Shown piece by piece: positions 1 to 64,000 of a stretch of 64,000 nucleotides of DNA. This DNA is from Myxococcales bacterium. GTDB lineage: Bacteria > Myxococcota_A > Polyangia > Polyangiales > DASUME01. Positions within the stretch are counted from its first letter, which is position 1, and the number at the start of each line of letters is the position of its first letter. A model generated the notes under the pieces. It did not search any database. It was not told the DNA's origin and saw nothing but the letters and a program-made list of their open reading frames with translations. Where the stretch lies: NCBI GenBank assembly GCA_047601445.1, contig JASGJH010000001.1, forward strand, positions 5,120,001-5,184,000, in the 5' to 3' direction. The position numbers were made by a program, and so were the translations under genes.

Positions 1-610
1 CCGTCAGCGCGGTCAGCAGCACCGCCACGATGGCGAGCACGTAGGCGGCGATGCCCGGCACCAGGAACACCGCGCTCTTGCCCTCGGGGTTGAATCGCGT
101 GAAGGTGCGCACCTCCACCAGCGGCTTGCGTGCGCCCTTGGCCTGCTCGGCTCCGGACAGCGCGAGAAGCTTGAGCGCCACTTCCAGCTTGTTGCGGGCT
201 TGCACGGCGCTCGTGTTATCGGAGCCGTCGAGCAAGAGCTGCACCCGCGTCGGCTCGCCGCGCACGAGCTCGCGCGCGAAGCCGCGTTCGATGACTACGG
301 CTGCCAGGCTGCGACCGGCCACCAGGGCGCGCTCCGCTTCGGCGGCGCTCGGCAGGTCGCCTGCATCGTCGAACTGGTCGTCGGCCAAGAGGCGTCGCTT
401 CAAGCTGCGACTCTGGGTCGTCTGATCCAGGTCCACCACGCTCACCGGCAGGTGATCGAGATCGAAACTCACGCCGAAGCCGAACAGGAGCAGCATCACC
501 ACCGGCATGGCGAGCGCGATGTACAGGGTGCGCACGTCGCGCAGCACGTGGTGCACCTCTTTATGCGCCAACGCCAGGATACGATTGAGGGTCAAGGACA
601 GGGCATTCAT
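1..610 (-). CDS. ABC-2 type transporter permease (YbhS/YbhR-like), 3' end runs off the window
   Basis: Translated by hand from ATG at 610: MNALSLTLNRILALAHKEVHHVLRDVRTLYIALAMPVVMLLLFGFGVSFDLDHLPVSVVDLD...DGSDNT...FNPEGKSAVFLVPG; ATGA overlap with the upstream ATPase stop at 607-609. Confidence 0.9.
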   Translation of the reverse strand, partial: MNALSLTLNRILALAHKEVHHVLRDVRTLYIALAMPVVMLLLFGFGVSFDLDHLPVSVVDLDQTTQSRSLKRRLLADDQFDDAGDLPSAAEAERALVAGRSLAAVVIERGFARELVRGEPTRVQLLLDGSDNTSAVQARNKLEVALKLLALSGAEQAKGARKPLVEVRTFTRFNPEGKSAVFLVPGIAAYVLAIVAVLLTALT

Positions 611-1560
611 GGAGCCTCCGCCGAGGCACTCTTGCTGCGACCCACCACGCCCAGGAAGACGTCCTCGAGCGATGCCTCCACGGGCTCGCAATGCTCCGGC
701 TGGGCCCCCAGCTTGCGCAGGCCGAGCTCGATTGCGGATCCGTCCGTACCCTTGGGGTCGAAGCGCACGTGCAGGTTGGCACCGAACAGATCCGCAGCCC
801 GCACGAAGGGCAGTGCGCGCGCCGCGTGCACCACGCGATGGAGATCCTTGCCTTGGAAAGCCAGGGTGGTGCCTGGCACGAAGCTGCGCTTGAGTGCCTC
901 TGGCGTGTCGAGCGCGAGTAAGGAGCCGTCCACCATCAGGCCCACGCGCGCGCAGTATTCGGCCTCGTCCATGTAGTGCGTGGTCACGAAGATGGTGGTG
1001 CCTTGCGCGGCGAGCTCGCGGATCAGCCGCCAGAACTGACGGCGCGAGAAGGGATCGACGCCGGCGGTGGGCTCGTCGAGGAACACGATGGAGGGCTGGT
1101 GCAGCACGGCACAGGCCAGGGCCAGGCGCTGGCGAATGCCACCCGGCAACTCGGACGTCACGCTCGCGCGGTAGCCGCCGAGCTCGGTGCGCTCGACGGC
1201 GCGATCGATGGCTGCATGCAGTGCCTTGCCGTGGAGCCCGTAGATACCACCGAAGAACTCCAAGTTGTCCTGGGCGTCGAGATCCAAGTAGAGGCTGAAT
1301 TTCTGGGACATGTAGCCGATGGAGGCCTTCACGGCGCCGGGCGCGCGCGCGATGTCGTGGCCCGCCACACTTGCCTGTCCGCCGGAGGGCGCGAGGAGCC
1401 CGCACAACATCCGGATGGTGGTGGACTTGCCCGCGCCGTTGGCTCCGAGGTAGCCGAAGATCTCGCCTCGCTCGACGTGGAAGCTCACGTCGCGCACGGC
1501 CACGAAGGAACCGTAGACCTTGCGCAGGGCGTTAACCTCGATGGGATGCTGGGTGGTCAT
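607..1560 (-). CDS. ABC transporter ATP-binding protein
   Basis: Walker A GANGAGKS, Q-loop YMSQKFSLY, Walker B VFLDEPT, H-loop TTHYMDEAE; start MTTQHPI at 1560 overlaps the upstream stop. Confidence 0.95.
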   Translation of the reverse strand: MTTQHPIEVNALRKVYGSFVAVRDVSFHVERGEIFGYLGANGAGKSTTIRMLCGLLAPSGGQASVAGHDIARAPGAVKASIGYMSQKFSLYLDLDAQDNLEFFGGIYGLHGKALHAAIDRAVERTELGGYRASVTSELPGGIRQRLALACAVLHQPSIVFLDEPTAGVDPFSRRQFWRLIRELAAQGTTIFVTTHYMDEAEYCARVGLMVDGSLLALDTPEALKRSFVPGTTLAFQGKDLHRVVHAARALPFVRAADLFGANLHVRFDPKGTDGSAIELGLRKLGAQPEHCEPVEASLEDVFLGVVGRSKSASAEAP

Positions 1561-2498
1561 GCGGCGCCTGCTTGCAGTTGGCGCGCCGAGACGCGGGCCA
1601 AGAACACGTCTTCGAAGTCCGGCGCGACCCGCTCCGCCGTGGCGCCGAGCTCCATCACATCGCGCGAAATGGCGGCGCCCGCGCCCGGCGTCGCGAGCAC
1701 ACGCAGGCGCGTCCCCGCAGGCGAGGCCGTGACCACGCCCGGGTGCCCGTTCAACCACGTATGCAGCCGCTCGCGATCGCCGCCCGTGACGGCCAACACG
1801 TCGTACTCGAGCTCCCTTGAGAGCGCGCTGGGCGAGCCCTGGGCGATGATCTGTCCGTGATGGAGGAGACCCACGCGATGGCACCGCGCCGCCTCATCCA
1901 TATAGGCCGTGGAGACCAGCACCGACATGCCCTCGCCGACCAGCTCGTAGATGAGCTCCCACAGCTCGCGTCGGCTCACTGGGTCGACCCCGTTGGTAGG
2001 CTCGTCCATCAAGAGCACGCTCGGCCGATGGAGCAGCGCGCAGGCCAGGGCCAGCTTCTTGTACATGCCGCCACTGAGGGCATCGGCGCGGCGGTCCTCG
2101 AAGCGCGTGAGGCGCGTGATCTCGAGCAGCCGCGCACTGCGCTCGCGGAACGTCTGACGAGAGAGCCCGAACAGACGTGCAAAGAAGCTCAGGTTCTCCG
2201 CCACCGAGAGGTCCCCGTAGAGACTGTATTGCTGCGGCATCAAGCCGAGGTGCTCGCGGGCGCGTGAACGTCGAGCCAGCGGATCCTCGCCGAGCACCCG
2301 CACGTACCCCGCCGTGGGGCGCATCAGGCCCGCCAGGCAGTTGATGGTAGTGCTCTTACCTGCCCCATCGGGCCCCACCAGACCGTAGAGCTCTCCGGGC
2401 GCGACACGCAGGTCGATGCAGCGCACCGCCTCGAGCGCGCCGTACGAGCGCACCAATCCGCAAGCGTCGATGGCCGCCGTTTGACTCGGCGCGTTCAT
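1557..2498 (-). CDS. ABC transporter ATP-binding protein
   Basis: GPDGAGKS, LSGGM signature, LLMDEPT, STAYMDEA. Confidence 0.95.
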   Translation of the reverse strand: MNAPSQTAAIDACGLVRSYGALEAVRCIDLRVAPGELYGLVGPDGAGKSTTINCLAGLMRPTAGYVRVLGEDPLARRSRAREHLGLMPQQYSLYGDLSVAENLSFFARLFGLSRQTFRERSARLLEITRLTRFEDRRADALSGGMYKKLALACALLHRPSVLLMDEPTNGVDPVSRRELWELIYELVGEGMSVLVSTAYMDEAARCHRVGLLHHGQIIAQGSPSALSRELEYDVLAVTGGDRERLHTWLNGHPGVVTASPAGTRLRVLATPGAGAAISRDVMELGATAERVAPDFEDVFLARVSARQLQAGAA

Positions 2499-3548
2499 GG
2501 CGCCCCCGAGAGGCCCAGGTCGGCCAAGCTCACCACCACCTGCATGCCCGTGCGCAACAGCCCCTTGTGCTCACGCACGCGCACCTCCACCGGATACACC
2601 AGGCGGTCGCGGTCGCTGCGCGTCTGCACGTTGCGCGGTGTGAACTCAGCCTCCAATCCGATGCGCGTCACCTCGGCGCTGAAGTCTCGCTCGGGGTAGG
2701 CATCGGCCCGCACCTGGGCTCGCATGCCCACGCGCGCCGCATCCACATCCGCGTTGGCCAGGTAGAACGTCACGTTGGCCAGCTCGGGATCGATCAAGCG
2801 CGCCACCACCGAGCCCTGCATCACGAGCTCGCCGGATTCGTAGTAGATGCGCTCGAGTACGCCCGCGCGCGGTGCGCGCACGGTGCATTCATCCACGATC
2901 AACTGCGCGCTCGTCACCACCGCCTCCAGGGCGGCCACGCTGCGCTCGGCGGCGCTCACCTGGGCCAGCGCCGCCTGGGCCTGTGCGGAAGCCGCGCCCG
3001 CCTGACGACGGCTCACGAGCTCCGAGGCCGCCGCCGCGCGCTGACGCTCGAGCAACTCCGAGGCCGTGACCTTGGCGCGGTCCCTGGACGACAGTGCGGC
3101 GTACTCGCCCATGGCCTCCATGCGCTCGGCGTCGCGCGCCGCCAGCTCCTGCTGCGCCGAGAGCGCACCGAGCTGGGCTCCCACGGCCTGAATCGAAGCC
3201 GCCGCCGCCGAGCTCTGCCCGCGCGCCGCCAGGGCCTGCGACTTGGCACCCAGCACCTGCGCCCGCGATGCCTCCAGGCGCGCGAGGGCCTCCGCGAGGC
3301 GCGCCTCGTGCTCGGAGCACTCCAGGCTCAAGATGGGATTGCCGGCCTGCACCGTGAAGCCCTCCCTGGCGTGCACCTGCTTCACCCGGGCGGACAGGCG
3401 CGAGCCGAGAATCGATGCCCTCGGCCTCCACCACACCGGAACCGGACGCCGGGCCCGACTCGGCCTTGCCCTGGGCACGAATGCGCCAAGCGATGAGTCC
3501 GATCAGGACCCCCGTCAGCACCACCATTACGCTGAGAACTCGTTTCAT
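2495..3548 (-). CDS. HlyD/YbhG-family periplasmic adaptor subunit (apparent +1 frameshift at ~3410)
   Basis: N-terminal anchor MKRVLSVMVVLTGVLIGLIAW...SGVVEAEGID in one frame; LGSRLSARVKQV...VRAPRAG...EAEFTPRNVQTRSDRDRLVYPV in the next; removing one T from GATTCTC joins them. Confidence 0.85.
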
Positions 3549-3639
3549 CGGACATGGCTCCGGTCGTTGAACGACGCGCCGCGAGGAGCTCCCCTGCGGT
3601 CGTCTCGAGCGCCCGTCGTCGAGGCGCAACACCCCCCAG

Positions 3640-3656
3640 TGCGACCTTCGTGCCAA
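3640..3656 (-). promoter_or_regulatory. sigma54 (-24/-12) promoter of the efflux operon
   Basis: Minus strand TTGGCACGAAGGTCGCA = TGGCACG-N4-TCGCA with exact GG-N10-GC spacing, ~90 bp upstream of the adaptor gene and next to an NtrC-family gene. Confidence 0.8.
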
Positions 3657-3738
3657 CTCGTTCGCTTGATTGAATCGCCGCAAAATCAGCCTGTTCTGCC
3701 ACCCCACGGGCGACCTCCGGAGTTGCCCCCAGTCGATG

Positions 3739-3779
3739 TGTCTGGGTTTCCGGACAGTCGCTTTCCGGGCCCCCAGACA
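3739..3779. promoter_or_regulatory. Tandem palindromic enhancer (UAS) sites, TGTCYGG-N4-CCRGACA x2
   Basis: TGTCTGG-GTTT-CCGGACA (3739-3756) and TTTCCGG-GCCC-CCAGACA (3762-3779), 23 bp apart, 83-123 bp upstream of the sigma54 motif. Confidence 0.65.
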
Positions 3780-3832
3780 GCCGCCGCCCATGGCGCACTG
3801 GTACACTCGCAACGAATGCGCGCCCTTCACCC

Positions 3833-5236
3833 GTGGGAAGTCCGTTGAACCGCCCTCCGCCACACGCCCTGGCTGCGACCCGTCCGCTCTCACGCAGCGC
3901 GCTCGACGTGATGTTCGCCAAGGTCGTGGTGGCGCGCCTGGTGATCGCTCCTTCTCTCGGCTCGCTGGCGCTGACGTTCGCCTTCTTCGAGCCCACCCCC
4001 TGGCGTAAGTGGCTGATCGGCTCGGGCGTGACCAGCTTGTTCCTGCTCTCGCTGGTGGAGTGGTTCCGGTATCGCAAGTTCGGACCCGAGTCGGTGCACG
4101 TGCCGTTCAACGTGTGGCTGACCATCATCGTCCAGCTCTGCGTGATCACCGCCACCGGCGGGCTCTTCAGTCCCGCACTGCCCGTGGTCATCATGATGGC
4201 GTTCCTCGCCGCGACCCTCGGCGAGCGGCGCATCTTGCGCGGCCTGTTGGCCTTGGCGCTGCCCGCGGGCTTTGGGCTGGCCTACATCCATCGCTGCGCC
4301 ACACCCGTGCCCAGCCTGATTCCCGAGCTGTTCGGTGGCGCCCAGCCCATCGAGCACGGGCCCGCTCCGTGGATCGCAGCCACCGCGTTCACCGCCATGC
4401 TGCTGATCGCGGCGCGCGTGGGCCTGGTGCTCCAGGGTGTATTCGAGAGCCTCTACGGGGACGCCGTGCAGGCCCGTGACCGCTCGCTCGCGCTGCACGC
4501 CGAGCAGAGCCGCGTGATCACGTTGATGAGCAGCGAGATCGCCCACGAGCTCAAGAACCCGCTGGCCAGCCTCAAGGGCCTGGGCGCACTGGTGGCCAAG
4601 GACGTCGAGGGGCGCACCGCAGAGCGCGTGAAGGTGCTGCGCGGCGAGGTCGACCGCATGCAGTCGATCCTGGAAGGCTTCCTCACGTTCTCGCGGCCGC
4701 TCGTGCCCCTGAGCGTCGCCGAGCACGACTTGAGCGAGCTCACCTGCGACGTGGCGCGCTTGCACGAGGGCATCGCGGGCGAGCGCAGCCTCGGCATCGC
4801 CGTCGAGGCTCCCGAGCGCACGCTGGCGCGCTGCGATATCCGCAAGGTGCGCCAGGTCCTGATCAACCTGGTCCAGAACGCCCTCGATGCCAGTCCCGAC
4901 GGTGGCAAGGTGCTGTTGCGCGTGAGGCCCACGGCAGGAGGCGTCAACATCACTATCGTCGACGAAGGCCCTGGCCTCTCCCCGGAGATCGCCGAGCGCG
5001 TGTTCGAGCCCTTCGTGAGCGACAAGGAGCACGGTTCGGGCGTCGGATTGGTGGTGGCACGCTCGCTGGCGCGACAGCACGGCGGCGACGTGGTGCTGAC
5101 ACCTCGGAGGGGAGCCCGCGGACTCGAAGCCGAGCTCCGCTTGCCGCTCACACCGCCGCTCGAGCCGAGTACCGCGTCCCTGCCCAACGAATCTCTCCCC
5201 AACGCAGCCCTGCCCAGCAACGGAACGAATCCATGA
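3833..5236 (+). CDS. Membrane sensor histidine kinase
   Basis: Several TM helices; H-box IAHELKNPL, N-box NLVQNALDA, DEGPG, GSGVGL; exact start uncertain. Confidence 0.93.
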   Translation: MGSPLNRPPPHALAATRPLSRSALDVMFAKVVVARLVIAPSLGSLALTFAFFEPTPWRKWLIGSGVTSLFLLSLVEWFRYRKFGPESVHVPFNVWLTIIVQLCVITATGGLFSPALPVVIMMAFLAATLGERRILRGLLALALPAGFGLAYIHRCATPVPSLIPELFGGAQPIEHGPAPWIAATAFTAMLLIAARVGLVLQGVFESLYGDAVQARDRSLALHAEQSRVITLMSSEIAHELKNPLASLKGLGALVAKDVEGRTAERVKVLRGEVDRMQSILEGFLTFSRPLVPLSVAEHDLSELTCDVARLHEGIAGERSLGIAVEAPERTLARCDIRKVRQVLINLVQNALDASPDGGKVLLRVRPTAGGVNITIVDEGPGLSPEIAERVFEPFVSDKEHGSGVGLVVARSLARQHGGDVVLTPRRGARGLEAELRLPLTPPLEPSTASLPNESLPNAALPSNGTNP

Positions 5237-6564
5237 CCCCACGCATCCTCGTGGTCGACGACGACCAAGCCCTGCGCTTCACGCTGCGCGGCATCCTGGA
5301 GGACGCAGGCTACGCGGTGGATGAAGCCGCCGACGGCGCGCTCGCCCTGGCCAAAGTCGAGGCCGGCGGCGGCTACCACCTGGTGCTGAGCGATCTGCGC
5401 ATGCCCAACGTGGATGGCCTCGCGCTGCTCGAGCGCCTCAAGTCCCAGCACCCGAGCCTGCGCGTCATCATGATCACGGCCCACGGCTCCGAGCGGGCCG
5501 CCGTGGAGGCCATGAAGCGCGGCGCCTACGACTACTTTCGCAAGCCCTTCGAGCCCGAAGAACTGCTGGCCGTGGTGGAGCGCGCGGTGGAGTCGGTGCG
5601 CCTCAGCTCCGACAACGAGCGCCTCGGCGCCGAGCTCCTGCTCTCACGCTCCATGGTGTTCGCCTCACCTGCCATGCGCCAGCTCGCGGTGCTGGTGCAG
5701 CGCGTGGCCAGTAAGGACGTCACAGTGCTGATCAGCGGCGAGAGCGGCACCGGGAAAGAGCGCCTGGCCGAGGCCCTGGTGCGCGGGAGCACCCGCAGCA
5801 CACGCCCCTTCGTGCGCTTCAACTGCGCTGCCATCACACCCGACCTGGCGGAGGCGGAGCTGTTCGGACACAGCAAGGGCGCGTTCACGGGTGCGATCCG
5901 ACAGCGCAGTGGCCTCTTCCGCGAGGCTCACACCGGCACGCTGTTCTTGGACGAAGTCGCGGAGCTCGACCTACGCACTCAGGCCAAGCTCCTGCGCGTC
6001 CTACAGGAGGGCGAGGTACGTCCCGTGGGCGAAGACCACCCGTTCTCCGTCGACGTCCGCATTCTGGCCGCCACCCACCGCAACCTCGAGCAGTGCGTAC
6101 GCGATGGCAGCTTCAGAGAAGATCTATTCTATCGCCTCAAGGTAGTGCATCTCAGCTTGCCTCCGTTGCGCGATCGCAAGGAAGACATCGAGGTGCTTGC
6201 CGCACACTTCCTGGCCGAATTCAGCGCCCGCTTCGGCGCTGGGCCCTTCTCGCTGACCGCAGAGCTGCGCACACGACTTGCTAGCTACCGCTGGCCTGGC
6301 AACGTGCGCGAGCTCGGCAATGCCATCGAGAGCCTGGTGGCCCTCTCCCCGACCGATCGGCTCGATCCCGACCTCTTGCCGGGCGATCGTCCCGACGGCT
6401 CGAGCGCCCAGCGCGCCACCCTCGAGCATCGCCTGCTCGCGTATGAACGCGGCTTGCTGGTGGAGGCCATCGATGCCGCCGACGGCAACCGCAGCGAGGC
6501 CGCCAAGCTGCTCGGCATCGGGCGCGCCACGCTCTACGAGAAGCTCCGCAAGCACGGGCTGTAG
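5233..6564 (+). CDS. Sigma54-dependent response regulator (NtrC family: REC-AAA+-Fis HTH)
   Basis: REC (VVDDD, SDLRMP, KPF), GESGTGKE, GAFTGA, WPGNVREL, C-terminal GNRSEAAKLLGIGRATLYEKL. Confidence 0.97.
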   Translation: MTPRILVVDDDQALRFTLRGILEDAGYAVDEAADGALALAKVEAGGGYHLVLSDLRMPNVDGLALLERLKSQHPSLRVIMITAHGSERAAVEAMKRGAYDYFRKPFEPEELLAVVERAVESVRLSSDNERLGAELLLSRSMVFASPAMRQLAVLVQRVASKDVTVLISGESGTGKERLAEALVRGSTRSTRPFVRFNCAAITPDLAEAELFGHSKGAFTGAIRQRSGLFREAHTGTLFLDEVAELDLRTQAKLLRVLQEGEVRPVGEDHPFSVDVRILAATHRNLEQCVRDGSFREDLFYRLKVVHLSLPPLRDRKEDIEVLAAHFLAEFSARFGAGPFSLTAELRTRLASYRWPGNVRELGNAIESLVALSPTDRLDPDLLPGDRPDGSSAQRATLEHRLLAYERGLLVEAIDAADGNRSEAAKLLGIGRATLYEKLRKHGL

Positions 6565-6609
6565 CCTCTACTCCTGGCTGGGGCCTGCTCCACACGCGCA
6601 CGCCCGCTT

Positions 6610-6625
6610 CGGCACGGCTCCTGCT
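6610..6625 (+). promoter_or_regulatory. Putative sigma54 promoter of the multicopper oxidase gene
   Basis: CGGCACGGCTCCTGCT: GG-N10-GC with GGCACG core, 24-35 bp before the candidate starts at 6649/6661. Confidence 0.55.
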
Positions 6626-6648
6626 CTTCGATCCGCTTCGGAGGACGA

Positions 6649-8062
6649 ATGGAGGCGCAGATGCGGGGGCGGCGAGCGGTGTGGATGGCGGTGCTAGCCA
6701 GTGTCGGACTCGTTGGTTGTAGTGACGATGGAGGCTCGGGCTTCGCGTACAAGAAGGGCCTGCCGTTCTCGGAACCCAAGGAATTCCACAGCGAGAACGG
6801 CGTGACCTCCGTGCAGCTCCTGTCGAAGGAAACCGCGGTGGACATCAGCGACGCCACCGTGAAGGGGACGGTCTACAACGGCGCATTCGTGGGACCCACG
6901 CTGCATGTGGCGCCTGGAGAGACCCTGCGTGTGCACCTGCAAAACGACCTCAAGCAGCACACGAACATCCACTATCACGGCATGCACGTGTCCCCCGAGG
7001 GCAACAGCGACAACATCTTCCTCATGATCGAGCCGGGCGAGAGCTTCGACTACCAGCTCGACATCCCGGCCGACCACGACGTGGGCACCTTTTGGTACCA
7101 CTCACACTCGCACATGGACTCCGAGAGCCAGGTGTTCGGCGGTCTCTCGGGTGTGCTCATCGTGGACGGCCTCGAGCAGAAGCTCCCCGAGGCCTATCGC
7201 GGCATCACTCAGCACGTGTTCGCGCTCAAGGACCTGCAGGTGAAGGACGGCACCATCATCGCCGACAACATCAACTCGGACGCGCCCACGGTTCGCACGG
7301 TGAACGGCCTGGTGGAACCCACGCTCGAGATCGCGCCCGGGGAGACGCAGCTGTGGCGCCTTGCCAACATCAGCGCGGACATCTTCTACGACCTGAGCTT
7401 TGCCACGCAGCCCCTGGTGGTCATCGCCGAAGATGGCAACCCCGTGGAGAAGCTGTGGACGGCGATGGATTCTGGTCCTGCCGCCCGGTAAGCGCTTCGA
7501 CGTGGTCGTCACGGCCCCGACCACCGCTGGCGACTATACGCTCGAGACCTTGGCCTATGACCAGGGCGGAGACATGTATCCGCAGGCCACGCTCGTGAAC
7601 GTGAAGGTCACGGGTGCGATGGCCCCGGCACTGCCTCCGCTTACCGAAGGCCTTGCCCCCGACGACGGGCTTACCTCACCTGATGCCGTGGTGGCGCAAA
7701 CCCGCCAGTTCGTGTTCACCGAGGACGACGACTCCAATCAGTTCTTCATCAACGGCAAGCAGTTCGACATGAACCGCATCGACGCGCTGCCCAAGCTCGG
7801 CACCATCGAGGAATGGACGGTGATCAACAACACCTCGGAGCAGCACCCCTTCCACATCCACATCAACGACTTCAAGGTCCTCTCCATCAACGGCGTCCCG
7901 TACCAGGCCAACGGTGAGCAAGACACGGTGGTGATGCCGCCCGGCGGACAGGCGGTCATCCGCATGGCTTTCCTGGATTTTACGGGCAAATTCGTCTTCC
8001 ACTGCCACATCCTGGCCCACGAGGACGGCGGCATGATGGCGGTCGTAGACGTGGTGCCGTGA
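6649..8062 (+). CDS. Multicopper oxidase lipoprotein (apparent +1 frameshift at ~7470)
   Basis: Lipobox LVGC; copper motifs IHYHG, FWYHSHSH, HPFHIH, FHCHILAHEDGGMM; removing one T in GATTCTG joins ...WTAMD to LVLPPGKRFD... Confidence 0.9.
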
Positions 8063-8162
8063 GAGGGGAAGGTGATCGGTTGCGAGCACGGGCACGTGTG
8101 CGAACCGGAGGATGACGGCGCGTTTCGCTGCGCTCACCCGTCGATGCTAGTCTGGCGGGACG

Positions 8163-8732
8163 ATGACCAAGCAAGATCTCGATGTGATCGTTGTGGGTGA
8201 TGGGCCGGGAGGCTTGAGCGCTGCGCTGTTTCTGGCCAAGTCCGGGCTGCGAGTCGTGGTGTACGGGCAGGACAAGACCGCCATGCACTGGGCGCTGCTG
8301 AAGAACTACCTCGGCGTGCCCGAGATGCTCGGCAGCGAGTTCCAGCGTCTTGCGCGCGAGCAGGTCACCACGTTCGGGGGGCGCATCGAGGCGGCGCGTG
8401 TGGAGAGCGTCGCACACGACGCGGGTAGCTTCGAAGTCACTCTCGAGGGTGGACCCAAGGTGCAGTCGCGCTTCTTGATCCTCTCGGAGGGCAAGTCGCC
8501 GCGCCTCGCGCAGCAGCTCGCGCTGGCGAACGACCCCTCCGGTGCCGTGAAGGTGGACATCAACGGCAAGACCTCGCTCGCGGGTGTGTACGCGGTGGGG
8601 CGCCTCGCACGGCCGGATCGCAGTCAGGCCATCATCAGCGCCGGCGATGGAGCCGCGGCCGCCATCGACATCCTCTCGAGCATCAAGGGCGAAGCAGTGC
8701 AGGACTGGGACTCGCCGCCCGAGCAGAAGTAG
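8163..8732 (+). CDS. Small FAD-dependent oxidoreductase (thioredoxin-reductase-like, FAD domain only)
   Basis: VIVVGDGPGGLSAALFLAK, NYLG, TSLAGVYAVG, QAIISAGDGA. Confidence 0.85.
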   Translation: MTKQDLDVIVVGDGPGGLSAALFLAKSGLRVVVYGQDKTAMHWALLKNYLGVPEMLGSEFQRLAREQVTTFGGRIEAARVESVAHDAGSFEVTLEGGPKVQSRFLILSEGKSPRLAQQLALANDPSGAVKVDINGKTSLAGVYAVGRLARPDRSQAIISAGDGAAAAIDILSSIKGEAVQDWDSPPEQK

Positions 8733-8778
8733 CAGCGCTCACGCCGTGACTTTCTTCGGCGCGCGGCACCAGTTCATC

Positions 8779-8836
8779 GTGACGCTTCGCGTCTGGACTC
8801 GGTGTCGCTTCGCGCTGCTCTGGGTGTCGCTTCGCG
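8779..8836 (+). repeat. Three direct repeats GTGWCGCTTCGCG upstream of the acyltransferase-gpsA operon
   Basis: Copies start at 8779, 8802 and 8824 (spacing 23 and 22 bp). Confidence 0.75.
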
Positions 8837-8860
8837 CCAGGCCGCGCGTACCTGCAGGGC

Positions 8861-10513
8861 GTGCCGGCCACCACCGCAAGCTCGAGCCCGCGGCGCCACT
8901 GGATCAGCGGTATCCAGCGCCATCAGCCCATCGAACCCGTGATCGAGGGCGCCACCATCGCGAGCGACGTCGAGCAGCGTGTGCTCGCACTGCTCACCCA
9001 TGGGGGGCGCCCCCTCGACGACGTCCTGCGCGAGACCATCTATCACGAACGGCAGCGCCTGAATGGTCCGGCTACGCGCCGACAGGCCGTGGACCAACGC
9101 TTGCTCGAGCGCCTGCGTCAGGCCTTGCCCAGCGCGGACGCCCGCCACCAGGAGGAGCTCGTGCGCCTGGTGGTCCGCCACTACCTCACCGAGATCTCGG
9201 GACACTTCGATCCACGCGTGTACCGGCTGGCGACACGGGTCATGCCGCCCGCCCTCGGCGCGCTCCTGCACGGCATCAGCCTGCACAATCGCGATGTGTT
9301 CTACGTGGGCAATCGCATCTCGATCTCGGGACGCGTGGCCAGCCTGTGCAAGCTCAGCGCTCGCGGCACCATCCTGTTGGTGCCCACCCACGTGTCGAAC
9401 CTGGACTCCGTGATCCTGGGCTGGGCTCTCTCGAACTTCGGGCTGCGCCCGTTCGCCTACGGCGCGGGCCTCAACCTGTTCGAGCGGCCGTTGCTCGGCT
9501 TCTTCATGCAGCACCTGGGTGCCTACACGGTCGACCGCAGCAAGCACGACCCGCTCTATCGCTGGACACTCAAGGAGTACGCCACCGCGTTGCTCGAGCA
9601 CGGCCAGCACAGTCTGTTCTTTCCCGGTGGCACACGCAGCCGCTCCGGTGCGCTCGAGACGCGACTCAAGCTGGGCCTACTCGGTACGGGCATCGAGGCG
9701 ATGCGACGCTGCGCGGAGCAGGGCCGACCCAGGCGCGTTTTCGTGGTGCCGTGCACCCTCACCTATCCGCTCGTGCTCGAGGCAGAGAGCTTGATTAGGG
9801 ACTTCCTGCGCACCGAGGGCGGTCCGCAGTACTTCGAGGGCCCCGACGAGTCGGAGCATCTGCAGCGCTGGGTCGAGCTCATCCGCGGACTGTATCGGCT
9901 CGACCTGCAGGTACACCTGCGCTTCGGCGCGGCGCTCGATCCCATCGGCAACGAAGTGGACGACGAGGGGCGCTCCCAGGATCCGAGCGGACGCCTGGTG
10001 GATCCGCTCGACTATCTGCGCGCGACTTCCGACAGCTCCGAGGTGCGCCTCGACCCGGAGCGTGACGCCGAGTACACCCGACTGCTCTCGGCCCGCATCC
10101 TGGCGGCCTACCCGCGGGACGTGGTGGCCGTGTCCACCAGCGTGGCAGCCCACGCCATCTTCGAGCTGCTCACCGAGGCGAGCCGAGAGAGGAGCGTGTT
10201 CCGCATGCTGCAGGAGATTCCCCCGAGCGTGCCCTTGACGCTCGACGCCATCACGGCGCGTATCGCGCGCAGCCTACCCGCACTCGAGGCCGCGGAGCAG
10301 CGCGGCGAGATTACGCGGGCGGAGATCGTGCGGCGCGGATCGCCGGGCGTGATCCTCGAGAAGGCCATCGCGACCTTCGCCACCTACCACCACGAGCGCA
10401 TCGCGAGCCGCGAGGGAGAGCTCCTGCGCATCCATCGGCCCGACCTCGTCTACTACTACCAGAACCGCGTGGCCCCTCACCTCTCGTCCTCGAGCTCCGG
10501 AGGATCCCCATGA
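8861..10513 (+). CDS. Glycerol-3-phosphate/lysophospholipid acyltransferase (PlsB/PlsC superfamily)
   Basis: HX4D motif THVSNLD, AGLNL, FFPGGTRSRSG; coupled to gpsA. Confidence 0.85.
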   Translation: MPATTASSSPRRHWISGIQRHQPIEPVIEGATIASDVEQRVLALLTHGGRPLDDVLRETIYHERQRLNGPATRRQAVDQRLLERLRQALPSADARHQEELVRLVVRHYLTEISGHFDPRVYRLATRVMPPALGALLHGISLHNRDVFYVGNRISISGRVASLCKLSARGTILLVPTHVSNLDSVILGWALSNFGLRPFAYGAGLNLFERPLLGFFMQHLGAYTVDRSKHDPLYRWTLKEYATALLEHGQHSLFFPGGTRSRSGALETRLKLGLLGTGIEAMRRCAEQGRPRRVFVVPCTLTYPLVLEAESLIRDFLRTEGGPQYFEGPDESEHLQRWVELIRGLYRLDLQVHLRFGAALDPIGNEVDDEGRSQDPSGRLVDPLDYLRATSDSSEVRLDPERDAEYTRLLSARILAAYPRDVVAVSTSVAAHAIFELLTEASRERSVFRMLQEIPPSVPLTLDAITARIARSLPALEAAEQRGEITRAEIVRRGSPGVILEKAIATFATYHHERIASREGELLRIHRPDLVYYYQNRVAPHLSSSSSGGSP

Positions 10514-11526
10514 CGAGCAACGCTCCCCTGCAGATCGCCGTGCTCGGCGCCGGTGATTGGGGCTCTACGCTCGCGCTGATCGCCGCCGGCAATGGCCATC
10601 ACGTGGGCGTGTGGGCCCGCAGCGAGGCACGTTGCACCGCGCTCGAGCGTCGGGCGGCGCAGAGCCCGCTTCTGCTCGGCCCGGAGCGCACGGGCGGTTC
10701 ACTGCACGCCACGCTGCATCCCGAGCCCCTTCTCGAGTCCGCCGACCTGGTGCTGATGGCCGTGCCCTCGCCTGCCTTTCGCGAAGCCTGCCGCGGCCTG
10801 CGCGCGGCACTCGAGCCGCGCCATCTCTTGATCCATGGCACCAAGGGGCTCGAAGTCGGCTCGCTCAAGCGCATGTCGGAAGTGCTCCTGGAAGAGACCT
10901 GCGTGCGTCAGTTCGGTGCCCTGTCCGGCCCCAACATCGCCCCCGAGCTCGCGCAAGGAAAGCCGGCGGGCAGCCTGATCGCCTCGCCGTTTCCGCGCGT
11001 GGTCGAGCTCGGCAAGCGCGCGCTCTCGTGCCGCTTCTTCATGCTCTTTCACGGACCCGACTTGCTCGGACTCGAGCTGTGCGGTGCGCTCAAGAACGTG
11101 GTGGCCATCGCCGCCGGCATGGCCGACGCCATGCAGGTGGGCGAGAACGCCAAGGCCCTGCTCATCACGCGCGGTGCGGCCGAGATCCGGCGTTTGGCCG
11201 AGTCCATGGGTGCGCAGCCCAACACCATCACGGGCCTCGCCGGCATCGGGGATCTGATGGTCACCTGCGCCAGCCCCCACTCACGCAATCGGCGCCTGGG
11301 TGCCGCCCTGGCACGCGGGGAGAGCATGGAGAATGCGCAAGCCCAGCTCGGGATGGTCGCCGAAGGCGTGTATGCAGCCAAGGCCATCATGGTGCTTTCG
11401 CAACGTAAGGAGCTGCGCCTCCCCTTGCTGCAAAGCATCGCACGCGTGCTCTACGATGGAGTCGCCCCGCAGCGGGCCCTCGATGCGCTGATGCGCATGC
11501 CGGCTGGACACGAAGGAGCCGGCTGA
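10510..11526 (+). CDS. gpsA: NAD(P)H-dependent glycerol-3-phosphate dehydrogenase
   Basis: GAGDWGS, TKGLE, LSGPNIA, GALKNVVAIAAG, GLAGIGDLMVTCASPHSRN, VAEG. Confidence 0.95.
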   Translation: MTSNAPLQIAVLGAGDWGSTLALIAAGNGHHVGVWARSEARCTALERRAAQSPLLLGPERTGGSLHATLHPEPLLESADLVLMAVPSPAFREACRGLRAALEPRHLLIHGTKGLEVGSLKRMSEVLLEETCVRQFGALSGPNIAPELAQGKPAGSLIASPFPRVVELGKRALSCRFFMLFHGPDLLGLELCGALKNVVAIAAGMADAMQVGENAKALLITRGAAEIRRLAESMGAQPNTITGLAGIGDLMVTCASPHSRNRRLGAALARGESMENAQAQLGMVAEGVYAAKAIMVLSQRKELRLPLLQSIARVLYDGVAPQRALDALMRMPAGHEGAG

Positions 11527-11556
11527 GCGAGGGCCTCAGCCAACCCCGCCCGCGCG

Positions 11557-12528
11557 CTACTTGTTCACGCGATCGCAGGTGGGGTAAGGCCCGCAGGTCG
11601 AGAAGTCGCGAAACCACTTCTGAACGATCGACCCGTCAGGATTGCGGTCGTGCGTGGCCTCGAGCACCTCGAGTAGATGAGCCCGCGACATGGCGAGCGG
11701 TGCCTCGTAGGGCACGTAGGTGGTGCCCACCGGGTAGTCCGCGTACGGCCCCTTCTGCTCGATATGTGTGCCCAGCACGTGCGTCACGATCTTGTCGCTG
11801 GTGAAGTCGACCAGGCGTTGCGCACTGGCGGCGAAGACCTCGGGGTCGCCGTTGACGTAGATGCGACCGGGGTAGAGAGAGTCGCCCGTCAACAGCACAC
11901 CGGTCTGCCGGTCGTAGACCGCAATGCTCGTCACGTCGTGGCCGGGGACGGGGATGATATCGAGCACGCGCCCGCCGAGATCATAGGCCACCACGCTGTT
12001 CGGCCACTGCGTGATGCCGAACGCTTGCTGCAGCGCGGCCACGCTCCCGTTGGGGATCAACGTGACGTTGGGCAGATCGGTGAACTGATAGTCGCCGTAA
12101 GTGTGATCGCCATGGGAGTGCAGGTGGGTGACCACCAGCGGGATCGAACGTCGCTTGTGCTTGATCAACCAGAGGGCCATCACCTTCTTCACGGCGCCCG
12201 CGACGTCGGGTGCACCCGCCACCGACGTCGAGCCGGCACCGGTGTCGAACAAGATGGCCTTGTCTTTCCCGAAGAGCAGATACAGGAACGGCTTCTCATC
12301 GTTCACACAGCCCGACTCACGCAGGATGTAGAAGTCGTCGTTGTACGCGTGCACCTGGAACTCGGGCGAAAAGCGAGTGCAGTGAGGGCTTCCCGAGCTC
12401 CAAGCCGCAGGCAGCGCGCCGGGCACGACCTCGGCCACCGTATCGGCTGCGCGGGAGGTGGGGGAGAGCGACGTGAGCGCCAGAGCAAACGCGGCGCAGC
12501 CAGAAACCAGGCGATTTTTCCAAGACAT
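11557..12528 (-). CDS. Secreted MBL-fold metallo-hydrolase
   Basis: Signal peptide; LFDTG, HLHSHGDH (HxHxDH), PGHD, LTGDSLY. Confidence 0.88.
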   Translation of the reverse strand: MSWKNRLVSGCAAFALALTSLSPTSRAADTVAEVVPGALPAAWSSGSPHCTRFSPEFQVHAYNDDFYILRESGCVNDEKPFLYLLFGKDKAILFDTGAGSTSVAGAPDVAGAVKKVMALWLIKHKRRSIPLVVTHLHSHGDHTYGDYQFTDLPNVTLIPNGSVAALQQAFGITQWPNSVVAYDLGGRVLDIIPVPGHDVTSIAVYDRQTGVLLTGDSLYPGRIYVNGDPEVFAASAQRLVDFTSDKIVTHVLGTHIEQKGPYADYPVGTTYVPYEAPLAMSRAHLLEVLEATHDRNPDGSIVQKWFRDFSTCGPYPTCDRVNK

Positions 12529-12666
12529 GGGAGATGACACCTCATCTTTCGAACAACTGTCGAAACGATGGTTTTCTCCCATACTCAATTTTAGAATGTG
12601 TTTCGAAACGGATAATTGGAACGCATCAACCGCGCAGCGCGCTGCACGCCGCTCGTGTGCTCTCTC

Positions 12667-13443
12667 TCACGGTACGCCTTCGGTCACCAGCTGTTGAATG
12701 CGCGTGCGATGCGTGGACTTGGGGAAATCCTTCCCGAAGGCCTGCGCGCGTTGAGCCGCTGCGGGCTGCTTGCCGGTACGCACGAGCGCTTCGATGGCGA
12801 GCACCTCGCGCTCTTCGGCGAAGGCTCCACGTGGATACTCACGTGCATGCTCCTCGGCCAGCTCGAGCGTGCGACCGGGGTCGGCCAGGAGCACACGGCG
12901 CGCCCGCATCAAGATGGAGAGCTCGGCCGCCGGGTCGTGCTTTTCGACCTCGGGCGTGACGGTGGGCAGCTCGGCGGGCTTGACGCGCGCCTTCTTCTCC
13001 GCGCGCCTCACGGGCTGCTCGAGCGGTACAGGCGCAGGATCCACGCTCCGCTCGGGCCGGGCAGACAAGGCCTGCACAGAGGGATCTTCCACGGGCTGGG
13101 CAGGTTGGATCGGAACCACGATGGACGGAGCCTTGGGTTCCTGACGCGCCCAGTACATGCCGAGCAATCCGACCAGCGTGATCAGCATGCCGAACTTCAG
13201 GAGCGTGCCACTCCGCACGGACTTCACCGGACGAGGCGGACTCGGCGGTGCCGTCTCGGCAGCCGCTGCGGCCTCGGCAGCCAGGCGAGCCGAGAGCTCG
13301 GTGAACATACGCACCCGCTGATCGCCGTTGGGACCCACCTTGGCCTCGTGCGCGAGACCCAGGGCCACCGTCCGCCAATCGTCATCGCGCTCGAGCCAGC
13401 GCGGGGGGGCTTGACGTGGCTCATCCCGCACTCCTCTTCGCAT
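12667..13443 (-). CDS. Putative anti-sigma factor / membrane protein with C-terminal TPR-like helices
   Basis: Directly follows the ECF sigma; one TM (LLKFGMLITLVGLLGMYW), Pro-rich linker, ELSILMRARRVL...EEHAREYPRGAFAEEREVLAIEAL repeat typical of myxobacterial ECF partners. Start ambiguous: 13443 in frame, or 13424 via a slip in a G7 run. Confidence 0.7.
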   Translation of the reverse strand: MRRGVRDEPRQAPPRWLERDDDWRTVALGLAHEAKVGPNGDQRVRMFTELSARLAAEAAAAAETAPPSPPRPVKSVRSGTLLKFGMLITLVGLLGMYWARQEPKAPSIVVPIQPAQPVEDPSVQALSARPERSVDPAPVPLEQPVRRAEKKARVKPAELPTVTPEVEKHDPAAELSILMRARRVLLADPGRTLELAEEHAREYPRGAFAEEREVLAIEALVRTGKQPAAAQRAQAFGKDFPKSTHRTRIQQLVTEGVP

Positions 13444-13987
13444 AGGCACGCCGCTGTTGCGCCGCCTGAACCTTTTGTACGAAGCGCTGAATCTCCTCAC
13501 GCGCCGCGTACAAACGCGAGAGCGCCGTGCTCTCGGGAACATCGAGACTCGCTGCCACCTCGGCCATGGTGAGCCCCTCGAGCTCGTACAGCGCGAACAC
13601 CTCGCGCTTATCGTCGTCCATGCGCGTGAGCGCTTCGGCCGCCAGCTCCAGTACCTGCTTCTGCGAAGCGAGGTCGAAGGCCGTGACCAGCGAGGTCCCC
13701 GACGTGTGCTCACTCTCCTCGATATCGAGCACCTCGCGCCGGAGATGGGCCTTGCGCCGATGGCCGAGCGCCACACGCGCCGCGATACCGTAGACCCACG
13801 TGCGCATGCTGGAACGCCCCTCGAACTCGGGTAGCCTGCGATGCACCACCAAGAACACTTCCTGACAAGCGTCCTCGAGCTCGCGCTCAGGCACCCCGTG
13901 GCGCTTGAGCACGCGCCACACGAAGTCCACGTGCTCGGCGAAGAGCACATGGAAGTTCGTGCGAAGCTCGTGGACGTTGGGGTTCAT
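13421..13987 (-). CDS. RNA polymerase sigma-70 factor, ECF subfamily
   Basis: Region 2 (EDACQEVFLVVHRRLPEFEGRSSMRTWVYGIA) and region 4 (REVFALYELEGLTMAEVAASLDVPESTALSRLYAAR); ATGA overlap with lipoprotein A1. Confidence 0.95.
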   Translation of the reverse strand: MNPNVHELRTNFHVLFAEHVDFVWRVLKRHGVPERELEDACQEVFLVVHRRLPEFEGRSSMRTWVYGIAARVALGHRRKAHLRREVLDIEESEHTSGTSLVTAFDLASQKQVLELAAEALTRMDDDKREVFALYELEGLTMAEVAASLDVPESTALSRLYAAREEIQRFVQKVQAAQQRRAYAKRSAG

Positions 13988-15309
13988 TGGGGGAAGTCGA
14001 AGCGCGCTAGCTGATGAGTGGAGGTCAGGGCGTACACGGCATTGTCGTTGCCAGCGACCAGCTCGTAGGGAGCGATGCCCGGCACCAGCACGCAGCTCAC
14101 CTGCTGCGCGTCGTTCATCCGGCAAAGCGTGGCGGTCTGGGCGTCGCGCTCACCCGTGGAGGTGATCAAGTAGCTGCCTCCAACACGGTCTGGGGCCTGC
14201 TTGGAAACCGTCATCAGCGTGAACCCCACACGTTGTAGGAGCACTTCATCGACGCCCGCGTCATTCACGCGCATCCAATGGATGTCCCCGACCAAATCGT
14301 CAGGTGTCGCCACCACCACGCGCCCCGCAGAGTCAGCGGACAGGCTAACGGAAGCGCCGCCGCCGAAATAGCCCCTGGACAAGACATTGCCGGTCTTCCA
14401 GTCGAGATCCGAGACTTGCATCGCCCATTCGTACGTGGAGTCATCGCCCGACAGGGTTACCGGTTTTCCGTCCTTCGCGGGAGAAGCATTCAGAAAGTCC
14501 GTTCCCAGCTTTCTGTTGACCACCGTGAGCACGTCGGAGCTCTTCAAGAACGCGATCGCTTCGTTCGGTGAACCCTCGATCGGAATCTCCCCCAGCGCAC
14601 CTTGCTGCCAGCTAGCGTGACCGTCCGCCGAGGTCCGTTGCGCGATCATTCCTGCCTTGAAGCCGAGAAACATGAAGTTCGAACTCGTGGGATCGCGCTG
14701 CGCCGAACTGAGCGCCCCAAACTCGTGGAAGAAGCGCGTCGCCGGCTCCTGAGCCGTCGCCCCGAGCGCGATGAACTCGTGCCAGATGGCACCACTTCCA
14801 TCGGCATGGCCGACACAGTTCCAGGCCCAGCGCGTGCTGAACACGGAGTCCTGGCCTCCCATGAGGCCGTAGAGCGAGAGGACTGAGCCCTTGTCGTCGA
14901 TCTTTCCGTCGCAAGGAAGCTTGGCCGCGGGCATGCCGATGTCCTGGCTCCCGAGTTCCTTCTCGGCATCGAACTGGCGTACCTTGAACGTGAACTGTCC
15001 GTCCTGCTTCTGCACGACCCAGACGGTGCCGTTGGCGCCCGCAGTGAGGATGACTTCAGTGGTGTCCGTCGAACCGAGGTCCCAGGTGGTGGTCGGGCTC
15101 AAGGTCGGCAGGTCCCGCATCGGATAGGTCGCAACCAGGTTCGCCGCCCCCAGGCTTTCCGCCTTGGGCAGCTCGCAGCTCGACTCGATGCACGGTTCCT
15201 TCATGTTGCCGATGTTTCCCTGGTCTCCACAGGCCACGATCGACAGCGCCCATAGCGCACCGCGACCCGCCACCCAGCAACTGCCCTTGCCCTGTCCCAT
15301 TCGCTTCAT
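13984..15309 (-). CDS. Lipoprotein, array paralog A1 (probable beta-propeller)
   Basis: Lipobox IVACGD; shared motifs DWKTGNV, GRVVVA, GDIHW, GGSYLITSTGER, TLC..SC, RFDFP. Confidence 0.8.
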   Translation of the reverse strand: MKRMGQGKGSCWVAGRGALWALSIVACGDQGNIGNMKEPCIESSCELPKAESLGAANLVATYPMRDLPTLSPTTTWDLGSTDTTEVILTAGANGTVWVVQKQDGQFTFKVRQFDAEKELGSQDIGMPAAKLPCDGKIDDKGSVLSLYGLMGGQDSVFSTRWAWNCVGHADGSGAIWHEFIALGATAQEPATRFFHEFGALSSAQRDPTSSNFMFLGFKAGMIAQRTSADGHASWQQGALGEIPIEGSPNEAIAFLKSSDVLTVVNRKLGTDFLNASPAKDGKPVTLSGDDSTYEWAMQVSDLDWKTGNVLSRGYFGGGASVSLSADSAGRVVVATPDDLVGDIHWMRVNDAGVDEVLLQRVGFTLMTVSKQAPDRVGGSYLITSTGERDAQTATLCRMNDAQQVSCVLVPGIAPYELVAGNDNAVYALTSTHQLARFDFPQ

Positions 15310-15355
15310 GCCCGTTCGTGCGGGTCACTTGGCCTTTCCTCGAAACTTTTCTCGC
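15310..15355 (-). promoter_or_regulatory. Conserved promoter-like motif, copy 1 (AAAAGTTTCGAGGAA-N14-GCAC-N8-ATG)
   Basis: GAAAAGTTTCGAGGAA AGGCCAAGTGACCC GCAC GAACGGGC ATG. Confidence 0.75.
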
Positions 15356-15372
15356 TCTGGCCCTTCTTCCCT

Positions 15373-16458
15373 TCAAAACAGCAAACTGGGGCCCATATTC
15401 ACCACGTACGATACCCGGGGCACCTCGAAGGCCGTGGCGTCGTGGTCGATCACGAAGCGCCGGGAAAGCGCATTCACGCGCGCCGCTCCCGAGGCCGAGA
15501 GGCCCCAGTGCTCCGCCAGCCGCACCAGGAGCTCCAGCCCCAACGAGACCCCGAAGCCACTGAGAACAGCGCTGTCATTGCTCAAGAATCCGCTACCCTT
15601 CTGCCGCCACAGGGAGTACTCGGGCGAGAGGCAGGCCCGCAGGTGCAGGCGCCCCCCGAGGTCACCCCCCGAGCACATACCGATCACGAAATCGAATGCT
15701 TGGGCCTTCACCGCCGTGTTTTGGCTCAAGTGCATCCCCCCGAGCCCGGACGCGCCGCGAAAGGTGCTCACCATGCTCAGCCTGCGACGCAGGCGAGAAG
15801 CGAAGGAAAGGCTGGCACCCACGAGCGGATCCGGGGCGACCCCGAACTCGGCGAGAGCGGCCAGGCGTACGTCACGGGGCGGCCACGGACGGACGGACTC
15901 AGGCTTTGGAGTTGGGGCAAGAAGCGGGGCGGGCTCGGGCGGACTGAACTCCGGCACGGGTGCTGGCGGCATTTCATCGAGCTCACTCAGGAGCCGCTTC
16001 TCTGCGGGCTCTTCGCTCGAGAGCAGCCCCAGCAGTGCCGGGGGGAGATCCGCCAGAGAGAGATTCGGATCCACCATCATGGCCACGATGAACACCAGAG
16101 GCTCGTCGAGCTCACGACAGTCCACCGCGTTCTGCTCGAGCACACGCTGGCCACCCGGCGCGCCCCCACGCTCCGACAACGTGATGCGCGCGTAGTAGCG
16201 CCCAGGCGCCACCGCCTCGATGTGTCCCTCGATGAAGCGCGCCGCATGCGCAGGAGCATTCAGGCTGGTGCCGGTGAGTTGCTCCACCCGCTCCGCCAGC
16301 GTGGCGGGGTCGATGCAACCCACGGCGTTCTCGGAGCGCGACCAGTGCAACGCAGGAGCGTCACCGACATCGGCTTGGGCGCCGCTGGTGAGCGCGAGCG
16401 CGAGCACGGCGCCGCAGAGCGTGGCCCTCAGCCGAAACATCGAGCCGCTATGTAGCAA
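15373..16458 (-). CDS. Exported protein, paralog B1 (N-terminal Cys-containing domain, Pro linker, C-terminal beta-barrel-like domain)
   Basis: Signal peptide, LHWSRSENAVGCIDP...IEGHIE...CRELD..LVFIVAMMVDPNLS, amphipathic strands, terminal Phe; start 16458 or 16440. Confidence 0.75.
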   Translation of the reverse strand: MLHSGSMFRLRATLCGAVLALALTSGAQADVGDAPALHWSRSENAVGCIDPATLAERVEQLTGTSLNAPAHAARFIEGHIEAVAPGRYYARITLSERGGAPGGQRVLEQNAVDCRELDEPLVFIVAMMVDPNLSLADLPPALLGLLSSEEPAEKRLLSELDEMPPAPVPEFSPPEPAPLLAPTPKPESVRPWPPRDVRLAALAEFGVAPDPLVGASLSFASRLRRRLSMVSTFRGASGLGGMHLSQNTAVKAQAFDFVIGMCSGGDLGGRLHLRACLSPEYSLWRQKGSGFLSNDSAVLSGFGVSLGLELLVRLAEHWGLSASGAARVNALSRRFVIDHDATAFEVPRVSYVVNMGPSLLF

Positions 16459-16501
16459 AGCGAAGCAGGTTCTTCACTAGGTCTCGCCGCGCTACGAAAC
16501 C

Positions 16502-17761
16502 TCACAAGGGAAAGTCGTAGCGCACGAGGGAAGGCTTCTGCTGTATGAGCGGGTCAGTATGCACGGCGTAGAGGACTCCAGGCTGGTCCGAGACGGCGAG
16601 CTCAAATATGTTGGGCATCGGCATCACTGCGCACGAGATCGTTCCTGCGTCTCCCCAGCGACATACCGTCGGCTGCTCAGCGCCGCGCTCGCCCGAGCGG
16701 GTCAGGAGGTAGGTTCCTCCCAGCGCGTCAGGCTCCAACGCGTACGGATCCATCAGCGTATAGCTCGAGCGCACCATGGTCACACCATCCGTCGTCGTTC
16801 CATCGGACCGCAGCCATTCGATATCGCCCGACGAATTGGTTGCCGCAACCACCGAACGCCCACGAGAGTCGACGGCCACACGGTATTGTGACCACGGCAG
16901 GTAGTAGGCGTGCTGGGACACGACATTGCCGGTGTCCCAGTCCAACGTGAAGTGGGTGATGAGGTCCGGAGGTCCGAAGCGTCCCACCAACGCTAGCTGG
17001 TTCGCGGCGTCGAATGCGATGCGGAGTCCGCCAGCGGTGTCCAATGGCCCGGTCACAGGTCCAGTGGCTGACTGCTGCCACAGCAACTCGCCGTGGCCAT
17101 CGATGCGACTTGGAATCACACCGTTTCCCATGCTCAGCACGGCGTAATCCTTCGCGTTGGACAAACGTTGGATCGCATAGGGAGGCATGACCGTCGGATT
17201 GTCTCGATGAAGCAGCGTTCGAGTCGGCCCCTCCTGCACGGTCGCCCCGAATGAGACCAGCTCCAGCCGATAGTCCGCAGTTCTGCCGTCACAATAGGAT
17301 TGCCAGTCGGCCACGAGCAGTGGCCCTGGACTGCTCGTGACAATTCGTTGACTGACGATCGCTTGGTCGAGTTCGAAGGTGCAACCCGGCCCGGCCTCGG
17401 GAGCCGGAACGTCGAGCGCACCCAGCTCCGTGCCGTCGGCCTGAATCTGACGCACGTGGTAGGAGGACCCGGCCAAGGAGACTTCCCAGACGGTGCCATT
17501 GGTACCGGCCGCAATCGAACCGCTGAGCGGAATCGACCAGGCAGCCTCGAGCACCCCCATGCTCGGCATCACCTCGGTGACTTGGTCATCGGAGGCGGGT
17601 GACTGGGCCTCTTTCGGGAGCTCGCAGGAGATCTTCTCTCCCACGCAGAACGCGTTGTTCTCTCCGACGCTCGCCGAATCCCCGCATGCGCCCACGAGCA
17701 CCAGCCCCCCACCAAGCAGGACTGTCTTGTACTTCGCCATGAACACCGCCTTCACCTTCAT
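16502..17761 (-). CDS. Lipoprotein, array paralog A2
   Basis: Lipobox VGACGD; DWDTGNV, GDIEW, RSSYT, GGTYLLTRSGER, RYDFPL; start set from the promoter motif. Confidence 0.8.
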   Translation of the reverse strand: MKVKAVFMAKYKTVLLGGGLVLVGACGDSASVGENNAFCVGEKISCELPKEAQSPASDDQVTEVMPSMGVLEAAWSIPLSGSIAAGTNGTVWEVSLAGSSYHVRQIQADGTELGALDVPAPEAGPGCTFELDQAIVSQRIVTSSPGPLLVADWQSYCDGRTADYRLELVSFGATVQEGPTRTLLHRDNPTVMPPYAIQRLSNAKDYAVLSMGNGVIPSRIDGHGELLWQQSATGPVTGPLDTAGGLRIAFDAANQLALVGRFGPPDLITHFTLDWDTGNVVSQHAYYLPWSQYRVAVDSRGRSVVAATNSSGDIEWLRSDGTTTDGVTMVRSSYTLMDPYALEPDALGGTYLLTRSGERGAEQPTVCRWGDAGTISCAVMPMPNIFELAVSDQPGVLYAVHTDPLIQQKPSLVRYDFPL

Positions 17762-17807
17762 GCCCATGCGTGCAGCTGGGCGCATCGTTCCTCGAAACTT
17801 TTCTCGC
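17762..17807 (-). promoter_or_regulatory. Conserved promoter-like motif, copy 2
   Basis: GAAAAGTTTCGAGGAA CGATGCGCCCAGCT GCAC GCATGGGC ATG. Confidence 0.75.
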
Positions 17808-17826
17808 TCTCTCCGAGTGGCCAGCG

Positions 17827-19122
17827 TCAGAGGGGAAAGTCGTAGCGCACCAGATGCCGCTGAAAATGCTCGTCGCTGTGGACGCCGTACACCACTCCGC
17901 GCTGATCGGAGACGGCGATCATTTGCATCTCGAGCAAGGGTGTCAGAGCACACGAGACCTGCTGAGTGTCGCTCAGGTAGCAAAGCGTGGTCTCGTCTGC
18001 ACCGCGGTCGCCGGTGCTCGTCAAGAGGTACGCGCCGCCAAACGCGTCCGGCTGCAGTGCGTGCACTGACATCAGCGTGTAGCTGGAGCGAACCATGGTG
18101 AACCTGGTCGAGACCGTCCCGTCGATGCGGAGCCACTCGATGTCGCCGGTGCCGTTGGTCGCCGCCACCACCAGGCGATTGCGGGAGTCGATCGTCGTCT
18201 TGTACTGCGGCCATGGCATGAAGTCGACGCGCTGGGACAACACATTGCCCGTGTTCCAGTCGATTCTGTAGGTGGTGAGGTTCTGAACGTAGTCCTGCAC
18301 GTTGCTTGGCACCGTGACTCCAAAGCGTCCCACGAGCAGCAGTTGATCGGCTCCGCCGAAGGCGACCATGGTCTCGAACTCATCCATCGCCTGCGGCGTG
18401 CTCACGCTCACCGTGGCGTTCTGCTGCCAGAGCACCTCGCCTCGCGCGTCGACGCGAGCCGAGAACCAACCATCCATCACGCTGAGGACTGCAAAGTCTT
18501 CGGCCCCAGGCGGACGCTGGATCATGCGAGGGTTGAAAGGAGCAGGATTTCCCTGCGCAAGCATGGTTCGCGAAAAGCCCTCCTGCACGCTGCCCTTCAA
18601 CGCGTAGGCCTCGATCTGGTTTTGGGGAACCGCGGGCGCACAGTTGTTGTACCAGGTCGTGAAGAAAACCGGTCCCGGGTTGCTCGGATACAGCCAGGCG
18701 CCCGAGTTAGCCACATCGGCGTCGAAGCGGCAGCCGTGTTTGGGCTCGGGCGGGGGGATGTCCAGCGTACCGAGCTCCGCACCATCATCCCGAAGTTGGC
18801 GCACATGGAAGGACTCAACTGCGGCACCGCCAGCCGAGATTTCCCACACCGTGCCATTGGTGCCGGCCGCGATCGATCCGTTCCCCAGAGGTACCGACCA
18901 GGTCGGATCGAGCAGCTCTATCGTCGGCGTCACGTCCGCATTCGAGGGATCAACCACCCCTTGGTCGAACTCCTCGGGCAGCTCGCAGGAGATCTTCTCT
19001 CCGAGGCAGGACGTGCGGTTGTCCCCGACGCTGGCCGAGTCACCACACGCGCACGCCAGCATCAGCATTCCGCCAAGCACGGCCTTCTTGTTTCTTGCCA
19101 CGGTCACCACCTTCACTATCAA
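17827..19122 (-). CDS. Lipoprotein, array paralog A3
   Basis: Lipobox ACACGD; DWNTGNV, GDIEW, RSSYT, GGAYLLTSTGDR, RYDFPL; start TTG 19122 (motif position) or ATG 19128. Confidence 0.8.
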   Translation of the reverse strand: MIVKVVTVARNKKAVLGGMLMLACACGDSASVGDNRTSCLGEKISCELPEEFDQGVVDPSNADVTPTIELLDPTWSVPLGNGSIAAGTNGTVWEISAGGAAVESFHVRQLRDDGAELGTLDIPPPEPKHGCRFDADVANSGAWLYPSNPGPVFFTTWYNNCAPAVPQNQIEAYALKGSVQEGFSRTMLAQGNPAPFNPRMIQRPPGAEDFAVLSVMDGWFSARVDARGEVLWQQNATVSVSTPQAMDEFETMVAFGGADQLLLVGRFGVTVPSNVQDYVQNLTTYRIDWNTGNVLSQRVDFMPWPQYKTTIDSRNRLVVAATNGTGDIEWLRIDGTVSTRFTMVRSSYTLMSVHALQPDAFGGAYLLTSTGDRGADETTLCYLSDTQQVSCALTPLLEMQMIAVSDQRGVVYGVHSDEHFQRHLVRYDFPL

Positions 19123-19167
19123 GCCCATGCGTGCAGTCACGCGCATCGTTCCTCGAGATTTCGCGCG
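19123..19167 (-). promoter_or_regulatory. Conserved promoter-like motif, copy 3
   Basis: GAAATCTCGAGGAA CGATGCGCGTGACT GCAC GCATGGGC TTG. Confidence 0.72.
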
Positions 19168-19181
19168 CTGGGCGCTCGATT

Positions 19182-20456
19182 TCAGATGGGAAAGTCGAAG
19201 CGCGCGAGACGTGTCCCGGTCTGTTGATCCCACGCCTGCGCGTAGAGCACGCCGGGGATGTCCGAAACGACGAAGTTGCGCGCTTCCGGCACCAAGGCGC
19301 AGGAGATCGCCATGGCGTCGTTCATGTAACAGAGGGTCTGAACGGCCGCGTTGCGATCGCCGGAGGCAGTCACGAGATAGGTGCCACCCACGCTGTCCGC
19401 GATGAGCGATTGCACCGCAAGGTAAGTATAACCTTCACGGATGATCGTCCTCTCGTCGAGCGCGGCTCCCTGCGAGCGCGACCACGAGATGTCCCCGCTG
19501 TAAGTGCTGCCCGCAACGACCGTTCGTCCCTCGGAGTCGAGCGCAAACGTCGCACTACCGTCCAACAGGAGGCCGGGCACGGCCGTCCGAGATTGCACGC
19601 TGCCAGTCTCCCAGTCGAGCACGACCATGGAAGGCGTCACGCTACCCTGGTCCTGCGGCAGCTCACCGATCACGACCAAGGAGCCATCGACTCCCCAGAA
19701 GAGCGACGCGTAAGTAAAATTCCCGAACTCGAGCTCTCGGTCGTAGAACTCTCTCGCGATCGACGACTGCTGCCAGACGATGTCCCCGGCGGCGTCGATC
19801 CGCGTCGGCGCCCAACCTTTCGGGAAGAGGGGCAGCACCGCGTGTTCGTTGCTCTGCGCCTTGCGCGCCAGGACAGGTGGAACCGTGTTGCCGGTAACAT
19901 CGAGATCGGCACGGGTGACCGGCTCGGATACGCTCGAGCCGAAATCGATGACCTCCGCCTGAGTGTCGTAGATGCCTCCCGGGCAGTGCACTGACCAGCC
20001 AACGACCAGCGTCGGTCCAGGATCGCCTTGGTTGAGGCTGAACACGGGGATGTCCTGCTGAACGCACTTGAGGTCCGCCGGGGGCAGGATGTCTTGCGTC
20101 CCGAGCACCCCTCCATCGGCATTCAGCTGCCAAAGACGGATCCCGGTCAGGCCGAGTACCGCGGTGGCTGACCAGAAGGTTCCACCAACACCAGCAACCA
20201 TCTGGCCGTCGCTGCCGCCGTTGACCGTCTCCCAGGTAGGCATGAGCGTGGGGAGGGGTCCGGGGGTGATCTCGACGGGCTGGGAAGATTGCGAAAGCGA
20301 GGTGTATTTGGGCAACTCACCACAGTGAATCTTGTCGCCCTGACAGTTCGCCTCCGTGTACCCGACGTTGGCCTGATCACCGCATCCCGTGAGCAGCGCC
20401 AGCCCGAAGCCCGCCAGGACCCCGACTCGCCGAGAGCGTCCAGTTGCGTTGTGCAT
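19182..20456 (-). CDS. Lipoprotein, array paralog A4
   Basis: Lipobox LTGCGD; DWETGSV, GRTVVA, GDISW, GGTYLVTASGDR, RFDFPI. Confidence 0.8.
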   Translation of the reverse strand: MHNATGRSRRVGVLAGFGLALLTGCGDQANVGYTEANCQGDKIHCGELPKYTSLSQSSQPVEITPGPLPTLMPTWETVNGGSDGQMVAGVGGTFWSATAVLGLTGIRLWQLNADGGVLGTQDILPPADLKCVQQDIPVFSLNQGDPGPTLVVGWSVHCPGGIYDTQAEVIDFGSSVSEPVTRADLDVTGNTVPPVLARKAQSNEHAVLPLFPKGWAPTRIDAAGDIVWQQSSIAREFYDRELEFGNFTYASLFWGVDGSLVVIGELPQDQGSVTPSMVVLDWETGSVQSRTAVPGLLLDGSATFALDSEGRTVVAGSTYSGDISWSRSQGAALDERTIIREGYTYLAVQSLIADSVGGTYLVTASGDRNAAVQTLCYMNDAMAISCALVPEARNFVVSDIPGVLYAQAWDQQTGTRLARFDFPI

Positions 20457-20501
20457 GCCCCTGTGTGCAGCCGAACGCGCCGCTCCTCGAAACTTTCTCG
20501 C
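20457..20501 (-). promoter_or_regulatory. Conserved promoter-like motif, copy 4
   Basis: GAAAGTTTCGAGGAG CGGCGCGTTCGGCT GCAC ACAGGGGC ATG. Confidence 0.72.
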
Positions 20502-20535
20502 GGCCTCGACTCCCATCACCCCGACCCGGCTCCGC

Positions 20536-21678
20536 TCAGAACCCCAAGCTCGGCCCCAAGCTCACCAGGTACGAAAGCTCGGGCACCGCATAGCCCACCC
20601 GAGTGTCGTCATACACGAACCGTCGTCCGAGCAGGTTGGCCCGCGCGCTGCCGCTCGCCACGAAGCCCAGAGTCCCCCGCAAGCGCACGCGCAGCTCGAG
20701 CGTCGCCGCCACGCCGACCCCGCTCAAGAGGGCGCTGCGATCGCGGTCGAAGCTCGCTCCACGCTGCCGCCAGAGCGAATATTCGGGGCCCACGCAGGCG
20801 CGCACGCGCACGCCGCGTTCGGCGGCCATGCCACCGCACAGCGCCACCGCCGCGTCGAAGGCCTGAGCTTTGACGCGTTCCTCGGAATGTTCGGGCAGGC
20901 TCATCGCGCCGAGGCCCGACGTGCCACGCAAGGTGCCCATCAGGCTCGCGTAGGTCCCCCACTGCCGCGCCAGCGACGCGCCGAGCCCCAACAGCCCGCT
21001 CGGCGCCACCTCGAACATCCCGACTCCCATCACGCCGAGCTCCCAGGTGGAAGCAAGCGGTGCGGCTGGAAGCGCAGGCGTTCGTGGGACCTCGGGTGTT
21101 GGCTCGGGGTCCTCGATCAACGGTCGCGCGGCCGCCGCAGGCGGTGCGGGCTCGGTCGGAATCGGGACCGCCACGGGTTGCGGTGGGTTCGCGTCGAGCT
21201 CGGCCAAGAGCTGCTGCTCTGCGGGGACTTCACTGCTGACGAGTCCTACCAGGGCAGGTGGAAGCCCTTCCAGCGATAGATTCGGGTCCAGCATCATGGC
21301 AACGATGAACACCAGCGCGTCGTCGAGCTCGCGACAGCTCGGTGCCGTCTGCTCCAACACGCGGTGTCCGTGCGCCTCTCGGGCAGGTTCCCACAGCACC
21401 ACGCGTGCGCGAAAGTGCTGCTCGGAGGTGCGCTCGATGTGCCCCTCGATCACCCGCCGCGCCTCGCTCGGCGCACTCGATGTCGCTTGAGGATGCTCGT
21501 GCCCTGATGGTGAGCGCGGTGCTCTTACTCGGCCTGGCCGCCCCGGTGCGCGCCGAGCCGCCCGCCGCCACGAGCTTGCACTGGGCACGCGCGGAGAGTG
21601 CCGCTGAATGCATCGACCCAGTGAGTCTCGGGGAGCGCGTGGAGCGGCTCACCGGCAGTCGTTTGATTTGCAGTGCAT
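20536..21678 (-). pseudogene. Paralog B2, interrupted by inversion of its 5' segment (21477-21666)
   Basis: C-terminal part on the minus strand (SAPSEARRVIEGHIE...GPSLGF); signal peptide and LHWARAESAAECIDP...LTGSRL lie on the plus strand; flipping the segment gives a 380-aa ORF from ATG 21678. Confidence 0.85.
21477..21666 (+). other. Inverted 190-bp intragenic segment bounded by TC...GA
   Basis: Both junctions restore the reading frame exactly and match the B1 and B3 alignment with no gap. Confidence 0.85.
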
Positions 21679-21715
21679 GCGAGTGGGGCTCGAGAGGTGA
21701 TTTTCTGTTCCCCGT

Positions 21716-23023
21716 TCACCCCTGCGTGGGTAAGTCAAAACGCAAAAGCTCACCGTTGCGGCCGACACCGAACACTGCTTCCCCCGGACCCACCACCGGA
21801 CCAATCATGAGCTCTGGTGTCCGCCAGCAGGAAACCTCGAGTGCCGCGCTGAGGCGACACAGCGTGGGCACAGGGTTGTCCCGCGACCCCGTCCGAGTGA
21901 GCAGATAGCTCGTGCCCTGAGCGCCCACCTCGAGTCCGAGCAACACAGGCACCTGATAGTCCTGACGCAGCAGCGTGATCTGCTCGAACGCGCTGCCCGC
22001 AAGGCGGCCCCACACGAGGTCGAGGTTCTGCGAGCTCGCCATCACCAGACGCCCCTCCGGGTCAGCTCGCACGACGGCATCGTAGCTCGGCGTGAAGTCC
22101 ACCCCACGCCGCTTGATCACGTTGCCCGAGTGCCAGTCGAGGTCGAAGAAGGTGGCTGACCCGCCCTCGCTCAGCGTTCCCATCAGCGTCAGCTGCTGCG
22201 GGCCCGAGAACACCAGCGCGGAGCCGAGCGCGCCCGGAATCTGAAAACCCTCTGGGAACCCGGTCTGCTGCCACTCGATGTCGCCGGCAGCCGAGAGACG
22301 CGCCGTGGTCCAGCCCGCGCTCACGACCGACAGCGCCAGATAGTCCGCGCCGTTGGCCTCGCGCATGGCAAAAGGCGGCAAGAACGAGGCCTCGAGGGCC
22401 GATGTTTCGCTCTCTCCCAACAGCACGCGCATGGCTGCGTCCTGCACGCTCGCGCCAAAGGCGACCAGCTCCGTGCGTTCACAACTGAGCAGTTCGTCTC
22501 CCTGGCAGGCCTGCTTCCACTCGAGGGCCGCGGTGGGTCCGGGAATGCCCGCAGACACGTTGTAGAGCAGGCTCAACGAGATGTCGTCGGCGGTGCCCCG
22601 CAGCCCCGGAGGCGCCTGCAGTTGCTGCGTACCGAGCACGTTGCCGTCCCCGTCGAGCTGCATGACCGTGAACTGCTCGGCATCCGCGCCAAACGTCCAC
22701 AACGAGCCATCGTTCCCTGCGATCGTGCGCCCCAAGAGCAGCGCCGTGTCGCCAGGCTGCAACGAAGGTAGCGGGGGCCGGCTCCAGGTCGCCTTCAATT
22801 CCTCGGTCGCGATCAGCGGGACTGTGCGCGGGTCCGCCGTCATCGCGAACTCCGTATTCTCGGGCACCTCGCACTTCACGCCTTCGCCCATGCAAACGGG
22901 CTTTCGGGTGTACCCCACGTAGGCAACGTCCCCGCAGGCCGCCAAGAGCGCCATGGCACCAGCGAGCGCCCACTGCATTCCCTGCACGGCCAGGCTCTTC
23001 ATTGCGCGGTTCCTAGGGTTCAT
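21716..23023 (-). CDS. Lipoprotein, array paralog A5
   Basis: Lipobox LAACGD; DWHSGNV, GRLVMA, SYLLTRTGSR, TLC..SC, RFDLP. Confidence 0.8.
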   Translation of the reverse strand: MNPRNRAMKSLAVQGMQWALAGAMALLAACGDVAYVGYTRKPVCMGEGVKCEVPENTEFAMTADPRTVPLIATEELKATWSRPPLPSLQPGDTALLLGRTIAGNDGSLWTFGADAEQFTVMQLDGDGNVLGTQQLQAPPGLRGTADDISLSLLYNVSAGIPGPTAALEWKQACQGDELLSCERTELVAFGASVQDAAMRVLLGESETSALEASFLPPFAMREANGADYLALSVVSAGWTTARLSAAGDIEWQQTGFPEGFQIPGALGSALVFSGPQQLTLMGTLSEGGSATFFDLDWHSGNVIKRRGVDFTPSYDAVVRADPEGRLVMASSQNLDLVWGRLAGSAFEQITLLRQDYQVPVLLGLEVGAQGTSYLLTRTGSRDNPVPTLCRLSAALEVSCWRTPELMIGPVVGPGEAVFGVGRNGELLRFDLPTQG

Positions 23024-23067
23024 GCCGGTGTGTGCGGGCACGGGAGATCTTTCTGGAAACTTTTTTC
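23024..23067 (-). promoter_or_regulatory. Conserved promoter-like motif, copy 5 (diverged)
   Basis: GAAAAAAGTTTCCAGAAA GATCTCCCGTGCCC GCAC ACACCGGC ATG. Confidence 0.65.
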
Positions 23068-23071
23068 ACCC

Positions 23072-24199
23072 TCAAAAAGCACAACCGGGGCCGAATCCCG
23101 CCGTGGCCTGGGCCCGCGGAACCGTGAACCCGGCGCCCTCCTGGTCGTACACGAACTTGCGCCCCAGCGTGCTGATCCGCAGCGCGCCAAAGCCGTGCAA
23201 CCACCAACGGCCGCGCAAGCGAATGCGCAGATCGAGGCCGGCCGCGATCCCGAAGCCGCTGAGCACCCCCGCGCGGTCACGCCCGAAGCCCGTGCCGACC
23301 TGACGCCACAGCGAGTACTCGGGACTCAAGCAGGCGCGTAGCCGTAGCATGGGCTCCCGCTCGGTCCCCACGCACACGCCGAGTGCCGCGTCGAAGGCCT
23401 GCGCATGGACCATCACGAACGACGAGGAGTCGACGACGGCGGCCGTGTAGCTCCGTGCGCCACGCAGGGTCCCGACCAAGCTCCAGACAGGACTCAGGCG
23501 CCGAAACAGCGAGGCATCGACGCCGTACAGTGTGCCAGGTGCCACGTTGAACTGCGCCATTCCCGCGAGCCTTACTTCGAGCGGTCCCTCCGAGCTGCTC
23601 GTCGCGCGCGGAGGCTTGGGCTCGGCCTTTGGTGCCTGGGGAGCGGGGCGTGCCGGTTCGGGAGCGGACTCCGTGGGATCGAGGAGCTGCGTGTTCGCAG
23701 CTGGAGCCTGTTGCTGCTCGAGCTCGGCGAGGAGCGCTTGATCCGGGCTCGATTCGCCCGAGATGAGCTTGAGCAGCGCGGGCGAGAGTCCCTCGATGGA
23801 GAGATTGGGATCCACCATCATACCCACCATGAAGACGATGGCCCCGTCCAGCTCGCGGCAGTCCTTCGCCTGTTGCTCGAGCACGCGCTGGCCGCCCGTG
23901 TCGTGGCCGCGCTCGGTGAGCGTGATGCGCACCCGATAGTGCTCGGGCACGGGACTCTCGATCTGCCCCTCGATGCTGCGCAAAGCATGCGCGGGTCGAC
24001 TCAAGGTGGTGCCAGTGAGTTGCTCCACGCGCTCCGCCAGGACGGCCGGCGCGATGCACCCGCGAGCGCTCTCGGAGCGAGTCCAATGAAGCGCCGGTGG
24101 TTCGAGGTCCGCGGCGCGCACATGAGCCGAGACGCCGATCGACGCCGCGACGAAGGCCCAGGCGAGTCGAGCGAGCACGGGGCGGCCCTCCGAGTTCAT
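23072..24199 (-). CDS. Exported protein, paralog B3
   Basis: LHWTRSESARGCIAP...IEGQIE...CRELDGAIVFMVGMMVDPNLS...ACLSPEYSLWRQ...GPGCAF. Confidence 0.75.
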   Translation of the reverse strand: MNSEGRPVLARLAWAFVAASIGVSAHVRAADLEPPALHWTRSESARGCIAPAVLAERVEQLTGTTLSRPAHALRSIEGQIESPVPEHYRVRITLTERGHDTGGQRVLEQQAKDCRELDGAIVFMVGMMVDPNLSIEGLSPALLKLISGESSPDQALLAELEQQQAPAANTQLLDPTESAPEPARPAPQAPKAEPKPPRATSSSEGPLEVRLAGMAQFNVAPGTLYGVDASLFRRLSPVWSLVGTLRGARSYTAAVVDSSSFVMVHAQAFDAALGVCVGTEREPMLRLRACLSPEYSLWRQVGTGFGRDRAGVLSGFGIAAGLDLRIRLRGRWWLHGFGALRISTLGRKFVYDQEGAGFTVPRAQATAGFGPGCAF

Positions 24200-24234
24200 G
24201 CACCGTTTCTTAGCAGTCGGGAACTTCAGCGCTC

Positions 24235-24858
24235 TCAAGGTTCCCGGTATCGCACGCGCAGCGAGACTCCACCGGCAATGAGCCGCGAGCGAATATCGTA
24301 GAAGCCCCAATCTCCATCTTCGCGATAGTCGACTTGCTCGAGAGCGGATGCGAGTCCGAGCCCCAGGTACCAGGCGTCGGCCACCTGCCAGGCATAGCCG
24401 AGCTCCATGCCTGCGCTGAAGCCGTGATGCTCTTGCATGAGCGCGAGGCCTCCACGCAGCGTAGCGTAGACACCGCGGTCGGCGTGCTGCGAGAGCGTGA
24501 GCTGGAGACCGAGCGCCCCGGCGTGGGCCGGCCTGACCCTGAAACCCTCGGGATGCCCAGCGAGGCCGATTCGAGCGTAACCCGCGAGCTGCACATGATC
24601 ACCGAGGTAGGCTCCCAGCGCCAGCCCGAACTCGCTGCCAAAACCGACGTAGGGATGACGGTCGTACGTGCTCTTGGGAGCGCCCGTATCGGTATCGGTG
24701 TACACGCTGCGTTCACTCCACTTCGCCGCGCCGAGCACCAACGAGGGCTCCACCAAGACGCCGAAGTCGGAGGCGCGCGCGGTGGGCTGCGAGCCGAGGA
24801 GCACGAAGCAGACGAGCAAGGCGAGAGAGAGACCTATGGTTCTTGGCACTTCGAGCAC
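24235..24858 (-). CDS. Hypothetical exported protein, small outer-membrane beta-barrel-like
   Basis: Signal peptide, alternating Gly/hydrophobic strands (ELGYAWQV..WYLGLG, VSLRVRY). Confidence 0.6.
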   Translation of the reverse strand: MLEVPRTIGLSLALLVCFVLLGSQPTARASDFGVLVEPSLVLGAAKWSERSVYTDTDTGAPKSTYDRHPYVGFGSEFGLALGAYLGDHVQLAGYARIGLAGHPEGFRVRPAHAGALGLQLTLSQHADRGVYATLRGGLALMQEHHGFSAGMELGYAWQVADAWYLGLGLASALEQVDYREDGDWGFYDIRSRLIAGGVSLRVRYREP

Positions 24859-24978
24859 AACGCACGCGGGTCGCGGATATAGTTCAAAGCACGAGACGAG
24901 ACCGAGCCGTCACCCCAAACCAGTCTCAACTCGACGCCGCGCCACGGCCTACAAAGTTTTCGGTGGCTCGCCCGAGCG

Positions 24979-25018
24979 AAAGCAAAAACGCGGACAAGGC
25001 CGAGGCCCTGCCCGCGTT
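24979..25018 (-). terminator. Rho-independent terminator after the thiolase gene
   Basis: Minus strand AACGCGGGCAGGGCC-TC-GGCCTTGTCCGCGTT hairpin running into TTTTTGCTTT, 24 bp past the stop. Confidence 0.8.
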
Positions 25019-25041
25019 CACTGCGCCTTGGCGCTAGGAGC

Positions 25042-26319
25042 TCAGCGCTCCATGATGGCGACGACGCCCTGGCCGCCGGCCGCGCAGATGGAGATCAGGC
25101 CGCGACCCTTGCCCTTCTTCTCGAGGAGCTTGGCGAGCGTGGCCACGATACGACCACCGGTAGCGGCGAACGGGTGACCGGTGGCGAGGCTCGAGCCCTT
25201 GACGTTGAGCTTGGAGCGATCGATGGAGCCGAGGGCCTTGGAGAGACCGAGCCTCTCCTTACAGAAGGTGGGGTCTTCCCAGGCCTTCAGCGTGCACAGC
25301 ACCTGGGCCGCGAACGCCTCGTGGATCTCGTAGAAGTCGAAGTCCTGCAGCTTGAGGCCGGCGCGGTCGAGCATGCGCGGCACGGCGTAGGCAGGGGCCA
25401 TCAGGAGGCCTTCGGGCTTGGGTCCGAAGAAATCCACGGCCGCGTTCTCGTACTCCGTGAAGTACGCGCGGACGGGCAGGTTGCGCTGCTTGGCCCACTC
25501 TTCGCTCGCGAACAGCACGGCGGAGGCTCCGTCGGTGAGGTTCGTGCTGTTGCCAGCCGTGAGCGTGCCGTTCTGGCGGTCGTAGGCGGGCTTGAGCGAA
25601 GCCAGCTTCTCGATGGTGGTGTCGGGACGCAGGATGCCGTCCTTGGTCACGCCCTTGAAGGGCGTGATGAGGTCGCCGAAGAAGCCTTCTTCGTAGGCGG
25701 CGGCGGCGTTCTTGTGGCTGAGGTACGTGAGCTGGTCCTGCTCAGCGCGCGGGATCTTCCACTCCTTGGCCATGATCTCGCAGTGGTCGCCCATGGAGAG
25801 ACCCGTGCGGGGCTCGGCGTTGGAGGGGACGAGCGGCATCAGGTCCTTTGCGCGCAGGTCCTTGAACGCCATGAGCTGCTCGGCCGGCGTCTTGGCGCGG
25901 TTGGCCTTGAGCAGGATCTTGCGGAGGCCTTCGCCCACGCCGATGGGGGCGTCGCTGGTCGTGTCACTGCCGCCGGCGATGGCGGAGTCGATCTTGCCGA
26001 GGGCGATCTTGTTGGCCGACAGGATGGCGGCCTCGAGGCCGGTGCCACAGGCCTGCTGAACGTCGTAGGCCGGGGTGTCGGCCGAGAGACCGGAGTCGAG
26101 CAAGGACTCGCGGGTCAGGTTGAAATCGCGCGAGTGCTTGATGACCGCGCCCGCGGCCACTTCACCGATGCGCTCGCCGCGCAGGTTGTAGCGGTCCACC
26201 AGACCCTTGAGGGCAGCCGTCAACATCTGCTGATTGCTGGCTTCGGCGTACTGCGCGTTCGACTTCACGAAGGGGATACGGTTGCCGCCGATCACGGCGA
26301 CCTTGCGGATCTGGCTCAT
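25042..26319 (-). CDS. Acetyl-CoA C-acyltransferase (thiolase)
   Basis: QQACGTG, TAGNST..TDGAS, EIHEAFAAQ, GHPFAATG, ICAAGGQG. Confidence 0.95.
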   Translation of the reverse strand: MSQIRKVAVIGGNRIPFVKSNAQYAEASNQQMLTAALKGLVDRYNLRGERIGEVAAGAVIKHSRDFNLTRESLLDSGLSADTPAYDVQQACGTGLEAAILSANKIALGKIDSAIAGGSDTTSDAPIGVGEGLRKILLKANRAKTPAEQLMAFKDLRAKDLMPLVPSNAEPRTGLSMGDHCEIMAKEWKIPRAEQDQLTYLSHKNAAAAYEEGFFGDLITPFKGVTKDGILRPDTTIEKLASLKPAYDRQNGTLTAGNSTNLTDGASAVLFASEEWAKQRNLPVRAYFTEYENAAVDFFGPKPEGLLMAPAYAVPRMLDRAGLKLQDFDFYEIHEAFAAQVLCTLKAWEDPTFCKERLGLSKALGSIDRSKLNVKGSSLATGHPFAATGGRIVATLAKLLEKKGKGRGLISICAAGGQGVVAIMER

Positions 26320-26614
26320 ATCATTCGGTCCTTGCGAGATTAGGCCTCACCGCCGTTAAGCCGGTCGGTGGGCACTCGACCGCCGAAATCTAGATCAAAC
26401 ATGGGGGTTGTCGAAGGGCGACCAGCCGAAAGGTAGGGCAAAAAACGCTTCACGAGAGATACCAGTGTCCGTTCCGGAACAAGGATAGACCCGAAAGACG
26501 GAAGTCCCCGCCCCCGCGGTCATCCGGGCCAATCGAGGGGCCGGCTCTCGCTACTTCGCTTTCACCCGCTCGCTCCGTAACCCAAGCCGGTTACGGGCCC
26601 ACCATGAGTTCCCT

Positions 26615-27001
26615 ATGGTCAAGATCTACGCCCTTAAAGAACGACTCTTCGGCGGTCGCCGCCAGCTCCTGTCCGATGTGGTCCAGGCCGCGCTCACCGA
26701 AGCCGTCGGCCTCCCCGCCGAAAAGCGCGCCCACCGCATCTTCCCCCTCGAGCGCGAAGACCTCTTCATGCCCCCCGATCGGAGCGAGGACTACACGCTA
26801 ATCGAGATCACCATGATCAGCGGGCGCTCCACCGAAGCGAAGAAGAAGCTCGTGCGAGCCATTTTCGAGCGCATGGAGAAAGACGCCGGCGTGCGCCCCA
26901 TGGACGTGGAGATCGTGCTCCTGGAGTCTCCCGCCGAAAACTGGGGATTCCGCGGCCTCCACGGCGACGAAGCGCAGCTCAACTACAAGATCAAGGTGTA
27001 G
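26615..27001 (+). CDS. Tautomerase family protein
   Basis: DRSEDYTLIEITMISGRSTEAKKKLV...DVEIVLLESPAENWGFRG. Confidence 0.85.
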   Translation: MVKIYALKERLFGGRRQLLSDVVQAALTEAVGLPAEKRAHRIFPLEREDLFMPPDRSEDYTLIEITMISGRSTEAKKKLVRAIFERMEKDAGVRPMDVEIVLLESPAENWGFRGLHGDEAQLNYKIKV

Positions 27002-27085
27002 GTCAGCCCCCCACCCACCGGATGGCGACCCCCCAACAGGTCGATGCGCGCCGCAGGGCCCCGCTGCTAGGATGCGCGAGACCCA

Positions 27086-28633
27086 ATGTCCTACGGTCTA
27101 CCAGCGCCAGGCGACGTAATTGCGGGCAAGTACACCGTCGAGCGCCAGCTCGGACAGGGCGGCATGGGGGCCGTGTTCGCGGTCACCCACTCCATCACGA
27201 GCAAGCGCCTCGCCCTCAAGTGTTTGCTCCCGGAGCACGCCACCAACGCCGACATCGTGGAGCGCTTTCTGCGCGAGGCGCAGGCCGCCGGACGCATCCA
27301 GCATCGTCATGTGGTCGACGTGTTCGACGTGGGCCGCGAGGGAGGCTTGCTCTACATCGTGATGGAGTTCCTCGAGGGCAAGGCGCTCTCGGACCTGCTG
27401 CACGACACCAGCCTCACGCTCAAGGACGCGCTCACCATCATCGTGCGCGCCATGGAGGGCGTCGCCGCAGCTCACGCCCAGGGCATCATCCACCGCGATC
27501 TCAAGCCCGATAACATCTTCGTGTGCGTGGGCCCCTCGGGACAGCTCGACGACCCACGCGTACTCGACTTCGGCATCTCCAAGCTCGACAACAAGGTCAA
27601 CGGCAACCTGACCAAGACGGGCGCCACCATGGGCACGCCCTACTACATGTCGCTCGAGCAGATGAGCGGAGCGCGCGACCTCGACGCCCGCGTCGACGTG
27701 TACGCCATGGGCGTGATCCTCTACGAAGCCATCTCGGGCGAGCCGCCCCACGTGGCCGAGAGCTTGAGCGCGCTGGCCATTCGCGTGCTCACCACGGAGC
27801 CGGTGCACCTGGGCAAACTGCGCCCCGATCTGCCCGCTGGCCTGGCAGACGTGGTGATGAAGGCCATCGCCAAAGAACGCGACAAGCGCTACCCGGACCT
27901 GCGCTCGCTGATCGACGCGGTGATGCCGTTCGTCGCCCAGGGGGCGAGCAGCCGCACGATCACGGGCAGCGGCTCGCAACCGCTGCGCACTCCACGCACG
28001 AACAACATCGCCTCCGACCTCACGGTCCCGCAGACCGCTACGCCGGCCGCGCTTTCGGCAGCACCTGCGGCGCCTGTCGCGGAGAAGCCCGCCCAAGAGG
28101 AGTGGGTCGGCAGTCGCTCGAGTGCTGGCACTGCGCCCGAACCGCTGCGCACGAGCCCGCCAAAGTCCCCGCTGATGCTCGGCGCGGCCGTGGGTGCGCT
28201 GGTGCTGGCCCTCGGTGCGGCCGGGGTCTGGTTGAGTCGTCGCGACAAGCCCGTGGCCGAAGTTCCGCAACCGCCCAAGGTCACAGAACCTGCTGCGTTG
28301 GCGCCTCCCGCAAGCCCCCTCCCAAGCACCATCGAGCGCCCTGCGGCGCAGCCGCCTCAACAGCAGGCCACTCAACTCACGCCCGAGCCAACCCCTGCGG
28401 CTCCCCAGGACAACACGGCCCCGGCCGATGAACCCACGGGCAAGCCCGGGCGCAAGCATCGCGACAAATCCGACAAGCACGGTCAGGCCCCCCAGGCCGG
28501 CGCCACCGCTCCGTCACAGTCCGCGCCCGCCGTGGCGACTCCTGTAGCGCCCACGCCTACGCCGACTCCTGCGAAGGAGAAGACCGGCGTCGTTAAAGGA
28601 CGCGCTGGCGAGATCGCTCCCGACGACTTCTAG
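27086..28633 (+). CDS. Membrane-anchored Ser/Thr protein kinase (Hanks type)
   Basis: GQGGMG, ALK, HRDLKPDN, DFG, GTPYYMSLE, DVYAMG; one TM then a Pro/Ala-rich tail. Confidence 0.96.
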   Translation: MSYGLPAPGDVIAGKYTVERQLGQGGMGAVFAVTHSITSKRLALKCLLPEHATNADIVERFLREAQAAGRIQHRHVVDVFDVGREGGLLYIVMEFLEGKALSDLLHDTSLTLKDALTIIVRAMEGVAAAHAQGIIHRDLKPDNIFVCVGPSGQLDDPRVLDFGISKLDNKVNGNLTKTGATMGTPYYMSLEQMSGARDLDARVDVYAMGVILYEAISGEPPHVAESLSALAIRVLTTEPVHLGKLRPDLPAGLADVVMKAIAKERDKRYPDLRSLIDAVMPFVAQGASSRTITGSGSQPLRTPRTNNIASDLTVPQTATPAALSAAPAAPVAEKPAQEEWVGSRSSAGTAPEPLRTSPPKSPLMLGAAVGALVLALGAAGVWLSRRDKPVAEVPQPPKVTEPAALAPPASPLPSTIERPAAQPPQQQATQLTPEPTPAAPQDNTAPADEPTGKPGRKHRDKSDKHGQAPQAGATAPSQSAPAVATPVAPTPTPTPAKEKTGVVKGRAGEIAPDDF

Positions 28634-28884
28634 ATTTCATCAGAAGTCCCCGCCGGCAGTCACGTGTGTAGGCGCCTCTGCGCTGAACGCTCCTGTTGCT
28701 GAGTCAGGGGCCTTCGGGGAAAGATACAGCTCTACTTGGGGTGATGGCCCGGGGGGACCGGCACCCTGGGCGGCGTATGGTGTTCTCGCGCGGCTGGATG
28801 CACTGAGTTCGATCCTCGCGCGTCACGTCACGCGCACTGACGTCCGGCTCGCGCGCACCTAGCGCGCCTTGGGGTTTCTTCATT

Positions 28885-30954
28885 TTGGGGGCAGCGATGG
28901 CGAGAAGAGATGAGTACAAGCGCACACACGGCGCAGCACTGCAGGCCTTTCTGATCGCCGGCGCGCTGTTGGGCGTGGGTTGCGGCGACGACGACGACAA
29001 GCCCGATGATGGAAAGACCCAGGAAGACGGCGGCGACGGCCACAGCGATAGCGGCATGAGCGGCGACGGCGACATGATGATGCACGGCGACGGCGACATG
29101 ACCGCCGGCGACGGCGATTCGGGCCAGGGCGATGGGGACGGGGGCGTGGTGACGGGCTGTGCTTCGGGCACCGTCACGTGCGAGGGTGCGACGCCGGTCT
29201 GTGCGGACAACACCTGCGTGGCGTGCAGCGCGGACAATGCAGGTGCATGCGGCGCGGATCAGGTTTGCGACAGCACCTCTCATACGTGCATGGAGTGCAC
29301 TGCGAGCGACAGCTCCAAGTGCGGCGCCAGCGAAGTCTGCGACACCACCAGCCACACGTGCGTCGAGCGCTACGGGCAGTTCCAGCTCGATTGCGGCAAC
29401 CTCCCGGCCAAGACTGAGACCGGCTGCCAGGGCGGCCCGCGCGAAGTCATCTTGGCGACCCATGAGAGCGGCCGCATCGCGATGCTCGACCCAACCGACG
29501 GTCATTTCCTTGGCTGGTTCAAGAAGACCCCCGTCACCGAAGATACCCCCGAGAGCTTCCTGGCGACCCAGGGCCCCGATCAGTGCATCTGGACGGCCTT
29601 CGAACCCTGGGGCGGGGATAACGCCATCGATCGCCTCGATACTGACAGCACCTTTATCGACCATCATATCAATGGGTCCTCGAAGCTAGACGATGACCAC
29701 AACGCGATGGTGGTAGACGCTCACTCCATCGCCTTCACGCACGACACGGTCTACGTGGCCTCCACGTCGGGCAACCCGAATCCGCGCATCACGCGCTGGA
29801 CGCTGGACGGCACGTACATCGACACCGTGCTCGACGACGGCAGAGAGGCCGAGTTCCTGCTCGTCACCAACGACGGCTCCCTGATCATCTCCGAATACTG
29901 GAGCGATCAAGTTCAGCTGATCCCGCCCGGAAGCGGAACGAAGCAGGTGATCTACGACGACGTCTACGCCAAGCAGCTCGCGTTCGCGGGCAACGGCAAG
30001 ATCCTCGTCACCGATGGCTCCTCGGGCGAGAAGCAGGCCTTGGTGGACATCGCCAGCGGCCAAGTTACGAAAGCCTTGCCGTATCTCACCCCCGCGCAAG
30101 AGGCCGAGTCCGGCTTGAGCGCATCGAGCTCCTCGATCAAGGGCCTCTATCCGCTCAAGAACGGCCTCTGGTTGGCGAGCTCCTCGGGCCTCGACGGCAT
30201 CGTGACCATCGATCCCCTTTCGACTCCCGTCGACGGTCTCGTGGGCCTTCACAAGATTCCGTACGATCCCGCCATTGCCTCGTTCCAGGACTTCAACTAC
30301 TTCGGGCGGGCGTGCCTCTCGAACGAGTTCGTGGATAGCCGCAACCCGGCCAACGATCCCGGCGTCCCCGAAAACCAGTGCGGAGCGCCCGCGGGCGACG
30401 TGCTGTTCGCCGCGGACTTCGATGACAACAGCTACCCGGCAAACACCTTCGATGGTTTCACGCAGGACGCGAACAGTGACAAGCAGACCCTGACCATCGA
30501 GACCAACATCAAGGGCGCCAACGAGAGCAAGGGCAGCCTCAAGGTCTCGGGAAGCTCGAATCCGGACGACCCTGACGTCGACGTCATGGGAGGCGCGAGG
30601 ATTGCGCTGAACAACCTCAAGCCGACCTACATCGAGTACAGCGTGCGGGTGCCCGACAACGCGGTCTCCGCAGGTGAATTCGCACTGAACCGCGGCTACA
30701 TCAACGAATTCTGGGTCTACCACGGATACTTGGCGGACTATCAGACCAACGCAAGGCCAGATCTGACGGCGGGCTGGAACCTCGTTCAGCTGCGCGACAT
30801 CAACTGGACCAACTTCACCTATGACCTCTACCTGAACTGCAAACGCGTGGTGAACGACGCGGCGTTCTACCAGAACGATCCGAACGTGCAGGAACTCCAC
30901 CTGTTCAATCCCGACGACACCGACGCGTGGTTCGACAACATCGTCTTCAAGTAG
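28885..30954 (+). CDS. Large lipoprotein with GDGD linker, Cys-rich repeats and probable beta-propeller plus beta-sandwich domains
   Basis: Lipobox GVGC; GDGD repeats; two CxxxxxxxCGxxxVCDxTSHTC repeats; C-terminal WFDNIVFK. Confidence 0.7.
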   Translation: MGAAMARRDEYKRTHGAALQAFLIAGALLGVGCGDDDDKPDDGKTQEDGGDGHSDSGMSGDGDMMMHGDGDMTAGDGDSGQGDGDGGVVTGCASGTVTCEGATPVCADNTCVACSADNAGACGADQVCDSTSHTCMECTASDSSKCGASEVCDTTSHTCVERYGQFQLDCGNLPAKTETGCQGGPREVILATHESGRIAMLDPTDGHFLGWFKKTPVTEDTPESFLATQGPDQCIWTAFEPWGGDNAIDRLDTDSTFIDHHINGSSKLDDDHNAMVVDAHSIAFTHDTVYVASTSGNPNPRITRWTLDGTYIDTVLDDGREAEFLLVTNDGSLIISEYWSDQVQLIPPGSGTKQVIYDDVYAKQLAFAGNGKILVTDGSSGEKQALVDIASGQVTKALPYLTPAQEAESGLSASSSSIKGLYPLKNGLWLASSSGLDGIVTIDPLSTPVDGLVGLHKIPYDPAIASFQDFNYFGRACLSNEFVDSRNPANDPGVPENQCGAPAGDVLFAADFDDNSYPANTFDGFTQDANSDKQTLTIETNIKGANESKGSLKVSGSSNPDDPDVDVMGGARIALNNLKPTYIEYSVRVPDNAVSAGEFALNRGYINEFWVYHGYLADYQTNARPDLTAGWNLVQLRDINWTNFTYDLYLNCKRVVNDAAFYQNDPNVQELHLFNPDDTDAWFDNIVFK
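29029..29145 (+). repeat. GGCGAC-based (Gly-Asp) coding repeats
   Basis: Multiple GGCGACGGCGAC units encoding GDGD. Confidence 0.7.
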
Positions 30955-31000
30955 AACACTGCGCGCGTTCCGTGTGATCCGAGGGGGAGCTGCTAGAATC

Positions 31001-31924
31001 ATGAAGCCTAGTTTGGTGTTGGTTTGTGGAGCCTTGCTGTGCTCCCTGGCAGCAACCCCGAGAGCGTCGGCCCAGGCCGCCCCCGAGGCGGCCGGCGTTG
31101 AAGAGACCCCCGAGTACAAGCAGGCCGTCGCTCAAGCACTCGAGGAATACGGGCTCAAGCACTACGAGGAGTCTCGCACCCTCTTCGAGCGAGCCCACTC
31201 CATCGATCCCAACGCGCGCACTTTGCGCGGACTGGGCATGGTGGAGTTCGAGCTGCGTCACTATGTGGCCGCCGAGGGCTATCTCGAGGCCTCTCTGATG
31301 AGCACCAAGAAGGCGCTCACCGAGGAGCAGCGCGTGGCCGTTAACGAGCTGCTCGGGCGCACCAAGCAGTTCATCGCCAAGTACGAGCTGGCGGTGGAGC
31401 CGGTGGCGCCCGCGGGCATGCGGGTGGAGCTCGATGGCAAACCGGTGCAGTGGGACAGCCCGGAGGGATTGTCCGTGGAGGCGGGCGAACACACGTTGCG
31501 CGTGTCGGCCCCCAACTCGGAAACGCGCGAAGTGCACCTCGACGTGAAGGGCGGCGAACAGCAAACCCTGCGCATCGAGCTGGCGTTCAAGGGCCCAGAA
31601 GGTCCTGCGCAACCTGTCGCTCCCGAGCGTCCCTATCGAAAGCTCGGCATCGGGCTCACCTCCGCGGGTGCAGCGGTAGGCGTGGTGGGTGGCATCTTGG
31701 GTGGTATGGCGCTGGCCAAGGCAGGCGACGCGGAGTTCCGCAAGGATCATGACGCCGACACCGCGCAGACTTTGGCGTTGGTCTCAGACGTGGCCATCGG
31801 CGTGGGCGTGGCCACCGCGGTGGCGGGCATCGTGCTCTTGGTGTGGAAGGTGAAGCCCAAGGAGCGACCGGCGGGAACGGCGCGGCTCGAGACTGCCTGG
31901 CCCAACGTGAAGGTGAGCTTCTGA
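31001..31924 (+). CDS. TPR + PEGA-like domain membrane protein
   Basis: Signal peptide, TPR (YEESRTLFERAHSIDPNARTLRGLGMVEFELRHY), PEGA-like VELDG...GEHTLRVSAP, two C-terminal hydrophobic helices. Confidence 0.8.
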   Translation: MKPSLVLVCGALLCSLAATPRASAQAAPEAAGVEETPEYKQAVAQALEEYGLKHYEESRTLFERAHSIDPNARTLRGLGMVEFELRHYVAAEGYLEASLMSTKKALTEEQRVAVNELLGRTKQFIAKYELAVEPVAPAGMRVELDGKPVQWDSPEGLSVEAGEHTLRVSAPNSETREVHLDVKGGEQQTLRIELAFKGPEGPAQPVAPERPYRKLGIGLTSAGAAVGVVGGILGGMALAKAGDAEFRKDHDADTAQTLALVSDVAIGVGVATAVAGIVLLVWKVKPKERPAGTARLETAWPNVKVSF

Positions 31925-32967
31925 TGCGTGCGCAAGACTGGACCCTCTCGCTGGTCGTGCTGGCTGCCGGCTGCAGCGTGATCGTCGACAACAAGCTCGA
32001 GGGCAAGCCGCTCAGCGCGACCGACGTGGGCGATGGCGATGGCGACGGCGACGTCGGTGACGGCGATGTCGGTGACGGCGACGCAGGCCACAACGGCTCC
32101 GACGCAGCGACTGGCGACGGCGACATGATGGCGGGCGACGGTGGCCACGTGCATGACGGCGGTCCGCCGGGCTCCACGCGTGCTGATGTGCAGGTCTGCC
32201 TAGGTGCAACCCATGGCTGTCGCCTTTTCCCGGACGACGAGCTGGCGTGCTGGGGTAACAACGACGAGTTCCAAACTTCCCTCAGCGGTCCCGGCTTCAA
32301 ACAGGTCGCGTGCGGCGACTACCACACGTGCGCGCTGAGCAACGACGGCAAGATCAGCTGTGCTGGTCGCAACCAAGACGGTCAGCGCACGGCTCCTAGC
32401 GGCATGTTCTTGGCGGTGGCAGCTGGGGACGCGCACTCCTGCGCGCTCAAGCCCGACCACACTGCCCAGTGCTGGGGCAAGAACTCTGACGGTCAGGCTT
32501 CGGCACCAGCAGGCGTCGCGTTCACCACCCTCGCGGCCGGCGGCGGCTTCTCGTGCGGTATCCGCATGAGTGACTCCAAGATTCAGTGCTGGGGCTCGAG
32601 TGCTTCCAATCGCTTGAAGGCCCCCACGGACGTCACCTTCAAGGCCCTCGACTTGGGCCCCGACTACGGCTGCGGCATCGCCGGCGACAACAGCGTGCGC
32701 TGCTGGGGCAGTGTCTCGTACGCGGCGCCGGACGTGCAGGGCGCAATCGCCATCGCGGCGGGCTCCTACGCCTGCGCGGTGCTGGACACCAAGGGCGCCA
32801 CCTGCTGGTCCCCGCAGCCGGCGGTGGTCCTCACCAACATGTACTTGAACGTCGCGGCGGGTCCGAACGGCTTCTTGCTCACGCCTGTCACGGGCGAGCC
32901 AGAGTTCCACCCCATGGAGGAGCCGGCGTACGGCGTCCCGCCGATTCCGTTCTACGAAGGGCTCTGA
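31924..32967 (+). CDS. RCC1-repeat lipoprotein with GDGD linker
   Basis: Lipobox AAGC; repeats such as VACGDYHTCAL...CAG.N..GQ and VAAGDAHSCAL...CWGKNSDGQ. Confidence 0.85.
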   Translation: MRAQDWTLSLVVLAAGCSVIVDNKLEGKPLSATDVGDGDGDGDVGDGDVGDGDAGHNGSDAATGDGDMMAGDGGHVHDGGPPGSTRADVQVCLGATHGCRLFPDDELACWGNNDEFQTSLSGPGFKQVACGDYHTCALSNDGKISCAGRNQDGQRTAPSGMFLAVAAGDAHSCALKPDHTAQCWGKNSDGQASAPAGVAFTTLAAGGGFSCGIRMSDSKIQCWGSSASNRLKAPTDVTFKALDLGPDYGCGIAGDNSVRCWGSVSYAAPDVQGAIAIAAGSYACAVLDTKGATCWSPQPAVVLTNMYLNVAAGPNGFLLTPVTGEPEFHPMEEPAYGVPPIPFYEGL

Positions 32968-33056
32968 AGGCTGGGGCTGGGTGCGGGTCGGGATCGTACG
33001 CGGGGACGAGGACGCGCACGGGCACGTTTAGATCGACGAAGACCGGGCCCGTTTGG

Positions 33057-34202
33057 TCACAGGAAAATCCCGATATCCAAGAACACACCCGCCACGAAGT
33101 ACAGGTTGCGGTCCGAGCTGCAGGACTGAGGGTCGGGGCAACCATTGGGATTGATGGGGTGCTGGTAGCCGGCGACCGGCACCGAGAGTCCGACGCGACC
33201 GCCCACGCCGATCGACAGCCGTGAGAAGCCCCAGCGGTAACCGACGTCGAACTGCGGGATCAACGCATGCGTGCCGTAGGTGGCTCTATCGACGGCACCG
33301 TCACGCGTCTTCACGAACACGTACTCGAGGGCTGGGCCGCCGAACAGGCCGCGCAGGTTGCCCTTGCCCGCCGAGAAGATGTGCATGCCGGCCGCGGCGC
33401 CGATGCCCCACTGGAAATCATCCTGGTTGCGGTCGAGCAAGTAGTAACTGAGCAAGCCCGTGTTGAGCGGGCGCAGGCGCAGGTAACCGGACAACTTCTT
33501 GCCGACTTCGATGGTGGGCGTGATGCCGAACTGGAAGCCACCGAGCACGTCCACGCTGAGATTGGCGATGGAGTCCTTGAACTTGTCGGGCTTCTTCTTT
33601 TTCCCCTCGGACTCTTCCACCGGACGCAGCACGCACTCGCCTTGGTCGGTGCAGATCTCACCGTCGAAGCACACCGGGTTGCACTTGGAGACGCACTGGC
33701 CACGGATGCACGTGAAGCCCGAGCGACAATCCGGGTAGCACTGGTTCGGATCTTCCTCGGTCCAGGCAGATGCGCGCGTGGTGCTCTGAGGAGGCTTCTG
33801 GGTTTGCACGCAGACGCCACCCTCGGAGCAGATGGTGCCATCGGGGCAACCGCGATCACAGGTGGGGAGGCACTCGCTGCGCACGCAGGCATAGCCGCGG
33901 CGGCACTCGGGCTCGCACACGTCGCTGGCGGGCGCGGGCGCTGGAGCGGGTCGCGACTGCTTCGGTTGGGCGCGCGGACGTGATTGCGCAGGCTGGCTGT
34001 CGCCGCTGTTGTCCCAATCGTCGTTGTCTTGAGCGATCGTCGAATCCGTAAGGCAGACCGAGAGCGCAAGCAGCGCCCAGATGTCGAAGCGCGCCCTCGG
34101 GCGACGCGAGCTCCGAAAATCGATGCCAACGGAGGAACTTCGAACCTCCGTTCGTCTCCTGATTCGCGACACTCGAAGCCTCCTTCTAACGTGCTGGGCC
34201 AT
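33057..34202 (-). CDS. Cys-rich repeat protein with C-terminal outer-membrane beta-barrel-like domain
   Basis: Two C.P.CR.G..C....C...C...C..G.IC...G.C blocks; VGYRWGF and FLDIGIFL terminal strand; start uncertain. Confidence 0.65.
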   Translation of the reverse strand: MAQHVRRRLRVSRIRRRTEVRSSSVGIDFRSSRRPRARFDIWALLALSVCLTDSTIAQDNDDWDNSGDSQPAQSRPRAQPKQSRPAPAPAPASDVCEPECRRGYACVRSECLPTCDRGCPDGTICSEGGVCVQTQKPPQSTTRASAWTEEDPNQCYPDCRSGFTCIRGQCVSKCNPVCFDGEICTDQGECVLRPVEESEGKKKKPDKFKDSIANLSVDVLGGFQFGITPTIEVGKKLSGYLRLRPLNTGLLSYYLLDRNQDDFQWGIGAAAGMHIFSAGKGNLRGLFGGPALEYVFVKTRDGAVDRATYGTHALIPQFDVGYRWGFSRLSIGVGGRVGLSVPVAGYQHPINPNGCPDPQSCSSDRNLYFVAGVFLDIGIFL

Positions 34203-34273
34203 AGGACGCGCACTGCGCGTGGTCAACGGAGCTGTACCCCGAACACGGGATAGACGACTTGTGATAAGGCAGG

Positions 34274-35597
34274 GTGAACTTTGTGAGATCCATCGTTGCG
34301 AAGGTGCTCCTTTCGCTCTGCCTGCCCTTGCTCGCAGTGCTCGCCCTCTGGATCTGGATCCAGATCAGCGACCGTCCGCTCGCGGGCCTGCACGTGGCGG
34401 GTGAACCCGTGGGCGGTAGCCGTGAAGAGATACTCCAAGCGCTGGAGGCGCGGGCCTTCACTTGGGGTGAAGCCAGAGATCGCCGTGACCATCGAGGGTG
34501 TACAAGGGGTCAGGCGTGTTCGTCGTTCGGACCTGGGAGCAAGCTTGCTTCCGAGCGCTGTGGAGCCGGCCCTCATGAAGGCTGGCCGCTCGGGCAACCC
34601 GCTGCTGGATTTGGCGTCGTGGTATGCGGCACGCACGGGCTCCCTCGACGTGCGCTGGCTGCCCCACCTGGAGAACGCGAAGCTCTCTGCCTTCGTGGAC
34701 ACCGCCCAGACCTATGCCGAAGTTCACCCCATCGCAGGTATCACCGACGGAGCAGGCTTCAGTCTGCCCGGCCGCGATGGGCAGGCGCTCGACCATGGCT
34801 CGTCGATGCTGCTCTTGAGCCGCGCGCTGCACATGGGTACCACCAGCGTAAAACTGCCGGTGAAACGCATCCCGGCACCGGCCCCCATCAAGATGGCTTC
34901 ACCGGATGGAGCGTTGTTTGCGGGCACGGAAGAGGAGACCTCTCAGCCGCCCCCGCCTCCCCCTCCGACACGTCCGCAGTCCAACGATCACTGCTACTCC
35001 GATCCGCCGCAGCGTCCGTTTTGCGATGGTCCCCGCAACGTGCCCGAACCGTATGGAGCCGCCCTCGACCTCGCGCGCAGCCTGAGCCTCGGCGAGCTAG
35101 GCACGGTAAGCGAACTCACCCGCCGCGGTCCCAAGGCCGAGTGGACCCGCGCCGCGGGACACGACGATGGGAGCCTCTTCGATTTTCCGGTCCAGGCCGG
35201 CAAGGTGGGCCGAGGCTACGGCTACGTGCGCAAGGGCGACCTCCGCGATCGCATTCACCCAGGCATCGACATCGTGGCTCCGGCAGGAACCCCCATCGTG
35301 GCCGCTTCGCCCGCCATCGTGGCCTACAGCGACAACCACGTGCGCGGCTACGGAAACCTGCTGCTCCTGGTGCATCCCGACGGCACGTACACGCTCTATG
35401 CACACTGTCAGCGCATCCTGGTGTTTGCAGGGCAGCGCGTGGAGCGCGGTCAACAGGTGGCCGAGGTGGGCATGACGGGCTTGGCCATGGGCCCGCACTT
35501 GCACTTCGAGTACCATGACGCGAGCGGCAGCGCGGCCGATCCCATGCCGCACCTCCTTCCTGTGGCAGGGCAACGCGTGGCCCGTGTCACTCACTGA
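34274..35597 (+). CDS. M23-family metallopeptidase with N-terminal membrane anchor (apparent +1 frameshift at ~34475)
   Basis: HPGID, GYGN, TLYAH, GPHLHFE; N-terminal TM in the 34274 frame joins EIAVTIEG on removing one A. Confidence 0.85.
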
Positions 35598-35647
35598 GTC
35601 GCGCTCGCGTCGAGGCGCAGGCCCCGAGCAACCAAGAAAGGTCTGAT

Positions 35648-37003
35648 GTGCTTCGCGGTATCCCGCGCCCCGTAATTTTCGCCGTGGTGCTGCTCGCCCT
35701 GCCGGTGCTGTCGCTGTGGGCGTGGCCATGGTTCGGGCTCGGCATGCTGCCTGGCATTCGCGTCGGCGAGTTCGAGCTGCCGGCGAGCGGCTCGGTGGAC
35801 AACTTCTTGAGCGAGAAGGCGCGGCTATGGGCCGAAGAGAGCCTCACGGTGGAGGCTGGCTACCACGTCTGGCATCCCACACGGGCGGAGCTCGGGGCGA
35901 GCCTCTCGGTGGAAGATGCGCAGGAGGCCATCGCGCGCGTGGGCCGCTCACCGAGCCCCTTCGTGGCGGTATTCGCCTGGATTCAGGGCGCTTTCGGGGC
36001 CGGTCACCGGGTGCGCTGGCGGGCGCGCGTCACGCAGGAGAGCGCCGTTCAGGAGTTCGTGCAGCGCGTGGTCGATGAAGTCGATCGCCTGCCCATCCCC
36101 GGCAGCTTCGATCCCGACGGCAAGCCCATCGACGGCCTGCCCGGCGAAGCGGTGGATCCTCAAGAAGTCGAACGCGCCCTCCGCGCGGCCTTGGCGCGCA
36201 ACGCGACCAAGCTCCACGTCGCCACCATCGTCACGCCCGCGCCGCACTCGCGCCGCCGCTTCAGCAACCCCGTGTCTGACGCCAGCGTGTTGATGGTGCG
36301 CCAAGAGACCAACTACCGGCCAGGCCAGGGACGCGCCACCAACATCGAGCTGGCCGCCAAGAAGATCGACGGCACGCTGGTGATGCCCGGAGCAGTGCTC
36401 TCGTTCAATCAGGTGGTGGGCAAGCGCGACGCGGCACGGGGGTTCGCACCCGCGCTCGAGCTGATGAACGGCGAGGTCGTGGAAGGCGTCGGCGGCGGTG
36501 TATGTCAGGTCGCCGGCACACTGCATGCCGCGGCGTTCTTTGCGGGTCTCATCGTGGAGGAGTACCGCCCGCACTCGCGACTCAACCAGTTCGCCTACCT
36601 GCGTCCGGGCCTCGACACCATGGTGGCCTGGCCGGACCACGCGACCGACCTCTCGGAGACGAAGGACATGCGCGTGCGGAACCCCTACCCTTTCCCCATC
36701 GTGGTGCGCGCGAGCACGGAGCGAATCGGCCCGGGGCAAGGGGTGCTGCGGGTGGATCTCTACGGCGCGGCCAAGCCTTTCCGGGTGGACTTCTCGTTCC
36801 AGGAGCTCGAGCGTGTACCCGCGAGCGAGATCCGGCGTCCCGATCCCACGGTGGCGCGGGGCGAGGAACGCGTACAGCAGCAGCCATTGGACGGCATCGT
36901 GATCTTGCGCAGTCGCACCATCTTCATGCCCACGGGAAGAGTGGAAGAAGAGACGAAGGTGGCGTACCCGCCGACGCCGAAGATTGTGTTGGTGGGAGCA
37001 TAG
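35648..37003 (+). CDS. VanW family protein
   Basis: RATNIELAAKKIDG...SFNQVVG...GVGGGVCQVAGTL...RPHS; N-terminal TM. Confidence 0.9.
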   Translation: MLRGIPRPVIFAVVLLALPVLSLWAWPWFGLGMLPGIRVGEFELPASGSVDNFLSEKARLWAEESLTVEAGYHVWHPTRAELGASLSVEDAQEAIARVGRSPSPFVAVFAWIQGAFGAGHRVRWRARVTQESAVQEFVQRVVDEVDRLPIPGSFDPDGKPIDGLPGEAVDPQEVERALRAALARNATKLHVATIVTPAPHSRRRFSNPVSDASVLMVRQETNYRPGQGRATNIELAAKKIDGTLVMPGAVLSFNQVVGKRDAARGFAPALELMNGEVVEGVGGGVCQVAGTLHAAAFFAGLIVEEYRPHSRLNQFAYLRPGLDTMVAWPDHATDLSETKDMRVRNPYPFPIVVRASTERIGPGQGVLRVDLYGAAKPFRVDFSFQELERVPASEIRRPDPTVARGEERVQQQPLDGIVILRSRTIFMPTGRVEEETKVAYPPTPKIVLVGA

Positions 37004-37038
37004 AAAGGCGTGCGGCGGGAAACTAACCGCAAGCCTCC

Positions 37039-38607
37039 TCACCCCTGGGACTTACTCCCCGAGTTCGTATCCGTGCTGCCCATGGCGGATAGGTAGGTTC
37101 GCGCGAAGGCGCGCCCCAGGAACGCACGCTGGTAGCGATCGCCGTCGACGAGGCCCTCGTAGACGGCCACGAAGCGCCGCCACAGGCGCTGCTCGGGGCC
37201 ATCCCGGGAACTGATGCGCTTCCACAATCCAGGCGACGACTCGGACTGCTCGATCTCCGCCGGATCGATGCCTTCGGCCTCCGCGATGGCGGCCGGCGAC
37301 AAGGTCTCGAGCAACTCGCGTGCGCCGCCGAGGGTGGCCTTGAAGAGCGCGAACTCGTGCACCACCACCTCGCGCGCAACCTCCTCGAGCTCGCCCAGGC
37401 GCTCTTCCCAGTCTCCCTTGGGATTCAGCAGGTAAGCGAGCACCACGCGGCCATCGTCGCTGCGGATCACCGAAGCGCGCGGGGCGCGACCGAGCCAACG
37501 CGCGCGCACCGACTGCTGCGCGTCGTTGATCTCGGCGAAGGACTGCGAGAGCACCTCGAGCAGGGCCAGCACGCGCTGCAGCGTGAGCCCCGTGTCGAGG
37601 TGGAACTTGGGCGGCAAGATGCCCTCGGCGACCCCGCGCAGCCAGGCACTGATCTCCGGGATGTCGATCTTGCGCGGCTCGATGCCGTGGCGCTTGAGGA
37701 GCTCGCGGAACTCGGCCTCGTAGGCGATCTGCGGGTAGCGCCGCTGCATGTCGTCGGCGATGGCCTGGCGCGCCTCCGGGCCCGCGGCCTCGAGGGTAAC
37801 GCTGAGCCCTGCGAACAAGTGAGACCAGGCGCTGCGATAATTGGCGTAGTGCCACTCGGGATCGCCCGAGGTCTCGCGCCCTACGGGCGGCTGCGCCGAA
37901 CGGGCCGGCGCGGGCTCGCTCCGGGGCCTGGCCGCAGGGCTTTCGGAGGGGGACGAAGGCGGGGCCGTGGGCGCGGGCTCGCTGCGCGGGGACACACGGG
38001 CCTGCGTGCCGTCGCCCTGCAAGCCAATGATCCGCTGAGCCGAGATTTGAACACCCGGGGGCACCTGCTGCGGGGCCGCGGGGGTGCGGGCAGGCGCGGG
38101 CGCGGACGGCTTGGCCTGCGCGGGACTCGGGCTCGCTTCGGGTGTCGGCGCGGGGGCCTTGGCCGCTTGGGCAGCCTGGACAGCCGCCTGCACAGCTTGG
38201 AACGCCGCGCGATCGTCCGCGCCTAACCACATCGTCTTGGCGACCTCGGGCTGCGCCACCGCGGGCTTGTGCTTGCCCTTGCGCCGCACGTCCGCCTCCG
38301 GGACGGGCTCACGCGAGAAACGCAGGATCAGCCCACCGATGCGCAGCGGGACCTCCGCCGAGATCGTGAGCTCGTCGTGCGCCGCTGCCTCGCGATCGCC
38401 CACGAACGTCACGTTGGTGGAGCTCACGTTGCAGTAGGTGATGCCGCGGTCGTCGAAGCGTACGGTCCCTTGCCAGCGGGAGACGAAGGCTTCGGAGAGC
38501 TGCAGCTCGGCGAGTGGACTTCGTCCGATGCGGACGGGGGAGTCAGCGAACGCATAGCGCCGCTTCTGACCGGAAGCAGACTCGACGGTGACTACTAGCG
38601 GAAGCAC
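37039..38607 (-). CDS. tagH: T6SS-associated FHA-domain protein (Fha/TagH-like)
   Basis: VRIGRS...VSRWQG...SSTNVT FHA motifs, Pro-rich linker, C-terminal VVHEFALFKATLGGARELLETLSP...FLGRAFARTY; divergent from tssJ. Confidence 0.75.
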   Translation of the reverse strand: MLPLVVTVESASGQKRRYAFADSPVRIGRSPLAELQLSEAFVSRWQGTVRFDDRGITYCNVSSTNVTFVGDREAAAHDELTISAEVPLRIGGLILRFSREPVPEADVRRKGKHKPAVAQPEVAKTMWLGADDRAAFQAVQAAVQAAQAAKAPAPTPEASPSPAQAKPSAPAPARTPAAPQQVPPGVQISAQRIIGLQGDGTQARVSPRSEPAPTAPPSSPSESPAARPRSEPAPARSAQPPVGRETSGDPEWHYANYRSAWSHLFAGLSVTLEAAGPEARQAIADDMQRRYPQIAYEAEFRELLKRHGIEPRKIDIPEISAWLRGVAEGILPPKFHLDTGLTLQRVLALLEVLSQSFAEINDAQQSVRARWLGRAPRASVIRSDDGRVVLAYLLNPKGDWEERLGELEEVAREVVVHEFALFKATLGGARELLETLSPAAIAEAEGIDPAEIEQSESSPGLWKRISSRDGPEQRLWRRFVAVYEGLVDGDRYQRAFLGRAFARTYLSAMGSTDTNSGSKSQG

Positions 38608-38704
38608 GGAGTATTTCGCTCTTACTGCGTCACCCCAAACGAGGCAAGCACCGTGCGCCAGCACGCTTGAATCACCACCCCGAATCGGCAATGCTCGCCC
38701 GCCA

Positions 38705-39262
38705 ATGATGAGGAATTTCTGGGGGCGTCGGCTCGAGTATCCACTCGAGACCGGATGGCCGCTCGTATTCTTGGCGACACTCCTGTGCCTGGGTTGCGGC
38801 GGCAGCAAGCCGCCACCGCAGTGCGAGCGCCCCGAGATCGTGGAGCTCACGCTGGCACCCGAGCCCAGACTGAACCCGGATCGCGAGGGCAATCCGCGCT
38901 CCGTGGTGATCCGCGTCTTTCAGCTCAACGGCGCCGACGCCTTTTATCAAGGTAGCTTCCAAAGCCTGTGGGCGAGCGCCAACCCGAGCGGTCCCCTGCT
39001 CGCTGCGCCCGACGAGTACACGCTCATCCCCGGCAAGCAAGAAGTCTTGCGCATCGCTCGCCATCCCAAGGCGACCCACCTCGGCCTGGCGGCCAACTTC
39101 CGCGAGCAGGTGAGCGACAACTCCTGGCGCGTGGCCATCGAGCTGCCCGCTCCGCAAAACCCCTGTGAGAGCGAGGAAGAAGACCCCATCGCCGCCCACC
39201 CGGTGGTGCGCCTGATGGAGTACACGATGCGCCTCTGGCGCAGCCAAGGCGAGCAACCATGA
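38705..39262 (+). CDS. tssJ: T6SS outer-membrane lipoprotein
   Basis: Lipobox CLGC; LNPDREGNPRSVVIRVFQL, LGLAANFR, WR. Confidence 0.9.
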   Translation: MMRNFWGRRLEYPLETGWPLVFLATLLCLGCGGSKPPPQCERPEIVELTLAPEPRLNPDREGNPRSVVIRVFQLNGADAFYQGSFQSLWASANPSGPLLAAPDEYTLIPGKQEVLRIARHPKATHLGLAANFREQVSDNSWRVAIELPAPQNPCESEEEDPIAAHPVVRLMEYTMRLWRSQGEQP

Positions 39263-40086
39263 AGGCCCGAGCCAAGCGTCCTCGCCTCGAAGACTTCGAC
39301 GACCTGGGCGATCCCGCGCCCGAACCAGGCCCAGGCCCGGTCTCGCAGATCAACAAGCGCAAGGGCGTGGGCGGTGGCGATCCCGCGGTCGCTCAGCGTC
39401 TGCACGAAGCCGTGCGCCCGTGCCTCACCACGGTGCTGCAAATCCACAGCCTCAAGCGCGATCGCAAGCCGCCTCCCGAGACTGCGCAGCCTCACATGCG
39501 CCAGCTCCTGGCCACCACCATGAGCCGGCTCGAGGCGCTCAATCTGTCGCACGAGGAGCTGCAGGACCTGCGCTATGGGCTCGTGGCCTTCATCGACGAG
39601 TTCATGCAGGCCGATCCTGGGCGCCTGCGCGAGTTCTGGCAGGCCAACCTGCTGCAGCTCGAGTTCTTCGGGGAAACGCGCGCCGGTGAAGGCTTCTTCG
39701 AGCGCCTGGAGCACGCCAAGGCCGAGAACCGTCAGAGCGTGATGCGGGTCTACTACCTGTGCCTCTTGTTCGGCTTCCAAGGCATCTACGGCCAACACGG
39801 CGAGCTCGAGCGCGAGAACCTCATCGAGAGCCTCAAGGATGCGCTCGGTCAGCGCTCGCGCGTCTCCCCCACGCTCTCGCCCCACGGGGATCGCCCCGGT
39901 GAGGCCGGCGTGGACCGCACGCGCAACCGGCTGTTGCAGTGGTTGGCCGTGGCAGCCGCGAGCATGGCGGTCATCTGGTACTTCGGCCTCTTGTTCACCA
40001 TCGACGCGCAAGAACACACGCTCTCGGACGACCTCCAGGGGGCGTACGAAGACGTCAAAGCCGGCATCGTTTCGCCGGGTCGTTAG
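39259..40086 (+). CDS. tssL: T6SS DotU/TssL (no OmpA domain)
   Basis: YGLVAFIDE, LQLEFFGETRAGEGFF, VYYLCLLFGFQG, C-terminal TM. Confidence 0.93.
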   Translation: MKARAKRPRLEDFDDLGDPAPEPGPGPVSQINKRKGVGGGDPAVAQRLHEAVRPCLTTVLQIHSLKRDRKPPPETAQPHMRQLLATTMSRLEALNLSHEELQDLRYGLVAFIDEFMQADPGRLREFWQANLLQLEFFGETRAGEGFFERLEHAKAENRQSVMRVYYLCLLFGFQGIYGQHGELERENLIESLKDALGQRSRVSPTLSPHGDRPGEAGVDRTRNRLLQWLAVAAASMAVIWYFGLLFTIDAQEHTLSDDLQGAYEDVKAGIVSPGR

Positions 40087-40095
40087 GGGTAGGCG

Positions 40096-43000
40096 ATGCA
40101 AACTCGAATCCTCGCCATCGCGCTCTGCCTGCTGGGGCTGTGCTTCGTGGGCTTTGCGTGGTGGGTGTACTTCTCTTCCGGCGGACAGGTGCACTGGGGT
40201 ATCCCCACGCTGGCCACCGCGTTTCCCTTGGTGGTCACCTTGCTGGTGGTGCTCATTCCGCGCCTCTCAGCGCGGCAGGGAGCCGCCAACCTCGAGCGCG
40301 CCCTGTCGAACGAAGCGATGCGCGAGCAGCGCTCCAACAGCGCCCGGGCCCCCGAGATCGAGCGCCTGCGCAACGAGTTCGAGCGGGCCGTGGGCGCGCT
40401 CAAGAATTCCCGCCTCGCCAAGGGCCAGGGCTCGAGTCGCGACGCGCTCTATCGCCTACCCTGGTACACCATCATCGGTCCGCCCGCGAGCGGCAAGACC
40501 ACCGTGCTGCGCAACTCGGGGCTCAAGTTCCCGCACCTCACCGGCACGGGCGACCGCCTCAAGGGCGTGGGCGGCACGCGCAACTGCGACTGGTGGCTGA
40601 CCAACCACGCGGTGTTGCTCGACACGGCGGGCCGCTGGACCCTGGAAGAAGACGACCGCGGCGAATGGCTGGCCTTCCTGGACCTGCTCAAGCGCCACCG
40701 CGGGAAGCAGCCCCTCAACGGCGTCATCGCCGCCATCAGCATCGCGGGCGACGAAGAGACTTCGCTGGCCGGGGTCGACATCGAGGGCGTGAAGATGTTG
40801 GCCGGGCGCGTGCGCGAGCGGCTCGACGAGATCACGGGCCGGCTCGGCGTGGCACTGCCGGTGTACCTGATGTTCACAAAGTGCGACTTGATCAGCGGCT
40901 TCGTCGAGACCTTCGGTGAGATGACCCCGGCCGACCGACGCCAGATCTGGGGCTTCACGGCGCCACTTCTGCGCAACGACTCGGTCTCTGCGGGCACCTT
41001 CTTCAGCGACCAGTTCAAGACCCTGCAAGCCTCCGTGGAGCGCTACGCGCTGTCGCGCATGGCCCAGGAAGTACGGCCCGACGTCACCTCGCGCATCTTC
41101 GAGTTCCCCGCACAATTCGCGGCCATCGAGGACAAGCTCACGGCCTTCGTCGACGAGCTGTTCGAGGAGAGCGCCTACGGTGAGTCGCCCATTCTGCGCG
41201 GCGCCTATTTCACGAGCGGCACCCAGGAAGGTTCGCCTGCGGACTTCTTGCTCAGCGACATCGGGCGCGCGCTCAACATCCGTGCCCCCACCGACGAGAG
41301 CACGGGCGAGAAGAAGAGCTACTTCCTGCACGACATGTTGATGCGCGTGGTCTTCGAGGACCGCTCGCTCGCCTCCGCGAGCCAGGAGGAGATGCGCCGA
41401 CAGGCCAAGCAACAGCGGGTCTGGACCTCGGGCTTGTTCGGCTTCGCCACGCTGGTGGCCTGCCTGCCGACCTTGTCCTGCCACAACAACCTCGAGTCCC
41501 TGGAGCGCACGCGCACCACGCTGACCCAGTCGCAGGAGGACGTGGGCCTCGAAGGGAACTCCACCACGCCCCACAAGGTGGACCGTCTGCTCGAGCTGCA
41601 GGCCGAGGCAGCGCGCTACGAAGGCGGCCTGCCCTCGGTGGCATTCAGCTTCGGGCTCTACCAGGGCGATGACATCAAGACCCCGCTCCTGCGTTACTAC
41701 GACGTGGCCTTGCGCGAGTGGCTTGTGCGTCCGCTGCTCAACCGCAACAACGAGCGCCTGATCACCATCACCCAGCAGCTCGAGGCCCTGCGTGCGGAGG
41801 GCTCCCCCACGCGGCTGGGTGAGAAGGAGCAGCAAGAGCTACTCGACGCCCTGCAGCTCCACCTCTTGCTCACTACACCCCGCGAGGACTGCATTCCCAA
41901 GGCCCTGGCGCGCAAGGACTGGATCCTCGGCCGCACCCAGGATCTCTGGCAGCAGGCCCAGGAGGGCGACAAGGACGAGCAGGCCAAGCGGCGTCAGCTC
42001 CTCACGCGCTACATCGAGCGCTTCGCCGTGGCCCCCGAGGACCTCGCATTGAGCAAGGACCGGAGACACGTGGAGCTCGCGCGCGCGGCCCTGGGTTCCG
42101 ACGACAAGGTGGCGCAGCTGCTCAACGGTCTGATGCCTCGCTTCGCCAAGGACGACCGCGATCTCAACAGTTTGGTCGGCGCCACCACCACCCTCGAAGG
42201 CCGCAACAAGCTGCCCGGTGCGTTCACCGCCGACGCCTGGCGCCAGACCACCCGCGACGTGAACTCCACGCGCCTGTGGAACACCTCCGACGAGAACTGG
42301 GTGCTCGGTTGCGGGGCCAGCGACGCGCAGCAGCTCACCGCGGCCCAGCGCAGCTCCGAGTTCCAAATCGAGTTCCTCAAGCGCTACGAGGAAGCCTGGC
42401 GGCAGTTCCTCTCGGGCATCACTTCGCGTACGCCCAGCAACGCCACCGAAGCCGAGATCATGCTCAGCGAGATGGTGGGCCGCCCCGGCGCGCTGGGCAC
42501 GTTGTTCCAGCGCGTAAAGGAGAACACGGAGCTCCCGCCGGCGCCCGTGGAGGAGTCCGCCGTGGACCAGGTCCAGGGCGCGCTCGCCGACAAGCTCCCG
42601 GCCGGTGTGGCCGACAAGGCCAAGCAGCTCACGCACGGTCCGAAGCAGCGCAGTGCCCAGGCCGCCAACGACGCCGTGGAGCGCCTCAAGCGCAACTTCG
42701 CCGAGTTCACGGGCTTCGGTGTGTCTGGCCCCGAGGGGCTCGAGGTTCCGCTCGAGGCCTACCGCAAGCAAATCGAGCCCGTGCTCTCCGCACTCAAGGC
42801 CTACCGCAACGACGAGACCCAGCTGCCGGCGCTGACCACCGCCGTAGGCACGGCGCTCGAGAACGTGGAGCTCCTGCTGAGCCGCTTCCCGAGCACCTGG
42901 AACCCCATCTTCCGCGAGTTGCTCGTGCCGCCGTTGAGTGGCGTGGCGGCGATGGGCCAGCGTGACCGCGGCGAGCAGGTGCAAAAGCTGTGGTGTCAGA

Positions 43001-43740
43001 TGGTGTATCGGCCGTATCAGGAGGAGCTCGCGGGGCGCTTCCCGCTGCAGACCGACGCGAACACCCCTGCCACGCTGCAGGCCTTCGCGCGCTTCTTCCA
43101 GCCGGGCTCGGGCACGTTGTGGGCGTTCCAGAGCAGCCAGCTCGGTAGCAGCGTGGTGCTCGAAGGCGACCGCTTCCGCTTCGCTACCCAGGGCGGCGGC
43201 AGCGCGCGCGCGCTGTTCCGCGAGGAGCTGGTGACGTTTCTCAATCGCGCCAACGACGTGAAGGCTGCGTTCTTCCCGGCCAACGGAGCCGCCGTCCGCA
43301 TGCCCTTCCGCGTGCGCGTGCGCGGCGCCGCCGGCTACAGCGTCACGACCTTCTCCTTCAGCGGCAAGAACGTGCGCTACGACGCCGGCACCGAGAGCTG
43401 GGTCAACATGGAGTGGCCGGGCGATCAACCCTCGCTGGGCGCCAGCCTGACAGCGACCCCCTATCAGGGCCCCGCGCCGCGCCCGCTCAGCTTGGAGGGT
43501 GAGTGGGGCCTCTTCATGCTGCTCGATCCGCGCCTCGGGCACGGCCAAATCCTCGAGCGCAGCGACCGCCAGTTCACCGCGGGTTGGAAGCCCAAGGGCA
43601 GCCAAAACTGGATCAAAATCGACTTCGCCACCGACGACGGCCGCTCGCCGTTGCTCTCTGTCCCATTCGGAAGCGGTCCACGCAGCGTGCTGCCGCTGGC
43701 CATCCCGGCCCGCATCACCCACGCCGGCGGAGGCTGCTGA
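40096..43740 (+). CDS. tssM: T6SS membrane subunit IcmF/TssM
   Basis: LPWYTIIGPPASGKTT, GTRNCDWW, LDTAGR, PLNG, TKCDL, RGAYFTSGTQ, GEWGLF. Confidence 0.96.
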   Translation: MQTRILAIALCLLGLCFVGFAWWVYFSSGGQVHWGIPTLATAFPLVVTLLVVLIPRLSARQGAANLERALSNEAMREQRSNSARAPEIERLRNEFERAVGALKNSRLAKGQGSSRDALYRLPWYTIIGPPASGKTTVLRNSGLKFPHLTGTGDRLKGVGGTRNCDWWLTNHAVLLDTAGRWTLEEDDRGEWLAFLDLLKRHRGKQPLNGVIAAISIAGDEETSLAGVDIEGVKMLAGRVRERLDEITGRLGVALPVYLMFTKCDLISGFVETFGEMTPADRRQIWGFTAPLLRNDSVSAGTFFSDQFKTLQASVERYALSRMAQEVRPDVTSRIFEFPAQFAAIEDKLTAFVDELFEESAYGESPILRGAYFTSGTQEGSPADFLLSDIGRALNIRAPTDESTGEKKSYFLHDMLMRVVFEDRSLASASQEEMRRQAKQQRVWTSGLFGFATLVACLPTLSCHNNLESLERTRTTLTQSQEDVGLEGNSTTPHKVDRLLELQAEAARYEGGLPSVAFSFGLYQGDDIKTPLLRYYDVALREWLVRPLLNRNNERLITITQQLEALRAEGSPTRLGEKEQQELLDALQLHLLLTTPREDCIPKALARKDWILGRTQDLWQQAQEGDKDEQAKRRQLLTRYIERFAVAPEDLALSKDRRHVELARAALGSDDKVAQLLNGLMPRFAKDDRDLNSLVGATTTLEGRNKLPGAFTADAWRQTTRDVNSTRLWNTSDENWVLGCGASDAQQLTAAQRSSEFQIEFLKRYEEAWRQFLSGITSRTPSNATEAEIMLSEMVGRPGALGTLFQRVKENTELPPAPVEESAVDQVQGALADKLPAGVADKAKQLTHGPKQRSAQAANDAVERLKRNFAEFTGFGVSGPEGLEVPLEAYRKQIEPVLSALKAYRNDETQLPALTTAVGTALENVELLLSRFPSTWNPIFRELLVPPLSGVAAMGQRDRGEQVQKLWCQMVYRPYQEELAGRFPLQTDANTPATLQAFARFFQPGSGTLWAFQSSQLGSSVVLEGDRFRFATQGGGSARALFREELVTFLNRANDVKAAFFPANGAAVRMPFRVRVRGAAGYSVTTFSFSGKNVRYDAGTESWVNMEWPGDQPSLGASLTATPYQGPAPRPLSLEGEWGLFMLLDPRLGHGQILERSDRQFTAGWKPKGSQNWIKIDFATDDGRSPLLSVPFGSGPRSVLPLAIPARITHAGGGC

Positions 43741-43741
43741 G

Positions 43742-44740
43742 GTGCCCGCCGCGCTCACCCCGGCGTTGTTTGGCAAGCTCCCTTCCACCCTGGACTTCGT
43801 GCGGGTGAACCACACGAGCGAGGTCGGGGTGAGCTACGACCAGTGGACCGAGCGTTGTCTGCAGGAGCTCGCGCGCACAGGGGCGAGCTGGCCAAACCTC
43901 CCTCTGCGCTTCGTGCTTCCCGGGTCGTCCGGTGCTCAGGCCCTGGTCGGTGTGGTGTTGCCGAGCCGCGATCGGGCCGGGCGAAAGTTCCCCGTCACGC
44001 TCTATGCGGTGGTCCCGAGCACATCGATCACCCCAAGTCTCACTTCCCTGCCCCGCGGTTGGTCGAGCTTCTTCGAACAGGCCGAGCAGGCCCTGGCCGA
44101 TTCTTTCACCCTTAGGGGTGAAGAGCTCTTGGCTCGGGTGGCTTCGGTTGCGATACCTGGTCGCGATCAGCTCGAGGCTGCGCAGCGCGAGGAGCGCGCG
44201 CAGCGTTCTCCCGAGAGCTCAGCGGACGCACCGATCACCCCAACCTTACCCAACTCCATTCGCACGCAATTACAGTCCATTCTGCAGAAGATTCGGTCCG
44301 GACTCGAGGTCGGGTCCGCGCCGCGCGAGCGCGCGCCCGTGCTCGACTGCCCGGTCGCCGAAGCAAGCGACGTGAGCACCTGGTTCGCCCTCGCGGAGCG
44401 CCACCTGGCTGCCGCGCGAACGCTGCCCTGGTGCTTTTGGTCGTTGCCACAGGCAGAGCGTGAGGGGCGCATGTTGATGGGACTCGGCGCGCCGCCCCCT
44501 GTGGTTCCGGTCTGGTTTTCCAGCACACGCACCACCAGCGAGCGCTTGTGGACACTCAAGCTCGCGCAGGAACTGGAAGATCACACGGCATTCGAGTCAG
44601 CATCCGAGTCCGCCTTGGAACAAGCCGGCGAGCCCGCTGGCAGCGAACTCGCGACGCCTCACGAAGCCACACTCGCGCAACGCTTGTGGAGCGCTGCGAC
44701 ACAGCACGCACAGCCTGCGACCGAACGTCATTCGGGATGA
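43742..44740 (+). CDS. tagF: T6SS accessory protein TagF (ImpM)
   Basis: FGKLPSTLDFV and GVVLPSRDRAGRKFP motifs; follows tssM. Confidence 0.85.
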   Translation: MPAALTPALFGKLPSTLDFVRVNHTSEVGVSYDQWTERCLQELARTGASWPNLPLRFVLPGSSGAQALVGVVLPSRDRAGRKFPVTLYAVVPSTSITPSLTSLPRGWSSFFEQAEQALADSFTLRGEELLARVASVAIPGRDQLEAAQREERAQRSPESSADAPITPTLPNSIRTQLQSILQKIRSGLEVGSAPRERAPVLDCPVAEASDVSTWFALAERHLAAARTLPWCFWSLPQAEREGRMLMGLGAPPPVVPVWFSSTRTTSERLWTLKLAQELEDHTAFESASESALEQAGEPAGSELATPHEATLAQRLWSAATQHAQPATERHSG

Positions 44741-44824
44741 GCGATCGTTGACAGGTGAACCCCGCAACGGCTATCGACAACCCTGGTAGCTGACTCAGAA
44801 AACGGACACTCCAGCCCTCAGGTT

Positions 44825-45877
44825 TTGCACGTGCCTCCCTTCGATGCCGCCCCCTATCTCGCTCCCCCCGCAGGTCCCGGACCGTGTGGACGGGACATCG
44901 AGGTCACCGGCGAACTCAACGCGCTCGCCGACTCTGCCAAGGAGCCCGAGGAACCCGGCATCAAGGGCCAAGTCGCGAAGGACGAGCGCAACTGGCGTGA
45001 CATCCGCAATCGCGCGCAGGAGTTGCTCAAGACCTCCACGCACCTCCGCGTCGCCGGCTACCTGGCGCGCTCGCTCATCCATACCGACGGCCTGGTGCAC
45101 TTCTGCGGCTGCGTGGCGATGATCGCGCAGCTCGTCGAGCAACACTGGGAGCATCTCTATCCGCCGCTCGACTTCGACGGTGACGCCATCGAGCGCATCA
45201 ACATCCTCAAGGAGCTCGGCAGCGAAGAGACCCTCAACGACCTTCGCTACGCGCCCATCCTCAGCGTCAAGGGCCTGGGCTCCTTCGGTATCGGCGACCT
45301 CATGGTGGCCAAAGGCATGACGCCCGCGCGCGCGGGCACGAACCCGCCGAGCCCACAGGTGGTGCTCGCAGCGCTCGAGAACGCTCCGGTGGAGGAGCTC
45401 AAGCCCATCCTCGAGGCCGCGCAGCAAGCGTCGCAGGCATTGCAGAAGATCGCCGGCCTCATCAGCGCCAAGACGAACCAACCCTTCGTGATCGCCAAGC
45501 TGAGCGAGCTGCTCAAGCGATTCGAGGATTTCCTCGCGCCTCAAGTGGCCAAGCCCAGCGCCGTGCAGCCGGCGCCCGCAACAGCTGGTGCTCCGGCGGC
45601 CCCGGGCGCGGGACCTGCAGCCGCGGCCACGCCGGCAGAGCCGCCCCGCCCCGCCGTACCGGCAGGAGAAATCCAGACACGCCAGGAAGTCGCCCAGATG
45701 ATCGACAAGATCATCCGCTACTACGAGCGCAACGAACCTTCGAGCCCGGTGCCGCTCATCCTGCAGCGCGCCAAGCGCCTGACGGCGATGAACTTCATGG
45801 AGATCATGCGCGACCTGGCCGACAAGGGACTTCCCCAGATCGAAGCCGTCACGGGCAAAGAGAACGCAAAGGCCTAA
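44825..45877 (+). CDS. tssA: T6SS TssA (ImpA_N, short type)
   Basis: LRVAGYL...WEHLYPPLD...ERINIL; C-terminal YYERNEPSSPVPLILQRAKRL. Confidence 0.92.
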   Translation: MHVPPFDAAPYLAPPAGPGPCGRDIEVTGELNALADSAKEPEEPGIKGQVAKDERNWRDIRNRAQELLKTSTHLRVAGYLARSLIHTDGLVHFCGCVAMIAQLVEQHWEHLYPPLDFDGDAIERINILKELGSEETLNDLRYAPILSVKGLGSFGIGDLMVAKGMTPARAGTNPPSPQVVLAALENAPVEELKPILEAAQQASQALQKIAGLISAKTNQPFVIAKLSELLKRFEDFLAPQVAKPSAVQPAPATAGAPAAPGAGPAAAATPAEPPRPAVPAGEIQTRQEVAQMIDKIIRYYERNEPSSPVPLILQRAKRLTAMNFMEIMRDLADKGLPQIEAVTGKENAKA

Positions 45878-45940
45878 CCAGCCGAGATTTATGGGCGTCG
45901 GCAAGGGGGCCGGCGCTCAGAACGAGTTCGAGGAGGCAGT

Positions 45941-46462
45941 ATGTCAACCAGCTCTCAGAAATTCATCCAGCGTAACCGCGCTCCACGCGTGCAAATCGAG
46001 TACGAAGTCGAGCTCTACGGCGCCGAGAAAAAGGTTCAGCTGCCCTTCGTCATGGGAGTCATGGCCGATCTCTACGGCAAGCCCGAGAATCCGCCGCCCA
46101 AGGTCGACGAGCGCAAGTTCCTCGACGTCAACATCGACAACTTCGACGACCGCCTCAAGGCCATGAAGCCGCGCGTCGCGATGCAGGTGAAAAATACGCT
46201 CACCGGCGAGGGCTCGCTGCCCGTAGCCATCACCTTCCAGAGCATGGAGGACTTCTCGCCCGCGGCCATCGCCAACAAGGTGGAGCCTCTCAAGAAGCTG
46301 CTCGAGGCGCGTCAGCAGCTCTCCAACCTGCTCACGTACATGGACGGCAAGGGTGCCGCCGAAGAGTTGATCGCGCACAAGCTGAAGAACCTTGGTGAGT
46401 TCAAGTCACTGGTCGAGACGCTCGGCCTGGCTCCCAAGGACAAGGTCGAGGAGGGAGTCTGA
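45941..46462 (+). CDS. tssB: T6SS contractile sheath small subunit
   Basis: RNRAPRVQIEYEVELYGAEKKVQLPFVMGVMADL, SMEDFSPA. Confidence 0.97.
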   Translation: MSTSSQKFIQRNRAPRVQIEYEVELYGAEKKVQLPFVMGVMADLYGKPENPPPKVDERKFLDVNIDNFDDRLKAMKPRVAMQVKNTLTGEGSLPVAITFQSMEDFSPAAIANKVEPLKKLLEARQQLSNLLTYMDGKGAAEELIAHKLKNLGEFKSLVETLGLAPKDKVEEGV

Positions 46463-46465
46463 GCC

Positions 46466-47953
46466 ATGGCCGAGTCACAAACCGAAAGCGCCGGTTCGAG
46501 CGCAGTTGCTGAAGACGATGCGTTCGGCGCGCTCTTGCGCAAGAGCTTCAAGCCCGCCACCGACGAGAAGGCCAAGGCCATCGAGCAGGCCGTCAGCACG
46601 CTGTGCGATTGGGCCACGCAGAACTCTGCGCTGCTCTCCGACGACACCGTAATCAGCATCAAGGGTCTGATCGCGCAGATCGACGCCAAGCTGAGCTCGC
46701 AGGTGAACGAGATCCTGCACCACCCGGATTTCCAGAAGCTCGAAGGTGCATGGCGTGGCCTGCATCACTTGGTGAACAACACCGAGACCGACGAGATGCT
46801 GAAGATCAGGGTGATGCCGATCTCCAAGCAAGAGCTCCATGGCACACTCAAGAAGTTCAAGGGTGCAGCCTGGGATCAGAGCCCGTTGTTCAAGAAGATC
46901 TACGAGGAAGAGTACGGCGTCCTCGGCGGCGAGCCGTTCGGCTGCCTGGTCGGCGACTACTACTTCGACCACAGCCCGATGGACGTGGAGTGCCTCGGAG
47001 AGATGGCGAAGATCGCCGCTGCCGCGCACGCACCCTTCATCTCGGCGGCTGCGCCCAACGTGATGGGCATGGAGTCCTGGCAGGAGCTTAGCAATCCGCG
47101 CGATCTCACCGCCATCTTCGGCACGCCCGAGTACGCCGGCTGGCGCTCGCTGCGGCAGTCCGAGGACTCGCGCTACATCGGCCTCACCATGCCGCGCTTC
47201 CTCGCGCGTCGCCCCTATGGCGCCAAGTCGGAGCCGGTGGAGGAGTTCGCCTTCGAGGAAGACACGGCGGGCGCGAGCTCCAGGAACTTCACCTGGGCCA
47301 ACGCGGCGTACGCGATGGCGGTGAACATCAACCGCGCGTTCAAGCTCTACGGCTGGTGCACCCAGATCCGCGGCATCGAGTCGGGCGGCAGCGTGACGGG
47401 TCTCCCGACCTACACGTTCCCCACCGACGACGGCGGCGTGGAGATGGCCTGTCCCACCGAGATCGCCATCGCCGACCGCCGCGAGGCGGAGCTCGCCAAG
47501 AACGGCTTCATGCCGCTCTTGCACCGCAAGAACAGCGACTTCGCGGCCTTCATCGGCGCGCAGTCCTTGCAGAAGCCCGTGACATACGACGACCCGGATG
47601 CCACGGCCAACGCCGAGCTCTCCGCACGTCTTCCCTACCTGTTCGCATCGGCCCGCTTCGCTCACTACCTCAAGGTCATCGTGCGCGACAAGGTCGGCTC
47701 CTCGATGAGCGGCGAGCAGTGCCAGACCTGGCTCAAGAACTGGATCAAGAACTACGTGCACGGCAATCCGTCCCACGCCAGCGAGCTCGAGAAGGCCAAG
47801 AAGCCGCTCGCGGCCGCCGAGGTGGTGGTGGAAGAAATCCCGGAGAACCCGGGTTACTACCGTGCGCAGTTCTTCCTCAAGCCGCACTACCAGCTCGAAG
47901 GTCTCACCATCGCGCTGAAGCTGGTGTCCAAGCTCAAGTCCGAGAAGAAGTAA
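46466..47953 (+). CDS. tssC: T6SS contractile sheath large subunit
   Basis: ILHHPDFQKLEGAWRGL, GGEPFG, AHAPF, RFAHYLK, KPHYQLEG. Confidence 0.97.
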   Translation: MAESQTESAGSSAVAEDDAFGALLRKSFKPATDEKAKAIEQAVSTLCDWATQNSALLSDDTVISIKGLIAQIDAKLSSQVNEILHHPDFQKLEGAWRGLHHLVNNTETDEMLKIRVMPISKQELHGTLKKFKGAAWDQSPLFKKIYEEEYGVLGGEPFGCLVGDYYFDHSPMDVECLGEMAKIAAAAHAPFISAAAPNVMGMESWQELSNPRDLTAIFGTPEYAGWRSLRQSEDSRYIGLTMPRFLARRPYGAKSEPVEEFAFEEDTAGASSRNFTWANAAYAMAVNINRAFKLYGWCTQIRGIESGGSVTGLPTYTFPTDDGGVEMACPTEIAIADRREAELAKNGFMPLLHRKNSDFAAFIGAQSLQKPVTYDDPDATANAELSARLPYLFASARFAHYLKVIVRDKVGSSMSGEQCQTWLKNWIKNYVHGNPSHASELEKAKKPLAAAEVVVEEIPENPGYYRAQFFLKPHYQLEGLTIALKLVSKLKSEKK

Positions 47954-48019
47954 CGCGACCGAAGGTCGGTCGTGTCCGTTGTTGGGATGAATGTTGGTCT
48001 GAATTAACTGGAGGCGACC

Positions 48020-48517
48020 ATGGCAGTCGATATGTTCATCAAGATCACGTCCTCTGAAGGGGACGTGGAAGGCGAGTCCGTTGACTCTCAGCACGGCGGC
48101 GAGATCGAAGTGCTCTCGTGGGCGTGGGGCATGTCGCAGAGCGGCAGCACCCACTCCGGCTCGGGCGGCGGCTCGGGCAAGGTAAACGTGAACGACCTGT
48201 CGATCACCAAGTACATCGACAAGTCCACGCCCACGCTCATGAAGATCTGCTGCAACGGCACGCACCTCCCCGAGGCGCTGCTCACCATCCGCAAGGCTGG
48301 CGGCACGTCCCCCGTGGAGTACGTGAAGCTCAAGCTCAAGGAGTGCATCGTCTCCTCGATCACCACCGGCGGCGCCGGCGGCGGGGATCGTCTCACCGAG
48401 ACGGTGTCCCTGAACTTCGCCGAGTTCCACTACGAGTACACGCCCCAGGAAGCCGACAACACCGCCGGTGCGTCGATTCCGATCGCGTGGAACATCGCGC
48501 AGAACGTCGAAGTCTGA
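48020..48517 (+). CDS. hcp: T6SS tube protein Hcp (TssD)
   Basis: GES.D..H..EIEVLSWAWG, KYIDKSTP, ETVSLNF, WNI. Confidence 0.96.
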   Translation: MAVDMFIKITSSEGDVEGESVDSQHGGEIEVLSWAWGMSQSGSTHSGSGGGSGKVNVNDLSITKYIDKSTPTLMKICCNGTHLPEALLTIRKAGGTSPVEYVKLKLKECIVSSITTGGAGGGDRLTETVSLNFAEFHYEYTPQEADNTAGASIPIAWNIAQNVEV

Positions 48518-48629
48518 CGTCTGTCTGCTTCAACGCTCGCGCCGCGCGCGAGCTATGCGCGAACTACCTCGCGTAGTCTTCTAGTCCTCAAGTCACGACC
48601 AAATTCCTCCCACAAGTTGAGTAAACCCC

Positions 48630-49445
48630 ATGCTGGCAGAGAGGCTCGCCCAAACGGGCAACCTGGAGGGCGTCCTCGCGAAACTGCAGGGCGAAGTGCG
48701 CGAATCGCCTGGCGACGCGCGCCTGCGCACCTTCCTGTTTCAACTTCTGTCAGTCATGGGGGATTGGGAGCGCGCCCTCAAGCAACTGCAGGCAGCGGGC
48801 ACCATGGACCCGGCCGCCGTTCCCATGGCGCACTCCTATCGCGAGCTGATTCGCTGTGAAGTCGTGCGAGCGGAGGTCTTCGCAGGCCGCGCTGCGCCCA
48901 CCGTGCTCGGAGAGCCCCGCGAATGGGTGCTGTCGCTGGTGAAGGCGCTCGAGCTCACGGCCCTGGGCCAACACGAACAAGCCGAATCGCTGCGCCAGAG
49001 CGCACTCGAAGCAGCGCCCGCGACCTTGGGCCGCGCCGACGCGCAGAGCTTCGCGTGGATCGCCGACGCCGACAGCCGCCTAGGCCCCGTGCTCGAGGCC
49101 ATCGTGCTCGGACGCTATTGCTGGATTCCCTTCGATCTCATCGAGAACCTCACCTTCGAGGCTCCCAAGGATTTGCGCGATCTAGTGTGGATGCCAGGGC
49201 TCATCACGCTGCGCGGACAGGACGCCCAGGTGGTCTTCGTGCCCGCACGCTATCCGGGCACCGAGCACCAGGACGACGCGCACAAGCTAAGCCGCAAGAC
49301 CACCTGGGAAGAGAGAGGCCAGACCACGTTTTGCGGGCTCGGGCAGCGCGTGTTCGCCACGGACACGGGAGATCTTTCCCTGCTCGACCTGCGCCAGCTG
49401 ACGTTGCAGGCGAGCGACGTAACCGCAGACGCCGCGCATGGCTGA
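48630..49445 (+). CDS. tagJ: T6SS accessory protein TagJ/ImpE
   Basis: LFQLLSVMGDWERALKQL, WIADADSRLGPVLE, LRDLVW, PARYPG, GLGQR. Confidence 0.92.
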   Translation: MLAERLAQTGNLEGVLAKLQGEVRESPGDARLRTFLFQLLSVMGDWERALKQLQAAGTMDPAAVPMAHSYRELIRCEVVRAEVFAGRAAPTVLGEPREWVLSLVKALELTALGQHEQAESLRQSALEAAPATLGRADAQSFAWIADADSRLGPVLEAIVLGRYCWIPFDLIENLTFEAPKDLRDLVWMPGLITLRGQDAQVVFVPARYPGTEHQDDAHKLSRKTTWEERGQTTFCGLGQRVFATDTGDLSLLDLRQLTLQASDVTADAAHG

Positions 49446-49953
49446 GGTGACCTCACGCGAACGGCTCAAGCCGTCGCTGCTCGATCGGCTCACGGATCAC
49501 AGCCCAGAACAACGCCGCGAGAGCATCGAGATGGCCGCCCAGAGCGGCTCGCAGCTGCGTGAGAGCGTGCGAAGAGACCTCGGTTGGCTGTTCAACACGG
49601 TGCAGCTCTCGTCGGCCATGCCGCAGCTCGCCGAGTACCCCGAGGTGAGCCGCTCGGTGCTGAACTTCGGCATTCCCGATTTGGCCGGGCGTGCCCTGAG
49701 CAGCCTCGATCCGAGGGAGCTCGAGAAGGTACTGCGCGCCACCATCTTGCAGTACGAGCCGCGCCTGCTGCGCAACACCGTAAACATGCGGGTCGCGGCC
49801 GACAAGACGCAGATGGGACAGAACTCGGTGGTGTTCTACGTGGAGGCGTCCCTGTGGTCGCAGCCCGTACCCGTCTCGCTCTATCTGCGCACGGAGCTGA
49901 ATCTCGAAGACGGATCGGTGCGCGTCGAGGAAGTCGACGCAGGAGCGAAGTAA
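49438..49953 (+). CDS. tssE: T6SS baseplate TssE (gp25-like)
   Basis: PSLLDRL, VRRDLGWLFNT, SVLNFGIPD, YEPRL. Confidence 0.95.
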   Translation: MAEVTSRERLKPSLLDRLTDHSPEQRRESIEMAAQSGSQLRESVRRDLGWLFNTVQLSSAMPQLAEYPEVSRSVLNFGIPDLAGRALSSLDPRELEKVLRATILQYEPRLLRNTVNMRVAADKTQMGQNSVVFYVEASLWSQPVPVSLYLRTELNLEDGSVRVEEVDAGAK

Positions 49954-51821
49954 TGGATCCGCGCTTTCTCCGCTACTACGAGCGCGAGCTCAAGAACGTG
50001 CGCGAGCTCGGGGGCGAGTTCGCACGCGAGTACCCCAAGATCGCAGGCCGACTTTCACTCGACGCCTTCGAGTGCGCGGACCCCTACGTGGAGCGGTTGC
50101 TCGAGGGTTTCGCATTCCTGGCGGCTCGCGTGCAGCTCAAGATCGACGCCGAATTCCCGGCGTTCACGCAGCACCTGCTCGAGCTCCTGTACCCAGGCTA
50201 TCTGGCGCCCACGCCGTCCATGGCCGTCGTGCAGCTGCGCCCGAGCCGACGCGAAGGCAACCTCGCGAGCGGCATCCGCGTGCCCAGGGGCACGAGCTTG
50301 CACTCGCGGCTGGGCGCCGGCTCCACGGCTTGCGAGTACCGCACGGGCCACGAGGTCACGCTGCTGCCGCTGGAGATCGTATCGGCCGACTACACGGCCG
50401 TGCTCGGGACCTTCTACGACGTGGAGAAGGCCCAGGTGCCCGGCGCGAAGGCAGCCCTGCGCGTGGTGCTTCGGACCACCGCGTCTGCCCCCTTCAACAA
50501 GCTCAACCTCGACGATCTCACCTTCTTCGTGAACGGTGGTAACGACGTCGCCGCGCGCCTGCACGAGAACGTGCTCTCCCACAACATGGGGATGTTGCTG
50601 CAGTCTACGCAGCGCCCGGTGGCGTTCCGGCACGTGCACCGGGGGCCCTCCGTGGCCGCCGTGGGCTACCACGAGGACGAAGCGCTCCTGCCCTGCGGTC
50701 AGCGGGCGTTCCAGGGCCATCGCCTGCTGCACGAGTACTTCGCATTCCCCACGCGCTACATGTTCTTCCAGGTGCGGGGCCTCGCCAAGCACGTGCGCCA
50801 GATCAGCGCCACGGAGCTCGAGCTCATCCTGCTGTTCAGCCGCAGCGATCCGCGCCTCGAGGGTGCGGTGCGCGCCGCGAACCTGGCGCTGTTCTGCACG
50901 CCGGTGGTGAACCTGTTCCCGCGCGTGGCCGACCGCATCCTGCTGAGCCATCGCGATCACGAGTACCACGTGATCCCGGACCGTACGCGCCCGCTGGACC
51001 TGGAGGTCTACGGGATCAGCCAGGTGATCGGTTACGGCAGCCGCAACAGCGAGCAAAAAGAGTTTTCGCCCATGTACGCGCTGCAGGGCGGTGCCAGCGA
51101 TCGGCGCGCCTACTATGCCGTGCGACGCGAACCGCGCGCGGCGTCGGCCCGTGAGCGCGCCCGCGGCCCACGCTCGGCCTACGCGGGGTCCGAGACGTTC
51201 GTCTCGCTGGTAGACGGCAACTTCGGTCCCTTCGACCCCGAGCTGAAGCAGCTCGGCATCACCACGCTCTGCACCAATCGCGACCTCCCGCTGCACCTGG
51301 TGTTCGGCCAGAGCGACACCGACTTCACCACGGACTCGGGCGCACCCGTGGAGAGCATTCGCTGCCTCTCCGGTCCCTCCGCGCCCAAGAATTCCCCGGT
51401 TTACGGTCCCACGGCCTGGCGCCTCCTGTCGCATCTCAACGTCGACTACCTGGCGCTCATGCGCGAGAACGACCAGGCCAGCGCCAACGCGCTGCGCTCC
51501 CTGTTGACCCTGTACGCAGACTTCTCCGACGCCGCCCACACCAAGCAGGTCGAGGGCTTGAACCGCGTGCGCTCGCAGACCGTGGTGCGTCCGCTGCCCT
51601 TTCCTGGGCCGCTCACGCTCGGCCGCGGGCTCGAGATCACGCTCGAGTGCGACGAGAGTGCCTTCGAGGGCTCGAGCGCGTTCTTGCTCGGAGCGGTGCT
51701 CGAGCGCTTCTTCGCTCGCTACGCGTCCATCAATGGCTTTTGCGAGACCGTGCTGCGCACGGTGCAACGAGGGGAGATTGTCCGGTGGCCCACGACGGCA
51801 GGACAGCGCAGGATGGTGTGA
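49953..51821 (+). CDS. tssF: T6SS baseplate TssF
   Basis: MDPRFLRYYERELK, DPYVERLLEGFAFL, EYFAFP, CTPVVNLF, CTNRDLP, YASINGF. Confidence 0.96.
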   Translation: MDPRFLRYYERELKNVRELGGEFAREYPKIAGRLSLDAFECADPYVERLLEGFAFLAARVQLKIDAEFPAFTQHLLELLYPGYLAPTPSMAVVQLRPSRREGNLASGIRVPRGTSLHSRLGAGSTACEYRTGHEVTLLPLEIVSADYTAVLGTFYDVEKAQVPGAKAALRVVLRTTASAPFNKLNLDDLTFFVNGGNDVAARLHENVLSHNMGMLLQSTQRPVAFRHVHRGPSVAAVGYHEDEALLPCGQRAFQGHRLLHEYFAFPTRYMFFQVRGLAKHVRQISATELELILLFSRSDPRLEGAVRAANLALFCTPVVNLFPRVADRILLSHRDHEYHVIPDRTRPLDLEVYGISQVIGYGSRNSEQKEFSPMYALQGGASDRRAYYAVRREPRAASARERARGPRSAYAGSETFVSLVDGNFGPFDPELKQLGITTLCTNRDLPLHLVFGQSDTDFTTDSGAPVESIRCLSGPSAPKNSPVYGPTAWRLLSHLNVDYLALMRENDQASANALRSLLTLYADFSDAAHTKQVEGLNRVRSQTVVRPLPFPGPLTLGRGLEITLECDESAFEGSSAFLLGAVLERFFARYASINGFCETVLRTVQRGEIVRWPTTAGQRRMV

Positions 51822-52874
51822 GCGAGGAGCTGCTCGCCGCACTCACGGAGCACGACTTCTTCGGCGCGCTGCGGCGCGTGGAGTGCGTGCGTCGTGATCG
51901 GCCACGCCTCGGCGAAGCCACGCATATGGAGGACGAGGCCGTCCGACTCGGCCAGACGCCCGATCTCCGCGTTCTCCGCCCGCGCCATCGCCAGCTACAC
52001 CAAGTCCGACGACGAGACCCCGGCGCGCATCGACGTGAGCTTTTTGGGATTGTGGGGCGCCAACGGTCCGATGCCGTTGCACCTCACCGAGTATGCCTAT
52101 CAGCGCGCTCGTCACTCCCAGGACCACACACTCACTGCCTTCGCCAACATCTTCCACCACCGCATCCTCACGCTGCTCTATCGCGCCTGGGCCAACGCTC
52201 AGCCGACCACCAGCAACGACCGTCCCGAAGCCGACCGCTTCGCGGCCTTCATCGCTGCGCTCACCGGCATCGACCGCAGCACCGAAGACGGCGGGCCCAG
52301 CGGGCTAGACCACCTCTCGATGTACGTGGCGAGTCACTTCGTGGGCACCACGCGGCACCCGGAAGGCCTGGCCAAGGCGCTCTCCGTGCTGCTCGATGTG
52401 CCGGTGTCCATCGAGGAATTCGTGGGCGAGTGGCTCGATGTGCCGAGCGAGTTTTGCTGGCAGCTCGCGGCCAAGAACGTGGCGGACACCCGGCTCGGGC
52501 AGCTCGGACTGGGCACGCGCCTGGGCCGCCAAAAGTGGGAGCGTCAGTTCAAGTTCCGCGTGGTGCTCGGCCCGATGCGGCGCGCGACCTACGAGCGGCT
52601 CCTGCCGGGAGGCGCGGACCTCGCGCGCGTGGTGTCGGTGGTGCGGCGCTACACGGGCGCGGACCTCAGCTGGGATTTGCGGCTGATCCTGCGCACGAGC
52701 GACATGCAGCCTACCCGCCTCGGCGTCGCGGGGCGCCTCGGTACCAGCACCTACCTCGTGCGCGCGCAGAACGACGGCACGCGTCACTGGCAAGACCTCA
52801 CCTTCAACCCACTCCATGTGCCGAGCCCCTCAGGCTCGTCGGCCGTAGCCCAAAGCGAGGCGAACCATGTCTGA
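51818..52874 (+). CDS. tssG: T6SS baseplate TssG (apparent +1 frameshift at ~51967)
   Basis: DFFGALRRVE...VRLGQTPDL then AFSARAI...FLGLWGANGPMPLHLTE, NIFHHR..LLYRAW; one extra C after GATCTC. Confidence 0.9.
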
Positions 52875-55590
52875 AATCCGCCGCGAAGTGCTGTTTTCCA
52901 AGCTCAACAAGGTCGCGTACCAGACCGTGGAGGGAGCCACCCTCTTCTGCAAGCTGCGCGGAAACCCCTACGTGGAGCTCGCCCACTGGTTGCATCAGGC
53001 CCTGGAGCACGGCGATTCCGACCTGCGGCTCGTGGTGCGCGCCTTCGAGCTCGACCCCTCGAAGTTGGCCGCCGATTTGACGCAGGCCCTCGACCGCATG
53101 CCACGCGGGTCGACCTCCGTGCAGGACCTCTCGCCACACATCGATCGCATGGTGGAGCGCTCCTTCGTGTACGCCAACCTGCTGTTCGCCGAGCAGACCA
53201 TCCGCACGGGCCACATGCTGTTCGCCCTGCTCAAGACGCCCGAGCTGCTCCAGCCGCTGCGCGCCATATCGAAGCAGTTCGACCGCATTGGCGCCGACGA
53301 TTTCGCACGCCGCTTCGAGACCGTGCTCGGCAAGGCGTCGGAGTCTGCACTGGTGCAGGCCGCCGTGTTCGCACCCGCGAGTGCCGGAGCCGATGTGGCG
53401 CCCGCCACGATGGGCAAGCAAGAGGCGCTCAACCGCTATTCGGTGGACCTCACCGAGCGCGCGCGCAAGGGCGAGATCGATCCGATCGTTGGGCGCGACC
53501 ACGAGATGCGGCAGGTGGTCGACATCCTGATGCGGCGCCGCCAGAACAACCCCATCCTCACGGGCGAAGCGGGCGTGGGCAAGACCGCCGTCGTCGAGGG
53601 CCTCGCGCTGCGCATCGCCCATGGCGACGTGCCGCCGTCGCTGCGTGAGGTGTCGCTGCGCTCCCTCGATATCGGCCTGTTGCAGGCCGGCGCGAGCATG
53701 AAGGGAGAGTTCGAGCAGCGTCTGCGACAGGTAATCGACGAGGTCCAGGCCTCCGAGAAGCCCATCATCTTGTTCATCGACGAGGCCCACACCTTGATTG
53801 GGGCTGGTGGAGCTGCGGGCACGGGCGACGCCGCCAACCTGCTCAAGCCGGCCCTGGCGCGCGGCAAGCTGCGCACCATCGCGGCCACCACCTGGGCCGA
53901 GTACAAGAAGCACATCGAGAAGGACCCCGCGCTCACGCGCCGCTTCCAGGTAGTGCAAGTGGGTGAGCCGAGCGAGGAGACGGCGCTCCGCATGATGCGC
54001 GCCATGGCTCACACGCTCGAGTCCCACCACCGCGTGCAAATCCTCGACGACGCGCTCGAAGCCGCGGTCAAGCTTTCCCACCGCTACATCCCCGCGCGCC
54101 AACTGCCGGACAAGTCCGTGAGCTTGCTCGACACCACCTGCGCGCGCGTGGCCGTGAGTCAGCACGCGGTCCCCGCCGCGGTGGAGGAGACGCGACGCAC
54201 CATCGAGGCGCTCGAGACCGAGCTCGGCATCATCGGCCGCGAAGACGCGCTCGGCATGAACATCGAAAAGCGCCGCACGCAGGCCGAGCAGAAGTTGGCC
54301 GAGTCCAGGAGTCGCCTCGACACGCTGGAGCGCCGCTGGAAGAGCGAGAACGCCCTGGTCACGCGGGTGCTCGAGATCCGCAAGCAACTGCGCAAGGGCG
54401 CGCAACCCATCGACGCCAAGGGTGCGGTCGACGCCAAGGGTGCGGCCGGCGCGAGCGCGGTCGAGGCCCCCAAGGCCGACGAAGCGCCGAGCCCCGAGCA
54501 GCGCGAGAAGCTGCTGGCCGAGCTGCGCGGGCTGGAAGCCGAGCTAGCACAGCTGCAAGGCGACGAGCCGCTGATCCTGCCGAGCGTGGATGCCCAGGCG
54601 GTGGGCTCCGTGGTGAGCGACTGGACCGGGATCCCGGTGGGTCGCATGGTACGCAACGAGTTGGCCGCGGTGCTCAACCTGGCGGACACCATCAGCAAGC
54701 GTGTGATCGGACAGCGTCACGCCCTCGAGCTCATCGCACAGCGCGTGCAGACCACGCGCGCAGGCCTCGAGGATCCTCGCAAGCCCATCGGCGTGTTCCT
54801 GCTGGCAGGTCCCTCGGGCGTGGGCAAGACGGAGACCGCGCTGGCCCTGGCCGAGGCCCTGTTCGGGGGCGAGCAGAGCCTCATCACCATCAACATGAGC
54901 GAGTTCCAGGAAGCCCACACGGTGTCCACGCTCAAGGGCTCTCCGCCCGGCTACGTGGGCTATGGCGAGGGTGGCGTGCTCACGGAGGCCGTGCGCCGCA
55001 GGCCCTACAGCGTGGTGCTGCTCGACGAGGTCGAGAAGGCGCACTCGGACGTGCACGAGCTTTTCTTCCAGGTGTTCGACAAGGGCTTCATGGAAGACGG
55101 CGAGGGCCGCGTCATCGACTTCAAGAACACGCTGATTCTGCTCACCTCCAACGCAGGCAGCGACCTCAGCATGCAGATGTGCAGCGACCCCGAGCTGATG
55201 CCCACTCCGGAGGCCATGGCCAAGGCCCTGCGCACGCCCTTGCTCAAGGTGTTCCCGCCCGCGTTGCTCGGGCGCATGGTCACCATCCCCTACTACCCGC
55301 TGAGCGATCAGATGATCCGCTCCATCGTCGAGCTCCAGCTCAAGCGCGTGCAGACGCGCGTGCAGACACGCTACGGTATCCCCTTCGGCTACGACGAAGC
55401 GGTGGCCAAGCTGGTGGCCGGACGCTGCACCGAGCTCGAAAGCGGCGCACGCATGATCGAGTCCATGCTGGCCAACACACTGCTGCCACGGCTGAGCCAG
55501 GAGTTCTTGAACCGCGTGATGGACGGACGCGAGTTGAAGAGCGTGCAGGTGGGCGTGAAGAACGGCGAGTTCGACTACGTGTTCGAGTGA
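52867..55590 (+). CDS. tssH: T6SS ATPase ClpV
   Basis: Two AAA modules (GEAGVGKT, GPSGVGKT), RRRQNNPIL, KGSPPGYVGYGEGG. Confidence 0.97.
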   Translation: MSEIRREVLFSKLNKVAYQTVEGATLFCKLRGNPYVELAHWLHQALEHGDSDLRLVVRAFELDPSKLAADLTQALDRMPRGSTSVQDLSPHIDRMVERSFVYANLLFAEQTIRTGHMLFALLKTPELLQPLRAISKQFDRIGADDFARRFETVLGKASESALVQAAVFAPASAGADVAPATMGKQEALNRYSVDLTERARKGEIDPIVGRDHEMRQVVDILMRRRQNNPILTGEAGVGKTAVVEGLALRIAHGDVPPSLREVSLRSLDIGLLQAGASMKGEFEQRLRQVIDEVQASEKPIILFIDEAHTLIGAGGAAGTGDAANLLKPALARGKLRTIAATTWAEYKKHIEKDPALTRRFQVVQVGEPSEETALRMMRAMAHTLESHHRVQILDDALEAAVKLSHRYIPARQLPDKSVSLLDTTCARVAVSQHAVPAAVEETRRTIEALETELGIIGREDALGMNIEKRRTQAEQKLAESRSRLDTLERRWKSENALVTRVLEIRKQLRKGAQPIDAKGAVDAKGAAGASAVEAPKADEAPSPEQREKLLAELRGLEAELAQLQGDEPLILPSVDAQAVGSVVSDWTGIPVGRMVRNELAAVLNLADTISKRVIGQRHALELIAQRVQTTRAGLEDPRKPIGVFLLAGPSGVGKTETALALAEALFGGEQSLITINMSEFQEAHTVSTLKGSPPGYVGYGEGGVLTEAVRRRPYSVVLLDEVEKAHSDVHELFFQVFDKGFMEDGEGRVIDFKNTLILLTSNAGSDLSMQMCSDPELMPTPEAMAKALRTPLLKVFPPALLGRMVTIPYYPLSDQMIRSIVELQLKRVQTRVQTRYGIPFGYDEAVAKLVAGRCTELESGARMIESMLANTLLPRLSQEFLNRVMDGRELKSVQVGVKNGEFDYVFE
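54410..54445 (+). repeat. Perfect 18-bp tandem duplication inside clpV
   Basis: TCGACGCCAAGGGTGCGG x2 (IDAKGA/VDAKGA). Confidence 0.85.
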
Positions 55591-56075
55591 GCTCGAGGCT
55601 CGCCATACGAGCGACGCGCCATGCGGCCAGTTCCACGCGAGCGCTGGGAGTCCTCGGGCTCCTGGCCTCGTTCCACGTGAGCTGCGACGCGCCGCTGGTT
55701 CCGATCCCGTGGCAGTGGGCCAATGGGCGAGCCGCGCAGACAAAGGCCGTGGTGGAGATCAAGGCACTGGCCACACCCGGCGATGGATGGTTCGGCATCG
55801 GACGCTCGCCTTCGATCGCGAACAACCTCCCTGACCCGGTGGACCTCGAGGGTCAGGTCGTCACGAGCAGCCCGCACATCGACCTCGACCGCATGCTCGT
55901 GCGACTACCGCGCTCCGAGCTCGGCACGGCGCGAGTTGGGCAGCGGGTGGCCCTGGGCATGTTCGACAACAGCTGCATTTGCGTCGCTGCAGTGCCCGAG
56001 TACGTGGCCGCCGCCAACGTCACGCAGTGGCTGGACGCTTGGCGCTGCGCTGAAGCGTCGCAGCCTAAGCCCTAG
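55587..56075 (+). CDS. Hypothetical protein, possibly a lipoprotein, coupled to clpV
   Basis: GTG start overlapping the clpV stop; hydrophobic stretch ending in VSC. Confidence 0.55.
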   Translation: MSSRLAIRATRHAASSTRALGVLGLLASFHVSCDAPLVPIPWQWANGRAAQTKAVVEIKALATPGDGWFGIGRSPSIANNLPDPVDLEGQVVTSSPHIDLDRMLVRLPRSELGTARVGQRVALGMFDNSCICVAAVPEYVAAANVTQWLDAWRCAEASQPKP

Positions 56076-56145
56076 TAAGACTGTTCAGGGTGAGTGCGAC
56101 GCCTTGAGTCTTGGATTGCTTTGGGTCAGGTGGTAGCGCTGTCGC

Positions 56146-57006
56146 ATGGGTCTACCCGACGACTTCGACTTCTCCGCCTTCCTCGACTCCATCGACGAGA
56201 ACTGGGAGCTGCGCGGCATGCGTGTCGTCTACTACGACGGCTACGAGATGACCATCATCCGCGAAGGGCCACCGTGGTGCGCGGCCGACCTGAAGACCAT
56301 CGTGATCAAGCCGAATCTGGGCGAAACCACGCTGCACTCGCCGAAGGCCGCCGAGACGCGTGACGGCCGCATGTACTCGGAGTTGCTCAGCGCGGGTCTC
56401 GGCTGCGCGGGCGCCGTGGTGGGCTGGGCCGTGGTCTTCGGCAGCGCAGGCGCGGCACCGGTCACGGGAGGCACCTCGACATTCGTGACAGCCCTCGCGT
56501 GGACGGGCGCGGTGTCGGGGTCCCTGCAATGCGCAAACTCGATGGTACGCGTGTGGAGCGAAGCCACCGATCCGCACTTCAACGACATGCTCGACAGCCA
56601 GGCCTGGTACACGCGGACCTCGGCGGCACTCGACGCGATCTCTTTGATCGGCGCCGGCGCGTCCACGGTGGCCACGTTGCGCATGGCCAAGGCGCTCCAG
56701 GCCTCGACCGGCAAGACCATGCTCGCGGTGCTCAAGGGCCTCACGCGTCAGGAACGCAAGCGCATTGCAGAGGAGGCCATCCGCCTCCAAAATCCGGGCA
56801 TCACCAAGGCCATGCTCAAACGATTCGTGCAAGCTGGGCTGTACCCCAAGCGCTTCACCTCCGAGGCGGTCACCCATGCGATCCGGGACCAGCTCAAGGA
56901 CGCAATCGGGGCAGCGTTGAGCCTGGTCGGCAGCGCCACGAGTGGACTCGTGCGGCAAGCCGGCACCTACGTGGTGGGCGTGGCGCAAAGTGTCGAAACC
57001 TACTGA
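56146..57006 (+). CDS. Hypothetical protein; candidate membrane-acting T6SS effector
   Basis: No signal peptide; Gly/Ala-rich hydrophobic hairpin (AGLGCAGAVVGWAVVFGSAGAAPVTGGTS); basic C-terminus; directly after the T6SS operon. Confidence 0.6.
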   Translation: MGLPDDFDFSAFLDSIDENWELRGMRVVYYDGYEMTIIREGPPWCAADLKTIVIKPNLGETTLHSPKAAETRDGRMYSELLSAGLGCAGAVVGWAVVFGSAGAAPVTGGTSTFVTALAWTGAVSGSLQCANSMVRVWSEATDPHFNDMLDSQAWYTRTSAALDAISLIGAGASTVATLRMAKALQASTGKTMLAVLKGLTRQERKRIAEEAIRLQNPGITKAMLKRFVQAGLYPKRFTSEAVTHAIRDQLKDAIGAALSLVGSATSGLVRQAGTYVVGVAQSVETY

Positions 57007-57508
57007 CCCTGTTGAGCCCGAGTTCGCCTTCACGGACGCCGTGGTCGATCAGGTCTTGCGCGGCGAGCGCGTGTTGCCCTTCCTGCCCGGAACGCGCAAC
57101 GCGGTAGGCGCCATGTTGCTCGTCTTGCTGGGCACGACCTGTCTGGTGGGGAGCGTGGGCCTATCCGCGGCGCAGCAGCGTAGCGATGCCCAACTCGTGG
57201 GCGTGGGCGCAGTGGCGCTCGGAGCACTCGCAGTGAACGCCCTCGGCTTTTGCTTGGTGCAAGGTTTGGATCGAGCGCAGACCTGGTTCCTGCGCTGGAG
57301 CACGCTCGGTTTCGTGGCATCGCTAGGGACCGCGCTGACGCGCGCCCTGGGTGATGGCCAAGGGCCCCTCTTGCCGGCGGCCACGGCGGCATCGCTCTTC
57401 CTGGGCGCCCTGGCAGTGCAGCGCAGCGAGGGATTTATCACACACGCCCACTTTCGGCGCCGCCTTCGCGCTGGGCGCGCGCGCCTGGCGAAGGCACGCC
57501 AGAGCTAG
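56990..57508 (+). CDS. Small four-TM membrane protein; candidate immunity protein
   Basis: GTG start overlapping the previous gene by 17 nt; four hydrophobic segments. Confidence 0.55.
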   Translation: MSKPTDPVEPEFAFTDAVVDQVLRGERVLPFLPGTRNAVGAMLLVLLGTTCLVGSVGLSAAQQRSDAQLVGVGAVALGALAVNALGFCLVQGLDRAQTWFLRWSTLGFVASLGTALTRALGDGQGPLLPAATAASLFLGALAVQRSEGFITHAHFRRRLRAGRARLAKARQS

Positions 57509-57540
57509 CGGCGGGACGGCTCGCGCCCGCCGCTAGCTCT
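57501..57540. terminator. Perfect 15-bp stem hairpin at the end of the T6SS-distal genes
   Basis: AGAGCTAGCGGCGGG-N10-CCCGCCGCTAGCTCT; no U-tract. Confidence 0.55.
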
Positions 57541-57796
57541 GCGGGTCCGCCAAGTGGACCTGCCAAGACGCCAATTCGCCCGCGAAGTAAGGTCCATCAC
57601 CCTCGACCGCTGCGAACTGCCCCGTGTGTCGGATGGCTGCGCCAAAGTAGCCACGGTGGCGAATTGGATAGCCAGCGTCGAAGTAAGGCTGCCCACTTTG
57701 CGTCCGCGACGGAATTTGCCGTAGTCCCGCGAACCCGTTCGCGATTCGCCCATTCTCGCACGCTTAAGCACATGTGCGCACATCCTCACATCTGTT

Positions 57797-57812
57797 CGGC
57801 AACGGGCTTGCA
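57797..57812 (+). promoter_or_regulatory. Putative sigma54 promoter
   Basis: CGGCAACGGGCTTGCA, GG-N10-GC with TTGCA, 57 bp before ATG 57869. Confidence 0.5.
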
Positions 57813-57868
57813 AGGGCTTCTCGCCAGCACGCCGGTTCGTTCGGGGCGGCAACGAAAGGGACGCAGAC

Positions 57869-58765
57869 ATGGGCGCGGGATCTCGGTGGAGTGCAGCGCT
57901 GGCGTTGACGCTTTGGTCGGGAGTGGGTTCGGCTCAGGACACCGCAGCAGTGGTTGCTCCTCCCGCTCAGGCCGAGGCAGCGGGGTCGACGGACGGGGCG
58001 CCCGAGGGACCGAACCCCGTGCCCGCGACGACTCAACACGCGCCAGCGCGCCGCGCGGAGCTGTTCTGCACGTACAACCAGCGCGGTGAAGAGGAGTGCA
58101 TCTCCCTGACGAGCCTGCCTTCCCGCGCGCTCATCGAGCGCACGCTCGCCGAGTACGCGTCGACCGGCAAGGGTCTCGACGTGCAGCAACTGCGCTGCGA
58201 AAAGAACGGTTCGATCATGGACGCGGCACGCGCACGCCGGGCCGGTAAGCGAAAGCGCGCGGTCAGGACGGACGAGTGGTCCCTCAGCACCATCGAGCGT
58301 GCCGAACAGAACATCTTGGCCCTGCTGCGCTCCTGCCATGCGACGGACGCGGGGCTGGCCGATCCGATCGGGCTCGCGCCGACGGAGGCAGCTCCGCTAC
58401 CGGTGGTCATGGTCGGCGCTCCGGCGAATCGCGATGCACTCGACCTTCCCACGACCGAGGCGGGCGAGGCCGCGAACGCCGGCGCCCACGAAGGTGAAGC
58501 GCCGAGCAACGAGCTCACCTTCGACGAGGTCCAGGTGAGTGGCGAGGCCACGGCGGTGAGCGCAAACTTCGAGAACGCTGCTTCGCTGCCCTCGGGTGTC
58601 CGCCTGGTCCATGGCTACAGCGAGCTGCGCCCCGCCGTCACGCGCCTGGTCATCGTCTGGGAAGCCAACGTGCCGCCGGAGAGCGGCGCCCACGCGCTCA
58701 ACATCGATCCCTGTGCCGATCCCATCGGGATGCCGGCCTTCGGTGAGTGCGAGCAGCATTTCTGA
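57869..58765 (+). CDS. Hypothetical secreted protein
   Basis: Signal peptide (…VGSA/QD), several paired Cys, Ala/Pro linkers. Confidence 0.6.
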   Translation: MGAGSRWSAALALTLWSGVGSAQDTAAVVAPPAQAEAAGSTDGAPEGPNPVPATTQHAPARRAELFCTYNQRGEEECISLTSLPSRALIERTLAEYASTGKGLDVQQLRCEKNGSIMDAARARRAGKRKRAVRTDEWSLSTIERAEQNILALLRSCHATDAGLADPIGLAPTEAAPLPVVMVGAPANRDALDLPTTEAGEAANAGAHEGEAPSNELTFDEVQVSGEATAVSANFENAASLPSGVRLVHGYSELRPAVTRLVIVWEANVPPESGAHALNIDPCADPIGMPAFGECEQHF

Positions 58766-58900
58766 GCCGCGTAAGAGCTGCTCGCGGCGAGATGTGCTTC
58801 CTAGGGCCGATACCTGGTCTGCGTGTCGCCTCGATGCTTGAGTCTATAGTGAAGGGAGTAGGGGACCGAGAAGCGTCGCCTGCGTGTCTTCGTGCTCGCC

Positions 58901-60673
58901 ATGATGTCAGGGCCCGACATCTCCACGCTGCGGCTGCTCGGGATGATCCTCGCGCTGCTCCAGGCCGTGGCCCTGGGAGCGCTCGGTAGCGCCCGCGGCT
59001 CCCCCGCGTACATGCGGCGCTGGTGGATCGCATCATGTCTCATCGCCTCGAGCTTCGTGGCCAGCCTGGCGGGTGAGCTCGGTCTCGGTCCCAGGCGCCT
59101 GCTCCTGCTCCTCGGCAGCGGCTTGAGCGTGGCCGGCTTCGCCAACGCGTACGACGGCTTTCAGCGGTACTTCCATCGCACGAGGCGCGCCCTCGACTGG
59201 TACGTGCAGCGGCTGCTCCCGGTCTACGTTCTGCTGACGTTGGTGTTTTCCCTCGGCTCCAGGCGCTCCGTGTCCGTCGCACTGGTCGGGGCCGCAACCA
59301 TCGCGCTCACGCTACCGGGAGTGAACCTGCTGGTGAGCGAACGCCGGAACGGACAGAGGCGTCGGCTCTCGCTGGTGACCGCGATCGCGTTCCTGGGCTA
59401 CGTGTTGGTGACCCTGCTCCGGATGACGACCTATGCGCTGCATGAAGAAGCGGTGAGCGACCCGCAGCACTGGATGCACCTGGTGTTCGCTTCGTATCTG
59501 GTGGTGTTCTTTCCGACGCTCACCATCCTGTTGACGTTGTTGCACAGCCGGCGCACGCAAGACGAGCTCAACACATCCCTCGAAGCTCAGCGCGAGAAGG
59601 CCGAAGAGCTCGACCGACATTTCAACTCGAGCCGCGACCTGCTGGCCGTGATCGACGAAGACGGTCGCTTCGAGCGCGTCAACGAGGAATGGCGTAGGGA
59701 TCTGAGCTACGAGCCCGCCTCGCTATTGGGAAGCTCCCTGCTCGACCTGGTCCATGAGGACGACCGTCAAGCAACCCGCAGAATGCTGCGCGGACCGCCC
59801 CGGATGCCGGTGTTCAACTTCGTCAATCGCTGCCGCGGAGCGGACGGCAAGCCTCGCTTCATCGAGTGGAACGTCCAGCCCATCGAGTCCCGTCGACACC
59901 TGGTGGGCCGCGACATCACGCAGCGCCGTGCCTTGCAAGATCAGCTTCAGCAAGCGCAAAAGATGGAGATCATCGGCCAGCTCGCCGGCGGCGTCGCCCA
60001 CGATCTCAACAACAGCCTGGCCGCCATCGTCACCGCTTCCGACCTGCTCGCGCAGCAGCTTTCGCGCGGCGAGGCGTCCCCGCGCTGCGTTCAGGCCATC
60101 AGCGAAGCGGCCCTTCGCGGCAAGGACCTCACTCGGGAGATCCTGGTGTTTTCGCGCAAGGACGAGCTCGACTTCAAGCCCATCGACGCCCACCAAGTGG
60201 TGCGCTCCTCGGTGGGTCTGCTCCGCCACAGCGTGCAGCGCAGTGTGCGCATCGAGGACGACCTGGAAGCGCCGCGGTCCCGCGTGAAGGGCGACTCGGC
60301 GCTGCTGCAGAGCGCGGTGCTCAACCTCGGCATCAACGCGCGCGACGCCATGCCCGACGGCGGCTCCATCGTGGTGTCCACGAGCAACGTCGCCATGAAC
60401 CAGGACGAGATCGCCGAGCACGCCTGGCACGTGGCGCCGGGCGACTTCCTCCGCATCGACGTCACGGACACGGGCACAGGGATGTCCGAGGAGCTTCAGC
60501 AGCGCATCTTCGACCCGTTCTTCACCACCAAGCCCGCCGGCAAGGGCACCGGCCTCGGATTGGCTTCGGTTTATGCCACCGCCGAACGTCATCACGGCGT
60601 GGTCACGGTGCACAGCGAGCTCGGCCGCGGCAGCACGTTCTCGCTGTTCCTCCCAATCGCGACCCAGGCCTGA
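58901..60673 (+). CDS. Multi-TM PAS-domain sensor histidine kinase
   Basis: About 7 TM segments, PAS (VNEEW...LVHEDD...RDIT), GGVAHDLNN, NLGINARDAM, DTGTGM, GTGLGL. Confidence 0.92.
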   Translation: MMSGPDISTLRLLGMILALLQAVALGALGSARGSPAYMRRWWIASCLIASSFVASLAGELGLGPRRLLLLLGSGLSVAGFANAYDGFQRYFHRTRRALDWYVQRLLPVYVLLTLVFSLGSRRSVSVALVGAATIALTLPGVNLLVSERRNGQRRRLSLVTAIAFLGYVLVTLLRMTTYALHEEAVSDPQHWMHLVFASYLVVFFPTLTILLTLLHSRRTQDELNTSLEAQREKAEELDRHFNSSRDLLAVIDEDGRFERVNEEWRRDLSYEPASLLGSSLLDLVHEDDRQATRRMLRGPPRMPVFNFVNRCRGADGKPRFIEWNVQPIESRRHLVGRDITQRRALQDQLQQAQKMEIIGQLAGGVAHDLNNSLAAIVTASDLLAQQLSRGEASPRCVQAISEAALRGKDLTREILVFSRKDELDFKPIDAHQVVRSSVGLLRHSVQRSVRIEDDLEAPRSRVKGDSALLQSAVLNLGINARDAMPDGGSIVVSTSNVAMNQDEIAEHAWHVAPGDFLRIDVTDTGTGMSEELQQRIFDPFFTTKPAGKGTGLGLASVYATAERHHGVVTVHSELGRGSTFSLFLPIATQA

Positions 60674-60767
60674 CAGCCCTGCAGGCAGGCGACTCGATCG
60701 ACCGCAGCAAGTCACCACGGCGCTACCTCGAAGTCGCTGCGCACGGCCCCGTGCCATACTCGGAGCC

Positions 60768-61373
60768 ATGACTTCCGAACCTCGCGACGTACGTATTTGC
60801 TTCTTCGGCGATAGCCTGACCAACGGAGTCCAGGACTCCACCTACATGGGCTGGACCGGACGCCTGTGCGCCGCGCTCCCCTTGCAAGTCACACACTACA
60901 ACCTCGGTGTTCGAGGTCATACCGCGCTCGACATCGAGCGACGCTGGGAAGCCGAAAGCTCACAACGCTGGAAGCCGGGCACGGAACGGCGTCTGGTATT
61001 CACGTTCGGGACCAATGATTGCTCGCTCGAGTCTGGCGTGCCGCGCTTGCCGCTCGCAGAGAGCGTGGCGAGCGCCGAGCGCATCTTGGCGCAAGCAATC
61101 GCGTGTTGCCCCGTGCTCTTCATCGGACCACCTGCCCTGGAGCTCGAAGACCACGCGTCGGCGTTCGCGCGACTGGGCGAGCTCTCCAAGGCCTATGCGC
61201 GTCTGGCCGAGCGCCTGGAAGTGCCGTACTTCGACCTGTTCGAGCACACGCGCGCGTCGAGCGACTGGTTCGGCGCAGTGCAACGTGGCGACGGAATCCA
61301 TCCGGAACACACGGGCTATGCACTCTGGGCGAACATGATCGCGACCTGGGATGCCTGGCGCGCCTGGTGGTGA
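60768..61373 (+). CDS. SGNH/GDSL hydrolase
   Basis: FFGDSL, NLGVRG, FGTND, DGIHP..GY. Confidence 0.9.
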   Translation: MTSEPRDVRICFFGDSLTNGVQDSTYMGWTGRLCAALPLQVTHYNLGVRGHTALDIERRWEAESSQRWKPGTERRLVFTFGTNDCSLESGVPRLPLAESVASAERILAQAIACCPVLFIGPPALELEDHASAFARLGELSKAYARLAERLEVPYFDLFEHTRASSDWFGAVQRGDGIHPEHTGYALWANMIATWDAWRAWW

Positions 61374-61377
61374 CGCG

Positions 61378-61869
61378 TCAGTTGATCTGCACCGAGCCGC
61401 CCTTGATGCGGTTGACGCCCTCGGAGCGCGTCTCGACGTAGGTTCCGCGGATCACCACGCGGCCGTTGCGGCGCAGCACGATGCTGGCCTTGCCACAGCG
61501 CAGCTCGATCTCGTCCTTGGCCTCGAGCACCACACGCTTGCCGTCGAGCTTGGCTTCGATCGATTCGCTCGGCGTGGCGCTGGGTCCAGCCATGGGTCGC
61601 GCTTCGACGAGCCCCACCACGATGGGCCGATCCGAACGCTCCTCTTCGAACACCAGCAGCACGGGCACGGGCGAAGCCACGGCGTCGTCCGACACACTGG
61701 GCAACGCGAGCGTGGACTTGGCCATCAGGGGCCCATGAGGGTTGTCGGGATACGTGACGAGCGGGGCCCCCTCGCGAACGCCGATCAGCGAGCCCAGCAG
61801 GTGACCTCGCACTTCCTTGGGCACGCGTGTGCGGCGCGCTGGCTGGGATCGCTTGGAACTCTTCAACAT
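61378..61869 (-). CDS. DUF6484-type VgrG-associated protein
   Basis: VLLVFEEERSDRPIVVG and EIELRCGKASIVLRRNGRVVIRG...GVNRIKGGSVQIN; follows vgrG. Confidence 0.85.
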   Translation of the reverse strand: MLKSSKRSQPARRTRVPKEVRGHLLGSLIGVREGAPLVTYPDNPHGPLMAKSTLALPSVSDDAVASPVPVLLVFEEERSDRPIVVGLVEARPMAGPSATPSESIEAKLDGKRVVLEAKDEIELRCGKASIVLRRNGRVVIRGTYVETRSEGVNRIKGGSVQIN

Positions 61870-61927
61870 GGGTTGCTCCAGTACTTCTGGCCCGCTCGGC
61901 GGGTTTACGGTCTGCTGGGCAGAGCTC

Positions 61928-64000
61928 TCAGTTGTGCTTGACCTTGCTGCCCTTGACTACGAGGTCGCTGTCGCCCTTGAGCGTGATCTTATTGCCCTTG
62001 AGCGTGATGTCACCGTTCTTCTTGAGCGTGATCTGGGCACTGCCCACCTTGATGGTGAGCTCGTCTGCGATCTCGATGACGCCCTTCTTCTTGCCATTGA
62101 GGCCGAAGTCATCGCCGGATTCCAGGACAATTTTCTTGCCGGCCTTGAGCGCGATGTCTTCCTTCGCGCTCTCGGAGATCTTCTTGGCGCTGACCGATTT
62201 GCCGCCCGTGACATCCTCGCTGCTAGAAGCGCCCACAGCGACCTTCTTGAACCCGCCCACTTCCTCGCTCAGCGCCGCGCCCACACTCAGGTTCATGGCC
62301 GCCCCCACGCTCACGTCGTAGAGCGCGCCAATGCTGAGCGATTTCTGCGTGCCGACCTCCTCGGTGGAGTTGTTGCCGATGGTGAGTGAAGCGTCGACCC
62401 CGATGCTGACCGTCTGATTGGTCGTCACGTCAATCTTCTGATTCGCCCCCACGCTAAGGCTTTGGTCGGCGCCGACACTCAGCGTCTGGTTGGCCCCTAC
62501 GGACTCGGTGTCGTCCACATCGACGGTGGAGGTGCGGTTGTTGTGCACCGTCAGCGTCTGATCGTGGTCGATGGTCGTGACCATGTCGAACTGACCATGG
62601 ATACTGATCATCTCCTTGCCCTTGGTGTCGTTGAGCGAAATCTCGTTATTGCCGCCGCCTCCAGGCGTGCTGTCGGACTTCATGCCGCTAACCATGCCGC
62701 CGTCGGGCAGGCCGAAGGGCACGTTGTTCACGCCGTTGTAAACGCAACCCGTAATCAGCGGGCGATCCGGATCGCCCTCGAGGAAGGCCACCACGACCTC
62801 GTGCCCAATGCGAGGCAGGTTCATGGAGCCCCAGCCGGCGCCGGCCATGGTCTGCGCCACGCGGATCCAGCAGGAGCTCTTCTCGTCGGACTTGCCGAGG
62901 CGATCCCAGGGGAACTGGACCTTGATCCGCCCCATATCGTCCGTCCAAATCTCCTCGCCACTCTTGCCCACCACCTTGGCAGTCTGCGGCCCGTGCATCA
63001 CCGGGCGTGGTGTGACGCGTGCGGCGCGAAAGGGCTGACTGCTCTCCATGGCTCGCAGGCTGCAGCGCACCATGGCAGGGGCGCCTCCCTGGTTGGACTC
63101 GTAGCCCGACACCGTGAGCTGCAAGTCAGTGCGCGTGATCAGGTGTTCGACGTTCTGATCGTCGTGGGGGTGTTCACTCAGCGTGAACAGCGCGCCCGCC
63201 GAGAGGCCGCGGACGTTGCCCTCGCCTTGCGCCACCTTGACCTGACCGCGCACCTCTTCGAAGCGCACCTTGGCGTAGCGAGCGCCGTCCGAGGCCTCGA
63301 CGTAATCGCCCGGGTAGTCGTAGACCTCGAAGTCCTCGTGTTCGTAGCCACCGCCCGCGAACACCTTGGCGTGCAGGTCGGCGCGCGGACGCTTGAAGTC
63401 ATAGTCGTTGAGCACGAACTGCGTGGAGCGCACCGACTCGCCGAAGCTCCATTCGTCGATGTGGTCGCGCTCGCGCCGCATGTTCGCGTTGGGCGGATAG
63501 TACGGCACGGTCTCCCAGCCCGGCGTGGGCTGGTGCGCACCGATGTTGTCCGCGAGCACCAGCGTGTGCTTGTCCTTCTCGTGCCGGAAGAAGTAGTAGA
63601 TGCCCTCACGCTCCATCAGGCGGCTGATGAAGTTCAGGTCACTCTCGCGGTATTGCACCGTGTACTCGCACACCCGGTATGTCTCTGTGAACTGCTCGTC
63701 CACCGCCGGGATACCGCGCTCCTTGAGCAGATCGCGCAAGATGTCGGGGACGGTCTTCTCCTGGAAGATGCGGCAGTTGGTGGTCTGCGAGAGGAACCAG
63801 ATCCAGGGGTGCAGCGTGAGCTGATAGCGGAAGTAGCCACCGTGGTTGCCGATGGCGAGCATGTCCGTGACGTGCCCGTGAATGTAGCGAGGCTTGTCCT
63901 CGGCGGCCTGGAACGTGATGGTCATGGCCTGACCCAGCAGCTGCGACAGCTTGATATCGGACTTCAAGCTGAGGAGCGTGACCGCATAGGAGAACGGTGT
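61928..64000 (-). CDS. vgrG: T6SS spike protein VgrG (5' end beyond the window)
   Basis: CRIFQ, VQYRESDLNFISRLMEREGIYYFF, GPQTAKVVG, GRIKVQFPWDR, PRIGHEVVVAFLEGDPDRP, gp5-like SVGANQ repeats. Confidence 0.97.
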   Translation of the reverse strand, partial: TPFSYAVTLLSLKSDIKLSQLLGQAMTITFQAAEDKPRYIHGHVTDMLAIGNHGGYFRYQLTLHPWIWFLSQTTNCRIFQEKTVPDILRDLLKERGIPAVDEQFTETYRVCEYTVQYRESDLNFISRLMEREGIYYFFRHEKDKHTLVLADNIGAHQPTPGWETVPYYPPNANMRRERDHIDEWSFGESVRSTQFVLNDYDFKRPRADLHAKVFAGGGYEHEDFEVYDYPGDYVEASDGARYAKVRFEEVRGQVKVAQGEGNVRGLSAGALFTLSEHPHDDQNVEHLITRTDLQLTVSGYESNQGGAPAMVRCSLRAMESSQPFRAARVTPRPVMHGPQTAKVVGKSGEEIWTDDMGRIKVQFPWDRLGKSDEKSSCWIRVAQTMAGAGWGSMNLPRIGHEVVVAFLEGDPDRPLITGCVYNGVNNVPFGLPDGGMVSGMKSDSTPGGGGNNEISLNDTKGKEMISIHGQFDMVTTIDHDQTLTVHNNRTSTVDVDDTESVGANQTLSVGADQSLSVGANQKIDVTTNQTVSIGVDASLTIGNNSTEEVGTQKSLSIGALYDVSVGAAMNLSVGAALSEEVGGFKKVAVGASSSEDVTGGKSVSAKKISESAKEDIALKAGKKIVLESGDDFGLNGKKKGVIEIADELTIKVGSAQITLKKNGDITLKGNKITLKGDSDLVVKGSKVKHN

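Follow-up and report, generated by a model that had tools for sequence, protein, structure and literature searches.

An exact in-place inversion of about 190 bp separates the signal peptide from one of three outer-membrane paralogs in a Myxococcales genome

Results

An exact inversion interrupts one of three outer-membrane paralogs

One of three paralogous outer-membrane protein genes in this Myxococcales genome is interrupted by a short inversion, which is a genuine feature of the assembly. The gene, B2, lies with its paralogs B1 and B3 in a window of 64,000 nucleotides, to which all coordinates below refer unless the contig is named; the window is identical at every base to contig positions 5120001-5184000. 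The flip takes the signal peptide, and likely the start codon, out of B2. We judge it probable that a recent, one-off inversion in place, independent of any recombinase, inactivated one member of a redundant set of three in the assembly's dominant strain.

When B1 (15373..16440, minus strand, 355 aa) was used as a tblastn query, its match at the B2 locus was split at residue 66/67 with no sequence lost: residues 3-66 matched the plus strand at 21474-21665 (48%, E 8e-10), and residues 67-361 matched the minus strand at 21477-20539 (46%, E 2e-71). B3 (23072..24202, minus strand), identified by tblastn and alignment, gave the same split as a query, and a coding model trained on this genome changed strand at the same point. 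The tblastn split, alignment and profile scores together delimit an inverted segment of 188-190 bp at 21477..21666 on the plus strand, which is an exact reverse complement in place with nothing gained or lost. Placing the breakpoints at (21477,21666), (21478,21665) or (21479,21664) yields the identical sequence, so the overlap between the junctions is exactly 2 bp, TC at the left (21477..21478) and GA at the right (21665..21666), both on the plus strand.

Once 21477-21666 is flipped, the frame is free of stops, and 20536-21678 comprises 381 codons (380 aa and a stop). Such an open frame is not diagnostic, because hundreds of boundary pairs open one. The register of the breakpoints is settled by homologues: the TC/GA register preserves L-S-x-P at the joint, as in the three closest homologues, and it agrees with homologue spacing. 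Among 153 homologues tested for spacing, 144 aligned at both anchors, with 118 having the same spacing, 24 having +1 and 2 having -2. The competing register, whose overlap would be 5 bp (21478/21671), requires a two-residue (+2) insertion, which was present in 0 of these 144, and it was rejected. An initial annotation of this DNA had described an inversion with no base lost or duplicated, whose junctions share only a 2-bp TC/GA; both parts of that description are borne out by the splits with B1 and B3, the equivalent placements and the rejection of the longer overlap. In the deposited protein set, the 3' piece of B2 appears as a predicted protein of 305 aa from this same 9.50-Mb contig, so the deposited record is in the assembled orientation.

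The inverted segment carries the likely start codon and signal peptide

The inverted segment codes 62 B2 codons (21480-21665), which comprise the likely start codon, the signal peptide, the first strand, a conserved Cys and the first helix. Its left junction falls in the loop between the helix at 45-56 and the strand at 68-78 of the B1 structural model, and its right junction is within the 5' leader and follows a promoter-like motif by 1-2 nt. The 3' part of B2, which is supported by tblastn, the deposited protein and its profile score, occupies 20536..21477 on the minus strand (313 codons and a stop). It holds the remainder of the N-terminal domain, a Pro-rich linker, an 8-stranded barrel and a terminal Phe, and it contains no stop, no frameshift and no signal peptide. 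As the initial annotation held, the flip strips the signal peptide, now coded on the plus strand, from an outer-membrane paralog.

DNA alignment to B1 places the leader beyond the inversion at 21667..21678 on the minus strand. This leader includes the ATG at 21678, which the initial annotation took as the start. As assembled, that ATG leads into a 9-residue peptide, in agreement with the OFF reading given there. It comes into frame after flipping, but is probably not the true start, as it is another ATG, at 21480 within the inverted segment, that aligns with B1's called start at 16440. With 21480 as the equivalent of the B1 start, the inversion would carry the start codon itself, and intact B2 is probably 375 aa, judging from the sequence, rather than the 380 aa given initially; that the frame is restored by flipping stands. 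Because the transcribed strand lacks the signal peptide and the first conserved Cys, B2 would be unable to reach the outer membrane. We infer that B2 as assembled yields at most a cytoplasmic fragment without a signal peptide, with B1 and B3 intact.

The flipped state also creates a 142-aa by-product ORF (21480..21908, plus strand), found in the ORF list and by the coding model. It consists of the B2 signal peptide and 40 domain residues followed by non-coding and antisense sequence. No truncated OFF-type products of 78-249 aa were scored in other genomes.

The junctions do not stand out as a recombination site

We examined the sequence around the two junctions for signs of a recombination site. 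An overlap of at least 2 bp arose in 19% of 200,000 random placements (P 0.19). In-register matches around the junctions numbered 4/26, against a null mean of 7.2, and dyad symmetry was 2/12 and 4/12 as assembled and 5/12 and 3/12 in the unflipped form, against a null mean of 3.3. Folding at the locus was unremarkable (z 0.82). No perfect inverted repeat of at least 7 nt brackets both junctions. A weak outer inverted repeat, complementary at 16/22 positions, has its left arm at 21449..21470, 6 nt outside the left junction, and its right arm at 21680..21701, 13 nt outside the right junction, and is thus out of register. This repeat is one of 218 such pairs in 1.8 kb, and its p of ~0.015 is unadjusted and the best of 24 statistics. 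The initial annotation's statement that inverted-repeat arms are absent is therefore upheld, with this single out-of-register repeat as the nearest approach. In the assembled orientation, 21659-21670 forms a mirror repeat of five bases on either side of the right-junction core, probably by chance. An origin at TCGA restriction sites was considered and rejected, since the site occurs at only one junction and TCGA shows no sign of avoidance (O/E 1.24).

The genome encodes end-joining genes and no recognized invertase

The genome is a single contig of 9.50 Mb (66% G+C, 98.7% complete, 5.4% contamination). Its look-alike proteins are from Myxococcota, and the named relatives are mostly Polyangiales or other myxobacterial MAGs. 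Domain searches of the genome gave 0 matches to the resolvase/invertase domain PF00239 (control 12/14), 0 to PF07508 (large serine recombinase) and 0 to the IS110/Piv (DEDD) domains PF01548 and PF02371 (controls 6/14 each). Two matches to PF02796 were dismissed as invertase evidence, as their ORFs read as other HTH proteins. The tyrosine recombinase domain PF00589 had nine matches in the genome. Four of these are full-length proteins (XerD, XerC and two that are integrase-like), all far below invertase cut-offs, and the other five are fragments. None of the nine lies inside the window; the initial annotation had seen no recombinase there, and the serine and IS110 domains prove to be absent genome-wide. 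A search of the genome for serine and tyrosine invertases, which that annotation had recommended, returned no serine recombinase and, besides the five tyrosine recombinase fragments, four full-length tyrosine recombinases that score below invertase cut-offs.

Topoisomerase VI leaves 2-nt overhangs; it was rejected as a cause because the genome has no PF04406 match. The genome carries three Ku genes, at contig positions 5977045-5978707 and 8827182-8830739. Two form a tandem pair, and the third is divergently oriented to a full-length LigD gene.

No second inversion was found in this genome or in relatives

We compared 7,437 predicted genes and 15,344 hidden coding fragments all against all. This comparison yielded 24 opposite-strand pairs, two of which are the B2 locus and 22 of which lie elsewhere. 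The other regions were rejected: three by tblastn and one in six frames proved to be separate complete genes, and the rest were set aside on coordinates alone. A scan that does not depend on homology gave 82 geometric candidates. Setting aside 14 that looked like frameshifts and 40 weaker ones, we ran BLAST on the other 28. Among the 28 BLASTed candidates, only the B2 locus had a subject matching on both strands, and the candidates listed from a group of nine were frameshifts or ordinary genes. The survey for other such inversions, also suggested at the outset, found no second one at a sensitivity of ~27% (107/400 for 63-residue pieces, with 75/400 for 33-residue pieces), and up to ~11 further inversions of this size are compatible with that result.

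The comparison with relatives, likewise recommended, showed no split in their family members. Outside this genome, none of the 150 matches listed, with 180 more beyond the listing and 8 candidates scored per genome, was an opposite-strand split. Among 70 family loci (17 of them from this genome, including some duplicates), 59 had a match, and both strands were matched only in the two that cover the B2 locus. Nine genomes of the genus gave only two weak matches near E 1e-3, metagenome scans, whose scope may leave out near-identical records, turned up no same-species DNA, and the protein cluster of the B2 3' piece has one member, from one contig.

Both pieces of B2 are undecayed

To gauge decay, we scored both pieces of B2 against an independent profile of 109 sequences from which the rows of this genome had been excluded. 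The inverted N-terminal piece scored 61.7 bits in B2, compared with 67.6 in B1 and 60.7 in B3, and the 3' piece scored 270.9 bits, compared with 273.8 and 246.1, respectively. Third-position G+C is normal in both B2 pieces, and neither contains a stop. The absence of decay implies an event that is recent or still going on, or one that does not exist in the DNA itself.

The last of these options brings in the quality of the assembly. A 13.4-kb direct repeat (contig 123599-136964 and 9455897-9469255) is 99.7% identical, with 17 mostly single-base indels between its copies. Among genes with paralogs, we counted 75 strong frameshift sites, evenly spread over the genome and not enriched at homopolymers. 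The genes neighbouring B2 are without frameshifts, the nearest strong frameshift site being ~95 kb before the start of the window, and insertion-sequence copies are clean, at 99.9-100% identity within each of two variants. These variants belong to a ~1.28-kb element, presumably of the IS3 type from its ORFs, which is found at contig 9268367-9269651 and six other places; the two variants are 94% identical, with at least 7 copies. Apart from this, the 13.4-kb repeat contains large Rhs-like genes interrupted by numerous stops and frameshifts, and many decayed genes are found in the first 185 kb of the contig.

B2 belongs to an ECF sigma-linked cluster

The cluster comprises the three B genes, five lipoprotein-like A genes and one ECF sigma factor gene (13421..13987, minus strand) at its end, followed by a probable anti-sigma gene (12667-13368), assigned from its position and matching no family. 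One A paralog, with a lipobox-like Cys read from the sequence, lies directly upstream of B2 (21716..23023, minus strand), and the other four are at 13984-15309, 16502-17767, 17827-19110 and 19182-20456. No Pfam family matched the three A paralogs scanned, and no NCBIfam family matched 21716..23023. Elsewhere in the window, at ~37000-55600 and 61931-64000, the translated ORFs resemble those of a type VI secretion cluster, with genes that we take to be TssB/C, Hcp, TssE-H and a VgrG-like gene.

A promoter-like motif of two blocks with a 16-nt spacer lies at 21668..21694 on the minus strand, upstream of B2. Copies on the minus strand upstream of all five A paralogs (15318-15344, 17770-17796, 19131-19157, 20465-20491 and 23032-23058) each stand 2-9 nt upstream of an ATG. 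The motif is a candidate for the promoter of the cluster's ECF sigma factor, which, going by the sequence, would give near-leaderless mRNAs. It has 8 matches in the window against 1.23 expected, having been drawn post hoc from these genes and relaxed to admit B2. Intergenic matches with a nearby ATG across the genome numbered 12 at the 16-nt spacing, a number that includes the five A genes, compared with 3-7 at other spacings; there is no independent enrichment elsewhere in the genome. A scan for sigma-70 promoters and terminators found none.

The B proteins join an alpha/beta domain to an eight-stranded barrel

An AlphaFold2 model of B1 (110 sequences, pLDDT 91.6, pTM 0.56) consists of an alpha/beta N-terminal domain, a Pro-rich linker and an 8-stranded outer-membrane barrel. 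The C-terminal barrel resembles OmpA, NspA and OmpW (Z 17-18, rmsd 1.7-3.2 A over 133-168 residues). The N-terminal domain has a middling likeness to TraT (Z 9.9) and CsgG (Z 8.6), and TolB was among its Foldseek matches. The protein has the eight strands and terminal Phe of an 8-stranded outer-membrane barrel, together with a signal peptide as judged by eye. On this model, the B2 product is predicted to combine a CsgG/TolB-N-like domain with an 8-stranded barrel of the OmpA/OmpW type.

No Pfam or NCBIfam family matched the B proteins, which we found in 140 of the 251 genomes searched within the order. An ECF-like sigma gene is present at 27 of 37 relatives' loci of the family, and all 7 sites tested in this genome lie within 4.3 kb of one; for comparison, 4% of random sites lie within 3 kb. 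Viewed together, the cluster (window 12667-24202) and the 37 relatives' loci show a myxobacterial module, in which a gene for a signal peptide, a CsgG/TolB-N-like domain and an 8-stranded barrel sits beside ECF sigma genes. This module is possibly a TonB-independent cell-surface signalling system.

Discussion

The initial annotation considered a one-off inversion or a chimera equally possible with a switch. We rank these alternatives, with a one-off mutation first, an artefact second and a switch last. The inversion is best read as an ordinary, recent, gene-killing event with unusually little homology. A one-off event is consistent with exactly reciprocal junctions whose 2-bp overlap is at chance level, with the lack of a bracketing repeat of at least 7 nt and of excess folding, and with a genome that has no serine or IS110 domain and whose full-length tyrosine recombinases fall below invertase cut-offs. 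The B2 locus is the sole one among the 24 opposite-strand pairs and the 28 BLASTed candidates, with no split elsewhere among the 150 matches listed or the 59 loci with a match. Its pieces score like the intact paralogs amid frameshift-free neighbours, end-joining could draw on three Ku genes and a full LigD, and pure inversion without repeats is a template-switch class described in the available part of PMC5453318. Against this, the assembly contains errors of the long-read type (the 17 indels and 75 frameshift sites), the event is longer than the primate microinversions of PMC8755829 and shares just 2 nt in register, the outer repeat, besides being weak, does not line up with the junctions, and the absence of decay would suit an artefact or a switch equally.

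Two routes could lead to such a one-off inversion. We tentatively prefer an inter-strand template switch of type 1-3-2-4. In this scheme, the leading nascent strand would stall just past the promoter and anneal to the lagging template ~190 nt further on, held by a 2-nt tip and by the imperfect outer repeat, which would leave a 6-nt bulge; it would then copy backward and return. B2 is co-directional with replication and on the leading strand, with the GC-skew minimum at 5.78 Mb and the maximum at 1.12 Mb. Somewhat harder to credit, yet possible, is that the DNA broke on both strands at two nearby points, leaving compatible 2-nt ends, and that Ku/LigD rejoined the piece back to front.

The inversion might instead have arisen during library preparation or assembly, with a chimeric molecule bearing a double template switch serving as the backbone, the 190-bp flip surviving polishing, and the real gene being intact. 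We find this doubtful. Amplification chimeras usually lose sequence, but here nothing is lost or duplicated; moreover, no junction repeat would prompt a mis-join in the graph, only one such event was found genome-wide, and the local genes and insertion-sequence copies are clean. In its favour are a single 9.5-Mb contig with single-base indels in its long repeat and 75 frameshift sites, two B2 pieces free of other lesions, and the fact that neither the protein cluster nor the metagenome scans gave an independent record of the flipped form. Long-read metagenome assemblies do contain chimeras and stretches that no reads support (10.1101/2025.04.22.649783), although short in-place inversions are not among the error classes in the available part of that source.

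Reversible flipping, taking all its forms together, is unlikely. The Hin/Gin-type ON/OFF switch that had been suggested is disfavoured by the chance-level overlap and dyads, the lack of a serine recombinase and the failure to find a second inversion at a sensitivity of ~27%. More broadly, a remotely encoded recombinase, either integrase-like tyrosine or unrecognised, might flip the start codon and signal peptide in an enzyme-driven phase variation. An outer-membrane barrel is of the class usually targeted, the flip begins just past a promoter-like motif, reciprocity is exact and decay absent, and recombinases need not adjoin their sites (PMC5903667, in its available part). Nevertheless, such an enzyme is quite improbable, given junctions with no inverted-repeat arms, no dyads and fewer in-register matches than chance provides, a genome with no PF00239, PF07508, PF01548 or PF02371, paralogs B1 and B3 that are unflipped, and no recurrence among the relatives' matches listed and loci searched. 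We give equally little credence to recurrent flipping without a recombinase, in which the outer repeat and a melted promoter region would form a hot spot for low-rate, two-way template switching. That repeat lies outside both junctions, remains intact in either orientation and has a p of ~0.015 before adjustment, and the right junction adjoins the putative -10 element. However, this repeat is out of register, is a single pair among 218 and gave the best value of 24 statistics; folding is at z 0.82, and the 5-bp alternative that is in register calls for an insertion that none of 144 homologues has. Least credible is a reversible switch that works without inverted repeats or a serine, tyrosine-invertase or IS110 enzyme, through an unrecognised breakage-rejoining activity at the transcription start of B2's promoter.

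On the most likely reading, a one-off mutation, B2 is a clean case in which a redundant gene was destroyed by a 190-bp inversion with almost no homology, in an organism that has Ku and LigD; alternatively, it is a warning about long-read consensus. If both orientations proved true, it would represent a route to phase variation unseen by repeat-based inverton searches, which would be a real surprise. The B family, present in many Polyangiales-like genomes without a Pfam or NCBIfam model, may be the more lasting lead. A literature search with few subscription journals in its scope found no repeat-free bacterial inversion switch and no paper on the B protein family.

Among known systems, the serine invertases Hin, Gin and Cin cross over at a 2-bp core and produce an exact reciprocal inversion of a surface-protein target. 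B2 shares the 2-bp core, the exact reciprocity and the kind of target, but its junctions lack a matching pair of 26-bp dyad sites, and no resolvase/invertase domain was found in the genome. Invertible sites typically carry inverted repeats of 10-20 nt (PMC5903667), and intragenic invertons are defined by inverted repeats together with reads in both orientations, according to the available part of Chanin et al. (10.1101/2023.03.11.532203). The B2 inversion likewise overlaps a gene and truncates or recodes it, but is without inverted repeats and is known here from the assembly alone. Primate microinversions, as given in the available part of Potapova et al. 2022 (PMC8755829), are 17-33 nt long and always have flanking repeats of at least 3 nt; these repeats measure 3-75 nt, lie within -5 to +4 nt of the edges and may be imperfect. 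B2 is also an exact reverse complement in place, but is 188-190 nt long, with 2 nt in register and its weak repeat 6 and 13 nt away. In the template switch of type 1-3-2-4, a fragment is inverted without a repeat being made (PMC5453318). B2 shares with this class, so far as the available part of that paper describes it, the in-place inversion that creates no repeat and, on the proposed route, the inter-strand switch within one fork; the class was described from human-chimp data. Finally, the B1 model has the 8-stranded C-terminal barrel of OmpA, OmpW and NspA-type proteins, to which it adds an N-terminal alpha/beta domain, and the B family differs from these barrels in its link to ECF sigma genes in myxobacteria.
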